Shown here piece after piece: positions 1-64,000 of a DNA stretch of 64,000 nucleotides (its first letter is position 1; every line of letters begins with the position of its first letter). The notes below the pieces were generated by a model. That model saw nothing but the letters and a program-made list of their open reading frames with translations, did not search any database and was not told the origin of the DNA. The stretch comes from an uncultured Gemmatimonadales bacterium (GTDB lineage Bacteria > Gemmatimonadota > Gemmatimonadetes > Gemmatimonadales > GWC2-71-9), in NCBI GenBank assembly GCA_963698975.1, contig CAVOSV010000001.1, positions 858,856 to 922,855 on the forward strand. The letters are read 5' to 3'. Both the position numbers and the translations under genes were made by a program.

Positions 1-17
1 CCGCGAATTCCGATCCC

Positions 18-539
18 TCACCCTGCTACCTCCCCGCTGACCTCATATACCTCTTCCCGGACAGGCCGAAAGCCTCTTTTCAGGTAGTTGGGCAGCGCAG
101 CGGGATGATCCAGGGTGCAGGTATGAAGCCATACTCGTGGAGGACCGAGCCGCCACGCCGCATGCACCGCCTGAGTAAGGAGAAACTTGCCCCAGCCCCG
201 GCCAATGAACCGGGGCAGTAAGCCGAAGTACGCAATCTCGACCGAACGATCTTCGTGCTCCCGCAGCTCGAAGTACCCGGCGGGTTCACTCTCCCACGTC
301 ATCACCCAGATCGATACGCCGGAGTTTTGCAGGTGGGCCCGGACTCTCTCGTCGCTCCAGCGAAGCCGGTCGGTCCACTGGTAAGCTTGGCCGACTTGTT
401 CATAGAGAAAACGAAAGAAATCGATGCTGCACTGCTCCACCTGTTCTATGCGGGGGACCGGCTCGGGCAGGGTGGTCGGACGTAGCTCGGTAGGCGAGAG
501 CATCTCGAGGTACGTGCGGGTAACCAGCGTCGGGCTCAT
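18..539 (-). CDS. GNAT family N-acetyltransferase
   Basis: IAYFGLLPRFIGRGWGKFLL acetyl-CoA motif A and VWLHTCTLDHPAALPNYLKRGF; ATG at 539 preferred. Confidence 0.9.
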   Translation of the reverse strand: MSPTLVTRTYLEMLSPTELRPTTLPEPVPRIEQVEQCSIDFFRFLYEQVGQAYQWTDRLRWSDERVRAHLQNSGVSIWVMTWESEPAGYFELREHEDRSVEIAYFGLLPRFIGRGWGKFLLTQAVHAAWRLGPPRVWLHTCTLDHPAALPNYLKRGFRPVREEVYEVSGEVAG

Positions 540-573
540 GGCCCGAAAGTTACCGCGGAATGGCACCCGGCAG

Positions 574-615
574 GAAAAGGAGCGGGCTCCGGAAAGTCTT
601 TCCGGAGCCCGGCTC
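574..615 (-). terminator. Intrinsic terminator after lipoprotein 633-1031
   Basis: Stem gggctccggaaa/tttccggagccc followed by a T-run on the minus strand. Confidence 0.7.
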
Positions 616-632
616 ATGATCGTGGCGAGAGA

Positions 633-1031
633 CTAACGGTTGCTGGAGCTGTCGGCCGCAGTGGTGTCGCTCATGGCGCCGGTGCTGTCGGACCGCATGT
701 TGCTGGTGTCGGCGCTCGTGTTGCGCGGGCCGAGCGTGTCCTGCGGGGTCGAGCTCATACCCGTGGTATCCTGACCCATGGAAGTCGAATCTATCGCGCC
801 GGCGCCCTGGGTGGCTGCGGAGTCTATTCCCACGCTATCGGGGGTCACCGTCGCATTGCCCGGCCGCCCGCCCACACCCGGAGGTCCCGTGCGGGTACTA
901 TCGATCGCGTGAGTGACCGCCGTAGTATCGGTGCTACCCTGATCCGGCGCCGCGCCGACTTCCTCATCCGATCGATTGTGGCAGGCCGCTGACAGGGCCG
1001 CAGCCGCTACAAGAAAGAACAATTTCCTCAT
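633..1031 (-). CDS. Low-complexity Asp-Ser/Thr-rich lipoprotein (paralog 1)
   Basis: MRKLFFLVAAAALSAAC lipoprotein signal, AGGAG RBS, disordered tail with 11 D-[ST] motifs. Confidence 0.8.
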   Translation of the reverse strand: MRKLFFLVAAAALSAACHNRSDEEVGAAPDQGSTDTTAVTHAIDSTRTGPPGVGGRPGNATVTPDSVGIDSAATQGAGAIDSTSMGQDTTGMSSTPQDTLGPRNTSADTSNMRSDSTGAMSDTTAADSSSNR

Positions 1032-1161
1032 ACGACGCACGCTCCTACCTAGTTGACGTTGGCAGATCGAGGCCGCTGAACGCCTCAATCTGAGCAGGGC
1101 GTATTCAACATCACTAGGTCGTAGATCACATCGGGATCGCAGCAGCGCGGGAGGTCCCGGC

Positions 1162-1192
1162 AAAGAAAAGCGGCCCCAATCACTGGGGCCGC
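1162..1192 (-). terminator. Intrinsic terminator after lipoprotein 1215-1586
   Basis: gcggcccca-atcac-tggggccgc hairpin followed by TTTTCTTT on the minus strand. Confidence 0.8.
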
Positions 1193-1214
1193 GGTAAAGC
1201 AACTGCGATTCGGA

Positions 1215-1586
1215 CTACTGCTTCGTGCTGTCGGTGGGCGTAGACATGTTGCTGCTGTCCTGGCCCATGCTCCCCATGCTCGAGCTGTCGCTCGGCGTGG
1301 CAGACGAGCTGCTGGTGTCAGTAGGCGTAGCGCCCGTGGTGTCACCCGTCGGTGCAGCGGTGGTGTCGGTGCTGGTGGGTGCCGCAGTGGTGTCCTGCTG
1401 AACGAAGCTGGAGTCCGTCGCGCCTGGAGTCTGACCCATGGTGCTGTCAGTGGGCATGGCGGTGGTGTCCGTTGCGGTGACGGCAGTGGTGTCGCCACGA
1501 TCGGGCGCAGCACCGGTCTCGTCCTCGGAACGGTTGTGGCAGGCCGCCAAAGACGCCGCGGCAGCCAGCATCAGAAGGTAACGCAT
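1215..1586 (-). CDS. Low-complexity Asp-Ser/Thr-rich lipoprotein (paralog 2)
   Basis: MRYLLMLAAAASLAAC lipobox, GAGGAG RBS, CHNRSEDETGAAPD motif shared with paralog 1, 11 D-[ST] motifs. Confidence 0.8.
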   Translation of the reverse strand: MRYLLMLAAAASLAACHNRSEDETGAAPDRGDTTAVTATDTTAMPTDSTMGQTPGATDSSFVQQDTTAAPTSTDTTAAPTGDTTGATPTDTSSSSATPSDSSSMGSMGQDSSNMSTPTDSTKQ

Positions 1587-1780
1587 GGGGGTGTGCTCCT
1601 CTGGGCTAAGGGACCCTGCCCGCCTGAGGGTCTCAGCCGCTGTTGTCGTGTGCCGCGGGCTAAACATGGAAAACACCGCGCTGATTCGAGCCGCGTGGCG
1701 AGAATGTACTCCGACTTTTTCAATCCCGATAGGGTCTAAATCACAGTGGGAACCCGGACCCAGGGATGGGTTCAGGGGAC

Positions 1781-3788
<2,008 letters not shown>

Positions 3789-3807
3789 ATTTCCAGAACC
3801 TATCGGA

Positions 3808-3835
3808 GAGATCCTTCGCTTCGCTCAGGATGACA
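3808..3835. repeat. REP-like short dispersed element
   Basis: GAGATCCTTCGCTTCGCTCAGGATGACA (reverse complement TGTCATCCTGAGCGAAGCGAAGGATCTC), which I recognise as a widespread intergenic repeat type; one copy here. Confidence 0.65.
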
Positions 3836-3878
3836 ACGAGTTCTGCCCCACTGCCCCGCTGCCCCGGCCGCCCCGCGT

Positions 3879-5075
3879 TCACGATGTCGGCGGATTGAAT
3901 TGCGCGTGCTGCGCATCGAGCCACGACTTGTGGTAGTCCGGATCTTCAAGTGAGAGGGCGGGCTTGGCCACGTGGAGCGGCCGGAATGTATCCATCATGA
4001 CCGCCAGCTCCTCGGTGTATTTGGCCCCGATGCTTGCCTCGGCCCGACCGGGATGAGGGCCATGGGGAATCCCGTCCGGGTGATGCGTGATGCTGCCGAA
4101 TTCGATGCCCTTTCCGGCTCATGAACTCGCTCGAGGCGTAGTAGAGCACTTCGTCGGAATCGACGTTGCTGTGATTGTACGGGGCTGGCACCGCCTCCGG
4201 GTGGAAATCGTAAGGCCGCGGGCAGAAGCTGCAGACCACGAACCCATCGCCCTGGAACGTCTGATGGACCGGAGGCGGCTGGTGCACCCGTCCCACGATC
4301 GGTTCGAAGTCGTTGATGTTGAAGGCCCAGGGATAGAAGTATCCGTCCCAGCCCACCACGTCGAATGGATGGTGATCGAGGATGATCTCGTTCAGACCGT
4401 CGTACTGCTTGACCAGGACGCGGAAATCGCCCCTTCTCGTCGTGCGTCCGGAGCTGCGTGGGCCGCCGGATGTCGCGCTCGCTGTAGGGCGCTCCCTCGA
4501 TCAGCTGGCCGAATTCGTTGCGGTAGCGCTTGGGCCAGCGCACGTGCCCCCGGCTTTCCATGATCAGCAGCTTGGTCTGCTCGCCGCTCAGATCCAGCCG
4601 GTAGCGGTGCATGATGCCGCGATGGATGACCAGGTAGTCGCCCTCATGATAGGGCAGGTCGCCGTACATCGTCTCCAGCGTTCCGGCTGCCCTTGCTGAC
4701 GTACACCAGCTCGTCGGCCTGGGCGTTACGATAGAAGTGGGCGTCGTTCTCGTCCGGCTCCACATACAGCATGGCAACTTCGTTGTTGAACAGGAGCGGA
4801 GTGCGGTCGAGCGTCGGACTGCCCCCCGTCTTGATCTTGGAGGTGCGGAAATGCCGGTGCCGGAGCGTATTGTCCGGGTCCGCCTCGTATTTCATCTCCC
4901 GAAGGCGCTTGGCCGACTTCACCGTGGTAGGCGGGTAGGTGTGATACAGGAGCGACGAGGTTCCGGTGAACCCCTCATGTCCCATCAGCTCCTCGGCGTA
5001 GATCCCGCCATCCGGCTTCCGAAAGGCGATGTGCCGCTTCCGGGGTATTTGACCCATTGTGTGATAGATCGGCAT
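3879..5075 (-). CDS. hmgA: Homogentisate 1,2-dioxygenase (frameshifted)
   Basis: MPIYHTMGQIPRKRH, FYRNAQADEL, VVGWDGYFYPWAF, RVHQPPPVHQTF, PAPYNHSNVDSDEVLYY; lies downstream of hppD. Confidence 0.92.
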
Positions 5076-5086
5076 TTCAGATCTCC

Positions 5087-5174
5087 AACGGCGTGAACAA
5101 TGAACAGTGAACGGTAAATGGGAGGGCCGTGAAGCTGGGCCCGTTTACCCTTCACCGTCTTACCGTTCGCTGTT
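5087..5174. repeat. Inverted array of degenerate heptamers (TGAACRR/CCGTTYA) forming a long hairpin
   Basis: tgaacaa-tgaacag-tgaacgg-taaatgg ... ccgttta-cccttca-ccgtctta-ccgttcg between hppD and hmgA. Confidence 0.6.
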
Positions 5175-5176
5175 TC

Positions 5177-6300
<1,124 letters not shown>

Positions 6301-6395
6301 GCTGCCCCCTAAGCTGGCGTTGCTACCGAGATGTGAGGCTGAGCCAGGCGACGAACTCACGCCTAAATGGAATATAAACATGTGGTTACTCCCGA

Positions 6396-8510
6396 CTACG
6401 TGCCGCCGGCGACCCCTTCCATCTGCTGGCAGACCAGCTGGTTCAGCTCAGCCGCCGTAAACGGCTTCTGCAGGAAAGACGACCTCGGGATCGACCAGGC
6501 CGCGCTCCACCACGTCCTCATGGGAATAACCCGACATATAAAGGATAGGGATGATCGGCCCGAACGTCGCGGATCTTCTGCGCCAGCTCGGTGGTGCCGA
6601 TGTTCGGAACGATGACATCCGAAAGCACCAAATCCAATGTCGCGCCGAACTCCTCGAGCCGGGCGAGCGTCTCGATCCCGTCACGAGCTTCATAGACCCG
6701 ATGACCCTGCTGCTCCAGTACCCGAACGGCCAGCTCGCGGACGCCCTTCTTCGTCCTCGATCACCAGCACGGTGCCGGTCCTGCATTCTGCCGGGAACGA
6801 ATCCGGACGATCTGGTGCGCTCCACCGGGGCTTCGGCTCGAACCTGGGGCAGACAGACCGTTACCGTCGTTCCCGTACCCGGCGGCACTTTCGACCCAAA
6901 CGTAGCCGCCGCTCTGCTTCACGATACCGTAGACGGTGGCCAGACCCAATCCGGTACCGGATCCCACCGGTTTGGTGGTGAAGAAGGGCTCGAAGACCTG
7001 CTGAAGCGTCTCGGCAGTCCATGCCGTGCCCGGTATCGATCACTGAGACGAGGGCGTATTCCCCGGGCACGAATGGAATGCCGATGAGCCGCGAGCCCGT
7101 CTTGCTCGTCCAGCCGGCGCGATTCCGTTAGCAGCCGTAGGGTCCCGCCTCCGGGCATGGCATCGCGGGCATTGAATGCCAGGTTGATGATCACCTGATC
7201 CAGTTGCGCCCGGTCGGCTCGCACCAGGGCGCCCAGCGGAGCGAGCAGACGGCCTCCAGCTCGATATTGGCCGGGAGGAGCAGCTTCAGCACCGACACCA
7301 GCTCCTGCACGACGTCGTTCAGCTGGAGGTCCGTTGGCTGAAGAATCTGTTGCCGGCTGAAGGCGAGCAGCTGCTGGGTGATCTTGCCCGCTCGGGTGGC
7401 CGCCTTGCGGATCTCCTCGATGTCCCGGTGGCGCTCGACCGCGACTGCTCCGCTCCGGACCAGCAGGTCGCTGAATCCGAGGATGATGGTCATCATGTTG
7501 TTCACTTCGTGCGCTACTCCGCCGGCCAGCCGGCCCACGGCCTCCAGCCGCTGGGCGCGACGAAGCCTCTCCTCTGCCCGCTTGAGCTCGGTGAGATCCT
7601 GAACGGTGATGACGTAGGAACCGCCACCTGGAGCTGCAGTCAGTGAGGTGACATTGGTCAGCACCGGAAACAGGGAGCCATCGGCCCGGAGGTGAAGCGA
7701 CTCGTACACCGGAGGATTCGACTCGCTTTGCCAGCCGACTGGTTCGTCGGCCCGCTCGGGAGGGAGCAGATCGGTAAACAGTCTTCCGCTCAGGCTTTCC
7801 GAGGTCGGATAGCCGTGCAGCGTCGCGAATGCGGGGTTTACCGCCTCGATCCGTTGGTCCTCGGCATCCACGATGGCGGCCCCCCAGCCGGCCCGGTCGA
7901 ACACCCGGATCCATTTCTGCAGGGTGTCTTCCAGTCGGTAACGCGCGCTTCCTCGTTGCCCAGCCGCTCGTGCAGCTCCGATCCCTGGACGCGACCGCTG
8001 CACGCCGGGCAATGACCTGAGCCGCCGAAAGATCCATGGCATGGTACGGCTCGCTCCGCGCGCTGCGCAGCAGAGCCATGGCTCCGAAAATCGATGCCTC
8101 CGGACCGGAAGCGGAACCACGATCAACGAGTGAACGTGCAGACGCTGTAACAGAGCATAGACCGCGCTGTCCCGCCGAAGGAAACGAGCCGAGCTCGGGG
8201 TGAGGCTGGGAATCCAGCGGAACTCGCGGCCCTGCTCCGCATCCGCTTTGGCTATCCGTCGTAGCGCCGGGCAGCAGGGTTCGGAGTGCCTGCGCGATGC
8301 TCCGCCTCCTCGGCGCGATTGGAGTGAACAACCTCGATCCAATCCTCCTGTTCCGTCACGCTGGACGACCAGAACGACGGCGTCGGCAAATCCGGGCACC
8401 AGGCACTCGGCGGCCGCCCGAATGGTCTGCTCGAACCCTGCGGCCTGATGCAAGGCGCGAGCGACTCGTTCGAAAAGATGCAGTCGTTCAGCGCCAAATG
8501 GACTGGGCAC
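6396..8510 (-). CDS. GAF/PAS hybrid sensor histidine kinase-response regulator (frameshifted)
   Basis: [12 protein letters not shown]-box, [37 protein letters not shown]-terminal receiver (LYMSGY...FLQKPF). Confidence 0.85.
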
Positions 8511-8696
8511 TGGGAAGTCAAATCAACCTCACCGCGCAGCCCGCGTGAACCGATATGTCTGCTGGCTAATCAGCATCAGCACCAACCTGTGGCCGGCGAT
8601 GGCCGGAAGCCGTGATCCCGGTTACGCACAGCCGCGAGCGACGTTTGCCCTTCACTCGATAGTGGGCTAGCTTCAGTACTCAGCATCGGAGCGCAA

Positions 8697-9716
8697 ATGG
8701 CAGGGCGGGACATCGTGGTGATCGGCGGCTCCGCCGGCAGCATCGAAGCGGTCGCTGAGCTTGTGAAGAGGTCTCCCTCCAGACTTTCCCGGTTCAGTTT
8801 TCGTCGTGGTCCACTTCCCCGGGTCCGTAACCAGCACCTTGCCCCGTATTCTGAGCCGGGCCGGACCACTGCCGGCTCGCCATGCCGTGCAGCGGCCAGA
8901 GCGATCGAGCCCGGCCGGATTTACGTAGCGCCTCCCGATTGTCACCTGCATCTCAGCGATGGTCAGACCCGGTTGACCCGGGGCCCCAAAGAGAATGGTC
9001 ACCGGCCTGCCATCGATCCCCTCTTTCGGACCGCAGCCCATAGTTACGGGCCTCGGGTCGTCGGAGTGGTTCTGTCGGGCAATCTCAACGACGGCACGGC
9101 GGGGCTGCTGTCGGTCAAGCAGCACGGAGGGATAGCTATCGCTCAATCCTTGGAGTCCGCGCTGTATCAGGGAATGCCCCGGAGCGCCATCGAACACGTG
9201 GAAATGGATCACGTGCTCGCGCCGTCCGAAATCCCTCTGCTGCTCACCGAGCTTGCCCTGGAGCCGGTACAGCGCCCCGAGGTGGGACCTATGCCCGATA
9301 TTTCGCCTGACGACCAGCAGGCCGACGACTTTGCCATTGCCGACCGGCATACCCAGCCCGGAATTCCGTCCACCATGACCTGTCCCGAATGCCACGGCAC
9401 CCTTTGGGAGGTCAAAGACAACGAGCTGGTGCGCTTCCGCTGCCGCGTGGGTCACGCCTACAGTGATGAGGCGCTGCTGGTGCACCAGTCGGAGCAGCTC
9501 GAGGCGGCACTCTGGACCGCCCTGCGGGCGCTGGAAGAGCACTCGGCTCTGGCCCGGCGGCTGGCGGCACGCGCCAACAGCCGCGGTCACTCCCACAGCG
9601 CCTCTTCCTTCACCGAGCAGGCCATGGACGCCGAGCACCATGCCTCGGTCATCCGAACCGCTCTGGACCGGGGGGTTCGCAGCGGTGATGCCGCCGAAGC
9701 CTTGGTGGTGGGATGA
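8697..9716 (+). CDS. cheB: CheB-type methylesterase with C-terminal CPECxG/CxxGH Zn-ribbon region
   Basis: VIGGSAGS, VVVHFP (in a shifted frame), HRPAIDPLFRTAA, LSGNLNDG catalytic motifs; TCPECHG...FRCRVGH tail. Confidence 0.85.
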   Translation: MAGRDIVVIGGSAGSIEAVAELVKRSPSRLSRFSFRRGPLPRVRNQHLAPYSEPGRTTAGSPCRAAARAIEPGRIYVAPPDCHLHLSDGQTRLTRGPKENGHRPAIDPLFRTAAHSYGPRVVGVVLSGNLNDGTAGLLSVKQHGGIAIAQSLESALYQGMPRSAIEHVEMDHVLAPSEIPLLLTELALEPVQRPEVGPMPDISPDDQQADDFAIADRHTQPGIPSTMTCPECHGTLWEVKDNELVRFRCRVGHAYSDEALLVHQSEQLEAALWTALRALEEHSALARRLAARANSRGHSHSASSFTEQAMDAEHHASVIRTALDRGVRSGDAAEALVVG

Positions 9717-11643
9717 TGGAGCGGCACCCGGACGATTCGGCCGACGAATCCCTCACCTCCGACTGGTGACGGTCCTTCGGACGAGCTCACACTATCCGTG
9801 CCGCCGCCGGAGGCCGATCCTGAGTGGCCCGGGCTGCTCGAGTACCTCCTTACCTCGCGCGGTTTCGATTTTCACGGCTACAAGGCGGCCTCGCTGGCGC
9901 GGCGGATCCGCAAGCGCATGGACTCCGTCGGAGTACAGAGCTTTGCTGGATACCAGGAATATCTGGAGGTCCACCCGGCGAGTTCGCTACGCTGTTCAAC
10001 ACCATCCTCATCAACGTCACCAGCTTCTTCCGGGACCCGGTCTCCTGGGAGGTGGTTCGGACCGTGGCCCTGCCTGAAATCCTGGCCGCCGAAGGCTCCC
10101 GGTGAGCCGATCCGGGCCTGGAGCGCCGGCTGCGCCACGGGCGAGGAGGCATACACCATCGCCATGCTCCTGGCAGAGGAGCTCGGCCTGGACGAGTTCC
10201 GGGAGCGGGTGAAGATCTATGCCACTGACCTGGACGAGGACGCGCTCGACACGGCACGGCATGCCGCCTACAGCGATCGTCAGGTGGAAGGAGTCCCGCC
10301 GGAGCTGCTGACCAAGTACTTCGAGAAAGTGGACGGGCTCCATTTCTTCCGGAAGGACCTCCGGCGCCAGGTCATCTTCGGCCGGCACGACTTGATCAAC
10401 GACGCGCCCATCTCGCGCATCGACCTGCTCACCTGCCGGAACACGCTGATGTACCTGAACGGAGAGACCCAGGCCCGGGTGCTTTCCCGGCTGCACTTTG
10501 CCTTGAATGATGGCGGGTTTCTCCTGTTAGGGCGGGCCGAGACTCTGATGGCCCATGGTCACAGCTTCGTGGCGGTAGACCTGAAGCGTCGGCTGAGCCG
10601 GAAGGGCTCCCGCCGTTCCGTGGCCGATCCCGGCTTTCCCGAGCGGGAGCGCAGGATCGGAGTCACCGAGCCGCTGGACGGTCACCTGCAGGCAGCGGCC
10701 ATGGAGACGAGTCCCATGGCTCAGGTGGTGGTGGATGCCGCCGGTCAGGTGGTGATCGCCAACGACCGCGCCCGGGAGCTTTTTTCGCTACGGCAATCGG
10801 ACGTGGGCCGGCCCCTCCGTGATCTTCCCCTGTCCTATCGTCCTCTCGAGCTTCGCTCGCTGATCGAGCGGGCCGAAGCCGAGCGGCGCCAGGTCGGCAT
10901 CAAGGAGATCGAGTGGCGCAGTCCGGCGGGAGACTCGCGCTGGCTCGACCTTCATGTCGCGCCGCTCACGGACGGGCCAGGAGGTATCCTCGGGACGGTA
11001 CTCACCTTCACCGACGCCACCGCCTACCGCCGGCTCCAGCGGGAGCTGGAGCAATCCCATCAGGAGCTGGAGACGGCGTACGAGGAGCTCCAGTCCACCA
11101 ACGAGGAGCTGGAGACCACCAACGAGGAGCTTCAATCCACGGTCGAGGAGCTGGAGACCACCAACGAAGAGCTCCAGTCGACCAATGAAGAGCTGGAGAC
11201 CATGAACGAGGAGCTCCAGTCGACCAACGAAGAGCTCCAGACCATGAACGACGAGCTGCGGCAGCGGGGCGAGGACCTGAACACCTCCAACGCCTTCCTC
11301 CAGGCCGTGCTCGCCAGCCTCGAAGGTGGAGTGGCGGTGGTAGACCCGGAGCTCAGGGTGCTGGCCTGGAACCCGCAAGCGGAGGAGCTGTGGGGACTCC
11401 GGGAGCAGGAAGTGGAGGGCAAGCACCTGCTCAACCTGGACATCGGGCTGCCGCTCGAACGATTGCGCCCCCTGCTCCGCAGCTGCCTGGGAGGAGAAGC
11501 GGGAAATCAGACTGCTTGACGCAGTCAATCGGCGGGGAAAGACCATTCGTTGCCAGGTGAGCTGCACGCCGCTCCGGACCGACGATAAGGGTGTGCGAGG
11601 AGCAATCCTGATGATGGAGCATTCGCCCGATGGCAGCGCCTGA
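9713..11643 (+). CDS. cheR: CheR-type methyltransferase with PAS domains and methyl-accepting coiled coil (frameshifted)
   Basis: GFDFHGYK, INVTSFFRD, RAWSAGCATGEEAYTIAM, IYATDLD, CRNTLMY; PAS; ELQSTNEELETTNEEL repeats; second PAS. Confidence 0.88.
11060..11258 (+). repeat. 21-bp coding tandem repeat (NEELQST/NEELETT heptads)
   Basis: About 9 imperfect copies of aacgaggagctccagtcsacc/aacgaggagctggagaccacc. Confidence 0.85.
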
Positions 11644-12066
11644 CCGCACACCGGACTGGGTGGATGAAGACCCGGAGCAGCTCGCCGTAACCGAAGAGAT
11701 CCGGGAAGGCGCGGAGCTGTCCCGGCAGGTACACGAACGTGAGCGGGAAGAAGCTGAGGAGCTGCGCCAGGACCCAGGAACGATCCCGCCATGTCTGGAG
11801 AGGAGCAGCGAGGTTGGACCGAGGCAGCCCGGGCGAATCGCCGAGGAGCTCCGGCACGTAGGGGAGGAACTTCGGGCCGCAGCGGAGGACGCCCGGGCCT
11901 CGGCTGAAGATGCCCGCCAGGCCGCCGAGGAGCTTCGCCGCTCCAGTGAGGTGGCGTTGAAGGCCGCGTACGACCAGCTCGCCATTCTGCAGGAATCCAG
12001 GGAAACCCTGGCGCGGTTCTGGGAGGAGCCCCGCAACCCAGGCCGGCCCGCCGATCGGAGCCATGA
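11630..12066 (+). CDS. Small Glu/Arg/Ala-rich coiled-coil protein (end uncertain)
   Basis: IAEELRHVGEELRAAAEDARASAEDARQAAEELRRSSE; overlaps the cheR stop and probably ends at the ATGA of the next gene via a frameshift. Confidence 0.55.
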
Positions 12067-13945
12067 ACCCCGAAGAATTCGGCAACCGCCTTCGCATCGC
12101 GCACGATCGCATCGCCTACCTCACGAACAGCGAAGATGTCGATGCCGAGCACGCCACCGAGGAGCTGCACTCGGCCCTGGAGGAGTTGCGGGTAGCCGAC
12201 GAGGAGCTCCGGAGCCAGAACGAAGAGCTGGCCGCCGCGCACTCCCAGGTCGAAGCCGAGCGCCAGCGCTATCACGAGCTCTTTGATCTGGCGCCGGATG
12301 CCTACATCGTGACCAACCTTGCCGGGCATCATCGACGAAGCCAATCTGTCGGCCTCCAGACTGTTGGGTATCACGCGGGAGTTCCTGATCGGGAAAGCCC
12401 TGGCGGCCTATGTCGCGGCCGACGATCGGGTCCGGTTCCGATCGTTGCTGGGGTCTCCTGGTGGAGGCGGCGCCACCCGTCCCCTGGCCTTCAGGCTCCG
12501 AACCCGCGGCGGAGCCAATTTGCACGTGGAGCTGACCTATTCGATCATGAACGACGCGCGGGGCAGCTCCGGTCGGATTTCGGTGGATCCTCCGAGACGT
12601 CACCGAGCAGGAACGGATGGCCCGGCAGATCCGGTCGCTCAACGCTGAGCTCGAATCCCGCGTGGCCGAGCGCACCGGCGCTCTCGAGGCAGCCCAAGAA
12701 TTGTCCGAGGAGCTCCTGCGGCGGGAACAGACCGCCCGCCGCGCCGCCGAAGCCAGCGAGGCCCAGTCTCGACATGTGCAGAAGCTGGAGAGCATCGGCG
12801 TGCTGGCCGGAGGCATTGCCCACGATTTCAATAATCTGCTCCACGTGATCCTGGGGAACGCAGACATCGCCCTCAGCCGTCTTGCCGGGCGCTCTCCCGC
12901 TCGTCAGCCGCTGGAGGAGGTGATTCGAGCCACCATGCGCGCCGCCGATCTCACGCGGCAGATGCTCGCCTACTCGGGTAAGGGTGCGTTCGTCGTTCGC
13001 AACCTGGACCTCTCCAATGAAGTGAGAGAGATGGCAACCCTGCTGCGCACCGCCATCAGCAAGCAGGCCACTCTGGTCTGGGAACTGGAAACCGATCTTC
13101 CCGCGGTAAAGGCCGACGCCACCCAGATCCGGCAAATCGTGATGAACCTGATCACCAATGCCTCCGATGCGCTACAGGACGCGGGCGGCACGATCACGCT
13201 TCGAACCGGCGTGCTCGAGCGAAGCCAGCTCAACAACCCCAACTTCGGCTCTCCGATCGGCGAAGCCGAGTCCACCGCCGACAACAGCGAGGAGATGGTC
13301 TACCTCGAGGTCCACGATACCGGCACCGGCATGACGCCGGATACCCTTCGCCGCATCTTTGACCCTTTCTTCTCCACCAAGTTCTCCGGTCGAGGGCTCG
13401 GACTATCAGCGGTCATGGGCATCGTCCGGAGCCACCATGGACTGATCCGCATCCGCACCGAGCCAGGATGGGGTACCAGTTTTCAGGTCCTCTTCCCCTC
13501 GGTAAGGGGAACAGTGACAAAACAGGAGAAGCCTTCCGCTGCGCGGAGCGAATGGCGGGGTGAGGGAACGATCCTCGTGGTCGAAGACGAGGAGGAGGTG
13601 CGGGAAGTGGCCGAGCGCATCCTCCAGGATTTCGGCTTCCAGACTATTCCTGCGGTAGACGGACGGGATGCCCTCGACATCATGGAGAGCAGCGGTAGCG
13701 CGATGACCGCGATCCTGATGGACCTCTCGATGCCGAGAATGGGAGGCCAGGAGGTGCTGCGGCAGCTACGGCAGCGCTGGCCCGACCTACCTGTCATCAT
13801 GATGAGCGGGTACACCGAGGAGTCCGTCGCCTCCCAGTTCAGCGATGCCGGCCCGGGCGTCACCGCGTTTCTGCAAAAGCCCTTCTTCGCGGAAGACCTC
13901 ATTGGGGTCCTTCGCCGCGTTCTGGTTACCGCCGCACTCAATTAG
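12063..13945 (+). CDS. Coiled-coil/PAS hybrid histidine kinase (frameshifted)
   Basis: ALEELRVADEELRSQNEEL, PAS (FDLAPDAYIVT), LAGGIAHDFNN, FDPFFSTKFSGRGLGL, receiver ILVVEDE...QKPF. Confidence 0.88.
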
Positions 13946-14209
13946 CTGGTTCTCAGTGCAACTTCGCCGCTGAGGCGCATCTCCCCTTTCCTGGACGGAG
14001 CCAGGTGCGCCCCCGCCCGGGAGAGTTGTCGTTTCTTCCGATCTAGCATGTAGTTACATCAGGATCCGGCTGCTGCCAACCTCCAGATGGGGGCTACCAG
14101 CACGATCGGCGTCACCGCTCCACCAGCCCCGACACGGGCATATTATTGGTGGTACGACTGTTGCCGGGGTTGGAGCATCTTGACCTTCGGGATATCACTG
14201 AAGAGGTAC

Positions 14210-14707
14210 ATGACGGCCGATCTCACCCAGCTCTTCGAGCAATACTATGGCTCGCTCGTCCGGATGCTGTACCGCCGAACGGGAGACCGGGATCGCGCCG
14301 AGGATCTGGCTCAGGAGACCTTTGCCCGCGCCGTCGCGGCACCACCCAACAACCCTCGTCCGTGGCTGTTCGCCGTCGCGTTGAACCTGGTCCGGGAAGA
14401 TGGCCGCAGGAACGTGCGCCAAGGTCGGCGCCTCGAGCTACTCCGGGCCGACGCCACGCCAGCTCAAGGGCCGGATGAAGATTTCGACCGGAACGAGCGG
14501 AGCGCCGGAGTGCGGGCCGCTTTAGCCACACTGACTGAACGGGACCGCGAGGCGTTGCTGCTCAAAGCCGAGGGGTTCAATTACGGAGAGATCGCTGCCA
14601 CCTTGGGACTCTCCAAAGGCGCTGTGGGGACCACGCTGGCCCGGGCCCGACGCCGGCTGGTGGAAGCATATAGAGCGGAAGGACGGGGCAAGAATGTCGC
14701 ATCTTGA
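14210..14707 (+). CDS. ECF RNA polymerase sigma-70 factor
   Basis: AEDLAQETF region 2, PWLFAVALN, region 4 REALLLKAEGFNYGEIAATLGLSKGAVGTTLARAR. Confidence 0.92.
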   Translation: MTADLTQLFEQYYGSLVRMLYRRTGDRDRAEDLAQETFARAVAAPPNNPRPWLFAVALNLVREDGRRNVRQGRRLELLRADATPAQGPDEDFDRNERSAGVRAALATLTERDREALLLKAEGFNYGEIAATLGLSKGAVGTTLARARRRLVEAYRAEGRGKNVAS

Positions 14708-15959
14708 TGAAGGTACGCTGCACGCGCTCCTCGACGGTGAGCTGGATCTCGCGGAAGTAAGCGAGATCCAGAAGCACCTTGGTAGCTGTGTAGCCTGCGG
14801 CTCCCGTCTGCAGGAGGTAAAGCAGGTGCTCGCTGAGGCCGACCGCCTGGTCGGAGCCATGGAAGTGCCGGCCAGCGCTCCGCGAAGCCGGCACGGAGCC
14901 TCTCCGATCAGAGCCACCGCCACTCCGCCTCCCCGGCCGGCCCACGAGCCGGTGGCATGGGATGAGCCACCAGTGCTCCTGGTGCCCGATCCGATCGATG
15001 CGCATGCCACCCGAAGACGCTGGATTCGGGGCCTGGCCATGGCGGCAGTCCTGGCCGGAGTGCTCGCTGGAGGCAAGCTCATCGGGCGCGCCCTGCAGCC
15101 GAGCCATCCGATGCTGTCGGACCGGGATCTCACCTCGGTTTCGCAGCCAACCGCTCAAGCTCCGGTGGTGAGCCCTGAGGAGAGCCGGAAGCCCGAGTCT
15201 ACCCTTGCCACTCGAGAGAACAAGACAGAACCGCATCCAGCCGCAGCGAGCACCAGCGCCAGTGTCCACGCCCGCGCCGGCCCGAGCCAAGGTTGCGGTA
15301 GATACGACGTCCAACCTGGCGGCCGACCAGGAAGATTCCGCCGCGTCGGATTCGGCAGCAGCAGACTCCTCCTCGCTGGCCGAGGCTGCCAGTGACAGCG
15401 CCATCAATGTGGCGGCAGCTGCGGACTCGCCCAGCGGCGGACAGTCGCGAGCGTTCGTCGAGCGATGCGGATGCTCTGGCCACCCGGCGCGCCGCAGCAG
15501 CAGCGCTGGCCGAGCTGGATCGGGAGAGACAGCGGCAGCGAGCCAACGCCGCTACCGCCGCCCTGCCACCCACTCGGGTTGAGCCGGAGTCTGAACCGCC
15601 TCCCCGGCCACCTACGCTGGAGCAGCGGTCTCAGGTCTATATGCGAATCGGGCTGGATGAGGCAGTGAAGCAGCTGGGTGGGCCGGCGCACGTGATCGAG
15701 GGGATGACGCCGGAGCTCATCGGGTTGACCCGTACCCAGCTGATCCCGGGAACCACGTCCGGCCGTCCGGTGGTACGAGTGGTGTATGTCGATAATAGAG
15801 GCCGGCTGATTCTCCTCGATCAGCAGCGAATGGCCTCGGGCCAGGCACTCAGCGCTCCCGGCGGGGAGCCTGCGCTGGGCCATCGGAGACGTAATGCTAT
15901 ATCTGCGGGGGGAGCCGAGTCCCGACGTGCTCAGGAGCTTGCAGGCAAGGGTGAGGTGA
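14694..15959 (+). CDS. Zn-finger (zf-HC2/ZAS) transmembrane anti-sigma factor (frameshifted)
   Basis: MSHLDEGTLHALLDGEL...HLGSCVAC (HxxxCxxC), TM helix, Ala/Ser/Asp-rich linker, C-terminal domain; overlaps the sigma gene. Confidence 0.8.
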
Positions 15960-18441
15960 CCTTCTCGTTCTGGTCCAACACCTCTCGCACCTTCCGCATC
16001 AAATCTTCCGGCGTAAACGGCTTCTGAATGAACGCGGCGTCCTGCCGGCTGATGCCGCGGCGAACCACCTCATCGGTGGTATATCCCGAGATGTAGAGGA
16101 CCTTGAGGCCGGGCCGCTCGGCCAAGAATTGATCGGCCAGCTCGCTCGCCCCCATCTCGGGCATGACCACATCGGACAACAGAAGCTCGATCGGATGTTT
16201 GTAGTCGGCTGCGATTGCCAGGGCGTCGCGCCCGTGCCGCGCTTCCAGTACCGTGTGCCCACCGTCGGTCAGGATCTTCCAGATCAGCTCCCGCACCCCA
16301 TCTTCGTCTTCCACCAGCAGCACGGTTTCGTCACCCCGCATTGTAGTCGACGTTTCCGATGCACTCTGCACGTCCGGCTCTGACAGGGGGAAGAAAATCT
16401 TCACGGTCGTACCGAGTCCGGGCTCGCTCGACACCCGGACCACACCTCCGTTCTGCTTCACGATACCGTAGATGATGGACAGGCCTAGACCCGGTGCGAG
16501 TCCCTGGGGTTTGCGAGGTGTAGAACGGCTCGAACATGTGGGACATGGTATCACTATCCATTCCGCTACCCGTATCACTCACTGCCAACACCACGTATCG
16601 GCCGGGCTTCACCGAACGGCCGCGAGACGACCCGCTGATCTGCCGCTCTCCCGTTTCAATCGTCAGGGTTCCGCCCGATGGCATGGCGTCACGGGCGTTG
16701 AGAACCAGGTTGACCAGCACCTGCTCCAGCTGGGCCGGGTCCATTTTCACCTCGCCCAGTCCGGGGCGCAGCTCCGTGACAAGGTTGATGTCGGCGCCGA
16801 TGAGACGCTGAATGAGACCCTGCATGCCGGTAACTACCGTATTCAGCTGGAGGGGCCGGGGGTTCTGATTCTGCTGTCGGCCAAAGCTCAGGAGCTGCCG
16901 GGTGAGAATCGCTCCCCGATCGGCTGCCTTACGAATCTGCTCTATGTCTTTCCGTTTCCGGTCATCAACGGGCGTGTCGCGCAGCAGGAGATCGCTGAAG
17001 CCGCGAATGGTAGTCAGCAGATTGTTGAAGTCGTGCGCCACGCCCCCAGCGAGCCGGCCGGCCGCATCCATCCGCTGGACCTGCCGCAGCTGTTCCTCAC
17101 TCTGGTGCAATGCGGCTCTGGTTCGGGTGCGCTCGCTGATGTCGGTGGCCAGCACCAGGCGTGCCCTCCGCCCATTCCAGTCCATCTCGTGGGAAACCAG
17201 CTCCATGTCCACAATGCTGCCGTCCTTCCGTTGGTGCTGGATCAGGGCTACGTCGCCCCGCGCGGTGCCGGTCCGCTCCAGCCCATGGTGAACGCCGGGA
17301 GCATCATCAGGTGGCAGAATGTCCATGATCGTCATGGACAGGAGTTCGTCCCGGCCGTAGCCGTAGTGGCGAATGGCGGCCTCGTTCACGTCGAGGAAGG
17401 CCAGAGTGTCGATGTCGAATACCCACATGGGCTGGGGATTGCTGCCGAACAGCATCCCGTAGCGCTCGTTGGCTTCCTCGACATCGCGCTGCAGCCGGCC
17501 GTTCTCGACCGACAATGAGGCGCGGCCCGCCAGTTCCTGCGCAAAGTTGAGGTCGTCGGGTCCGTAGACTCGCCCGGACTCCGGACCAGCCACCAGCGTC
17601 AGCATTCCCGCGGTCTGGCCGCGAGCCAGCAGCGGCACCCGAATGAAAGATCCCGGCGTGAGGACCCGGAGCAGCTTGAGCTGCTCGGGTCTTCAGCGTT
17701 GGCCCGGAGCAGCTCGTCCGTCACCGGGCCGAAACTTCCCCCCTCTGAACGGCCGAAGGGGGGACGCTGAGAGCCATACTCACAGACCACCCGAACCAGC
17801 AGGTCCTTGGCCGGATCGCGATGGGCAGCGGCAACGAATTGGAGGTGGCCCTGCTCGTTGGCAATGTGGATGACACACCAGTCGGCCAGAGTAGGCACGC
17901 TCAGGCGGGCGAGGTTCCGCAGCGTGGCCTCGTGATCCAGCGAGGCGGCCAGGATCACGTTTGCCTCGGCAAAGAAGGAGAGCCGGCGATCCAGCCGCTC
18001 CGCCTCCGCCCGGGAGAACTCGAGGCCGCGCGCCCGCTCCGCGGCGTCTCTCATCCTGGCAACCAGGAAAACGGTAAGAGGAAAAATCAGGAGAAAGCCC
18101 AGCAGCGTGTAGGCGTTTTCGGGGGTGTAGCGAAGAATGAATCCCGGCTCCGCCAGGTAGTGCCGGGCGTATAACAGGGAGACTACGGCACTGGCGATCC
18201 CCCACCGCAGGCCGCCCCTGTAGGTGGAGTAGACGACGGTGAGCAGCAGAAAGGCAAAGGGGTGCACGACCGGCATGCTGTGCCGGGCGAGTTGGTCGAA
18301 CACGATCGCGGTAGCAATGGTGAGGAGAAAGCCCTTGGCGCCGACACCCAACCGGGCCCAGTCCATCCTGGAGCGCACGCGCGCCGCGCGAGCCAGAATA
18401 TCTGATCCGATGATCCGGTGTGCGGCCCCGCTGTCAGTCAT
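15931..18441 (-). CDS. Membrane (DUF4118-like)/GAF/PAS hybrid histidine kinase (frameshifted)
   Basis: N-terminal TM helices, PTLADWC GAF, PAS (NPQPMWVFDIDTLAFLDVNEAA), AHDFNN, receiver ETVLLVEDE. Confidence 0.88.
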
Positions 18442-18638
18442 GTGGCTCCGAAATCCGGCGGATATGCCTGAAGGAGTGCCGGAACTAACCAAGTTCAATG
18501 TAAGGGTATCGCTGGTCTGTGACCCGCCACACACCAGACTCCTTGCGACCACTCGCAGGGCGCGGTAAGCTATCCGCCGTTCCCCCATATCGCGGCACCC
18601 CCAGTCGCCCTTCGGTTCTTGAAAGGGATTCTCGCGCC

Positions 18639-21600
18639 ATGGACCCACGCCGACGTTCTGTCTTCTCCGCCCTCTCCATCGTCGCCTGCCTGCTGGCGGC
18701 GCCTTCCCTCGCCTCGGCCCAGGCCCAGGCCACTACTGGTGTGATCAGAGGTACCGTGACGGACTCAACCGGCCATCCGCTGGCTGACGCCCACGTGTCG
18801 CTGCGCCACCTCTCCACCAATGCGGAGCGCACCCTTACCACCAATGCCAGCGGAGTCTACATCGCCACTCTGCTTCGGGTGGGTACCTACGATGTTGCAG
18901 CCAGAGCGGTGGGGTTTCAGGAGAGCCGGCGGGATAGCGTTAACGTGCGGCTGGGCGAGACGGTGGAAATCAACTTCGCTTTGGCTCCCCAGGTGGTGCA
19001 GCTGCAAGAGCTCACGGTGGCAGCGCCGGAGCGCGGGGTAGACCCGACGCAGTCGGAATCGGCTACCCGACTCGGGGTGGAAGCCGTGCAAGGGCTGCCC
19101 AACAACGGCCGCAATATCTTCAACTACACCACGCTTACCCCGAACGTTGCTACCGTCCAGGGTCCCGACGGGGACGAGATCAGCATCGGCGGCCAGCGCG
19201 GCATCCACAACAACGTGTCGGTGGATGGAGCCGACTTCAACAATCCATTCTTCGGTGAACAGCGCGGCGGCCAGCGGCCGGCCTTCACCTTCAACCTCGA
19301 CGCGGTCCAGGACTTTGTCGTGGTATCGGACGGCGCCAACGCCGAGTTCGGACGCTCGGGCGGGGGGTTCGTCAACATCATCACCAAGTCGGGCACCAAC
19401 CAGTTCCACGGCTCGGCTCATTACTTCGGCAAGTACGACGCACTGTCGGCCGACTTCACCCACACCTTCCCCGCCGGCGGCACGACCGGCTTCACGCCTG
19501 ATTTCCAGCAACATCAGTTCGGCGCCACCCTCGGCGGCCCCATCGTCCGGGACAAGGCGTTCTTCTTCCTGGCGTACGATCAGCAGGTCTATAACGAGAC
19601 CAAGCAAACCGACCGCCTGGGGGCAATCGACCCCGCCCTCCTCGCCTTCGTGGACACCGCGTTTAGCGGAGCCTTGCAGGGAGATTTCGGCGCGATCCGC
19701 CGCACCAATGATGCGAATGCCTTCCTGGCCAAGCTCGACTTCAAGCTCGGTGGCAAGAGCAACGCATCGCTCAAATACAACTACACCAATTCCCGCCAGG
19801 AGAACGGCACGTTCGACGTAGACTTCTGGGGCCGCAGTGCCAACGGGCTCGAGCGCGACTTCTCCCACGCCGTGAACGGCAGCCTGACCACACTCTTCAG
19901 CTCGGCGCTCTCCAACGAGTTCCGTTTCCAGTGGGCGCGGGAGGATAGGCCGCGACCCTACGAAGGGGCAACCAACCCAGCTGTAGGCCGCCCCTTCCCC
20001 GACACCGACATCGGGTTTGTGGCCCCCGACGCCTCTTTTCAGGGCTACCGGATCGGCATGCCGTTCTTCATTCCCGTGGATGCCCACGACTATCGCTTTC
20101 AGGTGCTGGACAACGTATCGATGGTCAGCGGCAACCATCTGTTCAAGTTTGGCGGAGAGTGGAACCGGACGGGGGTCGATCAGACCTTCAGGGGGTTCGG
20201 CAATGGGCGGATCGGATTTACCTCGGTACCCGGATTCCTGAGCTACGTTGCCAACCCGGGGTACGTCGAGTGCTCCGACGGCAGCTCGAATACCAGCGGC
20301 GCCTGTCCTGGAGGAACTACGATCACCGGACCCGTGGCGCTCTACCTCCAGCAGGCAGGGCTCAACGGACTGACCGTGGATGAGGCGGGCACACAGACCA
20401 TCATTCAGAATGAGCTTGCGCTTTTCCTCCAGGACAACTGGAAACCACAGTCCAACCTGACGCTCAACTACGGGTTGCGCTGGGAGGCGCAGATCGAGCC
20501 GAGTCTGATCACGCCAATACCCCAACTGTTCTATCAGCCGCTGATCGGCACCACCTCGGTTACGCCGAAAGGGAGCTTCGAATTCCCCGGCAAGGGGACC
20601 ATTCCCTCCGACTACAACATGTTCCAGCCCCGGCTGGGCATTGCCTATGACATCAACGGCAACGGCAAGCAGGTCATCCGGGCCAACGCCGGTATTTACT
20701 ACGCGCGCATTCCGGGCCTGAATCTGGCCAGCAGCCGGAGCACCGACGGATCACGGGGCCAGAGCATCTTCCGCAACAGCGCGCTCACGCCGATTCTGGG
20801 GGCGCCGCCGGCCTATGGGCAATTGCTGCCGACGCCGCCGGGGGCACCCTTCGAGCCGGGAATTTTCGTGTTCGACAAGGACTTCGTGAATCCCCGCACT
20901 TTCACCGCGACGCTTGGCTACGAGCGGGAGATCGGGAAGGGCATTGCGGCCGGCATCAGCTATACCCATGCGCGGACTGACAACCTGACTCGCTTCTTCA
21001 ATGCCAACGACCCGGTATTCGGCAACGACACCGTGGGCCCCTGGTCTACCGCCTTTGCGCCCGGGGGCGCACCGGGGCTGGGAAGCTTGACCGTTGTCCA
21101 GAGCACGGCGAGGTCCCGCTTCAACGGCATTACTGCGGAGCTCCGGCGCTCGCTGAACGCCCGCCTCGAGTTCCAGCTGAATTACACCCTGAGCTGGGAC
21201 AAGGCCGACGATGACAACGAGCGCGATCCCTTCACCTTCCGCTACGCCAGGGCCGACTCGCTGGAGAAGGAATACAGCTGGAGCGACCGCGACCAGCGCC
21301 ACCGCTTCAATGCCTGGGTGCTGGCGGTTCTCCCGGGCGATGTCTTCCTCAACAACCGTTTGAGCGCCTACTCCGCCCAGCCAACCTCAGAGGTCTGCGG
21401 CCCGGCAAATGTGGGTACCGGTGTACGCGCCTCCCAGCCGTCGCAGCGCATCTGTCCCGATGGGCACGTGCTCCAGCGCAACACGATCCGCCGAGATAAT
21501 GCCTACTTCTCCTGGGACATCCGTCTGTCCAAGCCGCTGTATTTCGCCCGCGATCGTGCGCTGGAGCTGATCTTCGAGGGATTCAACATCACCAATCACG

Positions 21601-21713
21601 ACAACTTCAAGGATCCCTCCACGGCCGGCACCTTCCTGGTGTTCGACGGAACCATCAGGAGCGGACTGGGAGAGCCGCGGCAGTTCCAGGCGGGCGTGCG
21701 CTACATCTTCTGA
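18639..21713 (+). CDS. Oar-like TonB-dependent receptor with N-terminal carboxypeptidase-regulatory-like domain
   Basis: Signal peptide, GVIRGTVTDSTG, VDGADFNN, AEFGRSGGGFVNIITKSGTN plug, C-terminal PRQFQAGVRYIF. Confidence 0.92.
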   Translation: MDPRRRSVFSALSIVACLLAAPSLASAQAQATTGVIRGTVTDSTGHPLADAHVSLRHLSTNAERTLTTNASGVYIATLLRVGTYDVAARAVGFQESRRDSVNVRLGETVEINFALAPQVVQLQELTVAAPERGVDPTQSESATRLGVEAVQGLPNNGRNIFNYTTLTPNVATVQGPDGDEISIGGQRGIHNNVSVDGADFNNPFFGEQRGGQRPAFTFNLDAVQDFVVVSDGANAEFGRSGGGFVNIITKSGTNQFHGSAHYFGKYDALSADFTHTFPAGGTTGFTPDFQQHQFGATLGGPIVRDKAFFFLAYDQQVYNETKQTDRLGAIDPALLAFVDTAFSGALQGDFGAIRRTNDANAFLAKLDFKLGGKSNASLKYNYTNSRQENGTFDVDFWGRSANGLERDFSHAVNGSLTTLFSSALSNEFRFQWAREDRPRPYEGATNPAVGRPFPDTDIGFVAPDASFQGYRIGMPFFIPVDAHDYRFQVLDNVSMVSGNHLFKFGGEWNRTGVDQTFRGFGNGRIGFTSVPGFLSYVANPGYVECSDGSSNTSGACPGGTTITGPVALYLQQAGLNGLTVDEAGTQTIIQNELALFLQDNWKPQSNLTLNYGLRWEAQIEPSLITPIPQLFYQPLIGTTSVTPKGSFEFPGKGTIPSDYNMFQPRLGIAYDINGNGKQVIRANAGIYYARIPGLNLASSRSTDGSRGQSIFRNSALTPILGAPPAYGQLLPTPPGAPFEPGIFVFDKDFVNPRTFTATLGYEREIGKGIAAGISYTHARTDNLTRFFNANDPVFGNDTVGPWSTAFAPGGAPGLGSLTVVQSTARSRFNGITAELRRSLNARLEFQLNYTLSWDKADDDNERDPFTFRYARADSLEKEYSWSDRDQRHRFNAWVLAVLPGDVFLNNRLSAYSAQPTSEVCGPANVGTGVRASQPSQRICPDGHVLQRNTIRRDNAYFSWDIRLSKPLYFARDRALELIFEGFNITNHDNFKDPSTAGTFLVFDGTIRSGLGEPRQFQAGVRYIF

Positions 21714-23417
21714 GCCGACCGACGAACCGGACGGGCGAACTCGCTCTTGAACTTGCGGGATCGCCCGTCGGGGAATCGCACCACCACGGAATCATCCTCG
21801 ACGTCTTCCACCTTCCCTTCCCCATGGCGGGGCAGGCTCACCCGGTCGCCTACGCTGAGGACGAATTCCGCTGGGCGGCCAGGCCTCTCGGTCTTCTCGG
21901 TGTTCTTTGTCTGCTCCGATCTCTCGAGCCCTTCCGCTCTCCGCTAAGCCCTTACTGCAATTGTCACACACACCACAACGCTCCTCGTCGGTATCCTCGG
22001 AGAAGTAATCCCGCAGCACTCGCCAGCGGCACAGCGCGCTCCGGGCATAGGCTTCCATCCGTTCCAGCTTCTCTCGGTCGCGCTCGTCCCGGCGTTGCCA
22101 TTCCGCCACCAGCCCAGCCAGTTGCGAAGGCTGTAGCGGCCGCTTCCCCAGCGCATACTGTCCCGGCCGACGCTCCCGGACGATTCCGGCCTCGACCAGC
22201 CGGGTGAGGGTCACTCTGGTCTTGGTCCTGGCCACTGGGGCGGCTCGTTCCTGCAACTTGGCCGCCGAGAAGTCCTTCTCCTCCGGCTGCAGCTCCTGGA
22301 GTGCCTGGTAGACCCACTGTACTTCCTTTTCCGAGGGATAGCGTCCGGTCATCATGAACAGCTGGGTACGGCGGTCTCGAGGATCGTACAGCAGAACGCA
22401 GCGGGCTCGCTCGCTGTCCCGCCCGGCGCGCCCCGCTTCCTGATAGTATGCCTCGAGCGATCCAGGCATGTCGTAGTGGATGACAAAGCGGATATCGGCC
22501 TTGTCGATGCCCATCCCGAATGCGTTGGTTGCCACCATGGCCTCGAGCTCCCCGGCCATGAACCGGTCCTGCGATTCCTTCCTCCGCTTTGCAGCCAGCC
22601 GGCCATGGTAGCTCAGGACTTCGAACCCCTCGCCCTGGAGGAATCCGGTAACCTCCTCGACGTGCTTGACGGTGGCGGTATAGATGATCCCACTTCCTTC
22701 GCTGCTCTCCAGAATGCGAAGGAGCTCCGCCTGTTTCTCGGTGTCTCCGCTGACGTGCTCGACCTGCAGCTCCAGGTTGGACCGATAGATCCCGGTGTCG
22801 AAGATGCGCATTTCCGGCCGGGCGAGCTGCTGCTTGATGTCGTCGATTACCTCGGGGGTGGCGGTGGCGGTCAGCGCCAAAACCGGGGGATCGCCCAATT
22901 CGGCCAGCGCGGGCCGCAGAGCCAGATAGGACGGGCGAAAATCGTGGCCCCACTGTGAAATGCAGTGCGCCTCATCAATCACCACGAAGTCGATCGTGGT
23001 GTTGCGCAGGGTCTCGAGAAATTCCGGATTGGTCAGTCGTTCCGGTGTGGTAAAGACGAAATCGCTCGCCTCCTGCTCGATCTGCTCCAGTGCGGTTTCC
23101 TCTCCCTCGGCGGACAGGGTGCTATTGACCTGTAGAGCCTCAAGGCCCCGTTCCTGCAGCTTGTCCACCTGATCCTTCATCAGGGAGATCAGGGGAGAGA
23201 CGATGATCGTGGTGCCCTCGAGATGCAGAGCAGGCAGCTGATAACAGAGAGACTTCCCCGCTCCCGTGGGCATGACGGCGAGCGTGTCCTGGCCTTCCAT
23301 TACCGACCTGATCACCTCGGCCTGGCCCGGCCGAAGCTGATCGAAGCCGAAGGTGCTTCGGAGTGACCGGTTCAAACCGGAGACTTGGGGAGATGAGGAT
23401 TTTTTCTTGACGGTCAT
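21701..23417 (-). CDS. recQ: RecQ family ATP-dependent DNA helicase (frameshift near 21940)
   Basis: MPTGAGKSLCYQLP, VIDEAHCISQWGHDFRP, ATNAFGMGIDK, YYQEAGRAGRD, Zn-binding CRW...CGVCDNC. Confidence 0.93.
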
Positions 23418-23534
23418 GGCTGCGACATGCAAAGGGGAGACAACATCGCTGGATCGGTCAGTCTGGGGCGTGATTATCTCACGCGGCGTGACTGCAATCA
23501 CATCCTAATGTCTCGGCAGGCGACAACTACAGGT

Positions 23535-24277
23535 ATGAACCAATCCTCCCCGTCGAATCGCCGATACGTCCGGAGTGGCACCGCATCCCGGCCGACGAGT
23601 GGGCCGTGTACCGCAACGTGCTGCGCCGAGCCAGCGAGCGGGGAATCCCCCTTGCATTCGGGGGGGCCTTTGCCACCGCTGAATACACCGGGGAGCTTCG
23701 TAACACCAAAGACTTTGATATCTATATTCGGCCGGTGGATCGCGCGGCCATGATCGAGGTGATGGGCGAGGCAGGGCTCACCGACCACTTCGATCGCCTG
23801 GCGTACGACCGCTCCTGGATCTACCGAGCCAGCCAGGGTGACGTCATCGTAGATGCGATCTGGGCCATGGCCAATCAGCGGGCCGAAGTCGACGAAGACT
23901 GGCTGACCCGGGGTCCCGAGGTCTCGATTCTCGGTGAGCCGCTTCGAGCCATTCCGATCGAGGAGCTGATCTGGAGCAAGCTCTACGTCATGCAACACGA
24001 GCGGTGTGACTGGACCGATATCTTCAATCTTCTGGATGCCCGGCTGGAGGCAATCGATTGGGACCGTCTGCTGAGCCGGCTCGCCGAAGACGCACCGCTG
24101 CTGGTGGGAGCCGTGTCGGTATTCAGCTGGCTTGCCCCGGATCGGGCCTCGGCTATTCCTCCTCCGGTGAGAGCCCGACTCGGGCTGAATGATCTTCCCA
24201 GCGGCAGTCCCGAGCTTTCTCGTGCCCGAGCCAACCTCCTCGACTCCCGCCCCTGGTTTATCCGGCACACCCGGTGA
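23535..24277 (+). CDS. Pol-beta superfamily nucleotidyltransferase (start uncertain, probable frameshift at 5' end)
   Basis: FGGAFA...RNTKDFDIYI (GG + DxD), VIVDAIW, EELIWSKLYVMQHERCD. Confidence 0.8.
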
Positions 24278-24283
24278 CCTGAC

Positions 24284-25078
24284 GTGTTGATCGGTGCGAT
24301 GAACCATCCCGCCCAGGAGATCGTCCACGAGATCGAGTGGATGGCCGATATGGGTCTCGGGTTCATCGACCTCACCCTCGAGCCGCCCCGGGCCGCGTCC
24401 TGGAAGGTGGACCCTAAGGCCATCAGCCAGGCCCTGGCCCGCCATCGCATGGCCATCGTCGGACATACTGCTTTCTATCTCCCGATTGCCAGCGGAATCG
24501 AGGAGATCCGGCGAGCATCGCTGGTGGAGCTGCGCCGCTGCGTGGACGTGTTCGCGCAGCTGGGTGCCCGCTGGATGAATGTGCATCCTGATCGACATGC
24601 TCCCATGCACGACCGGGCATTCTTCATCGAGAAGAACATTGCCACGCTGGGCGAGTTGCTGCCGTACGCCGCGGAGAGGGGCGTGGGCATCATGCTGGAG
24701 AACTTGCCGGGCGACTTCAACACCGCACAGCAGGTGGGAGAACTGCTCGATCCTCTTCCCGAGCTCGGCCTCCATCTGGACATTGGGCATGCCAATCTGA
24801 TGGTGATGCAGAGTACGGTAGGTGAGCTGCTCGCGACCTACGGCAGCCGGCTTCGGCACGTGCATCTGCATGACAACAAAGGCGGCGGAGCCGATCTGCA
24901 TTTACCACTGGGCACCGGGTCGGTCGATGTGAGGGGGGCGATACGGGCGCTTCAGGGAATAGGATACGACGGAACAATTACCCTGGAGGTCTTTACACCC
25001 GACCGTCACCACCTGGCCTACAGCAGAGACTCGCTCCAGCGGATCTGGTCGGAGGAAAAGAACTCAAGCAGCCGCTGA
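24284..25078 (+). CDS. Sugar phosphate isomerase/AP-endonuclease-2 family TIM-barrel protein
   Basis: Metal ligands in MLENLP, LHLDIGHA, HVHLHDN, DLHLPLGTG, ITLEVF. Confidence 0.88.
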   Translation: MLIGAMNHPAQEIVHEIEWMADMGLGFIDLTLEPPRAASWKVDPKAISQALARHRMAIVGHTAFYLPIASGIEEIRRASLVELRRCVDVFAQLGARWMNVHPDRHAPMHDRAFFIEKNIATLGELLPYAAERGVGIMLENLPGDFNTAQQVGELLDPLPELGLHLDIGHANLMVMQSTVGELLATYGSRLRHVHLHDNKGGGADLHLPLGTGSVDVRGAIRALQGIGYDGTITLEVFTPDRHHLAYSRDSLQRIWSEEKNSSSR

Positions 25079-27016
25079 GAGCACATCCCGCACTTTGGCC
25101 GCAAGCTCTTCCGGCGTGAATGGCTTGGGCAAAAACTCGTCCACGCCGGCCTGGCTGAATTGCTGCAGCACTTCGATGTCGCCGTAGCCACTCATCGCTA
25201 CAATAGGAGTGTTCGGTTGGATCCTGCGTAGCTCGCTGGCCGCTTCGGCTCCTCCCAGCTCGGGCATCGTCAGGTCCAGCAGGATCAGCCGCACGTCATC
25301 TCCGAGGTCGCGCAGCCGTTCCACCGCCTGCTGCCCATCTTCCGCCAGCTCGACGGTGTATCCCGCCTCACCGAGCACAGTCGACACCAGCGATCGGACA
25401 CCCTCTTCGTCGTCGGCCACCAGGATGGTTCCGACCCCTTGGAACCCATGCTCCACAACGAAATGCCCGCTCACCCGATCCGACGCACGTGGCTCCTGCG
25501 GCACCGGTAAAAGAACGGTGAACGTCGTTCCCCGGCCCGGCTCACTCCGGACGCTGATAGCTCCCCGGTGCCCCCTTACGATGCCCAGGGCTGCCGACAG
25601 ACCCAGACCACGTCCCAGAAACTTGGTGGTGAAGAAGGGCTCGAATATCCGATCGCGGGTCTCGGGGTCCATGCCGGCTCCCGTGTCGGTCACATCCATC
25701 CGCACGTATTCACCGGTCACTATGGGGAAACCTTCGGTCCGGGGTCGCTCCCGCCGTTCGGTGAAGTGCTCGGTCCGAACCCGCACCGTCAGAGTTCCGG
25801 GCTCGTCTCCGATGGCTTCACCACCGTTGATCACCAGGTTCATCACCAGCTGCTGCAGTTGAGCCCGGTCGGCCTCGACCAGCGGACAGTCCTCCGGCAC
25901 ATCGATCACCAGGCTGATCTTCTTGGAGATAGAAGCCCGGATCAGCGTGCTCACTTCACTTACCAGCTTGCACAGGTCCACCGAAGCGATGACGAACCGC
26001 CCCTTGCCGGCGTAGGCCAGAAGCTGCCGGGTGAGGTCCGCCGCTCTCTGGCTGGCCGAGAGCACATCGCCTAGCAGTGAAGCAGCCTGCTCCGTCTTCC
26101 CGGTGTTCAGGGCTCGACGCGCCAGCCCGGCGTTCCCCATGATTCCAGTGAGCAGATTGTTGAAGTCGTGGGCGATACCCCCGGCGAGGACGCCGATGCT
26201 CTCCAGCTTCTGGGACTGCTGTAACGCCGCCTCGTTCTCTCGTTGAGCGGCTTCGCTCGACTTCTGGTCTGTCAGATCCCGGACCACCAGGACGGCGCCG
26301 CTGATGGTGCTGTCCGAGGGAATAGGCGCGACGGAGGAGCTGATCGGGATGAGCCTGCCGTCCTTGTGCAGGAAAAAGTCTTCTTCACTGCGCAGAGTCT
26401 CGCCCGTGATCAGCACCTTCATGTGAGGGCATTCTTCACTGGATAGCCAGTTGCCGTCAGCCGAACGGCACCGGAGCCTGTCGTGCAGCAGCTCGCCCAC
26501 GAGCTCATCCGGTGACCAGCCGAACATGCTCTGGGCACTGCGGTTGATGAACGTCAGGCGACCCTCTTTGTCCACCAGCAGCAATCCTTCGGCGGCGTTG
26601 TTCGCTATGGCATCGGCGAGATTGACCTGGTACTGAAGCAGCTCCTCCGCGCGCTTCAGCTCGGTGTCGTCGCGGATGATCTTGGCTACGCCAGTTACCG
26701 TGCCTGCCTCATCCCGGAGACCGACCATGACCCCGTTTGCCCAGAACCGGGAGCCATCCTTTCGGATATGCCAACGGGAGTCCTCGGCCCGCCCCGATTG
26801 GGTCGCGAACCTGAGCTCATGTTCTGGAACGCCCTCGAGGTTGTCCTCGGGCGTGAACAGGAGGGTGCCCGAGCGCCCAATGATCTCGCCTGGCTCATAG
26901 AGGAAAATCCGCCGGGCACCGGGATTCCAGGTCTCCACCGTCCCGTCGAGGCTGAGATGGAAGACGGCGTAATCCACGGTGGACTCGAAGAGCTGTTGAT
27001 ATCGATCGTGCGCCAT
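25064..27016 (-). CDS. Two-PAS hybrid histidine kinase
   Basis: DYAVFHLSLDGTVETWNPGA PAS, RKDGSRFWA PAC, AHDFNN, GRGLGL, receiver; intact ORF (start may extend to 27154). Confidence 0.92.
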   Translation of the reverse strand: MAHDRYQQLFESTVDYAVFHLSLDGTVETWNPGARRIFLYEPGEIIGRSGTLLFTPEDNLEGVPEHELRFATQSGRAEDSRWHIRKDGSRFWANGVMVGLRDEAGTVTGVAKIIRDDTELKRAEELLQYQVNLADAIANNAAEGLLLVDKEGRLTFINRSAQSMFGWSPDELVGELLHDRLRCRSADGNWLSSEECPHMKVLITGETLRSEEDFFLHKDGRLIPISSSVAPIPSDSTISGAVLVVRDLTDQKSSEAAQRENEAALQQSQKLESIGVLAGGIAHDFNNLLTGIMGNAGLARRALNTGKTEQAASLLGDVLSASQRAADLTRQLLAYAGKGRFVIASVDLCKLVSEVSTLIRASISKKISLVIDVPEDCPLVEADRAQLQQLVMNLVINGGEAIGDEPGTLTVRVRTEHFTERRERPRTEGFPIVTGEYVRMDVTDTGAGMDPETRDRIFEPFFTTKFLGRGLGLSAALGIVRGHRGAISVRSEPGRGTTFTVLLPVPQEPRASDRVSGHFVVEHGFQGVGTILVADDEEGVRSLVSTVLGEAGYTVELAEDGQQAVERLRDLGDDVRLILLDLTMPELGGAEAASELRRIQPNTPIVAMSGYGDIEVLQQFSQAGVDEFLPKPFTPEELAAKVRDVLSAAA

Positions 27017-27226
27017 GGTGGCACTCACTTGAGGGTATCCCTCATCGGGCCCGTACTGATCATCAAGCAACCTGCCGGGCCCGGACCCCGTGGGCTGTGA
27101 CGTGGGATACTCAATTGCTACAAGAACTTCGGGACCCAATGTGAATGCGCTCACAGACCTGTGATTCGGCCGTTGCTATGTTGTGCCCAGAACGATGGTG
27201 CAGATCACCTTAGCGGAGGAATTTCC

Positions 27227-27376
27227 ATGCTGGTATGGCTTGCAGTCATCCTGCTGGTCGCCTGGCTCCTGGGTTGGGGAGTCTTTCACGTTGCCGGCGG
27301 CTTGATCCACCTGTTGCTGGTGATCGCGCTGGTCGTGTTCCTCATCAACTTCATCTCGGGCCGTCGAACGGTCTAG
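27227..27376 (+). CDS. lmo0937/DUF5670 family small membrane protein
   Basis: MLVWLAVILLVAWLLGWGVFHVAGGLIHLLLVIALVVFLINFISGRR; GGAGG RBS. Confidence 0.88.
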   Translation: MLVWLAVILLVAWLLGWGVFHVAGGLIHLLLVIALVVFLINFISGRRTV

Positions 27377-27388
27377 GGCACTCCCGGC

Positions 27389-27415
27389 GGACAGGGGGAC
27401 TCAGCTCCCCTGTCC
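27389..27415 (+). terminator. Hairpin after the small membrane protein gene
   Basis: ggacagggg...cccctgtcc stem; no clear U-tract. Confidence 0.5.
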
Positions 27416-27495
27416 TCACCCCTGGCGATTACTATGGCTGGTGGTAAGTTGCGGCATGCTTACCGCCACCCAATCAATCCGCATGCGGCGAGGCT

Positions 27496-27904
27496 GTGGC
27501 AGGGCCTGACTCCTCTACCGAGCCCAGGCGAGTGGTTCTTGTAGTCGACGACGAGCAAGGCCTGCGCGAGTTGCTGTGTCGGACCCTGCGAGGCTGAAGG
27601 CTTTGCTACGCTGGAAGCCGGGAATGGAGCCGAGGCGCTGGAGGTGATGGAAGGCGCCGCCGAACCAGTGGATCTGGTGGTAACCGACGTGGTCATGCCC
27701 GGTATGGACGGCCGAGAGCTGGGCCGCCGGATCTCCCAGCGCTGGCCTGATCTCCCCATCCTCTACATCTCCGCCTACGACGTGAACGACATCTTCCGTC
27801 GGGGCTCTCCCCGCACCTCCGCTCCCTTCTTGCAGAAGCCGTTCCCGCCCGAGGGACTCATCACAACCGTTCGCGGCCTGATCAGGAGCCGCTCCCCCCG
27901 CTGA
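27496..27904 (+). CDS. Stand-alone response regulator receiver (frameshift near 27590)
   Basis: VVLVVDDEQGLRELL...DLVVTDVVMPGMDG...LYISAY...FLQKPF. Confidence 0.85.
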
Positions 27905-27996
27905 GCTTCGTTCCGCTCCGCGTAATCGCTTAGCTGTTACTGCATTTTGGAGTGATCAGGCTCACGGACCTCGCTTGTTCCCCCCGCTATCACTAT

Positions 27997-28138
27997 CGAC
28001 CTCTGCGGCCCACGAGAGTAACCGAGGTCGCCACACCGGGAATTCGCCCGGTATCCCGCTGGGGAGAGCTCTGATCGCCCGCTCGTCCGTCTTCGCCACG
28101 TCACCCACCTAAGACGATCAGAGGGTTCTTCCCCGCGG
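27997..28138 (+). ncRNA. Candidate structured 5' leader (three hairpins)
   Basis: cgacctc/gaggtcg; accggg/cccggt; long stem ggggagagctctgat...cgtctt/aagacg...atcagagggttcttcccc, ending 40 nt before the SRPBCC start. Confidence 0.4.
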
Positions 28139-28178
28139 CCCGATTTCGATCCACGATGACGAATGAGAAGGGGGAATC

Positions 28179-29229
28179 ATGACTGCAGCAACCGAGCAAG
28201 GCCTCCGGTATCGCCGCCGGTTCACTGACCAGCCCTCCGGCGACATGGAGAGCAGCGTCGAACGCCGAGCCAGAGGGCTGGGATGGTTCAGCATCGGACT
28301 AGGTCTGGCCGAGATCGGCGCACCTCGCGCCCTGGCCAGGCTGATCGGCATAAGTGACGACGACGAAACCCGTAACACGATGTTCGCTCTGGGATTGCGG
28401 GAGATCACCAGCGGCATCGGGATCCTTGCCTCACCTCAGTCTTCAGGCTGGGTTTGGACCCGAGTGGGGGGAGACCTGATGGATCTGGCCCTCCTGGGCA
28501 AGGCCATGAGCGACGATCAAAATGACCGGAACCGGGTTGCCGCAGCCACCGCGGCTGTTGCCGGTGTCACCGTCGTCGACTTCCTCACCGGCCAACAGCT
28601 TAGCCGCCAGGGTGGTAACGGCGGTGAGCAGCGCACCAACGGATCCAGCATGGTCCAGCAGAACCGCCAGCCCCTCCAGTGGAGTTCACGTCACCCAAGC
28701 CTTGACCATCAACCGACCCCGGAACGAGGTGTACGGGTTCTGGCACAACTTCGAGAACCTTCCCCGCTTCATGGCTCACCTCGAATCGGTGGAGGTCCTG
28801 GACAACAATCGTTCCCGCTGGACAGCCAAGGCTCCGGCGGGCACGACGGTCGAGTGGGAGGCGGAGACCATCGAAGACCGGCCCAACGAGCTGATCGCCT
28901 GGCGGTCTCTGCCCGATGCCTCCATCCCCAATTCCGGGACGGTGCGGTTCAAGGACGCCCCCGGTAACCGGGGCACCGAAATCCATGTCGAGCTTCGCTA
29001 TCAGCCTCCCGGAGGGAAGCTGGGATCGCTGATTGCCAAGCTTTTCGGCGAGGAGCCGGAGCAGCAGGTCAAGGGCGATTTGCGCCGCTTCAAGCAAGTC
29101 ATGGAGACGGGAGAGATCGTCCACTCGGATTCCAGCATCCATTCCGGCATGCATCCGGCACAGCCACCGGAGAGCCTGAAGGATGTCGAGCTTCTGGGGA
29201 CGCCTCGCGAGCACGCGGTTCAACGCTGA
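28179..29229 (+). CDS. SRPBCC/polyketide-cyclase family protein with N-terminal membrane segment (frameshift near 28670)
   Basis: ARGLGWFSIGLGLAE, TINRPRNEVYGFWHNFENLPRFM, DLRRFKQVMETGE. Confidence 0.88.
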
Positions 29230-29264
29230 CTGAGCCGCACGGCTCGGAAAGAGAGACATAGATC

Positions 29265-30437
29265 ATGAAGGCCAACTGCTGGATGGGAAAGCGGAAGGTG
29301 CAGGTCGAAGAGGTGCCGGATCCAAAGATCCTGAACTCCCACGATGCCATCGTCAGGATCACTTCGACCGCGATTTGCGGATCGGATCTCCACCTGTACA
29401 ACGGCTTCGTACCCACGATGGAAAAAGGCGACGTGCTGGGCCATGAGTTCATGGGCGAGGTGGTGGAGGTGGGCCCTTCGGTGCGCAACCTGAAGGTTGG
29501 CGACCGGGTAGTGGTTCCGTTTCCGATCGCCTGCGGAGCCTGCGCCGCCTGTGACGCTCAGATGTTCTCGCTCTGCGAGAATTCCAACCCCAACGCCTGG
29601 ATCGCAGAGAAGCTGCTGGGCCACTCCCCCTCCGGAATCTTCGGCTACTCCCACATGCTCGGCGGATTCGCCGGCGGTCAGGCCGAGTATGCCCGGGTGC
29701 CTTTCGCGGACGTGGGGCCCCTGAAAGTCCCCGAGGATCTGACCGACGACCAGGTGCTGTTCCTGTCGGACATCTTCCCCACCGGCTACATGGGGGCGGA
29801 GATGTGCGACATCCAGGGTGGAGATGTGGTAGCGGTTTGGGGCGCCGGCCCGGTAGGCCAGTTTGCCATCGCCAGCGCCTACCTGCTGGGGGCGGAACGG
29901 GTCATCGCCATCGACCGGTTCAAGTACCGGCTGGACATGGCCAGGGAGCGGGCAGGCGCCTCGGATACCATCAACTACGAGGAGCTAAACGTCCAGGACG
30001 CCCTGCTGGAGTTGACCGGCGGGCGGGGCCCCGACAAGTGCATCGACGCCGTGGGCATGGAAGCACACGGCCATGGGATTACCTACGCCTATGACCGGAT
30101 GAAGCAGGCCACCATGCTGGAAACCGATCGTCCCATCGCGCTCCGGGAAGCCATTCTGGCCTGCCGGAATGGTGGGGTGGTATCGGTGATCGGGGTGTAC
30201 GGCGGATTCATCGACAAGTTCCCCATGGGAGCGGTCATGAACCGTTCGCTCACCATTCGAAGCGGCCAGTGCCATGTCCACCGGTACCTGCGGCCGCTAC
30301 TCGACCGAATTCAGAATGGGGAGATCGACCCCAGCTTCGTCATCACCCACCGGCTGCCGCTGGATCAGGCGGCCAAGGGCTACGACATGTTCCTGAACAA
30401 GGAAGACAACTGCGAAAAGGTCGTGCTGAGCGCCTGA
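29265..30437 (+). CDS. Zn-dependent alcohol dehydrogenase (glutathione-independent formaldehyde dehydrogenase-like)
   Basis: ICGSDLH, GHEFMG, CGACAAC...C structural Zn, [14 protein letters not shown]. Confidence 0.92.
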
Positions 30438-30461
30438 CGTCGTTTTCGGTTACTGTTCGTC

Positions 30462-30494
30462 AGACGCCCCGGCTGCAGCGCAGCCGGGGCGTCT
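30462..30494 (+). terminator. Strong hairpin terminator
   Basis: agacgccccggctgc-agc-gcagccggggcgtct, 15-bp perfect stem. Confidence 0.75.
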
Positions 30495-30660
30495 TGGCTG
30501 CTTGACCGTCGCTTGACCCCTCCTGCGCACCTTCACGGCCGTGGTAAAGGGCAAGCTCAGATCGGCAAGATGCGTAAAGTGATGCCGATCACAAACTTGA
30601 CAGACGCTCGGCAGGTGAGATACTAAACGGATACCCGAGCGATCCAAAACCCGTAATCCG

Positions 30661-33078
30661 ATGGGGACCCTTCTGAGAGTTCACCGGCTGAGAACGAGAC
30701 TGCTTGGGCTCCTGCCCTTTCTGGCAGCGATTACCGCACTGCAAAGCTGCGACAGCGGCGGCAGTGTGGAACCGTGCTCGGGGCCCTTCTGCAATCTCGG
30801 CCCTGAGCGGCCTGAGCCCAGCACCATGGCCGTGGAATCCGGGGATAATCAGACCGGCGCCCCGACCCGGGAATTGTCGGATCCCCTTCAGGTGAAGGTC
30901 ACCGACAACGCCGGCCGACCAGTGCCCGGCGTGACGGTCAGATTCAGCGTGGCCACCGGAGGCGGCCGGCTTTCCAGTGACAGCGCGCAGTCCGATACTC
31001 TCGGCCTAGCTAGCGTCCGCTGGGTTCTGGGCGAGCAGCTCGGTGCGCAGACGCTGTCCGCTGAAGCTGTCAATAACGACAGTGCTCCTCTGGAACACTC
31101 TCCACTGCAGTTCTCGGCTACGGCGGCGCCCGCGACAGCTGCCAAGCTGGTACTCCATGCCGGCTTGTCGGAGACGGCCCAGAACGGCGTTCCTCTGGAG
31201 GGGCAGCCGGTTCTCGATGTGCTGGATGCAGACGATCAGCCGATCTCCGGAGTGGAGGTGACCGTCTCCGTCGCCTCAGGAGGCGCCACCGTGAGCGGCA
31301 GCGCCACCGCTACCTCAGACGGCAATGGGGTTGCCACGTTCAGTGGCCTGGCTCTGACCGGCGCGCAGGGAGCCCAAATGCTTCGCTTCACGGCTCAAGG
31401 AGCGGAGACCACATCCGGAGCGATCCAGCTCCTCTCCGGCACACCGGCCAGCATGACTGGTGTGGAGCCTTTGACGTACGAGGGAACAGTCAACTCTCCC
31501 GTGAGTCCGGGACCATCCGTTACGGTCAAGGATGCCGCCGGCAATGGGGTGCCCGGAGTTGAGGTGACGTTCACGCCCAACCGGAACTCCTCGGTGTCTC
31601 CGGAGGTGGCCACTACCAACGAGCAGGGTCTGGCCCAGGTCAGCTGGACGCTGGGCACCACAGCCAACGTTCAGTACACGCTCACCGCCCGAATCGAAAC
31701 CTCCGCCATTCCCGCGGTTCGATTCACCGCGACGGCGCGGGCCGGTGCCGCCGGCCGGCTGAGAATCTCGACCCAGCCGTCTTCTCCCACCCAGAGCGGA
31801 ACTCCGTTTGCGCAGCAGCCGGTGCTGCAAACGGTAGACGAGAACGGGAACCCAACGGCCCAACCCGGCATCGCGGTTACGGCCGCAATATCCTCCGGGC
31901 CCAGCGGCACGCTGGCAAATCAGACGGCGACCACCGACGCCAACGGCCAGGCTGCCTTCAGTGGACTGGCGGTAACCGGAGTGGCAGGCAACTACACCTT
32001 ATCCTTCAGCGCGCCTGGGTTGGGAGGGATAACCTCGACCCCGTTTGCCATCACAGAGGGCTCAGCGGCGCGCCTGGCGTTCGTGACCCCGCCCTCTACC
32101 GGCGCACGGAGCCGTCTGCCCCTGGTCAGTCAGCCGGTGCTCCAGATTCAGGACGCCAGCGGCAATCCCATCGCGCAGGCTGGTGTAATGGTGACCGTTT
32201 CCGCGCTGCCCTCGGGAACTACGGTGACGGGTGAAACAGTGCCGACCGACGGGAACGGACGTGCCGCGTTCACCGCGCTCACGCTGCAGGGCATACCCGG
32301 ACCCAAGGACCTCACCTTTGCCGCACCGGGGCTGCAGAGCGCGACGGCGCGAGTTACACTGCCGAGCGTCTCCACCGTTACCGCCGCGCCGAGCCACCCG
32401 GCTTCGGCGGTGGTGGGCAGCACGGTTGCCGGACCGGTCATCACCTGGACCTTTAGAGACGCGTCCACCCGGCCGGTGGCGGATGCTGATTTCACCTTGA
32501 AAGCGCCGTCTGGTGGAACCGCGCTGCCGGTGACACCCTTCAGCGACATCAATGGACTGGTGCAGGCAGGCAGCTGGACCCTCGACACGATAGCAGGATA
32601 TCAGTACCTGCAACTGGGGCTGCCGGATGGCCGCATTTTCCGCGACAGTATCCTTGCCACCCCGGGTCCGGCAACACAGCTGGTGAAGGTCTCAGGAGAT
32701 GATCCGATGCAATCAGCGCCGATCAACTCCGAGCTGCCCGATTTATTTGTGGTCCGGGTGGTTGATCAGTTCGGCAATGGAGTTGCAAACGTGAGCGTTC
32801 AGTGGTCTACCTGCGATGGCACAGCCGGCGAGCCGGTGCCACCCGCGGATGCGAATGGCTACTCGAGTACGAGGCAGCCCACGGGAACGGAACCGTCCGG
32901 CGATCAGCCGTTCTGCACCATGGCTACGGCTTCGGGGCTTCAGGGTTCACCGGTCGAGTTCCACTACACGGTCACCGGCGGTGCGCCAGCCATGAGCCAG
33001 CTCCGCACATCCTCAGCAGGAAGGCACTCCGGTCCGCCACCGATTGCTCCGGAGTCTCACGCCGGAACGACCCGCTGA
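30661..33078 (+). CDS. Ig-like (Big_1/invasin-type) repeat surface lipoprotein
   Basis: ALQSC lipobox-like; repeated SGDNQTG...VKVTD..G.PV.GV.V.F and TDANGQA motifs. Confidence 0.85.
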   Translation: MGTLLRVHRLRTRLLGLLPFLAAITALQSCDSGGSVEPCSGPFCNLGPERPEPSTMAVESGDNQTGAPTRELSDPLQVKVTDNAGRPVPGVTVRFSVATGGGRLSSDSAQSDTLGLASVRWVLGEQLGAQTLSAEAVNNDSAPLEHSPLQFSATAAPATAAKLVLHAGLSETAQNGVPLEGQPVLDVLDADDQPISGVEVTVSVASGGATVSGSATATSDGNGVATFSGLALTGAQGAQMLRFTAQGAETTSGAIQLLSGTPASMTGVEPLTYEGTVNSPVSPGPSVTVKDAAGNGVPGVEVTFTPNRNSSVSPEVATTNEQGLAQVSWTLGTTANVQYTLTARIETSAIPAVRFTATARAGAAGRLRISTQPSSPTQSGTPFAQQPVLQTVDENGNPTAQPGIAVTAAISSGPSGTLANQTATTDANGQAAFSGLAVTGVAGNYTLSFSAPGLGGITSTPFAITEGSAARLAFVTPPSTGARSRLPLVSQPVLQIQDASGNPIAQAGVMVTVSALPSGTTVTGETVPTDGNGRAAFTALTLQGIPGPKDLTFAAPGLQSATARVTLPSVSTVTAAPSHPASAVVGSTVAGPVITWTFRDASTRPVADADFTLKAPSGGTALPVTPFSDINGLVQAGSWTLDTIAGYQYLQLGLPDGRIFRDSILATPGPATQLVKVSGDDPMQSAPINSELPDLFVVRVVDQFGNGVANVSVQWSTCDGTAGEPVPPADANGYSSTRQPTGTEPSGDQPFCTMATASGLQGSPVEFHYTVTGGAPAMSQLRTSSAGRHSGPPPIAPESHAGTTR

Positions 33079-33090
33079 CCGGGAGTTAGA

Positions 33091-33696
33091 GTGTACCGAA
33101 GCTCTTGCGGAATTCTCACGGCACTGACGCTGCTCATTGCGGGGGAGGCAAATGCGCAGTCGGCCCAGGCCGTATCGGTTCAGGTTTCCGGGCTGTACAA
33201 TGTGGTGTTCGGTGATGTGTTCGAGACGCTGAAGAATGGGGTCGGCGGGGAGGGCCAGATTCGCTACACGCCGGGGGCGCTTTCATTCGGTGTGGGATTT
33301 CAATACACCACACACGATCGTCCCCCGGTTCAACCTACCGACCCCGCTCTTGACTTCAGGCTGTACGGGGGCTTCATCGAGCCCCGGTATCGCATTCACA
33401 CCGGGAGCAACGTGTGGGCTCCCTACGTCTCCGCCCGCTTTTCCCTGCTCAAGGTAGGTTTTTCCGACCCCGACTTTTCCCTCTCCTCCTCTTTCATTCA
33501 GATCAATGGAGGGGGAGGCCTGTTGTACCGGCTGTCATCCCGCGTCAATCTCGATATGGGAGCCACCTTCGGATACGACCAGCTGGGCGATGGCACGCTG
33601 GAGAGCAAGTCGAACAACACCTCCACGCATGTCGAGTCGAGCTCGGGAACGAACGTGGTGGTTCGGGTTGGATTTGCTTTTGGGATCGGAGGGTAG
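33091..33696 (+). CDS. Outer-membrane beta-barrel protein (OmpA/OmpW-like)
   Basis: Signal ending ANA-Q, alternating beta strands, C-terminal VRVGFAFGIGG. Confidence 0.75.
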   Translation: MYRSSCGILTALTLLIAGEANAQSAQAVSVQVSGLYNVVFGDVFETLKNGVGGEGQIRYTPGALSFGVGFQYTTHDRPPVQPTDPALDFRLYGGFIEPRYRIHTGSNVWAPYVSARFSLLKVGFSDPDFSLSSSFIQINGGGGLLYRLSSRVNLDMGATFGYDQLGDGTLESKSNNTSTHVESSSGTNVVVRVGFAFGIGG

Positions 33697-33704
33697 GTGC
33701 TCGG

Positions 33705-36700
33705 CTAGAGATCTGGCGTGCCGATGATCCGGCAGCTGGATAGATCGAGGCTGGTGCCGTCCTTCACGAATTCCACCCGAAATACGGGATGGCTGGTAAG
33801 CCGGCCGCCAAAGGCGTCCTTCCAGGACAGCCGCAATGCGAATTCCATGGACGCGGTAGCGCTGCCGATTCGCTGAGCCCCGTCTTCCCGTTCACCTACC
33901 TGAGCACTCCACTCGCTGGTACGCAGAATCCGGCTGAGCTTCTTCAGATTATCCTGGTCGGTCTTGGACTCGGGATGATAGAGTTCTTCCAGCTCACTGA
34001 CATCTTTCTGTGCCACCGCGTTGTAGCACTGGTCCACGCCTCGACGCATCTCATCGGTCAGCCGCAGTCGCTCAGCGGCCGGATCACTCGCAGGTGTAGT
34101 GGGTGACGAGCGCCGCGCCTCCTCCGCCGCGAGGTCCGCCCGGCTGGTTCGCGGCTGCGGAAGAACGGTGACTCTCACCTTTCCCGCTTTCCCGTCCACG
34201 CTGGCGCTGATGTCCGCGGTGCCCGCTGCCAGGGCTACGACCACGCCGGAAGAATCCACCGACGCCACGTCCGGATTGCTGCTGGCCCAGACTGCCGCGT
34301 GGCCGCTCAATTCCGCTCCACGCTGATCCTGCGGGGCTGCTCGAAGATCCAGAGTATCTCCCACCTTGAGCGGCCGGGCGCCGCTGACGTCGACCGACGC
34401 CACCGGCGCCGGAGCCACCGATACCGATGAGATTGCCGATTCCCCGCCGCTTCGGGCAATGATGAGCGTACCACCAGGTGCGCGAGCTCGAATGAGCCCC
34501 GAGCTCTGCTCGACTGAGGCGATCGACGGATCGCTGGAGCTCCAGGTTGCCCTCACGCCGGGGATGGGTTTGCCGCTCTCGTCCTGTCCGGAGAGCGCCA
34601 GTGTAAGCGTGTCGCCCACCTGAAGAGGAGCGGACGAAGCGATCGACAGGGAGGCAAGCTGCGGCAACACCGCAGGGCGCGGAGCCGAACGCACGACAAT
34701 TCCGGCGCTGTCACGGTGGCCCCCGGCGGCGGCAACGATCTGAGCCCGGCCGGGAGCCAGCGCCTGGACTACGCCGGCGGAATCCACCGTGAGCACCGTG
34801 CTATCGGTCGAGCTCCAGGAGATTCGCTCCGAACCCACCATCTTGCCGTTGCCATCACGCGATTCGGCACTCAGGGCGCTCGTCGCCCCTACGGCCAGCG
34901 AATGCGCCGGCCGCCGCGTAATCGTGACGGAAACAGGCGCGCTGGTGTCCACCACAGCGGAATCCGTCGGCTCACTGGCGGAAGCGATGAGGTAACCGGC
35001 TGAGCCGAGGCCGGGGTCTTCGGTACTTACCGAGGAGTCGCGCAGAGCGATGGCGGTATCCGGGATAGCGGGCAGGTCTCCCCGACCGCGTTCTCCAACC
35101 AGCCAGAAACCGCCTGCTACCAGGAACGCGCCTCCAGCTGCCACCAGCCATCCCGGCCGATGACGCGAGCGTCTGGGCTCCGGACTACGCGGTTCGGGCG
35201 GCAGCTCCCACGGGATCGGATCGGGGCGAGGACGGGAAACGATGGGTTCGGGAGTCCGATCGAGGACGTTCACACTGATGGAGGAGCTGACGCCTTCGCA
35301 CACGGCCGTGAGCATGATGTGACCGGGATTCCGGGTGATCACCCAGCCTCCCGCCGTCACCACCGCGGTGTTCACATCGCTGACGCTCCAGGCCACGCTC
35401 CTGTCGGTGAGCGCGCCGGCCCAGCGATCGAGCGGCGTGGCGGTCAGCGCGAAGGAATCGCCAGCTACAACGGAGTCCGGCGCCGCGGAGATATGCACCG
35501 CCGCCACCCTCGGAGGGAGGACCGTAACTCCGACGTTGGCCCGAGCTTCGTCGAGCTCCGCGATGACGCGAACGGAGCCGCCGGAACGGGCAGTCAGAAC
35601 TCCATCGAGGCTCACGGTTGCGACCGTGTCGTCCTCGGATCGCCAGGTGACGGGCCGGTCAAGCGCCCGTCCCCGTTTGTCCCGCGGTGTCGCCTCCAGC
35701 TGGATTTCGTCGCCCACTGTGATGGCTTTGTCGACCGCCTTCACAACGATGGAGTCGGCCCGGGGCGGCGCAACGGTGACCCGCAGCCGCCCCTCCTGAC
35801 CGTCGCAGATGGCACGAATCAGGGCCATCCCAGACGTGACGGCGGTGGCGACCGCCTTGGTGGCATTCACCCGGAGCACGCCGGGTGAGTCGCTGCTCCA
35901 CTGCACCGGACTGGTAGGCAGGCGAGCCGCCTGGCCATCGTGCACGCGCGCCACCAAAAGGAAGCTGTCGCCCACCTCGAGCCCGGCTGGAGGCGGAAGA
36001 ATGCTCACGGCGCGCATCATTCCCGGGGGAGTGGCCTGGAGTATGGCTGAGGACTTGGCGGCCGCGTGTGAGCCATTGCCCGAGCTCTCAAACGCGGTGC
36101 GAGCTCCGGCCATGGCAAATCGGCTCAGCTCGGCACGCGCCGGGTCGTCCTCAGGCAGGGCCGCGGCGCCGAGCGCCGTGAGCGCCTGCGTCATGCTGGG
36201 CCAGCGCTCCTCCGAATTCTTGGCCAGCATTCGGAGGATCGCGCTCTCCAGTTCAGGCGGACAGTCGCCCCGCTCGTGGAGAGGACGGGGTGGCTGCTCC
36301 ACGTGCGCCTGGATGACTGAATAGGTGGAGCCGTTGAAGGGTGGGGCGCCGGTGATCATCTCATAGGCCACCACACCCAAGGAGTACTGGTCCGAGGCCC
36401 CGGACACTTCACCACCGGCGCACTGCTCCGGACTCATATACGCCGGCGTTCCTACCATGAAGCCGGTGTGGGTGTGACTCGGCCCCTCCGCGGCCTTGGC
36501 GATGCCGAAATCGGTGACGACGGCGTTGCCGTCCCCATCGATAAGGATGTTCGCCGGCTTGATGTCTCGGTGCACCACCTTGAACCGGTGAGCGTAAGCC
36601 AGAGCCGAACCGACCTGGTACAGAATCGACCGGACCGTGGCGAGCGGCAGCCTGCCCGCATCCTTGAGTACCTCCTCCAGCGAGCGACCCTGGATGCAGC

Positions 36701-37193
36701 GCATGACGAAGAAGTGGAGACCTTCGGCGGCCCTCACCGAATACACCGAGACGATGTTGGGATGGTTGAGATGGGCGATGGTGATCGCTTCACGGCGGAA
36801 GCGGTCGATCATGCCTTCGCCCATCAGCAGCCCGGGCGACATCACCTTGATGGCCACATCGCGATGCAGGGACAGCTCGTGGGCCAGGAATACCGCGGCC
36901 ATCCCGCCCCGTCCCAGCTCGTGGCCGATTTCGAACTCGCCCATCGTGGCGCGCCGGAGCCGGGCTATGACTTCAGCCCAGGGAGATTCGTCTTCGGTCA
37001 GCTCGCCAGAAATCGAGTGAGAGTCAGGCCGGGGGATGCCTGGAGTGCCGCACTTGGGGCAGGTCTCGTCGGTCTGCAGAAGGAACTCGCCACAGCTCGC
37101 GCACCACAACAGCTCCGCTCCGCACTGGGCGCAGAAGCGGTCATCAGGCCCGAGCGGGCCAGTGCACTGAAGACAGGCAATAGGCGTGGTCAT
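33705..37193 (-). CDS. Hanks-type Ser/Thr protein kinase with double Zn ribbon, Big_2 repeats and one TM helix
   Basis: Four CxxC; LGRGGMAAV, VAIKV, HRDIKPANI, DFGIAK, GTPAYMSPEQ; about six WSSxD Big_2 units. Confidence 0.93.
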   Translation of the reverse strand: MTTPIACLQCTGPLGPDDRFCAQCGAELLWCASCGEFLLQTDETCPKCGTPGIPRPDSHSISGELTEDESPWAEVIARLRRATMGEFEIGHELGRGGMAAVFLAHELSLHRDVAIKVMSPGLLMGEGMIDRFRREAITIAHLNHPNIVSVYSVRAAEGLHFFVMRCIQGRSLEEVLKDAGRLPLATVRSILYQVGSALAYAHRFKVVHRDIKPANILIDGDGNAVVTDFGIAKAAEGPSHTHTGFMVGTPAYMSPEQCAGGEVSGASDQYSLGVVAYEMITGAPPFNGSTYSVIQAHVEQPPRPLHERGDCPPELESAILRMLAKNSEERWPSMTQALTALGAAALPEDDPARAELSRFAMAGARTAFESSGNGSHAAAKSSAILQATPPGMMRAVSILPPPAGLEVGDSFLLVARVHDGQAARLPTSPVQWSSDSPGVLRVNATKAVATAVTSGMALIRAICDGQEGRLRVTVAPPRADSIVVKAVDKAITVGDEIQLEATPRDKRGRALDRPVTWRSEDDTVATVSLDGVLTARSGGSVRVIAELDEARANVGVTVLPPRVAAVHISAAPDSVVAGDSFALTATPLDRWAGALTDRSVAWSVSDVNTAVVTAGGWVITRNPGHIMLTAVCEGVSSSISVNVLDRTPEPIVSRPRPDPIPWELPPEPRSPEPRRSRHRPGWLVAAGGAFLVAGGFWLVGERGRGDLPAIPDTAIALRDSSVSTEDPGLGSAGYLIASASEPTDSAVVDTSAPVSVTITRRPAHSLAVGATSALSAESRDGNGKMVGSERISWSSTDSTVLTVDSAGVVQALAPGRAQIVAAAGGHRDSAGIVVRSAPRPAVLPQLASLSIASSAPLQVGDTLTLALSGQDESGKPIPGVRATWSSSDPSIASVEQSSGLIRARAPGGTLIIARSGGESAISSVSVAPAPVASVDVSGARPLKVGDTLDLRAAPQDQRGAELSGHAAVWASSNPDVASVDSSGVVVALAAGTADISASVDGKAGKVRVTVLPQPRTSRADLAAEEARRSSPTTPASDPAAERLRLTDEMRRGVDQCYNAVAQKDVSELEELYHPESKTDQDNLKKLSRILRTSEWSAQVGEREDGAQRIGSATASMEFALRLSWKDAFGGRLTSHPVFRVEFVKDGTSLDLSSCRIIGTPDL

Positions 37194-37489
37194 GCTGCCG
37201 CCGGGAGACGTCCCGTAGGGGAGGATGGCTCAATATTGAAGGCCGTCCGGTAAGAGCGCAATTAGGCCCCTAGTATAGGTCAAGCACGGCTTCGGAGCGG
37301 CGAAGCCTCCCGCCGTCCGAACCCATTGCGAACGCCGTCAGATTCCCTTTAAAACTAATGATTTCGGGCTGTAGATTCTACGTAAGTCTATGTCAGGTAT
37401 CTAGATCTGTGAGGTGGATCACGTCACCTATCGCCCGCCCTCCCGGTGAGCCAAATTGGTGACTTCCGACCAGGAGGAATGTTACCGCC

Positions 37490-37906
37490 ATGGCCAAGAA
37501 GCCTGCAGACCGGCAACAACCCGAGTCGCTCCGTCTCCGCTCGATCATGCCCAGCTTTACCGTCAACGACATCGACCGCAGTGTCCAGTGGTATTGCCAT
37601 GGACTGGGCTTCTACCTGGCCGAGCGCTGGGAAGATGGCGGAAAGCTCAAGGGAGTCACGCTCAAGGCCGGCGCCTGCGAGATCGGGCTCTCCCAGGATG
37701 ACTTCAGCCGCGGACGCGACCGACCCAAGGGAGCCGGCTTCCGGATCTGGTGCGAGACCACCCAGGACGTCGACGCAATCGCCAAACGACTGCGGAACCT
37801 TGGCGGGACCGTTACGGAAGAGCCGGGGAACCACTGGGACAGCTACAGTTTCACGGCCCAGGATCCGGACGGGTTCAAGCTGACGATAATTCGGGCGAGT
37901 AGCTGA
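37490..37906 (+). CDS. VOC/glyoxalase family protein
   Basis: FTVNDIDRSVQWY...LGF, WDSYSFTAQDPDGFKL; AGGAGG RBS. Confidence 0.88.
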   Translation: MAKKPADRQQPESLRLRSIMPSFTVNDIDRSVQWYCHGLGFYLAERWEDGGKLKGVTLKAGACEIGLSQDDFSRGRDRPKGAGFRIWCETTQDVDAIAKRLRNLGGTVTEEPGNHWDSYSFTAQDPDGFKLTIIRASS

Positions 37907-39485
37907 CCTTCTGGCGCAGCACTTCCATGGCGGCGTTGCGTCCATTGATCGCAATCACGCTCCCGCCCGGGTAGGTCCCTGCTCCGCAAAGAAAAACGCC
38001 GGTCATCGGCGTGGTGGGCTTGAGGCGTTGGTCCCACATGTACTCCGGGAGACACTCGCCCTGGAAAATGTGTCCTCCGGTCAGGCCGGTCCGCCGCTCG
38101 ATGTCAGGCGGACCCATCACTTCCAGCTGTAACACGGCTTCGGGAATGTTGCTGCAGAACCGGCCGATCGATTCCAGAGCCACACGGGCGACCTCTTCCC
38201 TACGGGTGTCCCAGCTTCCGGTGCTGAACCGGTAAGGAACCGGCTGGGCAAAGATGCTCATGATGTGTCTACCTTCCGGCGTCACGCTCGAATCATGCGA
38301 GCTCTGGAAGTACAACTCGGTCCAGAGCCGGGGAGGCAGCCCGCCGGCCTGGGCAGTCTGATAATGCGAACGCCATTCGTCTTTGCTGAGCGGGGTATTG
38401 ACCTGCCCGAGATGATGCGGCTCCAGCGTGCCCGGCCGGGCCCGAAAGTTCGGTAGCTCACGGAGCGCCACGGTGATCTTGACCGTGCAGCCGATCATCG
38501 GAATCCGCTCCACCTGCTCCCGCCATTGCGCATCGGCTTCGCTATCCAACAACCGGAGAGTGGTGCGCGGGTCCGCATTGGAGATCACGACCGGAGCTCG
38601 CAGCCGCTCTCCCCCCTCCAGCTCGACGCCCTCGCCGGGCAGAATGCGGCTCACCGGTGCTTCGGTCGTAACCTGGACCCCGGCCTTGCGAGCGACGTCC
38701 GCCAGGATAAACGAGACCCGGCCCATGCCACCCTTGATGTAGCCCCACATGCCGGGGATCCCACCCATCCGGCCCGAGGCATGATGGAAGTGGATCGACG
38801 CCGTTCCGGGCTCGTGCGGGCTGACATTGGTACCGATCACGCCCTGCCCCAAGAGCGACTGCTGCAGCCGTTCATCGCCGAGGTAGCGCTCGACGAATTC
38901 CACCATGGACCACTCGAACAGGAGCCCGATGGCTTCCAGGTCGTGGCCCAGGCGGGACTTGATAACCTCTCGGCTGGGAGCGGGCCCGATCCACAGGTCG
39001 GCCGGGCCGGGCGGACGGAGAGAGTCGCGGACCCGCGCCTTGAGCGCGGACATCGCCCGCCAGCCAGCGAGATCTCCCGGGGCAAAGCGGCGGATCTCCG
39101 CTTCCAGCCGTTCATCGTCTCCCCAGAGCTGCACGCTGCTGCCGTCCTCGAATGGTACGAAGAGGCCGGGCATGGCCGGGTGCCACTCCAGCCCGCGGCG
39201 CACCAGGTCGAGCTCTTCGATCACCAGCGGATGGAGCAGCCCGCAGACATAGGCGCAGGGCGACACCCGATAGCCGGGCCAGGTCTCCTCCAGAGTGCAG
39301 GCGCCACCGATCCGGTTTCGGCTCTCCAGCACCAGCACCTGAAGGCCGGCGCGAGCCAGGTACGCGGCGCAGGTCAGACCGTTATGGCCCGCGCCGACTA
39401 CGATGGCATCCCAGCTCCTGGCTGCCAGCTGCTTGATCGAGGCGGATGGATGCGAGATGAGCTTAGAACCCGGTGATGACGGCAA
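37875..39485 (-). CDS. Phytoene dehydrogenase-like FAD oxidoreductase (PYROXD2-like); start uncertain
   Basis: DAIVVGAGHNGLTCAAYLA, IGGACTLEE, GLTGGHIFQG, LCGAGTYPGGSV. Confidence 0.9.
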   Translation of the reverse strand: MPSSPGSKLISHPSASIKQLAARSWDAIVVGAGHNGLTCAAYLARAGLQVLVLESRNRIGGACTLEETWPGYRVSPCAYVCGLLHPLVIEELDLVRRGLEWHPAMPGLFVPFEDGSSVQLWGDDERLEAEIRRFAPGDLAGWRAMSALKARVRDSLRPPGPADLWIGPAPSREVIKSRLGHDLEAIGLLFEWSMVEFVERYLGDERLQQSLLGQGVIGTNVSPHEPGTASIHFHHASGRMGGIPGMWGYIKGGMGRVSFILADVARKAGVQVTTEAPVSRILPGEGVELEGGERLRAPVVISNADPRTTLRLLDSEADAQWREQVERIPMIGCTVKITVALRELPNFRARPGTLEPHHLGQVNTPLSKDEWRSHYQTAQAGGLPPRLWTELYFQSSHDSSVTPEGRHIMSIFAQPVPYRFSTGSWDTRREEVARVALESIGRFCSNIPEAVLQLEVMGPPDIERRTGLTGGHIFQGECLPEYMWDQRLKPTTPMTGVFLCGAGTYPGGSVIAINGRNAAMEVLRQKVSYSPELSSA

Positions 39486-41575
39486 CCCGCACGGAGCGGG
39501 GCGAGCCCGGGCTGATGTTGTCGTTGCTGTTGGCGGTTGCGTAGTACTGCTGGTCGAACAGGTTTTCCAGGTTCATCTGGAACCGGAGGTGACGGCTCAT
39601 GGTGTAGTAAGCCGCCGCGTCGAACCGGGTGAAGCTGGGCAGCCTCACCGCGTCGTCGATGGCGGCGTACATGTCATCCTGGTAGACCACGCCCATCCCG
39701 AGTCCCAGGGCAGAGGTGGCCTGGTACCGGTTCCAGAGCGACACGGTGTTCCGCGGCACCAGGGGAACCCTGGCTCCTTCCGCTGCCGCCGCAGTCCGGC
39801 TGGTGACCTTCGCATCCTGATTGGCGTACCCGCCGATGATCTGCCACTGGGGACTCACCGCGCCGGTCAGGCTGAACTCGAAGCCTTTGGTACGCTGGCT
39901 GCCGGTCTGAACCGTTCGGGTGGGATCGACTGGATCCGGCGCCGTCGTGTTGGTTCGGTCCAGACGATACACCGCGCTCGAAAGCGAGAGCCGGTCGAAG
40001 ACGTCCCACTTGGCGCCGATCTCGTAGTTCCTGAACTTCTCCGGTTCCAGGGTCGCGCTGGTGACCGTCATCGAGGAGAACTGATCACCCGAGCTGGGCA
40101 GGGCGGACACGCTGTAGCTGGAGTACAGGGTGACGCTCTCGACCGGCTTGAACAGCAGGGCGGCCCGGGGCGATATCAGATCGTCGGTGCGGCTCAGCGC
40201 GTCATTGTTCCGATGATTGTAGAAGTCCACATCGAAGTGCTCGTAGCGCGCACCGACGATTGCCTGCCACTGCTCCGAGAGCACCACCTGGCTCTGGCCG
40301 TAGAACGACAGCGACGTGGCCGTGGAATGATTGTCGGCATCGGTGGCGCTTTGCCGGAAGGTGACCGGAACCGCTATAGTCGGATTGGACACCGGCGCGG
40401 TGATCACCGTGGCCGAATCGTTGAAGTAACCGGTGTTGCGGAAGTTGTCGGTGATCTGCCGGCCGATGGAGAAGCCGCCGAGCAGCGTCTGGCTGATCGA
40501 CCCGGTCACCAGGTGATAGCTCACCTCCGACTCGTTGAACAGATTGCGTCGCTTGGTTGCGTTGTTGTAGGCCGAAATATTGACGTCGGTGCCGGCCGGG
40601 TTCACGGCGCCGGGAAAGACGTTCTGGTAGATCTTGTCGTAGTCGGCAAAGAGGCTTCGGTTCCGCAGAGTGACCAGGCCGCCGGTGGTATGCTCGATGC
40701 TGGCGGTTCCGATGTTCACCAGAGCGTCGGCGTAGCTGACCGACGGATCGCCGAAGAAGGTGCGCGGCGTCGTGGTCGAGAGCGGCGCTCCGGCAAAGGA
40801 CGGAATCCCCCGGTCGGCGGTGCGATTGTCCTTGAAGTGCTCGTAGCTCGCCAGCACCCGGGTCTGGGGCGAGAGCTGGATGGTAGCGGTGGGATTGATA
40901 CCGTAGCGCTCGATGTTGACCTCGTTGCGATAGAGGTCGGAGTTCTCGTAGACCCCGTTCAGCCGGAGCGCGATGCCATCGGTGACGCCCTGCCCCACGT
41001 CCAGGGCGGTGCGCCGGTTCCCGTAGGAGCCGCCCTGCAACGACAGCTCGCGTACCGGCGTCCAGTCCGCCACCTTGGTCACCCGGTTGAGCACCCCGCC
41101 TCCGACTCCGCGGCCGAAGATCAGCGCATTGGCGCCCTTCAGCGCTTCGATCCGCTCGACGTTGTACAGGTCGCGGAAGTACTGGACGTCATCCCGCATT
41201 CCGTTGACGAAGAACCCCGCCGTGGTGTTGTTCCCCCGGATCGTGGCCTGATCGCGGTTGCCCTCTCCCTGCGCCATGGTGATGCCGGGGATGTACCGGG
41301 TCACCTCCCCCATGCTCTCCATCCGCTGGTCGGCAGATGACATTATGGGTGACAACAGTGACCGACTGAGGTACGTCGCGCAGCGGCGTGCGGGTCTTGG
41401 TGGCGGTGCTGGTTTGCGGAGTGAAGTAGGCCGGCCGAGCAGCGCCCTTTACCTCTAAGGTGGGAAGAGTGAGCGGCGTGGTGTCTCGCTGGGCTGTGCT
41501 GGAAGAATCACCCTGGGCCCGGGCAATCGAAGGCAAGCAGGCCAGGAGGAGAATGGGGGCGAGGCGCCTCGGCAC
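39463..41575 (-). CDS. TonB-dependent siderophore receptor (frameshift near 41340)
   Basis: STATKTRTPLRDVPQSVTVV, RDLYNVERIEALKGANALIFGRG, NLENLFDQQYY...PGSPRS...GF. Confidence 0.92.
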
Positions 41576-41588
41576 AATGAGTTTCCTG

Positions 41589-41603
41589 TGAGAATGATTC
41601 TCA
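41589..41603. promoter_or_regulatory. Fur-box-like operator
   Basis: Perfect 7-1-7 palindrome TGAGAAT-G-ATTCTCA, 14 nt upstream of the siderophore receptor start. Confidence 0.75.
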
Positions 41604-41725
41604 AATAGTCTTTTGAATGCGCTTCATGCTACAAACGAAAGGGGACTTGGTCAATAGGAATTTGATCTGTCAGTTGTGCCAGTTGCCGCCGATGCCGGGC
41701 CATGGGACCATGAGACCACGCCCTC

Positions 41726-42727
41726 ATGACGATCAAGCTCGCGGCTCTTTTCCTTCTCCTCGGCGCCGCAACCGCTGAGGCGCAAAAAGATTCGGTCTGG
41801 ATCCGGAATGGAGACCGGATCACCGGAGAGGTGAAGTCGCTTTCCCGCGGATTGCTCAAGTACTCGACCGACGACCTGGGCACCATCTACATCGAATGGG
41901 ACAAGGTCGACCGGATCAGCACCTCCACCGTCGTAGAAGTCCGCCTGGCCACCGGCCACAAGTTCTATGGGCGCCTGGGGCTGGCTCCCACCGGCCTGCT
42001 GGCACTCGCGGCCGACACCCTCCGGATTTCAAACATCGTGGGAATGACGCCGATCCAGGGAAAGTTCCTGGCCCGGCTGAATGGATATTTCGACCTGGGG
42101 TTCTCCTTTCAGAAAGCGCATGGCGCAGTTCAGCTCTCCACCGGAGCGCGGGTGCAGTACCGGGCTCCAAGCGCGGAGACCACCCTCGATCTCACCGGCT
42201 ATATCGAGGATCGGGATGACGCAAGCAAAAGCTCGCGCCTGTCCACGGCACTCACCGAGCGGCTGTTCCTGAGCACTCGATGGAGCACCGGTTTCGTGGT
42301 GGGGTATGACCGGAACAATGAGCTCGATCTGGCGGGCCGGGCACGGCTGGTTGGCTTCGGGACCCGAATGCTGGCGCAGTCCAACCACATCGAGTTTCTG
42401 GCCAGCGGGGGCATGGTGCTGAACCGGGAGCGGTACTTCACCACCGACTCGACCACGACCGGAGTCGAGGGTTTGCTCAGCGCCGCTTTCCGCGCGTTCC
42501 GCTACGACCAGCCCAAGCTCGATGTCTCCGTGACCAGCCAGGCATACCCCAGCTTCGTGGTGCAGGGCCGGGTAAGGCTGCAGAACGATCTGCGGGTATC
42601 CTACGAGTTATTGAAGGATTTCATGCTGACCGGGACGCTGTTCGATACCTACGACAGCAAGCCGCCGGTGGTGGGCGCTCCGAAGAACGACTTTGGGACC
42701 ACGCTGGCGATAACCTGGACCTACTGA
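41726..42727 (+). CDS. DUF481-like outer membrane beta-barrel protein
   Basis: Signal AEA-Q, DSVWIRNGDRITGEVK N-domain, C-terminal TTLAITWTY. Confidence 0.8.
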   Translation: MTIKLAALFLLLGAATAEAQKDSVWIRNGDRITGEVKSLSRGLLKYSTDDLGTIYIEWDKVDRISTSTVVEVRLATGHKFYGRLGLAPTGLLALAADTLRISNIVGMTPIQGKFLARLNGYFDLGFSFQKAHGAVQLSTGARVQYRAPSAETTLDLTGYIEDRDDASKSSRLSTALTERLFLSTRWSTGFVVGYDRNNELDLAGRARLVGFGTRMLAQSNHIEFLASGGMVLNRERYFTTDSTTTGVEGLLSAAFRAFRYDQPKLDVSVTSQAYPSFVVQGRVRLQNDLRVSYELLKDFMLTGTLFDTYDSKPPVVGAPKNDFGTTLAITWTY

Positions 42728-42737
42728 CTATCCGTCA

Positions 42738-43754
42738 TCAATGATGGTGTTCTGCTGAGTGGTGATGGCCACCATTCATCATTTCAGTGGGGGCACCCTG
42801 TACCCGCACATCGTGCAGGTAGACGGAGTCTCCCCGGGACACTGCAGGCCATGCGCTGCCATCCGCGGGCAGCACGATTCCGCCGATAGCACCCATCCCG
42901 CCGTCTTCCAGCACCTCTCCGGTCGGGTTGTTGTATTCGGCCGTGATGCGGTACAGGTGATCGGGAGTGAGCTGCACGCCGAAGGGCAGGAAGTAATGAA
43001 TCGGCATGCCGACGAGCTCGCCCTCGTCGTCCAGTTTGGGCCGGGCCTCCCAGAGCAGTTTCCCGGCCGAGATGTCCTCGAGCTTGAGGCCGGTGCCGTA
43101 GTCGTGCAGGTGGCTTCCTGCGGCCAGCAGCCGGGCTGCGACTGCCGGACGGCCTTCCCAGCTTCGGGTGGAGCGGCCCGGTGGCAAGTCGAAGGCGTGC
43201 CGGCCAGCCGGCGGCATCACGTCCAGATACACCGGACGGATCGCGACCGGACGGAGCCATGAGGTGGACGGGGTCAGCCCCAGCCGCACGCGGATCTTCA
43301 CCCCGTGATGCTCGGTACCGGTCGGATTGTGCAGCATGGCCGTGACCAGAAGGCTGTCACCGCGATGGATCGGATAGCCCAGGAACCAGGGTAGGCCGTA
43401 CGGCTTGGTTTCCGAGCCCGCCGCACCGATCCGCAGTCTGATCTGGCTGAACAGCTCCCGCTGCTCCGGCGCAATCAGATTGAGGTGGTGAAGCGCTCCG
43501 GGGATCTTCTCGCCTCGCTCGTCCACCACGTCGAATGCGATGCTTCGGAGCCAGCCTTCGACCGGCAACGCGAGGGTGAGAGGCCGGGGCTGCTCGACCT
43601 GATCGTGGCCGGCCCCGGAGGGCAGGTGGTAGGGACCCAGCTCGATGGTGTATTCCTCGGTGGGGCCACCCGCCGCTGCGCCGAGGATGACCGCGAGGGA
43701 GGCGGCCAGCGCCAGCCAGCGCCAGCGCCGGCGAGCCAGGATCTTCCTCACCAT
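42738..43754 (-). CDS. Exported PHM/dopamine-beta-monooxygenase-like copper protein with His-rich tail
   Basis: LHHLNL, LPWFLGYPI...TAMLHNPT, FDLPPG, GSHLHDYG, AEYNNPTG...GGMG; tail EMMNGGHHHSAEHHH. Confidence 0.65.
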   Translation of the reverse strand: MVRKILARRRWRWLALAASLAVILGAAAGGPTEEYTIELGPYHLPSGAGHDQVEQPRPLTLALPVEGWLRSIAFDVVDERGEKIPGALHHLNLIAPEQRELFSQIRLRIGAAGSETKPYGLPWFLGYPIHRGDSLLVTAMLHNPTGTEHHGVKIRVRLGLTPSTSWLRPVAIRPVYLDVMPPAGRHAFDLPPGRSTRSWEGRPAVAARLLAAGSHLHDYGTGLKLEDISAGKLLWEARPKLDDEGELVGMPIHYFLPFGVQLTPDHLYRITAEYNNPTGEVLEDGGMGAIGGIVLPADGSAWPAVSRGDSVYLHDVRVQGAPTEMMNGGHHHSAEHHH

Positions 43755-44861
43755 CCCTGGGCTCGCTCCCAGGCCCGCACGCGCTGGCGGGCCGCGTCGA
43801 ACAGCCGTTCGTAGTTTCCCTTGCGCACTTTCTCGCTAGCCTCGGGCGTGAGTAGAGCCCACAGCGGACGATACATCTCGAACACCGCGTAGTACTGGGT
43901 CGTGTCCCGCGGCGCCACCACGTCCGACCCGAACAGGAATCGGTCGGGATAGCGGTCGATCAGCGTGGCCGCGCGACGGGTGGTCTCGGGTGTCGCCAGG
44001 AGGTACTTGGCGACCTCGTCCCAGCTTATATCGAAGTACACGTGGCGCAAGGCCGGATCGGAAAGAATTCCCTCCACGATCGCGCCCTGATTGGGATTCC
44101 GTTCCGTGACCGGCGCCGAGGCGGAGGCCTGGATCGGACGCACCACCCGCCCCAATCCCATGTGCGCCCAAATAATAGTGGTCTTGGGGTGCCGCCGCAG
44201 CAGGGCCTTCATCTGAGTCAGGAACACCGGCTCGGCGCCCGCCTTGGCAAACGGCATGTCCATGTCGTTGTGGATCAGTACGACCAATCCCACCTCGCCG
44301 GCAAAATCGAGAATCTTGTCCAGTGCCGGATCGGTGAGGCTGGCGACGTCCCCCGCCACCTTGGACGACACGAACTCCTTGTGGATGGTGAACTCACCGA
44401 TCCCGGTGAACACGCCGGGGAAGGTTTTGAGCACCCGGCGGATATGGTCCGCGGCGTACATGTCGGCGGGGTTGAAGCCGGTGATCATGGGGTCGAGCCG
44501 GGCCTGCTCCTCCGGCTTGAGCGACTTGTACGCCATCGCGATGAAGGCGTCGGTGAAGGAGTAGTAGTAGAGCGGCGCGTCGCTCTGCAGGTAATACGTC
44601 GGGGCGTAGTTTCCCGAATTCTCGTACGACCAGGTCTGCTGCAAGGGAATGCCGAACAGCGTGGACCTGTGGGCCTTCTTCCCCATGATCCGGAGGAAAT
44701 CGCGGACGTCGGTGCCTTCCTGGATGTAGTTGGTCAGGTGGAAATGGACGTCATCGAAGTCGTCGCCGCCCTTGTCGGGAGCTCCCTGCGCCGCGAGCAG
44801 CCGGGGAGCCAGCGAGCAGGGCGACGAGACAGGCTCGCTGCCACATCGTTGGTCTGGTCAC
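43748..44861 (-). CDS. Exported amidohydrolase-superfamily protein (frameshift in signal peptide)
   Basis: DVHFH (HxH) upstream of the listed ORF, GIGEFTIHKE, LIHND, WAHMG, DISW, FLFGSD; GTGA overlap with the upstream gene. Confidence 0.85.
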
Positions 44862-46216
44862 AGGAGGATATCCGTGCCGATGGAGATGGTCGTGCCACTC
44901 TGGCCCGAGGTGTAGAACCCGAAGTTCGATGCTGCCGGGCTCTTCTCCACCTTTATGAGGTGCAGGTTCAGCCGCCAGCTGCGAGTGCGGCTGGGATAGA
45001 CGCTCGCGCCCCCGGAAACTTCCCAGGGCTGACGGTCGAAGTCGTCGAACACGTGGCCGTAGGTGAGGTACACCCCCACCAGGCGCGGCACCACCATGTG
45101 CATTCCCTGGACCTGAAATCCCTTATCTACGATGGACTCCAGCGCAAAGGGACCGGTCGTCGCCAGAAAGTCGGAGAGCTTGCGCACGTAGAACTCGCTC
45201 TGGAAGGAGAAGCCTCGATACTTGAAGCCGGCATCGAGGGCGAGCTCGTCGTAAGTCAGCTTATCCACCGTTACCCCGAGGGCGAGAGCGTCGGCATCGA
45301 ACGGATTGATTCCATCGGAGAGCTTGATCTGGGTGGCGTTGGGCGGCGCGGTCTCCGACGCGTAACGCGATTCACGGCTGTGAGCGGCCGATGCGCCGAA
45401 TTGCGTGGCCAGTTTGCTGTGGTACTCGAAGTCGCCCAGTCCGTTCCGGGCCCCAAACTCGCCCGTGCTCGGCCTCCAGACGACGCTGGCGCTGTACGCC
45501 ATGTCGCGGGTGTCGTTGGCGGCCGTGGTACCGAGCTGGCTGATGTTGGTGTTGACCGAGGCCGTGTACCAAAAGCGGTCCACCGGCTGCCCGGTGAGGA
45601 AAACGCCGGAGGAGAAACCGCCGCGAAAGAAGTCCTCGGCCATCTGCCGGTCGCTGGAGCCCCAGAAGGGCCAGGAGCCCTGCATCGAGCGCGCGGTGAG
45701 ATTGGGGGCGATCCCGACACCAATGCCGATGGCCTTGTTGAACCGGTAGTTCAGGTTCCCGAACAGCAGGGTCTGCTGCGTGGTGGGCAGCGACCAGAGC
45801 GAGATGTTGTAGCGGAATTTGGGGTCGTAGAAGAACCCGGTGAGCCAGACGAAGGTCCGGTGCCAGTTGAGGTCGTTGCGCGCCTTGACCGCGCGCTCCC
45901 GGCCCAGATGGTCCGTGAAGGTCTGACCTTCCGACATCTGATTCATGTAGCGGAACACCGCGTAGAAGCTGACGTTGAGGCTGGCGATCTTGGTCTTGGC
46001 GATGTCGAAGCCTTTGGCCGGGGTAAACTCACCGGCGATGTTGATTGGGAAAGGTTGACATCCTGATATGGCGGTCGTGTCGTTGGGCTCCCGTCCCGCC
46101 TCGTCCTGGGCCAGCGCCCCAGCGGGGAGGATCGCGATCGCAACCAGTCCAGCAATGAGTATCGCACCTGCGGTGCACAGCCAGGGGTGGCGTGCCGTGG
46201 TGGTCGCTGGGCGCAT
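44858..46216 (-). CDS. Outer-membrane beta-barrel/porin-like protein
   Basis: Signal ending ALA-Q, aromatic-rich amphipathic strands (GFKYRGFSFQSEFY), C-terminal ISIGTDILL. Confidence 0.65.
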   Translation of the reverse strand: MRPATTTARHPWLCTAGAILIAGLVAIAILPAGALAQDEAGREPNDTTAISGCQPFPINIAGEFTPAKGFDIAKTKIASLNVSFYAVFRYMNQMSEGQTFTDHLGRERAVKARNDLNWHRTFVWLTGFFYDPKFRYNISLWSLPTTQQTLLFGNLNYRFNKAIGIGVGIAPNLTARSMQGSWPFWGSSDRQMAEDFFRGGFSSGVFLTGQPVDRFWYTASVNTNISQLGTTAANDTRDMAYSASVVWRPSTGEFGARNGLGDFEYHSKLATQFGASAAHSRESRYASETAPPNATQIKLSDGINPFDADALALGVTVDKLTYDELALDAGFKYRGFSFQSEFYVRKLSDFLATTGPFALESIVDKGFQVQGMHMVVPRLVGVYLTYGHVFDDFDRQPWEVSGGASVYPSRTRSWRLNLHLIKVEKSPAASNFGFYTSGQSGTTISIGTDILL

Positions 46217-46280
46217 TGTTCGTCTCCGCTCAGGGTTAGAACTTCGGTTGATACGCGCGCTGTGGGTGATGCGAGTTGGC

Positions 46281-47552
46281 TCAAAACTCCAGCTGCAGGC
46301 GGCTCTGGAAAAACTGGGTGTTGCCCTTGAGGGCAAACCGATCGAGCCTGCCGTAGCCGTAGATGAGCTCGAGCCGAAGGAAGTCCGCGAGGAGCCAGTT
46401 GACCATGGGAGTCAGCCGCCAGAAGGTTCCGCCCTGCAGAGTCCCGCCATTGAAGTCGCTGTAGGAGAACCGCAGCAGGACTTCCACCGCCCCCGGCCCG
46501 CCCTCGAACACCGTCCTCTTCGGCGACACCTGCCTGAAGTAGCCACCCACCGTGTTGTAGGAGCGGGTCTCGCCGGTGATCAGCCAGTTGGCGAAGATGT
46601 CGCCGCCGTGAAAAACCGGGTTGCCGGTTTCCGGTGAGCTGGCCCTCTCCCAGTAGTACTCGGTGCCGAACAGCCAGGGACCCGGCCGGTAGTAGGCCTC
46701 GAAACCCAGCAGATCGGCCGACGTCGCGTGGAACTTCCCGGTATCGATGAAGCTGGGGGCGTCGCTGGCTTCCGGCTTGGCCTTGAGCTGGAGGGTGTCG
46801 TCTTCCGGCTTGCCGATGTGGAACGACGCCCCGAGGTGAATCAGCTTACCTGCGCTGTCGGAAGCCATCGGCACCCAGGCAATCCGGCCGGCCACCGCCT
46901 GATGGAAGTAGGAGAAGCCCTCGTCCTTGGACAGCCAGTCGGTGAACACGCCGAGGTTCCAGATCAGATGTCGGCTGGGCACGTACCCCAGCCACTTGAT
47001 GCCGTCGGCCAGAAGGGGGATTGCGTCGGAGAAGGTGAACCGCTCGGCGGTCCAGCCGTCGTATCCGGTCATCACCTTGTTGAGACTGGGCCCCTCCTTG
47101 CTGCGGCCGATCCAGATGTTTCCCCAGAGCTCCGGCACTCCCAGCATCAATCCGGTCTGGCGGACGAACCACTCGTCCACGTAGCCGTCGTACATGAACC
47201 CGGCCTGGTAGGTCAGCCGGCGCTTGGTCTTGATCCGTCCACCGATAAGGATGCGGGAGTCCCGGATCTTGAACCCGGGCTCGAGGTCCCTCTGCTCCTT
47301 GCTCGCCTGGTCCTGGTCGTAGGTGGCGTAGTCCACCAGGAAGCCGGCGCCCACCCGCAGCGTGAACAAGGGTCCGTCGTACTCGTTCCACTTGACCAGG
47401 CTACGGCGGGGTGGCTCGGCCTCGGACTCTCCGGCCGAAATGCCCGCAGCCTCGGTTGTGTCCTGGGCGGTCGAGTCGGCCTGCTGAGCGCAGACCGACC
47501 CGGCCCTGGTCATGGCAAAGGCCAGTAGACCCCAGGCAAAAGCAGAGCGCAT
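46281..47552 (-). CDS. OprO/OprP family anion-selective porin
   Basis: Signal peptide, FKIRDSRILIGG, ANWLITGETRSY, GAVEVLLRFSYSD, C-terminal RLQLEF. Confidence 0.85.
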   Translation of the reverse strand: MRSAFAWGLLAFAMTRAGSVCAQQADSTAQDTTEAAGISAGESEAEPPRRSLVKWNEYDGPLFTLRVGAGFLVDYATYDQDQASKEQRDLEPGFKIRDSRILIGGRIKTKRRLTYQAGFMYDGYVDEWFVRQTGLMLGVPELWGNIWIGRSKEGPSLNKVMTGYDGWTAERFTFSDAIPLLADGIKWLGYVPSRHLIWNLGVFTDWLSKDEGFSYFHQAVAGRIAWVPMASDSAGKLIHLGASFHIGKPEDDTLQLKAKPEASDAPSFIDTGKFHATSADLLGFEAYYRPGPWLFGTEYYWERASSPETGNPVFHGGDIFANWLITGETRSYNTVGGYFRQVSPKRTVFEGGPGAVEVLLRFSYSDFNGGTLQGGTFWRLTPMVNWLLADFLRLELIYGYGRLDRFALKGNTQFFQSRLQLEF

Positions 47553-47567
47553 CGAGGCCGGTTTTCG

Positions 47568-48659
47568 TCAGTACTCGTCGAAGTACCGCTGAATCGTCTT
47601 CGGGTCCTTGGTCTTCAGCAGCGCCAGCCGGAGGAGCACCCGCGCCTTCTGCGGGTTCAGCCCCAGCGAGGCGACAGTGCCCAGGCTGTCGTCGTTTACC
47701 TCCACATTCCGCCCGACCTGGCCGGTGGCCACCCGGGTCGAGCGCACACAGACGATCCCCTTCTTGGCCTGGGCGGCCAGGGCATCGACCGCGCTCTTGG
47801 TCATGTTGCCGTTTCCCACACCCGCGATGACAATGCCCTTGGCGCCTGAGTTGGCCGCCGCCTCGATGATCTTCCCGTCCATGTTCTCGTAGGCCATGAT
47901 GATGTCCACCCGGGGCAGGACCGTGTTCTTGTCCACGCTGAACTCCGAGGTCACCGTGTTCTTCCCGACCGGGCCCCGATACCACTCCGGCTCGCCGTAG
48001 GCGATGGTGCCGATCAGCCCCGACTGGGGAGAGAGGAAGGTCTGCACTGCGGTGGTGCTGGTCTTGGTGAGCGAGGCCGCGCCATGAATCCAGTCGTTGA
48101 CCACCACCAGGACACCGCGTCCAGCCGCGTCCTTGTTGGCCGCGACGGCCACGGCGTTGTAGAAGTTGAGCGGGCCGTCGGCCGAGAGCGCGGTGGATGG
48201 CCGCATCGATGCAGTCAGCACCACCGGCTTCTTCGACTTGATCACGAGGTTGAGGAAATACGCGGTCTCCTCGATGGTGTCGGTGCCGTGGGTGATGGCC
48301 ACGCCGGCGATGTCAGGCTGGGCCAACAGCTCATTGATGCGGGTGGCCAGCTTGATCCAGACCTGATCGTTCATGTCCTGGGAGCCAATGTTGGAGATCT
48401 GCTCCCCTTTCATGTTGGCCAGCTTCTTGGCCTGCGGTACAGCGTTGAGCAGCTGGTCGACCCCCACCTGACCGCTGGAGTAGGCGGCCTGCACGTCGCT
48501 CTCGGCCGCACCTGCGATGGTGCCGCCGGTGGCCAGCACCTCGACGGTCGGCAGATTGGTATTGTCCTTTGCGGGCGCCGCCTGGGCAGCCAGCGATGCC
48601 GTGCCACCCACCCCAGTGAGCAGAGCAAGGACCAATGGAACTGCATTTCGCCGGTACAT
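47568..48659 (-). CDS. ansB: Type II (periplasmic) L-asparaginase
   Basis: Signal peptide; ATGGTIAG, HGTDTIEETAYFL, SMRPSTALSADGPLN, GVGNGN, LNPQKARVLL. Confidence 0.93.
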   Translation of the reverse strand: MYRRNAVPLVLALLTGVGGTASLAAQAAPAKDNTNLPTVEVLATGGTIAGAAESDVQAAYSSGQVGVDQLLNAVPQAKKLANMKGEQISNIGSQDMNDQVWIKLATRINELLAQPDIAGVAITHGTDTIEETAYFLNLVIKSKKPVVLTASMRPSTALSADGPLNFYNAVAVAANKDAAGRGVLVVVNDWIHGAASLTKTSTTAVQTFLSPQSGLIGTIAYGEPEWYRGPVGKNTVTSEFSVDKNTVLPRVDIIMAYENMDGKIIEAAANSGAKGIVIAGVGNGNMTKSAVDALAAQAKKGIVCVRSTRVATGQVGRNVEVNDDSLGTVASLGLNPQKARVLLRLALLKTKDPKTIQRYFDEY

Positions 48660-48707
48660 TGAAGCCTCCTATCGCGTGAACAGAAACGACTTTTCTCGAT
48701 AACCGCT

Positions 48708-50278
48708 CTACTTCTTGTGGTACTGGCTCCGGTCGAGGTTGGTCAGCTTGACCGGATCCATGATGTCGGCGAGCTGCTTATCGGTCAGAAGCTTCTGCTC
48801 CCGGACGATCTCGAGGATGCCCTTCCCGCTCTTGTAGGCCTCCGCCGCCAGCTCGGTGGTCTTCTCGTAACCCAGCACCGGATTGAGCGCCGTCACGATC
48901 CCCACCGTGGTTTCCATGTAGCGGTCCAGCACCTTCTGATTGACGGTGATTCCATCCACGCATTTGGTGCGGAAGGCAATCGAGGTGTTGTAGAGCAGGT
49001 GCTGCGACTCGATCATGGCCACACCCTCGACCGGCTCGTACGCGTTGAGCTGAAGCTGGCCGTCGTGCGCCGCGAGGGTGACCGTGTAGTCGTTCCCCAT
49101 CACCCGGAACGCCACGAGGTTGACCAGCTCGGGAATGACCGGATTCACCTTGCCCGGCATGATCGAGGAGCCCGGCTGCAGCGCCGGCAGATTGATCTCG
49201 GCCAGGCCCGCCCGCGGCCCCGAGGTGAGCAGGATCAGGTCGCTGGCGATCTTGGACAGCTTGACCGCGACGCTCTTCATCGCCGAGGAGTACACCACGA
49301 AGCCCTGCTGGTCCCAGGTGGCCGACAGCATGTCCGGGCGCGGCCTTGATCGGCTTGCCGGTCAGCTTGGCCAGATGGGCGGCGGTGCGCTCGGCATAGC
49401 CCTTGGGCGCGTTGAGTCCGGTCCCGATGGCCGTGGCGCCCATGTTGACGGTGTAGAGATACTTCTCCGCGTCCTGCAGCAGCTGGATCTCTCCGTCCAG
49501 CGAAGACGCAAAGGCGTGAAACTCCTGCCCGACCGTCATGGGCACCGCGTCCTGCAGCTCGGTGCGCCCCATCTTCACGATGTTCATGTACTCGATCGCC
49601 CTTGGCCCGGAATGAGGCGGCGAGCTTCTGCAGCTCGGCGATGAGTTTCCCGTTCCGCAGAATCAAGGCGATCTTGATGGCGGTTGGGTACGAGTCGTTG
49701 GTGGACTGAGACTGGTTCAGATCGTCGTGCGGCTCGAGAACCTCGTAGTCGCCCTTCTTGTGCCCGGTCAGCTCCAGGCCGACGTTGGCCATCACTTCGT
49801 TGGCGTTCATGTTGGTCGAAGTGCCGGCGCCTCCCTGATACCAGTCCACCGTGAACTGGTCGTGGTACTTACCCTGCAGCAGCGCATTGGCCGCCTTCTC
49901 GATGGCCGCCAGCTTGTCCTTCTTCATGGCGCCCACGTCGGTGTTACCCTGCGCCGCGGCCAGCTTCACGATGGCCCAGGCCTCGATGAAGCCGGGATAG
50001 TGGTTGATCGGCACTCCCGAGATCTGGAAGTTCTCCAGCGCCCGGGCGGTTTGAACACCGTAGTACGCGTCGGCCGGGATTTCCTTCGATCCCAGGAGAT
50101 CCTTCTCCGTGCGGGTGGCTCCGCCCTGACTGGCCTGACTGGCTGTGGGCGCCTGGGGGCCCTGTTCGGCGTCTGTCGATTGCGCAGCTGCAGGCGGGGT
50201 TTCCTGAGGTTTGCACGCCCAGGTGAGTCCCAAAGCCATGATCGGAGCCAGCAGCGCGCCCCGTGGTGTTCTTGTCAC
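48708..50278 (-). CDS. aspA: Aspartate ammonia-lyase with N-terminal lipoprotein-like signal (two frameshifts)
   Basis: [61 protein letters not shown]; GTG start with AGGAG RBS. Confidence 0.9.
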
Positions 50279-50304
50279 AGCGACACTCCTTCCTGCTTCA
50301 GCGG

Positions 50305-51339
50305 CTAGCTCTTGGGCTCGACCGCATAAGGATTGGCGTGCAGGCGGTTCACGATCTCGATGATCGCTTTCTGCGCCCGTACGCTGTTGCCGGCATCGTC
50401 GAGTGGGGGTGAAATGACGGCGATGCCGAACTTGCCCGGCGCGACGGCGATGATGCCGCCCCCCACTCCGCTCTTGCCCGGCAGTCCCGTGTGGTAGAGC
50501 CACTTGCCCGTGTCGTCGTACAGCCCGGCCGTGGCCATGACCGCCAGGACGTAGGGCACGTTCTTCGAGCTCATCACGGTCTTGCCGCTCACCGGGTTCT
50601 TGCCCCCGTCGGCCAGGGTGGCGGCCATGGTGGCCAGGTCCTTGGCGTTGACGTTGATGGAGCACTGTTCGGTGTAGACGTCGGTGGCCTGATCCGGCTT
50701 TTCCTTGATGTAGCCGTAGGCGTACATCAGCGCGCCGATGGCCTGGTTGCGCTGGTTGGTGGCCGCTTCGGATTTGAAGACCTCCTCGTTCACGGCCAGC
50801 GGCCGCCCGGCGAATGCCGAGTGCCAGTCGAGGATGCTCTTCCACACCTCGTCCCGGGTACCGCCCTTGACCATGGAGGTGGTGGCGATGGCGCCCGGAT
50901 TGACCAGGGAGTTCATCTCCGGCCCGCCCAGGGCCTTCTGGGAGAACTCCACCGAGACGATCGAGTTGAAGCGCATGCCGGTGGCGTCGACGCCGACCGT
51001 CTTCTCGATCTTCTCCGGCCCATCCTCCTCGATCACCTTGGCCAGGGTGAAGACCTTGGAGATGGATTGGATCGAGACCTCGGTCTTGATGTCGCCCGCG
51101 GTGTAGACCTTCCCGTCGGTAGTCACCAGCGCGATGCCGAAGACCTTGGGATCCACTTTGGCCAGCGCCGGGATGTAGTCGGCGTTCTTTCCTTCCTGGA
51201 GATTCTTGAACTTGGTATAGGTCTCGTTGAGCACGGTGGCGATGTTCGCGGAGCCTTGAGCCTGGACCGGCGTAAGGGCGACGGTGGCTCCGATGGCCGG
51301 CAGGGCGAGCCTGAGGAGGGTGCGGGAAATCGTGATCAT
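50305..51339 (-). CDS. glsA: Glutaminase with signal peptide
   Basis: ADYIPALA, SIQSISK (SxxK), TGMRFNS, VNPGAI, GLYD, PGKSGVGGGI, SPPLDDAGNSVR; N-terminus ...LTPVQA-Q. Confidence 0.93.
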   Translation of the reverse strand: MITISRTLLRLALPAIGATVALTPVQAQGSANIATVLNETYTKFKNLQEGKNADYIPALAKVDPKVFGIALVTTDGKVYTAGDIKTEVSIQSISKVFTLAKVIEEDGPEKIEKTVGVDATGMRFNSIVSVEFSQKALGGPEMNSLVNPGAIATTSMVKGGTRDEVWKSILDWHSAFAGRPLAVNEEVFKSEAATNQRNQAIGALMYAYGYIKEKPDQATDVYTEQCSINVNAKDLATMAATLADGGKNPVSGKTVMSSKNVPYVLAVMATAGLYDDTGKWLYHTGLPGKSGVGGGIIAVAPGKFGIAVISPPLDDAGNSVRAQKAIIEIVNRLHANPYAVEPKS

Positions 51340-51349
51340 GTCGTTGCCC

Positions 51350-52537
51350 TTAGAATGTCTTGGAGAAGTTGTATTTGAAGGAGAACTGGACCTTGAAAAT
51401 GTCCGAGCTGAATCCGTCCTCGAAATTCGTGCGGTCGCCCCATTGGAGCTCGGCGACGGTCATTACGCCCGGCATGGGATAGTACGCCACGTTGCCGATG
51501 GCATAGTTACCGTGGCTGAAGGCGTCGGGAGACTGAAGCTCGCTGTTGTCGATGTCAATCATGGAATAGCCGACCGAGGAGCTGAACTTCGTATTCCACG
51601 TGTGGTCCAGAAACGCCACGACGCCGAAAACTGGAAGCGCGACGCCCTTGATCGGTGCCGTCGCGTTGCCCGGGTTGGTCTCGATGCCAACATCGGCCGG
51701 GGCGTCGTTCATGTAGTTCTGGATGCCTTCGCCGTAGAGAGCCGAGAGTCGGAAGACGTTCTGCTCCCCGACCTTGACGTTGGAGCTCGCGTTGAGTCCC
51801 CAGCCCACAGCATCGCCGCTCAGATCGAACCCGTCGGTGCCCTGGTCTTCCCACTTGATGTATCGGGCGATGCCGGCCAGCTCGACGTATCCCCACTTGG
51901 TCGCACGGCGATATTCAGCGGATAGATCGGGCAAAGGAAACCGTGGTTTCACGTCCGCGATCTCGATCCGGCCCGCCACGTCTCCCTGGTCGGCGCTGGC
52001 ACCCGGCCGCTCGAGCGCGATGGTCATGCGAGTGTCACCCTGGATCGGCATGTAGCGCACCTGGACGTTGCGGAAGAAGGCCATTCCGGTCGGCCCCCAG
52101 TATTCGACCGTGTTGGGAAACACGTCGATGTCCATGAACGGACTCCAGGTCTGGCCCGCGCCGAACTTGCCCAGCTCGCCATAGGCATGGCGAAGCCGGA
52201 GTGTGGTCTGTCCAGCATCCACCCCGGTCCCGAACAGCTCGAACTCGAATGTGGTCTTGAGGTCACCCAGGTCGGTTGGGGTGGTCGACCGCACCCCGAA
52301 CCGGGTCTGCCGCACGCTGAAAAAGGCTTGGCCGTCGGGGGCAAACTGGTTCTCAAAAGCGGGCAGCTTGGTCGGCCGGACCACGTCGAACCAGGCCGGG
52401 TCGATCTGGCCGAAGTTGTAACCGGCGTCCATCATTGCGAAACCGTACACTTCGAATTTGGATCCCGACGTATCCTGTGCCGCCAGACCCACAGGAAGGC
52501 CCCACAGCAACAGTGCGGCGAAGAGACGAGCTTTCAA
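51350..52537 (-). CDS. dcaP: DcaP family trimeric outer membrane channel
   Basis: FEVYGFAMMD, SVRQTRFG, LRLRHAYGELG...GQTWSPFMD, C-terminal QFSFKYNF. Confidence 0.85.
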   Translation of the reverse strand: MKARLFAALLLWGLPVGLAAQDTSGSKFEVYGFAMMDAGYNFGQIDPAWFDVVRPTKLPAFENQFAPDGQAFFSVRQTRFGVRSTTPTDLGDLKTTFEFELFGTGVDAGQTTLRLRHAYGELGKFGAGQTWSPFMDIDVFPNTVEYWGPTGMAFFRNVQVRYMPIQGDTRMTIALERPGASADQGDVAGRIEIADVKPRFPLPDLSAEYRRATKWGYVELAGIARYIKWEDQGTDGFDLSGDAVGWGLNASSNVKVGEQNVFRLSALYGEGIQNYMNDAPADVGIETNPGNATAPIKGVALPVFGVVAFLDHTWNTKFSSSVGYSMIDIDNSELQSPDAFSHGNYAIGNVAYYPMPGVMTVAELQWGDRTNFEDGFSSDIFKVQFSFKYNFSKTF

Positions 52538-52724
52538 GATTGTCCTCCCGAGGCTGACGTGAACACGCGAGTCTCCCGAGCAGATCTCGGAGCGAACCTG
52601 AGCTTTCCTGGATGGGCTATGATAAGGCGGGATGTTCGGGGGGAGGAACTAGACCTTCGTGCAGGAATTATCTGGAGTTAGGCCACCGAGCCCGACATTC
52701 AGGTTGAAGAGAAGAGATGGTTTG

Positions 52725-54278
52725 CTACGGGTGCGGAGACCCCCGCGTGCCAATCTGATACACGTAGTATTGCCCGGACCGAACCGACAACTTCAGGCTC
52801 AATCCTGGATCGGACCAGATCCAGCTGCCGCTCAGGTGGTTGTGCAGTTTGGCGCCACTCGGAGGATGGAATCCCAGCCGGGACAGGATTCGGAGCAGCT
52901 TGAGGTCGGCTGGATTATAGGTCCAACCGATGTACTCCCATGGACGCGCCTCGGCGGCAAGCCGTTCTCTGGAGCCCACGTAGCGATCCGCTCCAGCCCA
53001 CCATCGGTCAGCGGCAGGGAGCCCACCGTGATAACCACCGTGAGAGACACGGGAACCGGGGATTTCGCTGAGGCAGAGATCCACCCGGCTCATCGGCGAG
53101 CTGAAGCGGAGCAGGCTGTAGTCCGAAATCCAGGGAAGCAGATAGGTGGCGCCCGGGGTTTGAGCCTGGAGCCGGTGGAACAGCGACAGCAGTTGCCCTT
53201 GATTGACTTCATACGGCATCAGCGGAATGAGCAGAATGCGGTTGGTCAGAACTAAAGCCGCGAAGAGGCCGAGCCAGGCAAGGCGGTGCGCCGCAGGTCC
53301 CATCAGTCTCCCTGCCGCTCTCCGAAAGCCGACCGCGCTCAGAATGGCAAAGGGGATCAGAGCAGGCGCGTAGTAACGCGGCTCGTGCCCCGCGACAAAG
53401 GGCAATGCGGCGCATACCAGCCATACTGCCGCAATGCGTACTTCGGGTCGGGCTCGCTCGGCCCAGGCGAACGGAAGCACCAGCGCGAAAGTCTGCAGGA
53501 AGGTGGCAAGGGCAAAGGCGCGCTCCAGCGGCGGGTGGGTGGTGAGCACCTGGTGAACGCCGCCAAACACCCGCAGGGGATCGCCTCCCAGTGCCGCGAG
53601 CACAATGCCATAGACGGCGCCGACCACAACACCCGAAACGACCAACCGAGTCAGCAACTGGCGACGCTCAAACCGCGGCCGCTTCACCGCAAACAGCGCA
53701 ACACCGAGACCGGCGAATTCGACGATCGAAGTGACGCGGCAGAGTGCTCCGAGTGCCAGCAGGAGCGACGCCAGAGTCAGATCGATTCGAGCGCCGCGCC
53801 TGGATGCTGCGCTGAAGGAGCGCACGAATAACCAGCTGCCCAGAGTGACGAGGAACAGGCTGGGGATCTCGGAAAGAATCTTGAACGCGAGGTAGAGAGT
53901 GACCGGCGAGAACGCCAGCACCAGAGTGGACGGGCCGGCCTCCTCGCTGCCGAAAAGCTGCTGCAGCAGCTTATAGGAGGCCCAGAGATAGCCTACCAGC
54001 AACCCCGCATACAGCACCTCGATGCCATACAGCACTCGCTCGCCGGCTCCAAACAGTGTCGTGAGCACGCGGAGCAGCACCACATGCCCGATTTTCTCGG
54101 TGAAGAAACCGGGCGGGAAGATCACGGTCTGGAGCTCGTAGCGCAGCAGCTCGCCGGGCGAGTGGAGGAACGACGAATAGAGGTAGAAGTATTCGTCCCA
54201 GTGATGGGCGTTGCTCCAGCCGAGCAGTGCAAACAGTACCAGAGCGGTCGCGAGAGCAACTCGGTTTTGCCGGATCAC
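52725..54278 (-). CDS. Polytopic membrane GT-C fold glycosyltransferase (ArnT/PMT-like)
   Basis: HHWDEYFY acidic loop after TM1, ILSEIP, HEPRYYAP, more than 10 hydrophobic segments. Confidence 0.65.
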   Translation of the reverse strand: MIRQNRVALATALVLFALLGWSNAHHWDEYFYLYSSFLHSPGELLRYELQTVIFPPGFFTEKIGHVVLLRVLTTLFGAGERVLYGIEVLYAGLLVGYLWASYKLLQQLFGSEEAGPSTLVLAFSPVTLYLAFKILSEIPSLFLVTLGSWLFVRSFSAASRRGARIDLTLASLLLALGALCRVTSIVEFAGLGVALFAVKRPRFERRQLLTRLVVSGVVVGAVYGIVLAALGGDPLRVFGGVHQVLTTHPPLERAFALATFLQTFALVLPFAWAERARPEVRIAAVWLVCAALPFVAGHEPRYYAPALIPFAILSAVGFRRAAGRLMGPAAHRLAWLGLFAALVLTNRILLIPLMPYEVNQGQLLSLFHRLQAQTPGATYLLPWISDYSLLRFSSPMSRVDLCLSEIPGSRVSHGGYHGGLPAADRWWAGADRYVGSRERLAAEARPWEYIGWTYNPADLKLLRILSRLGFHPPSGAKLHNHLSGSWIWSDPGLSLKLSVRSGQYYVYQIGTRGSPHP

Positions 54279-54302
54279 ACCGCAACCCTGGTCAGCAGCT
54301 CG

Positions 54303-54782
54303 TCATCGGAGCGCCATACAGATTGCCACAGCACCTGCAATCGCAATTGCGTCCTCGATGAAGGCCGCGGGGTGATCGTTTCCGAAGGCGGCGGCGAGCC
54401 GGGCTCGGAAGGCGTGACCGCCCAGGGTTCCGACCACGGCGCCGGCAATTCCCGCGATGGCTCCGCCCAGCATGGTGCCGCCCGCAGTGCCTACCGCTGC
54501 GCCCGAGAGCGCTCCGGTGAGGATGCGGCCGCTGAAACCCAGCGGCGCCGTGCGGCTGGGCGTGGACGGCAGCTGATCGGCCACCAACTCCCCGACCGCG
54601 AGCAGGCTCAGGATCCAGGGCGTCCACTTCTGGCCGAGGAAGGCAAGCCAGGTACCGCTCAAATGGAGCCCCTCCAGATAGGATGCCCAGCTTACCGCGG
54701 CCGGCGCGGTCATGGTTCGCAGCCCGGCAACCACGCCGATAAGGAAGGCCAGCAGATACGCCAATGATGCCGTCTCGCGCAT
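54303..54782 (-). CDS. DUF4126-like membrane protein
   Basis: GVVAGLRTMTAPA, GELVADQLPSTPSRT, AAFIEDAIAI. Confidence 0.8.
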   Translation of the reverse strand: MRETASLAYLLAFLIGVVAGLRTMTAPAAVSWASYLEGLHLSGTWLAFLGQKWTPWILSLLAVGELVADQLPSTPSRTAPLGFSGRILTGALSGAAVGTAGGTMLGGAIAGIAGAVVGTLGGHAFRARLAAAFGNDHPAAFIEDAIAIAGAVAICMALR

Positions 54783-54918
54783 GCATCCCCCGAGTAGAAG
54801 GATTCCTGATGCCGGAAGAAAGCCGCTCCCTCAACATGAATCGCCGAGTCCTCGCGGTCGAGTGGCGGATGGCAGTCAGATGGAGGAGACGATAGGTTAG
54901 GCAGAGCCGGAGACAAAA

Positions 54919-56013
54919 GTGACCTGGAATCAGAATCGACTCACCGACATGCTTGGCATCGAGTACCCGATCGTGCAGGGTCCGCTCGGCGGGCTGTCGT
55001 CGCAGCGATTGACCGCGGCAGTGTCCAACTTCGGCGGACTGGGATCTTTCGGCGCCCTTTCCAAGACACCGCCAGAGATCAGAGACGTGATCGCGGAGAT
55101 TCGATCCCTGACATCCCGGCCCTTCGCAGTGAACCTGTGGGTCTCCATGGAAGACGAGGGCGCCCGCAGCTCGGACGAAGCCGCGTTCAACCGGTCACTG
55201 GCACCACTGATGAGTGACCTCACCGAACTTGGTGTCCCCCGGCCCGCGTACCGTCCCTATTCTCCCACCCGCTTCGAAGACCAGGCCCGGGTGCTAGTCG
55301 AAGCGAACGTCCCGATCTTCAGCTTCATCTTCGGGATCCCGCCTCGAGAGATCCTCGACGAATGCCGCGCCAGGGGCATCATCACGGTCGGGACCGCCAC
55401 CACGCCGGAGGAGGCGGTAGCGCTGGAGCAGGCCGGCGTGGATGCAATCGTGGCGTCCGGGTTCGAGGGCGGAGGGCACCGTGGCTCGTTTCTCCGTTCG
55501 GCTGAGGATTCACTTACCGGGACGATATCGCTGGTTCCCCAGGTGGCGGATCTGGTAGATGTGCCGGTGATCGCGGCCGGCGGTATCGCGGACGGCCGCG
55601 GCATCGTCGCCGCGCTCGCCCTCGGCGCGGATGGCGTCCAGATGGGGACGGTGTTCCTAGTCTGCCAGGAGTCCGGAGCAAGTGCGCTTCACAAGACGGC
55701 GCTGCTGGGACAGGAGGCGGGACATACCTCTCTCACCCGAGGATTCAGTGGAAGGCTCGCCCGCGGAATCAACAACCGGCTACTGGAGCAGCTCAGCCAG
55801 AGAGGAGCGGAGATCCTGCCCTATCCGCTGCAACGAGCGCTGGTTCGACATCTGGCGACGGCAGCAGAGGCCGCCGGACGTTCGGATCTGTTGCCGCTGT
55901 GGGCGGGACAGAGCGCGCCACTCCTCCGCTTCACCGATGTGAACCAGCTCCTGAGCTCGTTGGTCGAAGAGGTGTCCGAGGTGGTGGAGTCGGTCGCGCA
56001 GGCAGCTCGCTAA
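54919..56013 (+). CDS. Nitronate monooxygenase family FMN oxidoreductase
   Basis: YPIVQGPLGG, GFEGGGHRGSF, VIAAGGIADGRG, FSGRLARG, LWAGQ. Confidence 0.9.
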   Translation: MTWNQNRLTDMLGIEYPIVQGPLGGLSSQRLTAAVSNFGGLGSFGALSKTPPEIRDVIAEIRSLTSRPFAVNLWVSMEDEGARSSDEAAFNRSLAPLMSDLTELGVPRPAYRPYSPTRFEDQARVLVEANVPIFSFIFGIPPREILDECRARGIITVGTATTPEEAVALEQAGVDAIVASGFEGGGHRGSFLRSAEDSLTGTISLVPQVADLVDVPVIAAGGIADGRGIVAALALGADGVQMGTVFLVCQESGASALHKTALLGQEAGHTSLTRGFSGRLARGINNRLLEQLSQRGAEILPYPLQRALVRHLATAAEAAGRSDLLPLWAGQSAPLLRFTDVNQLLSSLVEEVSEVVESVAQAAR

Positions 56014-56110
56014 CTTGACTTGGGTGCTTGGCGGCGATTCTGAAGAGCCCGTCTGTCCTAGCGATCCATTCGAGTGATCGGAAGACCGTATCGAGGGACG
56101 TGAGGAATGG

Positions 56111-56539
56111 ATGAAGCCCCGAGTCACCCTGATCACGCTGGGCGTAGATGATCTACACCGCGCGCTGACCTTTTATCGAGACGGGCTCGGCTTTCCTACC
56201 AAGGGAATAGTCGGGACCGAGTTCGAGCACGGCGCCGTCGTCTTTATCGAGCTACAGCCGGGACTCAAGCTCGCCCTGTGGCCCCGAGCGGACCTGGCTT
56301 TGGACGCCGGTGTTCCCCAATCTCCGGCCAGTGCAACCGAACTGAGCCTGGGTCATAACGTGGGCAGCAAAGAGGAAGTCGACTCGGTGATGACGCAGGC
56401 CGAGAAGGCGGGAGCCAGAATAGTGAAGCCGGCGCACCAGACGTTCTGGGGCGGATATGCGGGATACTTTCAGGATCCGGACGGGCACCTGTGGGAGATC
56501 GCCTGGAATCCCAGCGCTACCGTACCGACAGCTCGATGA
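56111..56539 (+). CDS. VOC/glyoxalase family protein
   Basis: ITLGVDDL...FYRDGLG, FWGGYAGYFQDPDGHLWEIAWNP. Confidence 0.92.
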   Translation: MKPRVTLITLGVDDLHRALTFYRDGLGFPTKGIVGTEFEHGAVVFIELQPGLKLALWPRADLALDAGVPQSPASATELSLGHNVGSKEEVDSVMTQAEKAGARIVKPAHQTFWGGYAGYFQDPDGHLWEIAWNPSATVPTAR

Positions 56540-58658
56540 CAGCCGCACGCCAAACCGCGGGAAGCCGTAGCCGAAGGCCATCAGTGGTGAGCGCTGCTCC
56601 GGTGATGGGTGCGAGCCGGTGCCCATCCACCGCGACATCGTACGTCGCATGAGGCAGGAGTCCCCGGAGCCTCAAGGTCGTAGCCGCTGAGCTCCGGGCC
56701 AGACGATACGCCAGCAGCACCGCGTGACGCCCCTCCGGCTGGACATACTGCAGCGCGGCCCATCCGGTAGGCGCGTTTCGCCGAGGTGCCGGCGTGAGAT
56801 GGTAAACATCCGCACCCGCGATGGTCCCGCGAATCCGCCGGTAGAGCGCGACATTGTCCGCCACGTGTTTTCGTACCGCGGTGCTCCACTCCGGGATCCG
56901 TCCCGAGATCCCGAATTGTCCGTTCATCGGAACTCGCAGCATGAAGTCCCACCATCCCGGCGAATTGGCCGGATTGACCACCCCGCTGTCCGCATCGCCC
57001 ACCATCCAGTGGTTGCAGATCTCGGGCGCGAACTGCAGCGTGCAGCCGTAGCCCAGCGCGACTGACGCAATCGGATCCACCACGTCGGATAACCAGGCAG
57101 TATGGGTGTGCGCCATGACGCCGAGGTCGAGTCTGAGTCCGCCGCTGGAGCAGTTCTCCAGCACCAGGTCGGGATGCGCGGCGCGGACGCTGTCGAGCCA
57201 GGCATAGTACGCAATAAGATGATCGTGGAGCCGGCGACCGGTTTGTCCGCTCCGAGCCGGATCGAACCGGTCGCCCACATCGATGTTGTAGTCGATCTTG
57301 ATCCAGTCGAGCCGATACCGGCTCACCAGCCGCTCGACGGTGGCGGTGGCCCACTGCCGCACGGCCGCCTGGGCGAAGTCCAGCTGGCAGCGATTGGCCG
57401 TGATCCAGGGCTTTCCCTCATACGGCAGGCACCACTCGGGATGTTCGTGGAAGAGACGGGACTCGGTTCCGGCGTTCTCGATCTCCACCCAGAGCCCGAA
57501 CTTCATACCCTTCTGGTGAACGTGATCGGCGAGCTCCTCGAGACCGCGGGGGAATTTGCGGGGATCGGGCTCGTAGTCGCCCAGGGTTCGCTCCCAGTCG
57601 CCGCTGCCGTACCAACCGGAGTCCAGCACGTACACCTCAGCACCGGCCACCGCCGCTGCATCGGCCGCCTGGATCGTGTTGGTGATATCGACCTTGGGCC
57701 CGAGCGGAAACCAGGTATTGAACTGCACCAGCGGCAACTGATTGGTCTTCACCCGGGGCACCAGGTAGCTCCGTTGGTAGCGATGCATCTGGTTGGCGGC
57801 GTCATCCAGGTCGCCCGCCGTCGCGGTGAAGACGGCGCGCGGCAGGGTAATCGTGTCGCCCGGCGCCAGAGTCAGCACTCCGCCGAAGTCGTTATGCATG
57901 CCGAGTGAAACCAGCACCGCCTGGTCCCGGAGCGGGGCTGCCCCCGTGCCGGGCTGACGCTCGGCCTCCATCCACCAGTTCCCCGACCAGGCAAGCTCGG
58001 CGATGTACTCGACGCCCAGCGTTCGATTGCGGAGTGAAAGCCAAGGCACGTAGCCGTTGCTCGAACGGCCCCGGGTCTGCTCGAAGCGCCGAGCTCCGGC
58101 GGCGAGCGTCTCCGTCGCGAGCTGCCGCTCCTGTCCCCAGCTACCCCAGAGATAGCGCAGGGTGTAGTCGCCGCCGGGAAGCTCCCAGCTGATACTGGGC
58201 AGCCGCGCGACCGGCAGCGGACTGCTGCCTTCATTAGTAAGCCGGATCTCACGGGAGAACACTCCGGTTTCTCCCCATGCGGCGTACCGCAGGTCCAGCT
58301 GCAGAGGGAGGCTTGCGTGGACGAAATGGAGCCGGAGCTCGGTCACGCCGGGTGCTACCAAGACGGTGGAATCGGAGATCAGCCGAAGAGATGTGGGCGC
58401 GAGCGACTGATCGGCCGCGACGCCGGTCAGGTCAGAGCGTGTCTGCTGCGCCGTGTCCGGCGCTCCGCCCATCCGCGAGGTCGGGCCGAAGTAGTCAAAC
58501 GCGACCTGCTGGCCCCGGCGTACCAGGCGATAGGAGACGGGGCCGGACGTGAGGGTCCAGCTCTCTGCCGCCGAGTCGTAGGCAATGCGCTGGGCGGACG
58601 CTGACGTCGAGCAGACCGTTGTAGCGAGCAGCCCAGCCAGGAGCCGGTGAAGAGCCAT
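56517..58658 (-). CDS. Secreted GH36 alpha-galactosidase
   Basis: Signal ASA-Q; FNTW, VLDSGWY, KFGLWVEIE, WIKIDYN, ENCSSGGLR, WLSD. Confidence 0.88.
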   Translation of the reverse strand: MALHRLLAGLLATTVCSTSASAQRIAYDSAAESWTLTSGPVSYRLVRRGQQVAFDYFGPTSRMGGAPDTAQQTRSDLTGVAADQSLAPTSLRLISDSTVLVAPGVTELRLHFVHASLPLQLDLRYAAWGETGVFSREIRLTNEGSSPLPVARLPSISWELPGGDYTLRYLWGSWGQERQLATETLAAGARRFEQTRGRSSNGYVPWLSLRNRTLGVEYIAELAWSGNWWMEAERQPGTGAAPLRDQAVLVSLGMHNDFGGVLTLAPGDTITLPRAVFTATAGDLDDAANQMHRYQRSYLVPRVKTNQLPLVQFNTWFPLGPKVDITNTIQAADAAAVAGAEVYVLDSGWYGSGDWERTLGDYEPDPRKFPRGLEELADHVHQKGMKFGLWVEIENAGTESRLFHEHPEWCLPYEGKPWITANRCQLDFAQAAVRQWATATVERLVSRYRLDWIKIDYNIDVGDRFDPARSGQTGRRLHDHLIAYYAWLDSVRAAHPDLVLENCSSGGLRLDLGVMAHTHTAWLSDVVDPIASVALGYGCTLQFAPEICNHWMVGDADSGVVNPANSPGWWDFMLRVPMNGQFGISGRIPEWSTAVRKHVADNVALYRRIRGTIAGADVYHLTPAPRRNAPTGWAALQYVQPEGRHAVLLAYRLARSSAATTLRLRGLLPHATYDVAVDGHRLAPITGAALTTDGLRLRLPAVWRAAVIELSVR

Positions 58659-58729
58659 TCGCCAATTTATCCGAGTTGACCCGCAGCAACGACGGGCTCT
58701 AGTTTTTGCAACCCTGCCCCGGACCTTGC

Positions 58730-59125
58730 GTGCCTCTGCTCAGTCGCTGGTTCATCCGCACCGCTCTGCTCTATCTACTGCTTTCGTTTACCGTCAGTCT
58801 GGCGCAGGCACTGGTTCCTTCCGGAACGGCACTGGCATGGCCGACCTACCTCCACCTGCTGGTGGTGGGGTGGCTCACCCAGCTGATCTTTGGCGTGGCG
58901 TACTGGATGTTCCCCCGGTACCAAGCGGGACTGGGCTTCCCTTTCGAGCGGCTGGGCTGGATCTGTTATGGCTGCCTGAATGCGGGATTACTCCTGCGAG
59001 TCGCCGCCGAATCGGGACCGGAAAGCTCCTGGCGGTCGGAGTTGTTCGTCGTCTCCGCCCTGTTGCAACTGATCGCAGGTTGGGCGTTCGTCGTCGCCAC
59101 CTGGCCCCGGGTGAGAGGACGTTAG
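58730..59125 (+). CDS. 4-TM heme-copper-oxidase-unit-like membrane protein A
   Basis: WFIRTALLYL, TYLHLLVVGWLTQLIFGVAYWMFP, LNAGLLLR. Confidence 0.7.
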   Translation: MPLLSRWFIRTALLYLLLSFTVSLAQALVPSGTALAWPTYLHLLVVGWLTQLIFGVAYWMFPRYQAGLGFPFERLGWICYGCLNAGLLLRVAAESGPESSWRSELFVVSALLQLIAGWAFVVATWPRVRGR

Positions 59126-59129
59126 CAGC

Positions 59130-59549
59130 GTGCCGACGCTGACGGTCTACGCTCTCCGCACAGCGCTCTCCTATCTCGGCATAGGCTTCACCCTCGGCGC
59201 TCTCATGCTCGGGGCCCGTGGCCTGAGCGCCTCGTCGGAGCTCCTCCGGCTCCGGCCCCTGCACCTCGAACTGCTGCTAATAGGTTGGACGGTTCAGCTG
59301 GCGTTCGGCGTGGCCTTCTGGATTCTCCCCCGGCAGTCGGGTCTGGGCCGCGGGAACGAGCGCCTGGCCTGGGGTTCGCTGCTGCTCCTGAACCTTGGGG
59401 TGTTAACCGTCGGCCTGGGCCGCGTGCTCGGTGCATCTCCCAACGTTCTCATCGGAGGCCGCGCCGCCGAGCTGCTGGCGGGACTGGCCTTTGCCGGGCA
59501 CGCCTGGCCCAGAGCCAGGCTGTATTCTGCCAGGAATTCATCATCCTAG
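59130..59549 (+). CDS. 4-TM heme-copper-oxidase-unit-like membrane protein B
   Basis: ALRTALSYL, LHLELLLIGWTVQLAFGVAFWILP, LNLGVL; paralog of the upstream gene. Confidence 0.7.
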   Translation: MPTLTVYALRTALSYLGIGFTLGALMLGARGLSASSELLRLRPLHLELLLIGWTVQLAFGVAFWILPRQSGLGRGNERLAWGSLLLLNLGVLTVGLGRVLGASPNVLIGGRAAELLAGLAFAGHAWPRARLYSARNSSS

Positions 59550-59575
59550 CGTCTGGGCCGCAGCCGGGCCGGCGG

Positions 59576-60673
59576 TTAATGACCGGCCGCTGGTGGTCCC
59601 CCCGCCTTCTGTCCCGGGGCCAGTGCTCGCAGCACGCCTACCGCGCCCTTGGTAGCGTCGTTGAAGGCGTGAGTCACAAAGGGGTAGTCACCTGCCTCCC
59701 GCAGCCGCAGCTCGAAGATGCTGCCACCACCGACCGGAACGTTCACGGTCTGAACCCCGGCCAGTGGGCTGGTTTGTGATCCGTCCTGGAACACCCGATC
59801 GAAGATCCCGCCTACCACGTGGAATGAGCTGATCCGGTTGGGCCCTGCGTTCACCACGTAGAACCGCAGCAGCTCTCCAGGACGGACGTCGATTGGGTGG
59901 GAGGCATATTGATTGGCTCGCCCGTTGAACACCACATGATCCGGCGCCAGAGAGAGCAGCCGTTCCCAGTCCAGACTGTGGGCGCTATCGGCCGCCGCTT
60001 TGGGTGTCAGGTAGAACTCGCTTTGGACGAGCACGAACTCCCGGGCTCTGGGACGAGGTTTCGCCGGGTCCACTACGATGGCGCCATACATGCCATTGGC
60101 GATGTGCATCGCGGCCGGTGCGGTGCCGCAATGATACATGAAGGCGCCGGGAACCCGGGCGACGAAACTGTAATGCAGAGAGTCGTTCGGCAGCACATTG
60201 ACGTAGTACTTGCTGGGAGCGATTTCCGCGGCGTGAAAATCCATGCTGTGCGGAATGTTTGCCCGGTTGATTAGAGTGAAATCAACCGTGTCGCCCTGAC
60301 GAATGTGGATCGGTGGCCCGGGAACCCTGCCGCCGAAGGTCCACGCGGCGAAGCTGACGCCGGGAGCAATAACAACCGGGGTATGGCTGATCTCCAGGCG
60401 GATTCGATGCCGTCTGCTCGGCTCAGCCGGCGTCAGGCCCGCTGCCACCGGCGCCGGTTCGGCGGCGGGTCCGCCGATCTTCGCCTCACCATGAGACACG
60501 TCGGCCGGAGGCACCGAGTCTGGCTGTTCCTGAGGACTGGTAGTCGCTTGTTCATGCTGGTCCGAGTCCCCTCCGCCACGGGTACTCTCGGTAGAGCGGA
60601 CGGGCGTGGAGTCGCGGCATCCAGTCAGAGCCAGACTGAGGCCGCAGGCGAGTAGCCAGAAACTCCGAGACAT
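59576..60673 (-). CDS. nirK: Copper-containing nitrite reductase, AniA-like lipoprotein
   Basis: LTGC lipobox; PHSMDFH (T1 His, catalytic Asp, T2 His), YHC...HIANGM, SSFHVVG (catalytic His), FVTH. Confidence 0.85.
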   Translation of the reverse strand: MSRSFWLLACGLSLALTGCRDSTPVRSTESTRGGGDSDQHEQATTSPQEQPDSVPPADVSHGEAKIGGPAAEPAPVAAGLTPAEPSRRHRIRLEISHTPVVIAPGVSFAAWTFGGRVPGPPIHIRQGDTVDFTLINRANIPHSMDFHAAEIAPSKYYVNVLPNDSLHYSFVARVPGAFMYHCGTAPAAMHIANGMYGAIVVDPAKPRPRAREFVLVQSEFYLTPKAAADSAHSLDWERLLSLAPDHVVFNGRANQYASHPIDVRPGELLRFYVVNAGPNRISSFHVVGGIFDRVFQDGSQTSPLAGVQTVNVPVGGGSIFELRLREAGDYPFVTHAFNDATKGAVGVLRALAPGQKAGGPPAAGH

Positions 60674-60715
60674 GAAAAACTCCTGTGTGAAGAACTGAAG
60701 AGGGCGAACCCAGGC

Positions 60716-61570
60716 TCACAGCGGCACTGTCAGCACCGCGCAGGGTGCAGCGTGCCCCAGTTGTTGCGCCGTGCTGCTGCTCTGGACCAGCCAGGAGGGG
60801 CCGCCCCGATGCTGGCCGAGGACCAGCATATCGTGGCCTCCGGACTCGATCTCCTCCAGAATTCTAGTGGAAATGGCCCCCCCGCGAATTCGGACGTCGA
60901 CCTCCTCACATCCCGCGGCGGCGGCCATGCTCCTGACCCGCGACTCGAGGGCGAGGCTGCGAGTGAGCGGAAGCGAGGTCGATCCCGGCTCCTCCACCAT
61001 GCGGGGCTCGACGCTGACGACAGCGAGGGCTGCGCCGAGCACCCTGGCAAATGCGCAGGCCGGACCGAGCACGCTCATACCCCGGTCCGACCCGTCCAGC
61101 GCCACGAGCACCCTGCTGAGCCCACTGCCCTGGGCGGGAACCAGCAGGGTAGGCACCCTGCTCCTCCGGGTCACCGCGTCTCCGGTGTCGCCCAGCAACA
61201 GTCTGGCCCGCTCGGGATGCTCCTTGCGGCCCACTACGATCAGATCGGCGGACCAGTCTTCGGCAAATCGGCAGATCTCGATTCCGGGAACACCATACGC
61301 GACACTCAGCTCGGGCGGAGCATCGGGCCGCGCTGGAGAATCACCGCTCCGGAGCCAGCGGCGCACACGGAGCTCCGATGACCCCTGCTCGTCAAGAAAA
61401 TGATCGCTCTCGCCGACGTAGCCTCCGGTAACGGTTCGCACCGGGGCGGCGACCACATGGAGCAGTGAGAGGGCGGCATTGGAGCGCGCCGCGATGCTGA
61501 ACGCCGCTCTGACTGCCTTCTGTCCCGCGGGCGAGTCATCAGCCGCCGCGAGGATTCGATCGAGCTTCAT
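60716..61570 (-). CDS. Tandem-domain universal stress protein
   Basis: RILAAADDS...ADLIVVGR...LLGDTG; second unit RVLVALDGS...STAQQLGHAAPCAVLTV. Confidence 0.9.
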   Translation of the reverse strand: MKLDRILAAADDSPAGQKAVRAAFSIAARSNAALSLLHVVAAPVRTVTGGYVGESDHFLDEQGSSELRVRRWLRSGDSPARPDAPPELSVAYGVPGIEICRFAEDWSADLIVVGRKEHPERARLLLGDTGDAVTRRSRVPTLLVPAQGSGLSRVLVALDGSDRGMSVLGPACAFARVLGAALAVVSVEPRMVEEPGSTSLPLTRSLALESRVRSMAAAAGCEEVDVRIRGGAISTRILEEIESGGHDMLVLGQHRGGPSWLVQSSSTAQQLGHAAPCAVLTVPL

Positions 61571-61591
61571 GACTGAACCCTACCCTCCGCC

Positions 61592-61609
61592 GATGAAGAA
61601 AGGATGAAG
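61592..61609 (-). promoter_or_regulatory. Putative OmpR-family direct-repeat box upstream of usp
   Basis: GATGAAG-AAAG-GATGAAG, 11-bp period (CTTCATC x2 on the minus strand). Confidence 0.45.
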
Positions 61610-61639
61610 CGGAGAGGAAAGACTGGTAATATTTAGCCC

Positions 61640-62956
61640 ATGACCAGCAGCCAACCCGAAGCCTTACCACCGCCATCTGCATCCGGTGCCGGCCAGGCCG
61701 TCATGGGAGCCCGGCTCGAGCAGCTGGTGCTCGCGACCTCGGCGTTGACCACGGAGGTGTTGCTGGAGCGGGTGCTGGAGCGGGTGGTCGAGGTGGCCGC
61801 GCAGGTGATCGGGGCACACTATGCGGCAATAGGGGTTCTCGCCCCGGACGGGCGGCTGCTCGAGAGCTTCACCACCCATGGCGTCAGCGATGAGCAGCGG
61901 GCGCTGATCGGACCGCCGCCACGGGGGCACGGTATCCTGGGACTCGTGATCCGTGAAGCCCGCCCCATCCGGCTGCCCGATCTTACCCAGCATCCCGACT
62001 CCTACGGCTTTCCGGCCCACCACCCGCCGATGCACTCGTTCCTCGGAGTTCCTATCATCGGAAAGAGAGGGGTGTTCGGGAATCTGTATCTGACGGAGAA
62101 GTTTGACGGCGAGCTCTTCGGCGCTGACGACGAACACATCGCCGTGCTGTTGGCCGCCAACACGGCGGCGGCAGTGGAGAACGCCCGGTTACACGAGGAG
62201 AGCGCCCGGCTGCTCGAGGAAGTCCAACAGTTGCATCGGGCGCGGGAGCGGTTCTTCGCCATGGTGAACCATGAGCTGCGGAACTCGCTGGCCGCGGTGT
62301 ACGGCTGGGCGGAGATGATGGTTCGGAAGAAGGACCCCGCCACCGTGCCGCGGGCAGCATTCGAGGTTTTCGACTCGGCCCAGCAGGCGGTCGGGTTGAT
62401 CAACGACCTGCTCGACTTGAGCCGGCTGGACGAGGATCGGCTCCAGCCGGTCATCCGGGCCACCGAGCCCAGCTCGATGGCCCGGCGGGCCATGGCGCGG
62501 GTCACCCCCGCAGCGGAGGCCAAGCGAGTTCTCCTCCAGATAGACGTGGAGCCCAGCCTGCCCAGTTGCGAGACCGACGCGAGCCGAGTGGAGCAGATCC
62601 TGATCAATCTGCTGGGGAACGCCATACAGCACACCCCGGAGGGGAGCACCGTCCGGCTGTATGTCTCCGCGAGGGAGTCACGGGTGGCCTACACCGTGGA
62701 GGACTCGGGCGGCGGAATACCGGAAAGTGAGCTGGAGCGTATCTTCGACATCTATGTCACCAAGGGCGGGGGCGAGAGTCGGGGGACCGGCCTGGGGCTG
62801 CCGCTATCGCGCCGTCTCGCCCGGCTTCTGGGTGGAGAGCTCCGCGCCTTCGCCCGGCCGGGCCAGGGAGGTTACTTCGTGCTGGAGCTGCCGGCCTCTC
62901 AGGAGATGAAGGAATCTTCAGAGATCCTTCCCTCCGCGTTCACCCGTCATTCCTAG
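61640..62956 (+). CDS. Cytoplasmic histidine kinase with DosS/DosT-like GAF domain
   Basis: GHGILGLVI...HPDSYGFPAHHPPMHSFLGVPI...FGNLYLTEK; VNHELRNSL H-box, NLLGNA, GTGLGL. Confidence 0.9.
   Translation: MTSSQPEALPPPSASGAGQAVMGARLEQLVLATSALTTEVLLERVLERVVEVAAQVIGAHYAAIGVLAPDGRLLESFTTHGVSDEQRALIGPPPRGHGILGLVIREARPIRLPDLTQHPDSYGFPAHHPPMHSFLGVPIIGKRGVFGNLYLTEKFDGELFGADDEHIAVLLAANTAAAVENARLHEESARLLEEVQQLHRARERFFAMVNHELRNSLAAVYGWAEMMVRKKDPATVPRAAFEVFDSAQQAVGLINDLLDLSRLDEDRLQPVIRATEPSSMARRAMARVTPAAEAKRVLLQIDVEPSLPSCETDASRVEQILINLLGNAIQHTPEGSTVRLYVSARESRVAYTVEDSGGGIPESELERIFDIYVTKGGGESRGTGLGLPLSRRLARLLGGELRAFARPGQGGYFVLELPASQEMKESSEILPSAFTRHS
62907..62920. promoter_or_regulatory. Palindrome TGAAG-N4-CTTCA upstream of the response regulator
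   Basis: tgaag-gaat-cttca; the same motif recurs at 63658. Confidence 0.4.
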
Positions 62957-62965
62957 ATTCGGGTC

Positions 62966-63649
62966 ATGAAGATTCTGGTGGTGGAAGACGACCGGAAGGT
63001 CGCCGGCTTCATTGAGCAGGGATTGAAGGAAGAGGGTCATGTGGTCGACGTCGCGCCGGACGGCGAGGAGGCCACCATCCTGGCGCACGTCTACGACTAC
63101 GACATCATTCTGCTCGATGTCGTCCTTCCCAAGAAGAACGGCTTCCAGGTTGCCACCGAGCTGCGGCGCGAGGGCCGGACTACCCCGATTTTGATGCTGA
63201 CGTCGAGAGATGCTACCGAAGATGTAGTGCGGGGCCTCGACGCCGGCGCAGATGACTACCTGGCAAAGCCATTCCCGTTTGACGAGCTGCTCGCCCGGAT
63301 TCGCGCCCTGCACCGCCGGGGCGGCTCGGAGCGGCTGGATGTGCTTCGGTATCCTCCGGTTTCGCTCGACCGTCTCCGCCACGTCGCCACGGTGAACGAC
63401 AAACACCTGGACCTGACTCCCAAGGAGTTCCAGCTGCTGGAGTACTTCATGCTCCACCCGGAAGAGGTCGTTCGGCGAACCACGCTCCTGGAGAAGGTCT
63501 GGGATATGCATTTCGACCCGGAGAGCAACGTGGTGGACGTGCACGTGGGCAATCTGCGTCGGAAGTTGAGTGAGGCGGCCGGAAAGCAGCTCCTGGCCAC
63601 CATTCGCGGGGTGGGCTTCAGCCTGCGCCGCAACGGCGATGTCGCATAA
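62966..63649 (+). CDS. OmpR/PhoB family response regulator (CusR/CzcR-like)
   Basis: MKILVVEDD, LLDVVLP, GLDAGADDYLAKPF, LTPKEFQLL, SNVVDVHVGNLRRKL, TIRGVGF. Confidence 0.95.
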   Translation: MKILVVEDDRKVAGFIEQGLKEEGHVVDVAPDGEEATILAHVYDYDIILLDVVLPKKNGFQVATELRREGRTTPILMLTSRDATEDVVRGLDAGADDYLAKPFPFDELLARIRALHRRGGSERLDVLRYPPVSLDRLRHVATVNDKHLDLTPKEFQLLEYFMLHPEEVVRRTTLLEKVWDMHFDPESNVVDVHVGNLRRKLSEAAGKQLLATIRGVGFSLRRNGDVA

Positions 63650-63657
63650 CTCCCTCC

Positions 63658-63671
63658 TGAAGAAAGCTTCA
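63658..63671. promoter_or_regulatory. Palindrome TGAAG-N4-CTTCA upstream of the Tat-lipoprotein gene
   Basis: tgaag-aaag-cttca. Confidence 0.45.
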
Positions 63672-63753
63672 CACTTTTTCCACCTCGAGTTTAATCTCCG
63701 CCTCCTAGGTTCTTCCTGTCGTTCGTAGTTGTTCCTCTTCTCCAGGAGGTTTT

Positions 63754-64000
63754 GTGGGCTCAAATCTGGTCTCGACTCCGGCGAACTCGCGCCGGGAGTT
63801 TCTCAGGCGGGGGACGACCGTCGCCATTGGTTTGCCCGCAGTGCTCTCGACCCTGGGTGCCTGCAGCGACAAGGCGGCCGAGGCAGCGCAGCCGACCACG
63901 CCTGCAGCGCCGGTGGCCGTACCGTCCGCGCAGCAACGGGCTGACGAAATGGACGCCATGCACGAGAAAGGCGTGAAGGCATTCCCGGCCAAGACGGAGG
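63754..64000 (+). CDS. Tat-exported lipoprotein, 5' part only (possibly a multicopper oxidase)
   Basis: Missing from the ORF track because it has no stop in the window. AGGAGG RBS; MGSNLVSTPANSRREFLRR...LGAC...EMDAMHEKGVKAFPAKTE. Confidence 0.75.
   Translation, partial: MGSNLVSTPANSRREFLRRGTTVAIGLPAVLSTLGACSDKAAEAAQPTTPAAPVAVPSAQQRADEMDAMHEKGVKAFPAKTE

Follow-up and report, generated by a model that had tools for sequence, protein, structure and literature searches.

What is a soil bacterium doing with two small lipoproteins, encoded one after the other, in which every aspartate of the tail is followed by serine or threonine? The genes lie on the minus strand of the window, by which we mean the whole 64,000-nucleotide stretch that was analysed (C1:858856-922855 of the source genome, labelled G000), and an earlier note on this DNA had read their products as candidate mucin-like O-glycoproteins. 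Lipoprotein A (123 aa) is an open reading frame at 1215..1586, with an SD-like GAGGAG at 1596-1601, a signal peptide (about 1539-1586) with lipobox Cys16, a predicted-disordered tail of 94 aa at 1218..1499 in which 11 D-[ST] sequons follow one another at intervals of 7-11 residues, and a terminator-like hairpin plus U-tract at 1170..1192. Lipoprotein B (132 aa) occupies 633..1031, with an SD-like AGGAG at 1042-1046, a signal at about 981-1031 with lipobox Cys17, a 102-aa tail at 636..941 with 11 D-[ST] sequons spaced 5-21 residues apart, and its own hairpin plus U-tract at 583..611; both terminators are consensus matches only. Neither gene gave a sigma-70 promoter match, Pfam returned no domain on A or B, and Rfam had 0 hits over all 64,000 nucleotides.

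The heuristic lipobox call reads LAAC/SAAC in the A/B pair, the lipobox cysteine is invariant in 20/20 aligned homologs, and the two proteins open with a common head, C-H-N-R-S-x-x-E-x-G-A-A-P-D; we class both as predicted bacterial lipoproteins with a type II signal peptide, processed at that cysteine. The residues that follow it (C-H-N-R-S-E-D-E and S-D-E-E) form an acidic patch like SDDDD, but farther from the cysteine; the export signal of Bacteroidota surface lipoproteins (LES) is described as acidic at +2 to +6, with an optimum of C-X-K-(D/E)2 (PMC5080379). AlphaFold, run on an A/B family alignment of 20 sequences that is shallow, returned a mean pLDDT of 50.8 and zero secondary structure; the earlier note had expected disordered tails, and a model with no confident structure is consistent with that, as weak evidence.

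How unusual is the motif? After GAAPD there are 11 aspartates in A and 11 in B, with serine or threonine next in 22/22, and our recount gave the same triplets as the earlier note, whose paralog 1 is our B and paralog 2 our A. Composition-preserving shuffles reached 11 in 12/200,000 trials for A (mean 5.0) and 1/200,000 for B (mean 3.8); the tail boundary behind these figures was chosen post hoc, and when the entire mature chain is counted, 11/13 aspartates carry the motif in each protein. The +2 residue is T, S, V, A or L at all 22 sites, which as sequences fit the Bacteroidota sequon D-(S/T)-(L/I/V/T/A/S/M). The minimum spacing, 7 residues in A and 5 in B, was matched by random placement in 1 and 850 of 100,000 trials, again with thresholds set post hoc.

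The homologs tell the same story on a larger scale. A search found 434, and the motif counts come from the 120 matches listed, 119 of them with a parsable head, in which 1280/1358 tail aspartates precede S/T against 541 expected; 20 non-redundant homologs give 214/224 against 85. The comparison with shuffles that the earlier note had proposed thus comes out clearly, with D-[ST] retained in homologs far beyond shuffle expectation. Serine or threonine after aspartate is lost in 8.0% of 3846 aligned pairs, compared with 43.2% of 5350 for other S/T, a comparison that is partly circular because the alignments anchor on the motifs, while in the same pairwise alignments S and T swap for one another at the post-Asp position 30% of the time. 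Spacing falls at 7-9 residues in 145/194 intervals. The motif and its conservation are direct observations, and we regard the pattern in A and B as a real, selected feature.

The family itself was found in 18/24 genomes of the genus and in 0/16 genomes from two other families of the order, where low-complexity divergence may mask members. One homolog among the matches listed is named Gemmatimonadales, and in a FastTree analysis the PF11028 proteins of the source genome (discussed below) fall into two paralog clades alongside named Gemmatimonadota; both agree with the earlier note's guess of a probable Gemmatimonadota origin. Two longer homologs turned up; read-through or a frameshift apparently produced both, which leaves no fusion to a functional domain among them. 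In the ESM Atlas, recognition of the A/B family was below threshold; the commonest phyla in the nearest clusters (Gemmatimonadota, Acidobacteriota and Bacteroidota) are a lead only.

Does the signal extend beyond this pair? We called 3585 genes in the source genome with a simple model that missed gene A, in an assembly rich in frameshifts and with heuristic localisation classes, and compared observed with expected counts (O/E) of D[ST][ALVIMT]. Cytoplasmic proteins sit near expectation (1321/1245 = 1.06; 1766 proteins), Sec proteins reach 682/397 = 1.72 (350 proteins) and lipoproteins 418/228 = 1.83 (209 proteins). Among exported proteins, E[ST]H gives 0.68/0.81 and the reversed motif 1.01/0.95, and Glu, Asn and reversed versions show no enrichment: aspartate is not replaceable by glutamate, and the motif is order-specific. 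The +2 position favours T, L, V, A, I and M and avoids P, D, E, N and Q, a preference that matches the Bacteroidota glycoproteome motif as given in PMC12871550. The plain dipeptide D-[ST] is weak (1.12 in Sec proteins, 1.15 in lipoproteins), its signal coming from DS (1.38, 1.34) and not DT (0.84, 0.96), though the A/B tails are DT-rich; generic S/T-rich windows are barely higher in exported proteins (168/137) than in cytoplasmic ones (68/58).

Across 34 bitopic Ser/Thr kinases, the motif stands at 16/27 = 0.60 on the cytoplasmic side and at 201/59 = 3.41 beyond the TM helix; with one kinase per cluster (17 clusters) the figures are 11/13 inside and 99/30 = 3.32 outside. The enrichment is confined to non-cytoplasmic regions of proteins in this genome. 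One such kinase, another likely substrate, lies in the window itself (33705..36944, minus strand); its 597 aa before the TM helix hold 3 sequons, and the 463 aa beyond it hold 7. Of the 58 genes for Hanks-type kinases in the source genome, 35 encode a TM helix; the outer domains of these are mostly large and sequon-rich, and TPR was found in both Hanks-type kinases that were scanned. The earlier note's sequon-based system thus gains a genome-wide statistical signal that tracks membrane topology; that the sites are glycosylated is what we infer from it.

Nor are A and B alone in their architecture. Eight other short disordered lipoproteins, picked by composition alone and, by inspection, unrelated in sequence, place 56/67 aspartates before S/T (18.9 expected). 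Short disordered lipoproteins built of nearly nothing besides D-S/T sequons and spacers are found at C1:931382-931825, C2:380137-380436, C2:555653-556204, C2:1710057-1710287, C2:1758446-1758613, C2:1890209-1890691 and C3:540188-540457. No lipoprotein from non-FCB genomes passed the disorder filter, which leaves this class without a direct negative control.

What happens in other organisms? With the same pipeline applied to exported proteins, Bacteroidia loci gave 132/85 = 1.56 and 98/77 = 1.27, Zixibacteria 86/57 = 1.51 and five other Gemmatimonadota, pooled, 114/84 = 1.37 (G130 1.39, G092 1.40, G048 1.89, and G046 with G051 9/12 = 0.75). Non-FCB controls came to 131/141 = 0.93, from one Mb of Sinorhizobium, Cupriavidus, Azospirillum and Granulicella plasmids, not chromosomes. 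A record titled 'Sphaerochaetaceae' was dropped from these controls, its genome falling in the same phylum sample as Bacteroides; it carries a Bacteroidia-type PF11028 gene. A Latescibacterota genome (G185) has four PF11028 genes yet an exported O/E of 55/59 = 0.94 (35 proteins, a small sample), and four PF11028-positive genomes of the Bacteroidota phylum (G209, G226, G230 and G250), which apparently carry green-sulfur-like genes, reach 21/19 = 1.11 (17 proteins, likewise small) and have small lipoproteins without sequons; G222 gave 3/5. In one PF11028-positive lineage of that phylum (L305, L306, L310, L315, L319, L322-L324 and L327) we saw an Ala/Pro/Glu-rich small lipoprotein with zero sequons, possibly a case of natural loss or of changed specificity.

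Which enzyme might read such sites? We started from the DUF2723/TMEM260 family (PF11028), which we took to be a lead for the core transferase. The source genome has two members, at C3:349908-352244 and C3:448777-451086, scoring 150 and 154 bits against a cut-off of 24.2. Among 14 control genomes the family turned up only in B. thetaiotaomicron, as one gene; it is found in 150/151 Gemmatimonadota genomes (a tally that includes the unpublished G085 and G124) and in 251/251 of Bacteroidota. When 1/64 of the species collection was scanned with a motif pattern built on the same sequences, which divergent non-FCB members may escape, 120 loci came up, 115 of them with titles that we take to be FCB-group and 1 from a mislabelled genome that falls in Bacteroidota. 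The presence and conservation of the family are, like the motif, observed directly.

Human TMEM260 needs D52, H67, R264, Y267, R355 and the base D441 (bioRxiv 10.64898/2026.03.17.711096; PMC10214176). Equivalents of D52, H67, R355 and the catalytic D441 are invariant in 82/82 full-length homologs, the first two by construction because both lie in the search pattern, and an R-x-x-Y at the R264/Y267 spacing occurs in 79/82, outside the HMM-aligned stretches. For the likeness to human TMEM260 the profile E is 2e-41; an enzyme model (pLDDT 84) has as its best fold matches only GT-C proteins, with Z up to 22.3 (rmsd 4.9, 424 aligned). Human TMEM260 is absent among the matches listed in two fold searches, so the match to it rests on sequence. 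Taken together, profile and model point to two TMEM260-like (GT117) enzymes, with the PF11028 domain, a predicted GT-C fold and intact catalytic residues. The likeness to the human protein (PDB 9rql) extends to fold and to the D52/H67/R355/D441 equivalents, but TMEM260 is reported to read a long Pro/Gly IPT-domain sequon, not D-S/T (bioRxiv 10.64898/2026.09.21.753134), its donor is Dol-P-Man, where we postulate a polyprenyl-phosphate carrier for the bacterial step, and the bacterial proteins add invariant arginines of their own (RERDY and others), which, we speculate, could read the aspartate.

In Bacteroidota the core glycan starts with mannose, and its transferase, the initiating enzyme of the only known sequon-directed bacterial O-glycosylation system, is given as still undiscovered in a 2025 review, which suggests seeking homologs of eukaryotic O-mannosylation (PMC12871550). 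The P. gingivalis DUF2723 gene, PGN_0192, appears in a list of 463 putatively essential genes (PMC3547785), where it carries no polarity flag; such essentiality would explain why knockouts have missed it. All told, we lean towards PF11028 as the best candidate for the initiating transferase of D-S/T O-glycosylation. Around the PF11028 genes of 82 loci we found no conserved glycosylation neighbour except a polysaccharide deacetylase, whose gene lies within three genes of them in 23/82 (L056-L135). A short GT2 at C3:98523, resembling polyprenyl-phosphate sugar synthases and below all cut-offs, is a possible donor synthase. Directly before it, near lptC, comes a membrane protein of 770 aa that matches YfhO weakly, and the pair (L269:2218-5239 = C3:96218-99242) is a candidate lipid-linked sugar module.

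How might the pieces fit together? We consider it likely that the D-S/T sites of A and B are glycosylated, and probable, with a little less assurance, that the two proteins are lipid-anchored, predicted-disordered carriers of 11 acceptor motifs each for Bacteroidota-type O-glycosylation, likely with TMEM260-like initiation. Sec export would come first, then lipidation at the lipobox cysteine. Homology and co-occurrence suggest that a GT-C enzyme of the PF11028 family, working on the outer face of the inner membrane, would next take mannose (or a core rooted in mannose) from its polyprenyl-phosphate carrier and attach it to the Ser/Thr after each Asp. Sites at every 7-9 residues would turn the tail into a bottle-brush glycopolymer tethered to the membrane, whose most likely role is that of a hydrated spacer in the periplasm or at the surface. 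The P. gingivalis glycan is 1.4 kDa (PMC8729774), and if each site bore something like it, the sugar would outweigh the chain of roughly 110 residues. The earlier note's O-glycoprotein reading is supported, then, and its 'mucin-like' survives as an analogy, the sites being apparently sequon-directed and not GalNAc clusters.

The most serious competitor, which we think unlikely, keeps the glycans and changes the enzyme: another membrane transferase (a PMT_2-type GT-C, a Wzy_C/PglL-like ligase or a YfhO-like protein) would act on these sites, and PF11028 would have some other essential envelope role. The source genome has the means, with 7 PF13231, 2 PF04932 and one weak YfhO match, PF11028 does occur in lineages without visible enrichment, and Wzy_C is shared with B. 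thetaiotaomicron; against this, Wzy_C is also in 9/14 controls, PF13231 (PMT_2) and PF02366 (PMT) have no match in B. thetaiotaomicron, STT3 was not found in the source genome, and PF11028, which has a proven protein O-mannosyltransferase among its homologs, is alone among the five families searched in being confined to the source genome and Bacteroides. Rather less probable still is that the motifs go unmodified and serve a disordered envelope protein as structural or ion-binding elements (Asx/ST turns, Ca2+ sites), as the near-periodic spacing and acidic tails would allow, whereas an order-specific motif with the same +2 bias recurs in unrelated folded proteins, and there solely on the outer side of the membrane, neither Glu nor Asn substitutes for Asp, and non-FCB exported proteins lack the enrichment. 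Neutral expansion of a DNA repeat in a low-complexity gene, of which some homologs hint with short internal duplications, is largely refuted and very improbable, since A and B have no tandem array besides one 9-bp doublet and their motif codons vary across both Ser codon families, so that recent slippage does not explain the motifs, while D and S/T are selectively kept as spacers diverge and non-homologous lipoproteins carry the same motif.

How close, with glycosylation by a TMEM260-like enzyme as the preferred reading, is this to what is known? The general O-glycosylation system of Bacteroidota (B. fragilis, P. gingivalis, T. forsythia and P. intermedia), as reviewed in PMC12871550, has the same D-S/T-(L/I/V/T/A/S/M), acts on non-cytoplasmic regions only and disfavours Glu, whereas here the phylum is another one. 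The motif-richest proteins of the source genome include PPIase, TamB and TPR proteins, classes reported as glycosylated in P. gingivalis (PMC8729774), and the glycoproteins of that species and of P. intermedia (PMC10897501) are described as mostly periplasm-facing. The review's text names Fibrobacterota as the only second enriched phylum and presents the metG-wzx outer-glycan (LFG) locus as not phylum-wide (PMC12871550); in our analysis a pattern search for metG gave no match.

Bacteroidota also have lipoproteins of similar build, in the PG1828 family (NF050142), which matches in 37/61 of their genomes, 4 of them over the cut-off. From 30 loci parsed, 22 short matches have 54/70 aspartates before S/T (13.9 expected) and a spacing of 7-8 in 30/42 intervals; 9 loci with a near-identical signal have zero sequons. 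Like A and B these are short lipoproteins, predicted to be disordered, along which D-S/T recurs, and we considered and rejected membership of A and B in the family: with the cut-off at 50 bits, B reaches 20.8, over its N-terminal part only, and A has no match. The A/B tails are twice as long, T/S/G/P-rich and mostly DTT/DST, not DSA, behind a CHNRSxxExGAAP head. To judge by sequence, the PG1828-like proteins are another family with the same architecture. PG1828 of P. gingivalis has 4 predicted sites and is not among the detected proteins of the glycoproteome as described in PMC8729774.

Why does this matter? Our literature search, with limited coverage of subscription papers, found no paper on protein O-glycosylation in Gemmatimonadota, none on a bacterial role for DUF2723 and no bacterial member with a tested function, and our verdict is of a known type of O-glycosylation system whose signature appears in a phylum new to it, together with a candidate for the missing enzyme that can be tested. 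Having this signature in a second phylum cuts the candidates down to a core gene that both share. A gut-microbiome pathway would thereby be tied to an enzyme behind a human congenital disorder, glycoengineers would be offered a simple-sequon enzyme, and a major modification of the envelope would be added for a phylum abundant in soil. An evenly balanced proposition goes further: D-S/T O-glycosylation would be ancient in the FCB superphylum, TMEM260 relatives would be its missing core transferase, and at least nine unrelated lipoprotein 'glycan brushes' of Gemmatimonadales would have been built independently, with sequons at glycan-width spacing their sole conserved content, making A and B ready-made 11-site reporters for identifying the enzyme.

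Some observations concern the surroundings of the genes. RNA-library contigs from close strains cover 1237-1637 of the gene A region and, for gene B, 626-840 and 840-1072; in four soil/rhizosphere RNA libraries (of 20 runs listed) A was found in 4/4 and parts of B in 3/4, coverage that, in libraries that may contain DNA, neither proves transcription nor ranks expression. An acyl-CoA ligase-like gene, named from its motif, adjoins the lipoprotein gene in 10/12 loci, and tandem lipoprotein pairs occur in 3/12. In the window, this gene and dioxygenase-like neighbours, named from sequence (1781-6381), are split over frames, probably by long-read indels, and related RNA contigs show single-base indel differences near 4107-4111 and 4687. 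On the other side the lipoprotein gene is followed by one for a GNAT acetyltransferase (18-539), an arrangement shared by 4/11 related loci.

Follow-up and report, generated by a model that had tools for sequence, protein, structure and literature searches.

Aspartase and GlsA-type glutaminase are usually regarded as cytoplasmic enzymes; the aspartase of Pseudomonas is cytoplasmic, DcuA of E. coli has an aspartate/fumarate nitrogen-shuttle role, and a deamidase-transport system of Helicobacter pylori was reportedly described by Leduc in 2010. In Pseudomonas, AnsB/PGA, a periplasmic glutaminase-asparaginase, works with the Glu/Asp ABC transporter AatJQMP, controlled by AauRS (PMC7962211): amide amino acids lose their amide nitrogen in the periplasm before the acidic products are imported, a single AnsB-type enzyme does both deamidations, and transporter and regulator are linked. 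AnsB of Campylobacter jejuni acquired a sec signal and so moved to the periplasm, and growth on asparagine became possible (PMC4178425); this is a precedent for sec-signal gain relocating a cytoplasmic enzyme and opening a new substrate. In the C. jejuni AnsB(s)/GGT and H. pylori deamidase-transport systems, the products enter via DcuA/B, DctA or Peb, with aspartate imported and then deaminated by cytoplasmic AspA. The literature searched yielded no account of an exported aspartase.

We analysed a window of 64,000 nucleotides from an uncultured Gemmatimonadales bacterium from soil, in which eight co-directional, tightly spaced genes occupy positions 42738-52537 of the minus strand. A sequence-only reading had given their order as dcaP, glutaminase, aspartase, asparaginase, OprO/P porin, porin-like gene, amidohydrolase and PHM-like gene, and Pfam and NCBIfam profiles bore out this order and these families. 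It had also described gaps of 10-64 nt and two kinds of overlap. With the starts chosen here the gaps are, in gene order, 10, 26, 48, 15, 64 and 11 nt, followed by a 7-nt overlap (ATGGTGA), so that the gaps and this overlap stood while a GTGA overlap was not found. The largest gap, 187 nt (52538..52724), lies 5' of the first gene, downstream of a PMT_2-family neighbour with its stop at 52725, and is presumably the promoter region; a scan for sigma-70 consensus sequences found nothing in it, and a promoter and terminator scan of the cluster was uninformative. Contigs from RNA libraries were among the public runs and are no proof of expression; export, co-transcription and physiology of the cluster are what we infer. 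As had been claimed, a domain scan of the cluster and its immediate neighbours found no inner-membrane transporter or regulator.

For comparison we used the loci of the 80 closest aspartases among 185,579 species genomes; as these were picked by similarity to the window AspA, the percentages describe its clade and not aspartases overall. The cluster differs from the Pseudomonas system in that its GlsA-type glutaminase and its aspartase bear predicted signal peptides, each of its enzymes is paired with an outer-membrane channel, and transporter and regulator are absent from the cluster. Of the features of deamidase-transport systems, the window has the periplasmic deamidase (a type II AnsB with a predicted signal peptide) and lacks the linked inner-membrane carrier and the cytoplasmic aspartase; with a signal on AspA, fumarate and NH4+ would form outside, whereas the Campylobacter and Helicobacter enzyme acts on imported aspartate. 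The aspA-dcuA pair of E. coli is similar in that the enzyme family is the same and a DcuA/B-family carrier adjoins the aspartase in 28 of the 80 related loci, but AspA of E. coli lacks an N-terminal extension, and the window cluster contains porins instead of a Dcu carrier.

The first gene (51350..52537, TTG start) encodes a 395-residue DcaP-family outer-membrane channel with a flagged signal peptide (PF19577, 3.7e-19; Porin_2, 3.8e-08); its 69.5 bits exceed the PF19577 gathering score of 27, with an alignment that covers only profile positions 67-226 of 410. In 25 of 30 related loci with both genes, dcaP lies directly upstream of glsA, here a glutaminase A gene of 344 codons (50305..51339; PF04960, 1.1e-103; NF009020, 425.3 bits against a cut-off of 395). 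NF009020 model positions 6-314 match GlsA residues 29-341, behind a flagged, cleavable-looking signal peptide of ~27-29 residues. The type II L-asparaginase AnsB (47568..48659, 363 residues, signal peptide flagged) has Asparaginase and Asparaginase_C domains and scores 444.6 bits against the TIGR00520 cut-off of 314.3, and 427.4, under the cut-off of 506, with the E. coli-type equivalog NF008304. Its gene directly follows aspA in 62 of 67 related loci with both, and is itself directly followed by the OprO/P porin gene in 38 of 41. The latter (46281..47552) encodes a 423-residue porin of putative anion type (PF07396 Porin_O_P, 2.7e-16, 60.3 bits against a gathering score of 20.9). A second, divergent OprO/P-like porin (44858..46216, 452 residues from an ATG at 46216, signal peptide flagged) had no direct Pfam or NCBIfam match; we placed it through its Steroidobacter orthologue (39% identity), which matches Porin_O_P (6.4e-08, 32.7 bits). 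This porin-like gene lies directly 5' of the amidohydrolase gene in 14 of 17 loci with both. The amidohydrolase (43748..44846) is a predicted exported metal hydrolase of the Amidohydro_2 family (PF04909, 2.4e-14, 54.2 bits against a gathering score of 26.4), with 64-72% identity between phyla. Its HFH (the HxH metal motif) lies upstream and in frame, while the ATG and hydrophobic stretch sit in the other frame; H29 and H31 were nearly invariant in 15 orthologues. Sequence and profile searches found no relative of it with a solved structure.

The aspartate ammonia-lyase gene aspA (48708..50278) starts with GTG, preceded by a Shine-Dalgarno-like stretch, GGAAGGAG. Its fragments match Lyase_1 (positions 2-312) and FumaraseC_C but are spread over three frames, whereas the orthologue in the Illumina MAG L046 (92-99% identical) is an intact gene of 522 codons with both domains in one frame. 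The SS-loop GSSxMPxKxN, which we take to be the catalytic loop, was found in the window and aligns to that of E. coli AspA, to which the L046 protein is 51% identical. L046 AspA met the cut-off of the NF008909 subfamily (656.5 against 510), fell below that of the aspA equivalog TIGR00839 (617.3 against 681.2) and scored lower with fumC (443); because of the score under the equivalog cut-off, its substrate specificity is not certain. A genome search found no second aspartase or glutaminase elsewhere. Ahead of the conserved core is an N-terminal extension of 55 residues, made up of a predicted signal peptide with a lipobox-like LTWAC, followed by a Pro/Ala/Gln-rich linker; matches to NCBIfam aspA models begin at residue 54-56, and residue 56 of the L046 protein aligns to E. 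coli residue 6. The exported AspA would probably be lipid-anchored; position -3 of the LTWAC motif is atypical.

The frame breaks, which the sequence-only reading had not mentioned, come from two single extra bases in aspA, at ~49595 and ~49339, and one extra C at ~44812 that puts the N-terminal signal peptide of the amidohydrolase out of frame. Three such breaks within 9.8 kb, one of them (49339) common to the window and its closest MAG, L045, also a long-read MAG, could mean that both genes are true pseudogenes here and the system is decaying. We think this very unlikely: the contigs of all four public runs covering both aspA sites lack the extra bases (at 90-99% likeness to the window, these contigs may be relatives' and not of the same strain), as does L046, and apart from these breaks the coding sequence is fully conserved, each frame being free of stops. 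The extra C in the amidohydrolase gene is absent in L045 and L007, and the N-termini are intact in the congeners G002 and G008. Each of three long-read MAGs has different private extra bases, which is the pattern of assembly error. Because Illumina-based relatives and the contigs of the four runs lack the extra bases, the three breaks are most likely long-read assembly errors, and we took the genes as intact. As a practical side point, single-base insertions in long-read MAGs of this kind mimic pseudogenes.

All eight N-termini had been read as signal peptides. A home-made, strict heuristic for n-, h- and c-regions with a cleavage site (a looser version flagged 7 of 26 controls) flagged seven of the eight and missed the OprO/P porin because of an Arg within its hydrophobic stretch; among four flanking control proteins it flagged one, a GH36 glycosidase. 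In the related loci the same strict heuristic flagged 74 of 80 AspA proteins, which leaves the proposed signal peptides unrefuted, as well as 31 of 33 GlsA, 66 of 68 AnsB and 20 of 24 amidohydrolase proteins. It flagged no signal in E. coli AspA and one of 33 control loci, G200, whose AspA itself belongs to the exported clade, leaving 0 of 32 among the other, non-exported homologues. In a quick tree, 68 signal-bearing AspA sequences and G200 formed one clade (SH-aLRT 99), with cytoplasmic Gemmatimonadota AspA as its sister and E. coli AspA outside. In the Gemmatimonadota relatives with signal-less AspA (G304, G161 and G362), aspA and ansB are separated by a DASS carrier gene (PF00939); this carrier was found in none of the 80 loci of the signal-bearing set. 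That the extensions are not export signals, and that the enzymes are cytoplasmic and served by ordinary transporters elsewhere, would fit the DcuA/B genes adjoining aspA in 28 of the 80 loci, as with the cytoplasmic E. coli enzyme, and the localisation does come from a sequence heuristic. We nevertheless judge this extremely improbable, since the extensions are laid out like classical signal peptides (a positively charged n-region, a hydrophobic h-region of 10-18 residues and, immediately ahead of the conserved core, a cleavage site with small residues), this layout is kept in 74 of 80 loci even though the extension sequences themselves are not conserved, and homologues outside the clade have no extensions. 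By the positive-inside rule, moreover, the enzyme would lie outside even if the anchor were uncleaved.

Conservation of the cluster had been set beforehand as a point on which the proposal could fail. It recurs in eight named phyla with the channel-enzyme adjacency kept; Acidobacteriota account for 49 loci of the set, with many soil MAGs among them. The neighbours of aspA were ansB in 68 loci, oprO/P in 42, dcaP in 34, glsA in 32, DcuA/B in 28, the amidohydrolase in 23 and the porin-like gene in 19. DcuA/B is the classic partner of cytoplasmic AspA, and its place beside aspA in these 28 loci counts against the export reading, as does an AspA-like paralogue (48-49%) kept by three Steroidobacteraceae. 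All seven core genes occur together in 10 loci from four phyla, including three cultured Steroidobacteraceae. The unit of eight genes is a mosaic made up of three conserved modules and a lineage-specific PHM-like gene.

This last gene (42738..43754), whose start overlaps the amidohydrolase stop, encodes a 338-residue protein that has a hydrophobic helix at its N-terminus and a tail rich in His, assigned from its predicted structure as a copper-monooxygenase-like protein of the PHM/DBH fold. It had no Pfam match, including Cu2_monooxygen and Cu2_monoox_C, even at E<=10, and the atlas gave a mere, if high-scoring, lead to PF03712. There are at least 415 homologues, and those with a source name come from Gemmatimonadales and Longimicrobiales MAGs. 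An AF2 model (pLDDT 90.7) was searched with Foldseek, and the best 21 PDB matches listed were all PHM, followed by dopamine beta-hydroxylase. The best PHM match had an E-value of 1.5e-9 at the highest match probability, TM scores ranged over 0.38-0.54 across the listed PHM rows, and TMq was 0.52 for DBH. The likeness to PHM and DBH thus lies in a two-domain beta-sandwich fold, whereas sequence identity is 9-14% and the family is bacterial. H89, H90, H142, H215, H217 and M287 were invariant in 40 sequences; judged by numbering and spacing, the HH...H and HxH...M patterns may correspond to the CuH (His,His,His) and CuM (His,His,Met) ligand sets of PHM. The gene is linked to the cluster only in the closest relatives (one of 11 relatives' loci), and it appears to be a recent, lineage-specific addition and not part of the conserved cluster.

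The same observations could mean that the cluster is not one system, but two or three independent modules (aspA-ansB-porin, dcaP-glsA and porin-amidohydrolase) that lie side by side with an unrelated PHM-like gene, itself linked in that single locus of 11. G002 and G008 hold glsA-porin-amidohydrolase without aspA-ansB-oprO/P, ansB and glsA both accompany aspA in only 20 of 48 full-size loci, and the order between modules varies (glsA to porin-like in 7/18, amidohydrolase to dcaP in 7/20 and oprO/P to dcaP in 5/19). Against this, in four phyla the modules are found in differing orders but no more than 10 kb apart, with all seven genes in the 10 loci mentioned; G304 holds six of the genes, rearranged; and in the window they share one strand with gaps of 10-64 nt. 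Gene neighbourhoods that persist despite rearrangement usually indicate functional linkage, and we consider independence of the modules unlikely.

The proposal of a periplasmic deamination compartment gains support from the AspA signals predicted in 74 of 80 loci and from the recurrence of the cluster in eight named phyla, and we think it probable that channel-enzyme pairs deamidate and deaminate Asn, Gln and Asp in the periplasm. Asn, Gln, Asp and Glu (or, for the amidohydrolase, a substrate related to these) would enter through the anion-type outer-membrane channels; periplasmic AnsB would yield Asp and NH4+, periplasmic GlsA Glu and NH4+, and exported AspA fumarate and NH4+. Generic carriers encoded elsewhere would then import NH4+, fumarate and Glu; outside the cluster one Amt, one SDF and one DASS carrier are encoded in the genome, and in the 28 related loci with a linked DcuA/B carrier the latter could do the product uptake. 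Most likely the system serves to obtain nitrogen and C4-dicarboxylates by scavenging amino acids that are present in dilute form. The same exported enzymes might alternatively serve periplasmic acid buffering, with NH3 from Gln, Asn and Asp taking up protons, by analogy to glutaminase-dependent acid resistance and the periplasmic deamidases of Helicobacter. By its NF009020 match the glutaminase belongs to the A type, presumably the acid-activated YbaS type of E. coli, and the Acidobacteriota, with their many soil MAGs, make up 49 of the 80 loci. We find this purpose unlikely, because the signal-bearing aspA-ansB core also occurs in marine taxa from neutral or alkaline habitats (among them Pseudohalioglobus sediminis and Rubritalea tangerina) and in Cyclobacteriaceae, the C4-dicarboxylate carrier in 28 of 80 loci suggests product uptake, and the window cluster has no acid-resistance antiporter or regulator.

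Returning to scavenging by exported enzymes, we are evenly divided on whether one modular kit for periplasmic ammonification has spread horizontally among Acidobacteriota, Gemmatimonadota, Steroidobacteraceae and other abundant soil groups, with an anion-type outer-membrane channel of its own for every exported enzyme (the aspartase, the GlsA-type glutaminase, the asparaginase and, for a further substrate, the Amidohydro_2 hydrolase). The idea is directly testable because the three cultured Steroidobacteraceae, which are non-pathogenic, carry the seven-gene version. The analysis also flags a highly conserved, predicted exported Amidohydro_2 enzyme without a solved relative. If the proposal is true, amide and alpha-amino nitrogen would be freed as NH4+ outside the cytoplasm, the textbook cytoplasmic aspartase would have a whole exported clade, and amino-acid mineralisation in soil would be partly extracytoplasmic and potentially leaky to neighbours. 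Such a clade would change models of amino-acid nitrogen acquisition in dominant, poorly cultured soil bacteria, as well as which transporters genome-scale models must seek, and would relocate ammonification to the periplasm, from which NH4+ could leak to nitrifiers or plants.

The order of the eight co-directional genes that the sequence-only reading placed at 42738-52537 on the minus strand was upheld by our ORF listing and family scans. Along that strand they encode a DcaP-like outer-membrane channel, glutaminase A (GlsA), aspartate ammonia-lyase (AspA), a type II asparaginase (AnsB), an OprO/P-family porin, a protein of 452 aa without a family match of its own (the porin-like protein), an Amidohydro_2 enzyme, and a protein of 338 aa without a family match (the PHM-like protein). 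With our start choices the first seven genes were spaced by 10, 26, 48, 15, 64 and 11 nt, and the eighth overlapped the seventh (ATGGTGA); a 187-nt gap lay 5' of the cluster, after a PMT_2-family gene, and a DUF481 gene converged on it from downstream. Family scans of the cluster and adjoining genes found no transporter or regulator within or directly beside it, and NCBIfam had no match for five of the eight proteins. A promoter and terminator consensus scan, which is uninformative for this phylum, gave one promoter-like site outside the cluster and one terminator-like site on the opposite strand, not exceeding the shuffle expectation. Elsewhere in the window we noted a Ser/Thr protein kinase of 1162 aa (33705-37193, minus strand) that has a zinc ribbon at its N-terminus and Big_2 Ig-like repeats at its C-terminus; two opposite-strand open frames of ~640 aa each in the same stretch (39403-41340, plus strand, without a Pfam match, and 39463-41355, minus strand); and a GH36 alpha-galactosidase whose start resembles a signal peptide (56517-58658, minus strand) and a multicopper oxidase (59576-60673, minus strand), for neither of which we saw a tie to the cluster.

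In the window the aspA coding sequence is spread over three frames, and the signal peptide and the body of the amidohydrolase are encoded in different frames; DNA alignments located single extra bases at about 49595 and 49339 in aspA and at about 44812 in the amidohydrolase gene. At both aspA sites all covering contigs from four public runs (three DNA libraries and one RNA library, the contigs 90-99% alike to the window) were one letter shorter at full depth, and L046, a 92-99% identical locus from an Illumina MAG, has an intact aspA of 522 aa. The extra base at 49595 was private to the window's genome, and that at 49339 was otherwise found in L045 only; L045 and L048, long-read relatives with the same MAG-series label, each had their own different private extra base. 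In the congeners G002 and G008 the amidohydrolase N-terminus runs in one frame, a signal peptide and then the HxH motif. We infer that in this strain, too, the three frame breaks are very probably long-read assembly errors, and other seeming pseudogenes in the window's genome may be artefacts as well. One sporadic extra base in the MAG series of the window, L045 and L048 sits in a GATC context.

Family models for aspartase start at residue 54-56 of the window's AspA, and when the L046 protein was aligned with E. coli AspA (51% identity) residue 56 fell on E. coli residue 6. The 55-residue extension consists of a positively charged start, a hydrophobic stretch ending LTWAC, and a Pro/Ala/Gln-rich linker, and its start codon is preceded by a strong Shine-Dalgarno-like stretch. 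The glutaminase A model starts at residue 29 of the window's GlsA. Signal peptides were called with a heuristic of our own, used in a strict version instead of a loose one that made 7 false calls among 26 controls; the strict version flagged seven of the eight cluster N-termini and did not flag E. coli AspA. A Tat signal on AspA was considered and rejected, as the window has R-T-P-R where G200, a Gemmatimonadota genome with the exported AspA form, has T-R-R.

Using the N-terminal aspartase fragment as query, we scanned 185,579 species, each represented by a single genome, and took the best 80 of at least 335 confirmed relatives, picked by similarity. These loci came from Acidobacteriota (49), Pseudomonadota (17), Gemmatimonadota (4) and Bacteroidota (3), with one each from Verrucomicrobiota, Myxococcota, Latescibacterota and Eiseniibacteriota and three unplaced. 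Signal-peptide-like N-termini by the strict heuristic sat directly before the conserved core in 74 of 80 AspA, 31 of 33 GlsA, 66 of 68 AnsB and 20 of 24 amidohydrolase sequences; counts were lower for the barrel proteins (DcaP 20/32, OprO/P 31/41, porin-like 11/18) because their N-termini align poorly. Among 33 control loci a single one was flagged, that of G200. We inspected AspA sequences lacking a call at L051, L053, L056 and L084, mostly from long-read MAGs: those at L051 and L056 retain a hydrophobic stretch with no usable start, and that at L084 has no in-frame start. At L048 and L123 the core motif was not recognisable at the expected place.

A quick maximum-likelihood tree of AspA (97 rows, SH-aLRT support only; L041, L044 and 12 loci from the set of 80 were omitted as broken or of odd length) joined 68 signal-bearing rows and G200 in one clade with an SH-aLRT of 99. 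Its sister was the cytoplasmic AspA of Gemmatimonadota, and E. coli AspA fell outside. The tree shows that the nearest relatives of the window's AspA form a clade of predicted exported enzymes; since similarity was the basis on which the loci had been selected, it speaks for these relatives rather than for the clade's share of aspartases overall. Among 50% protein clusters the exported clade collapses into very few, and the best match among cluster representatives was a tandem cNMP-binding/aspartase fusion. Other aspartase-like proteins came to light alongside. A separate clade, in which frames of 620-740 aa are extended far beyond the usual N-terminus and share ~52% identity with the window's enzyme, was seen in 24 loci used in the tree (L016-L039, from one Gemmatimonadota family, f2). 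The protein on which Pfam confirmed a cyclic-nucleotide-binding domain ahead of the lyase was P0241 only, a 1420-aa tandem cNMP-binding/lyase protein. Three Steroidobacteraceae (G424, G425 and G426, with loci L094, L100 and L095) have, besides the exported form, another aspartase-like gene that shares 48-49% identity with it, plus a fumarase-like gene, and in them exported and presumably cytoplasmic forms may coexist.

The gene most often found near aspA among the best 80 loci was ansB (68), followed by an OprO/P-like porin (42), dcaP (34), glsA (32), a DcuA/B carrier (PF03605; 28), the amidohydrolase (23), a second porin (19) and the PHM-like gene (2); a DASS carrier was found in none. The seven core genes (all but the PHM-like gene) occurred together at 10 of these loci in four phyla, carriers including Steroidobacter agaridevorans SA29-B, S. 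flavus CGMCC 1.10759 and Peristeroidobacter agariperforans KA5-B. Where related loci held both partners, dcaP was directly followed by glsA in 25 of 30, aspA by ansB in 62 of 67, ansB by oprO/P in 38 of 41 and the second porin by the amidohydrolase gene in 14 of 17, whereas the order between pairs varied (4/32 to 7/18). Because adjacency within pairs is kept while the order between them varies, the cluster is, on gene order, a set of channel-enzyme modules that stay together while being shuffled. The OprO/P-like porin and DcuA/B were almost mutually exclusive beside aspA-ansB, at least one being present in 67 of the 80 loci and both in 3; this may reflect two alternative ways to handle anionic substrate or product, or phylogeny. 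An MscS-family channel gene lay near the cluster in 13 of the 80 loci, its frame in Steroidobacter agaridevorans (L094:18678-20255) overlapping the end of the amidohydrolase gene, and could encode an inner-membrane partner. Also recurring were a DUF2950 protein (10 of 80 loci, e.g., L053:16053-17162), DUF4136 (7), serine dehydratase (6) and an Asp-Al_Ex family permease (6).

Closer to the window, its glutaminase was present in only 3 of 24 genomes of the same genus; G002 and G008 have glsA, porin and amidohydrolase genes and lack aspA, ansB and oprO/P, G008 also lacking the PHM-like gene at the locus. Many metagenome copies among the GlsA homologues, which were listed at ≥80% identity only, are named 'glutaminase'. 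Among 401 genomes sampled from the phylum, G200 alone matched over the aspartase extension. Four sister-family genomes have a signal-less aspA close to ansB and an OprO/P porin; three of the four (G304, G161 and G362) have a gene for a DASS carrier (PF00939) inserted between aspA and ansB, and in G304 the amidohydrolase, dcaP and a glsA with a signal are present too. Signal-less AspA comes with an inner-membrane carrier in the cluster and signal-bearing AspA without that carrier, a contrast that supports the predicted relocation of the aspartase step. Two unpublished genomes, G003 and G185, are counted in the genus and phylum tallies and in the PHM-like neighbourhood check, where L132 (G003) is among the 11 loci; no conclusion rests on these two genomes alone.

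Of the remaining proteins, the porin-like one appears by orthology to be a second, divergent OprO/P-type porin, since a 39% identical Steroidobacter orthologue matches Porin_O_P; even at E≤10, Pfam had no meaningful match to it or to the PHM-like protein. For the amidohydrolase neither phmmer nor a profile of 15 sequences (E≤1) retrieved a relative of solved structure, and the protein atlas gave matches to 'amidohydrolase family' clusters only. The PHM-like gene was tied to the amidohydrolase gene in the closest relatives only (L045 and L048, and G011 as 1 of the 11 relatives' loci checked), and its family comprises at least 415 hypothetical proteins, those with a named source all from Gemmatimonadales or Longimicrobiales MAGs. 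A single-sequence AlphaFold model (pLDDT 38.9) was dropped; a model from a 40-sequence alignment reached pLDDT 90.7, and its best 21 Foldseek rows against the PDB were all peptidylglycine alpha-hydroxylating monooxygenase (PHM; best 1.5e-9), followed by dopamine beta-hydroxylase. The 'PHM-like' label of the earlier reading stands at the level of fold and not as Pfam membership. The invariant residues in the alignment (H89, H90, H142; H215, H217, M287) have a spacing that we take to resemble that of the PHM copper ligands, and by this analogy the protein probably carries copper sites.

In the periplasmic deamination compartment that had been proposed, substrates would pass the outer membrane via anion-type channels; in the periplasm AnsB would deamidate Asn, GlsA would deamidate Gln, and exported AspA would turn Asp into fumarate and NH4+, the products being taken up by unlinked carriers or, in other lineages, by a linked Dcu carrier. 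Candidates for uptake in the window's genome are one Amt, one SDF and one DASS carrier, and we found no second aspartase or glutaminase there. When substrate is at micromolar levels, the equilibrium of the aspartase reaction lies towards deamination, and the step would therefore be feasible outside the cell.

The nearest counterparts already known are the AnsB/AatJQMP system of Pseudomonas (PMC7962211), the deamidase-transport systems of Campylobacter and Helicobacter, and the E. coli aspA-dcuA pair; in all of these the aspartase is taken as cytoplasmic, whereas the window's AspA bears a predicted signal. In these systems glutaminase activity in the periplasm is that of an AnsB-type enzyme or of GGT, in contrast to the signal-bearing GlsA here. 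We found no description of an exported aspartase in open-access literature text; papers on a periplasmic glutaminase concern pseudomonads and one Acinetobacter, and in PMC7962211 the enzyme meant is the Pseudomonas type (AnsB). Relocation of AspA would parallel C. jejuni AnsB, which gained a sec signal (PMC4178425).

Taken as a prediction, an exported aspartase-glutaminase-asparaginase system is computationally well supported. Its enzymes may serve nutrient scavenging or acid buffering; the presence of the core in marine taxa and the linkage of a Dcu carrier to aspA in 28 of the 80 loci tilt the balance towards scavenging.
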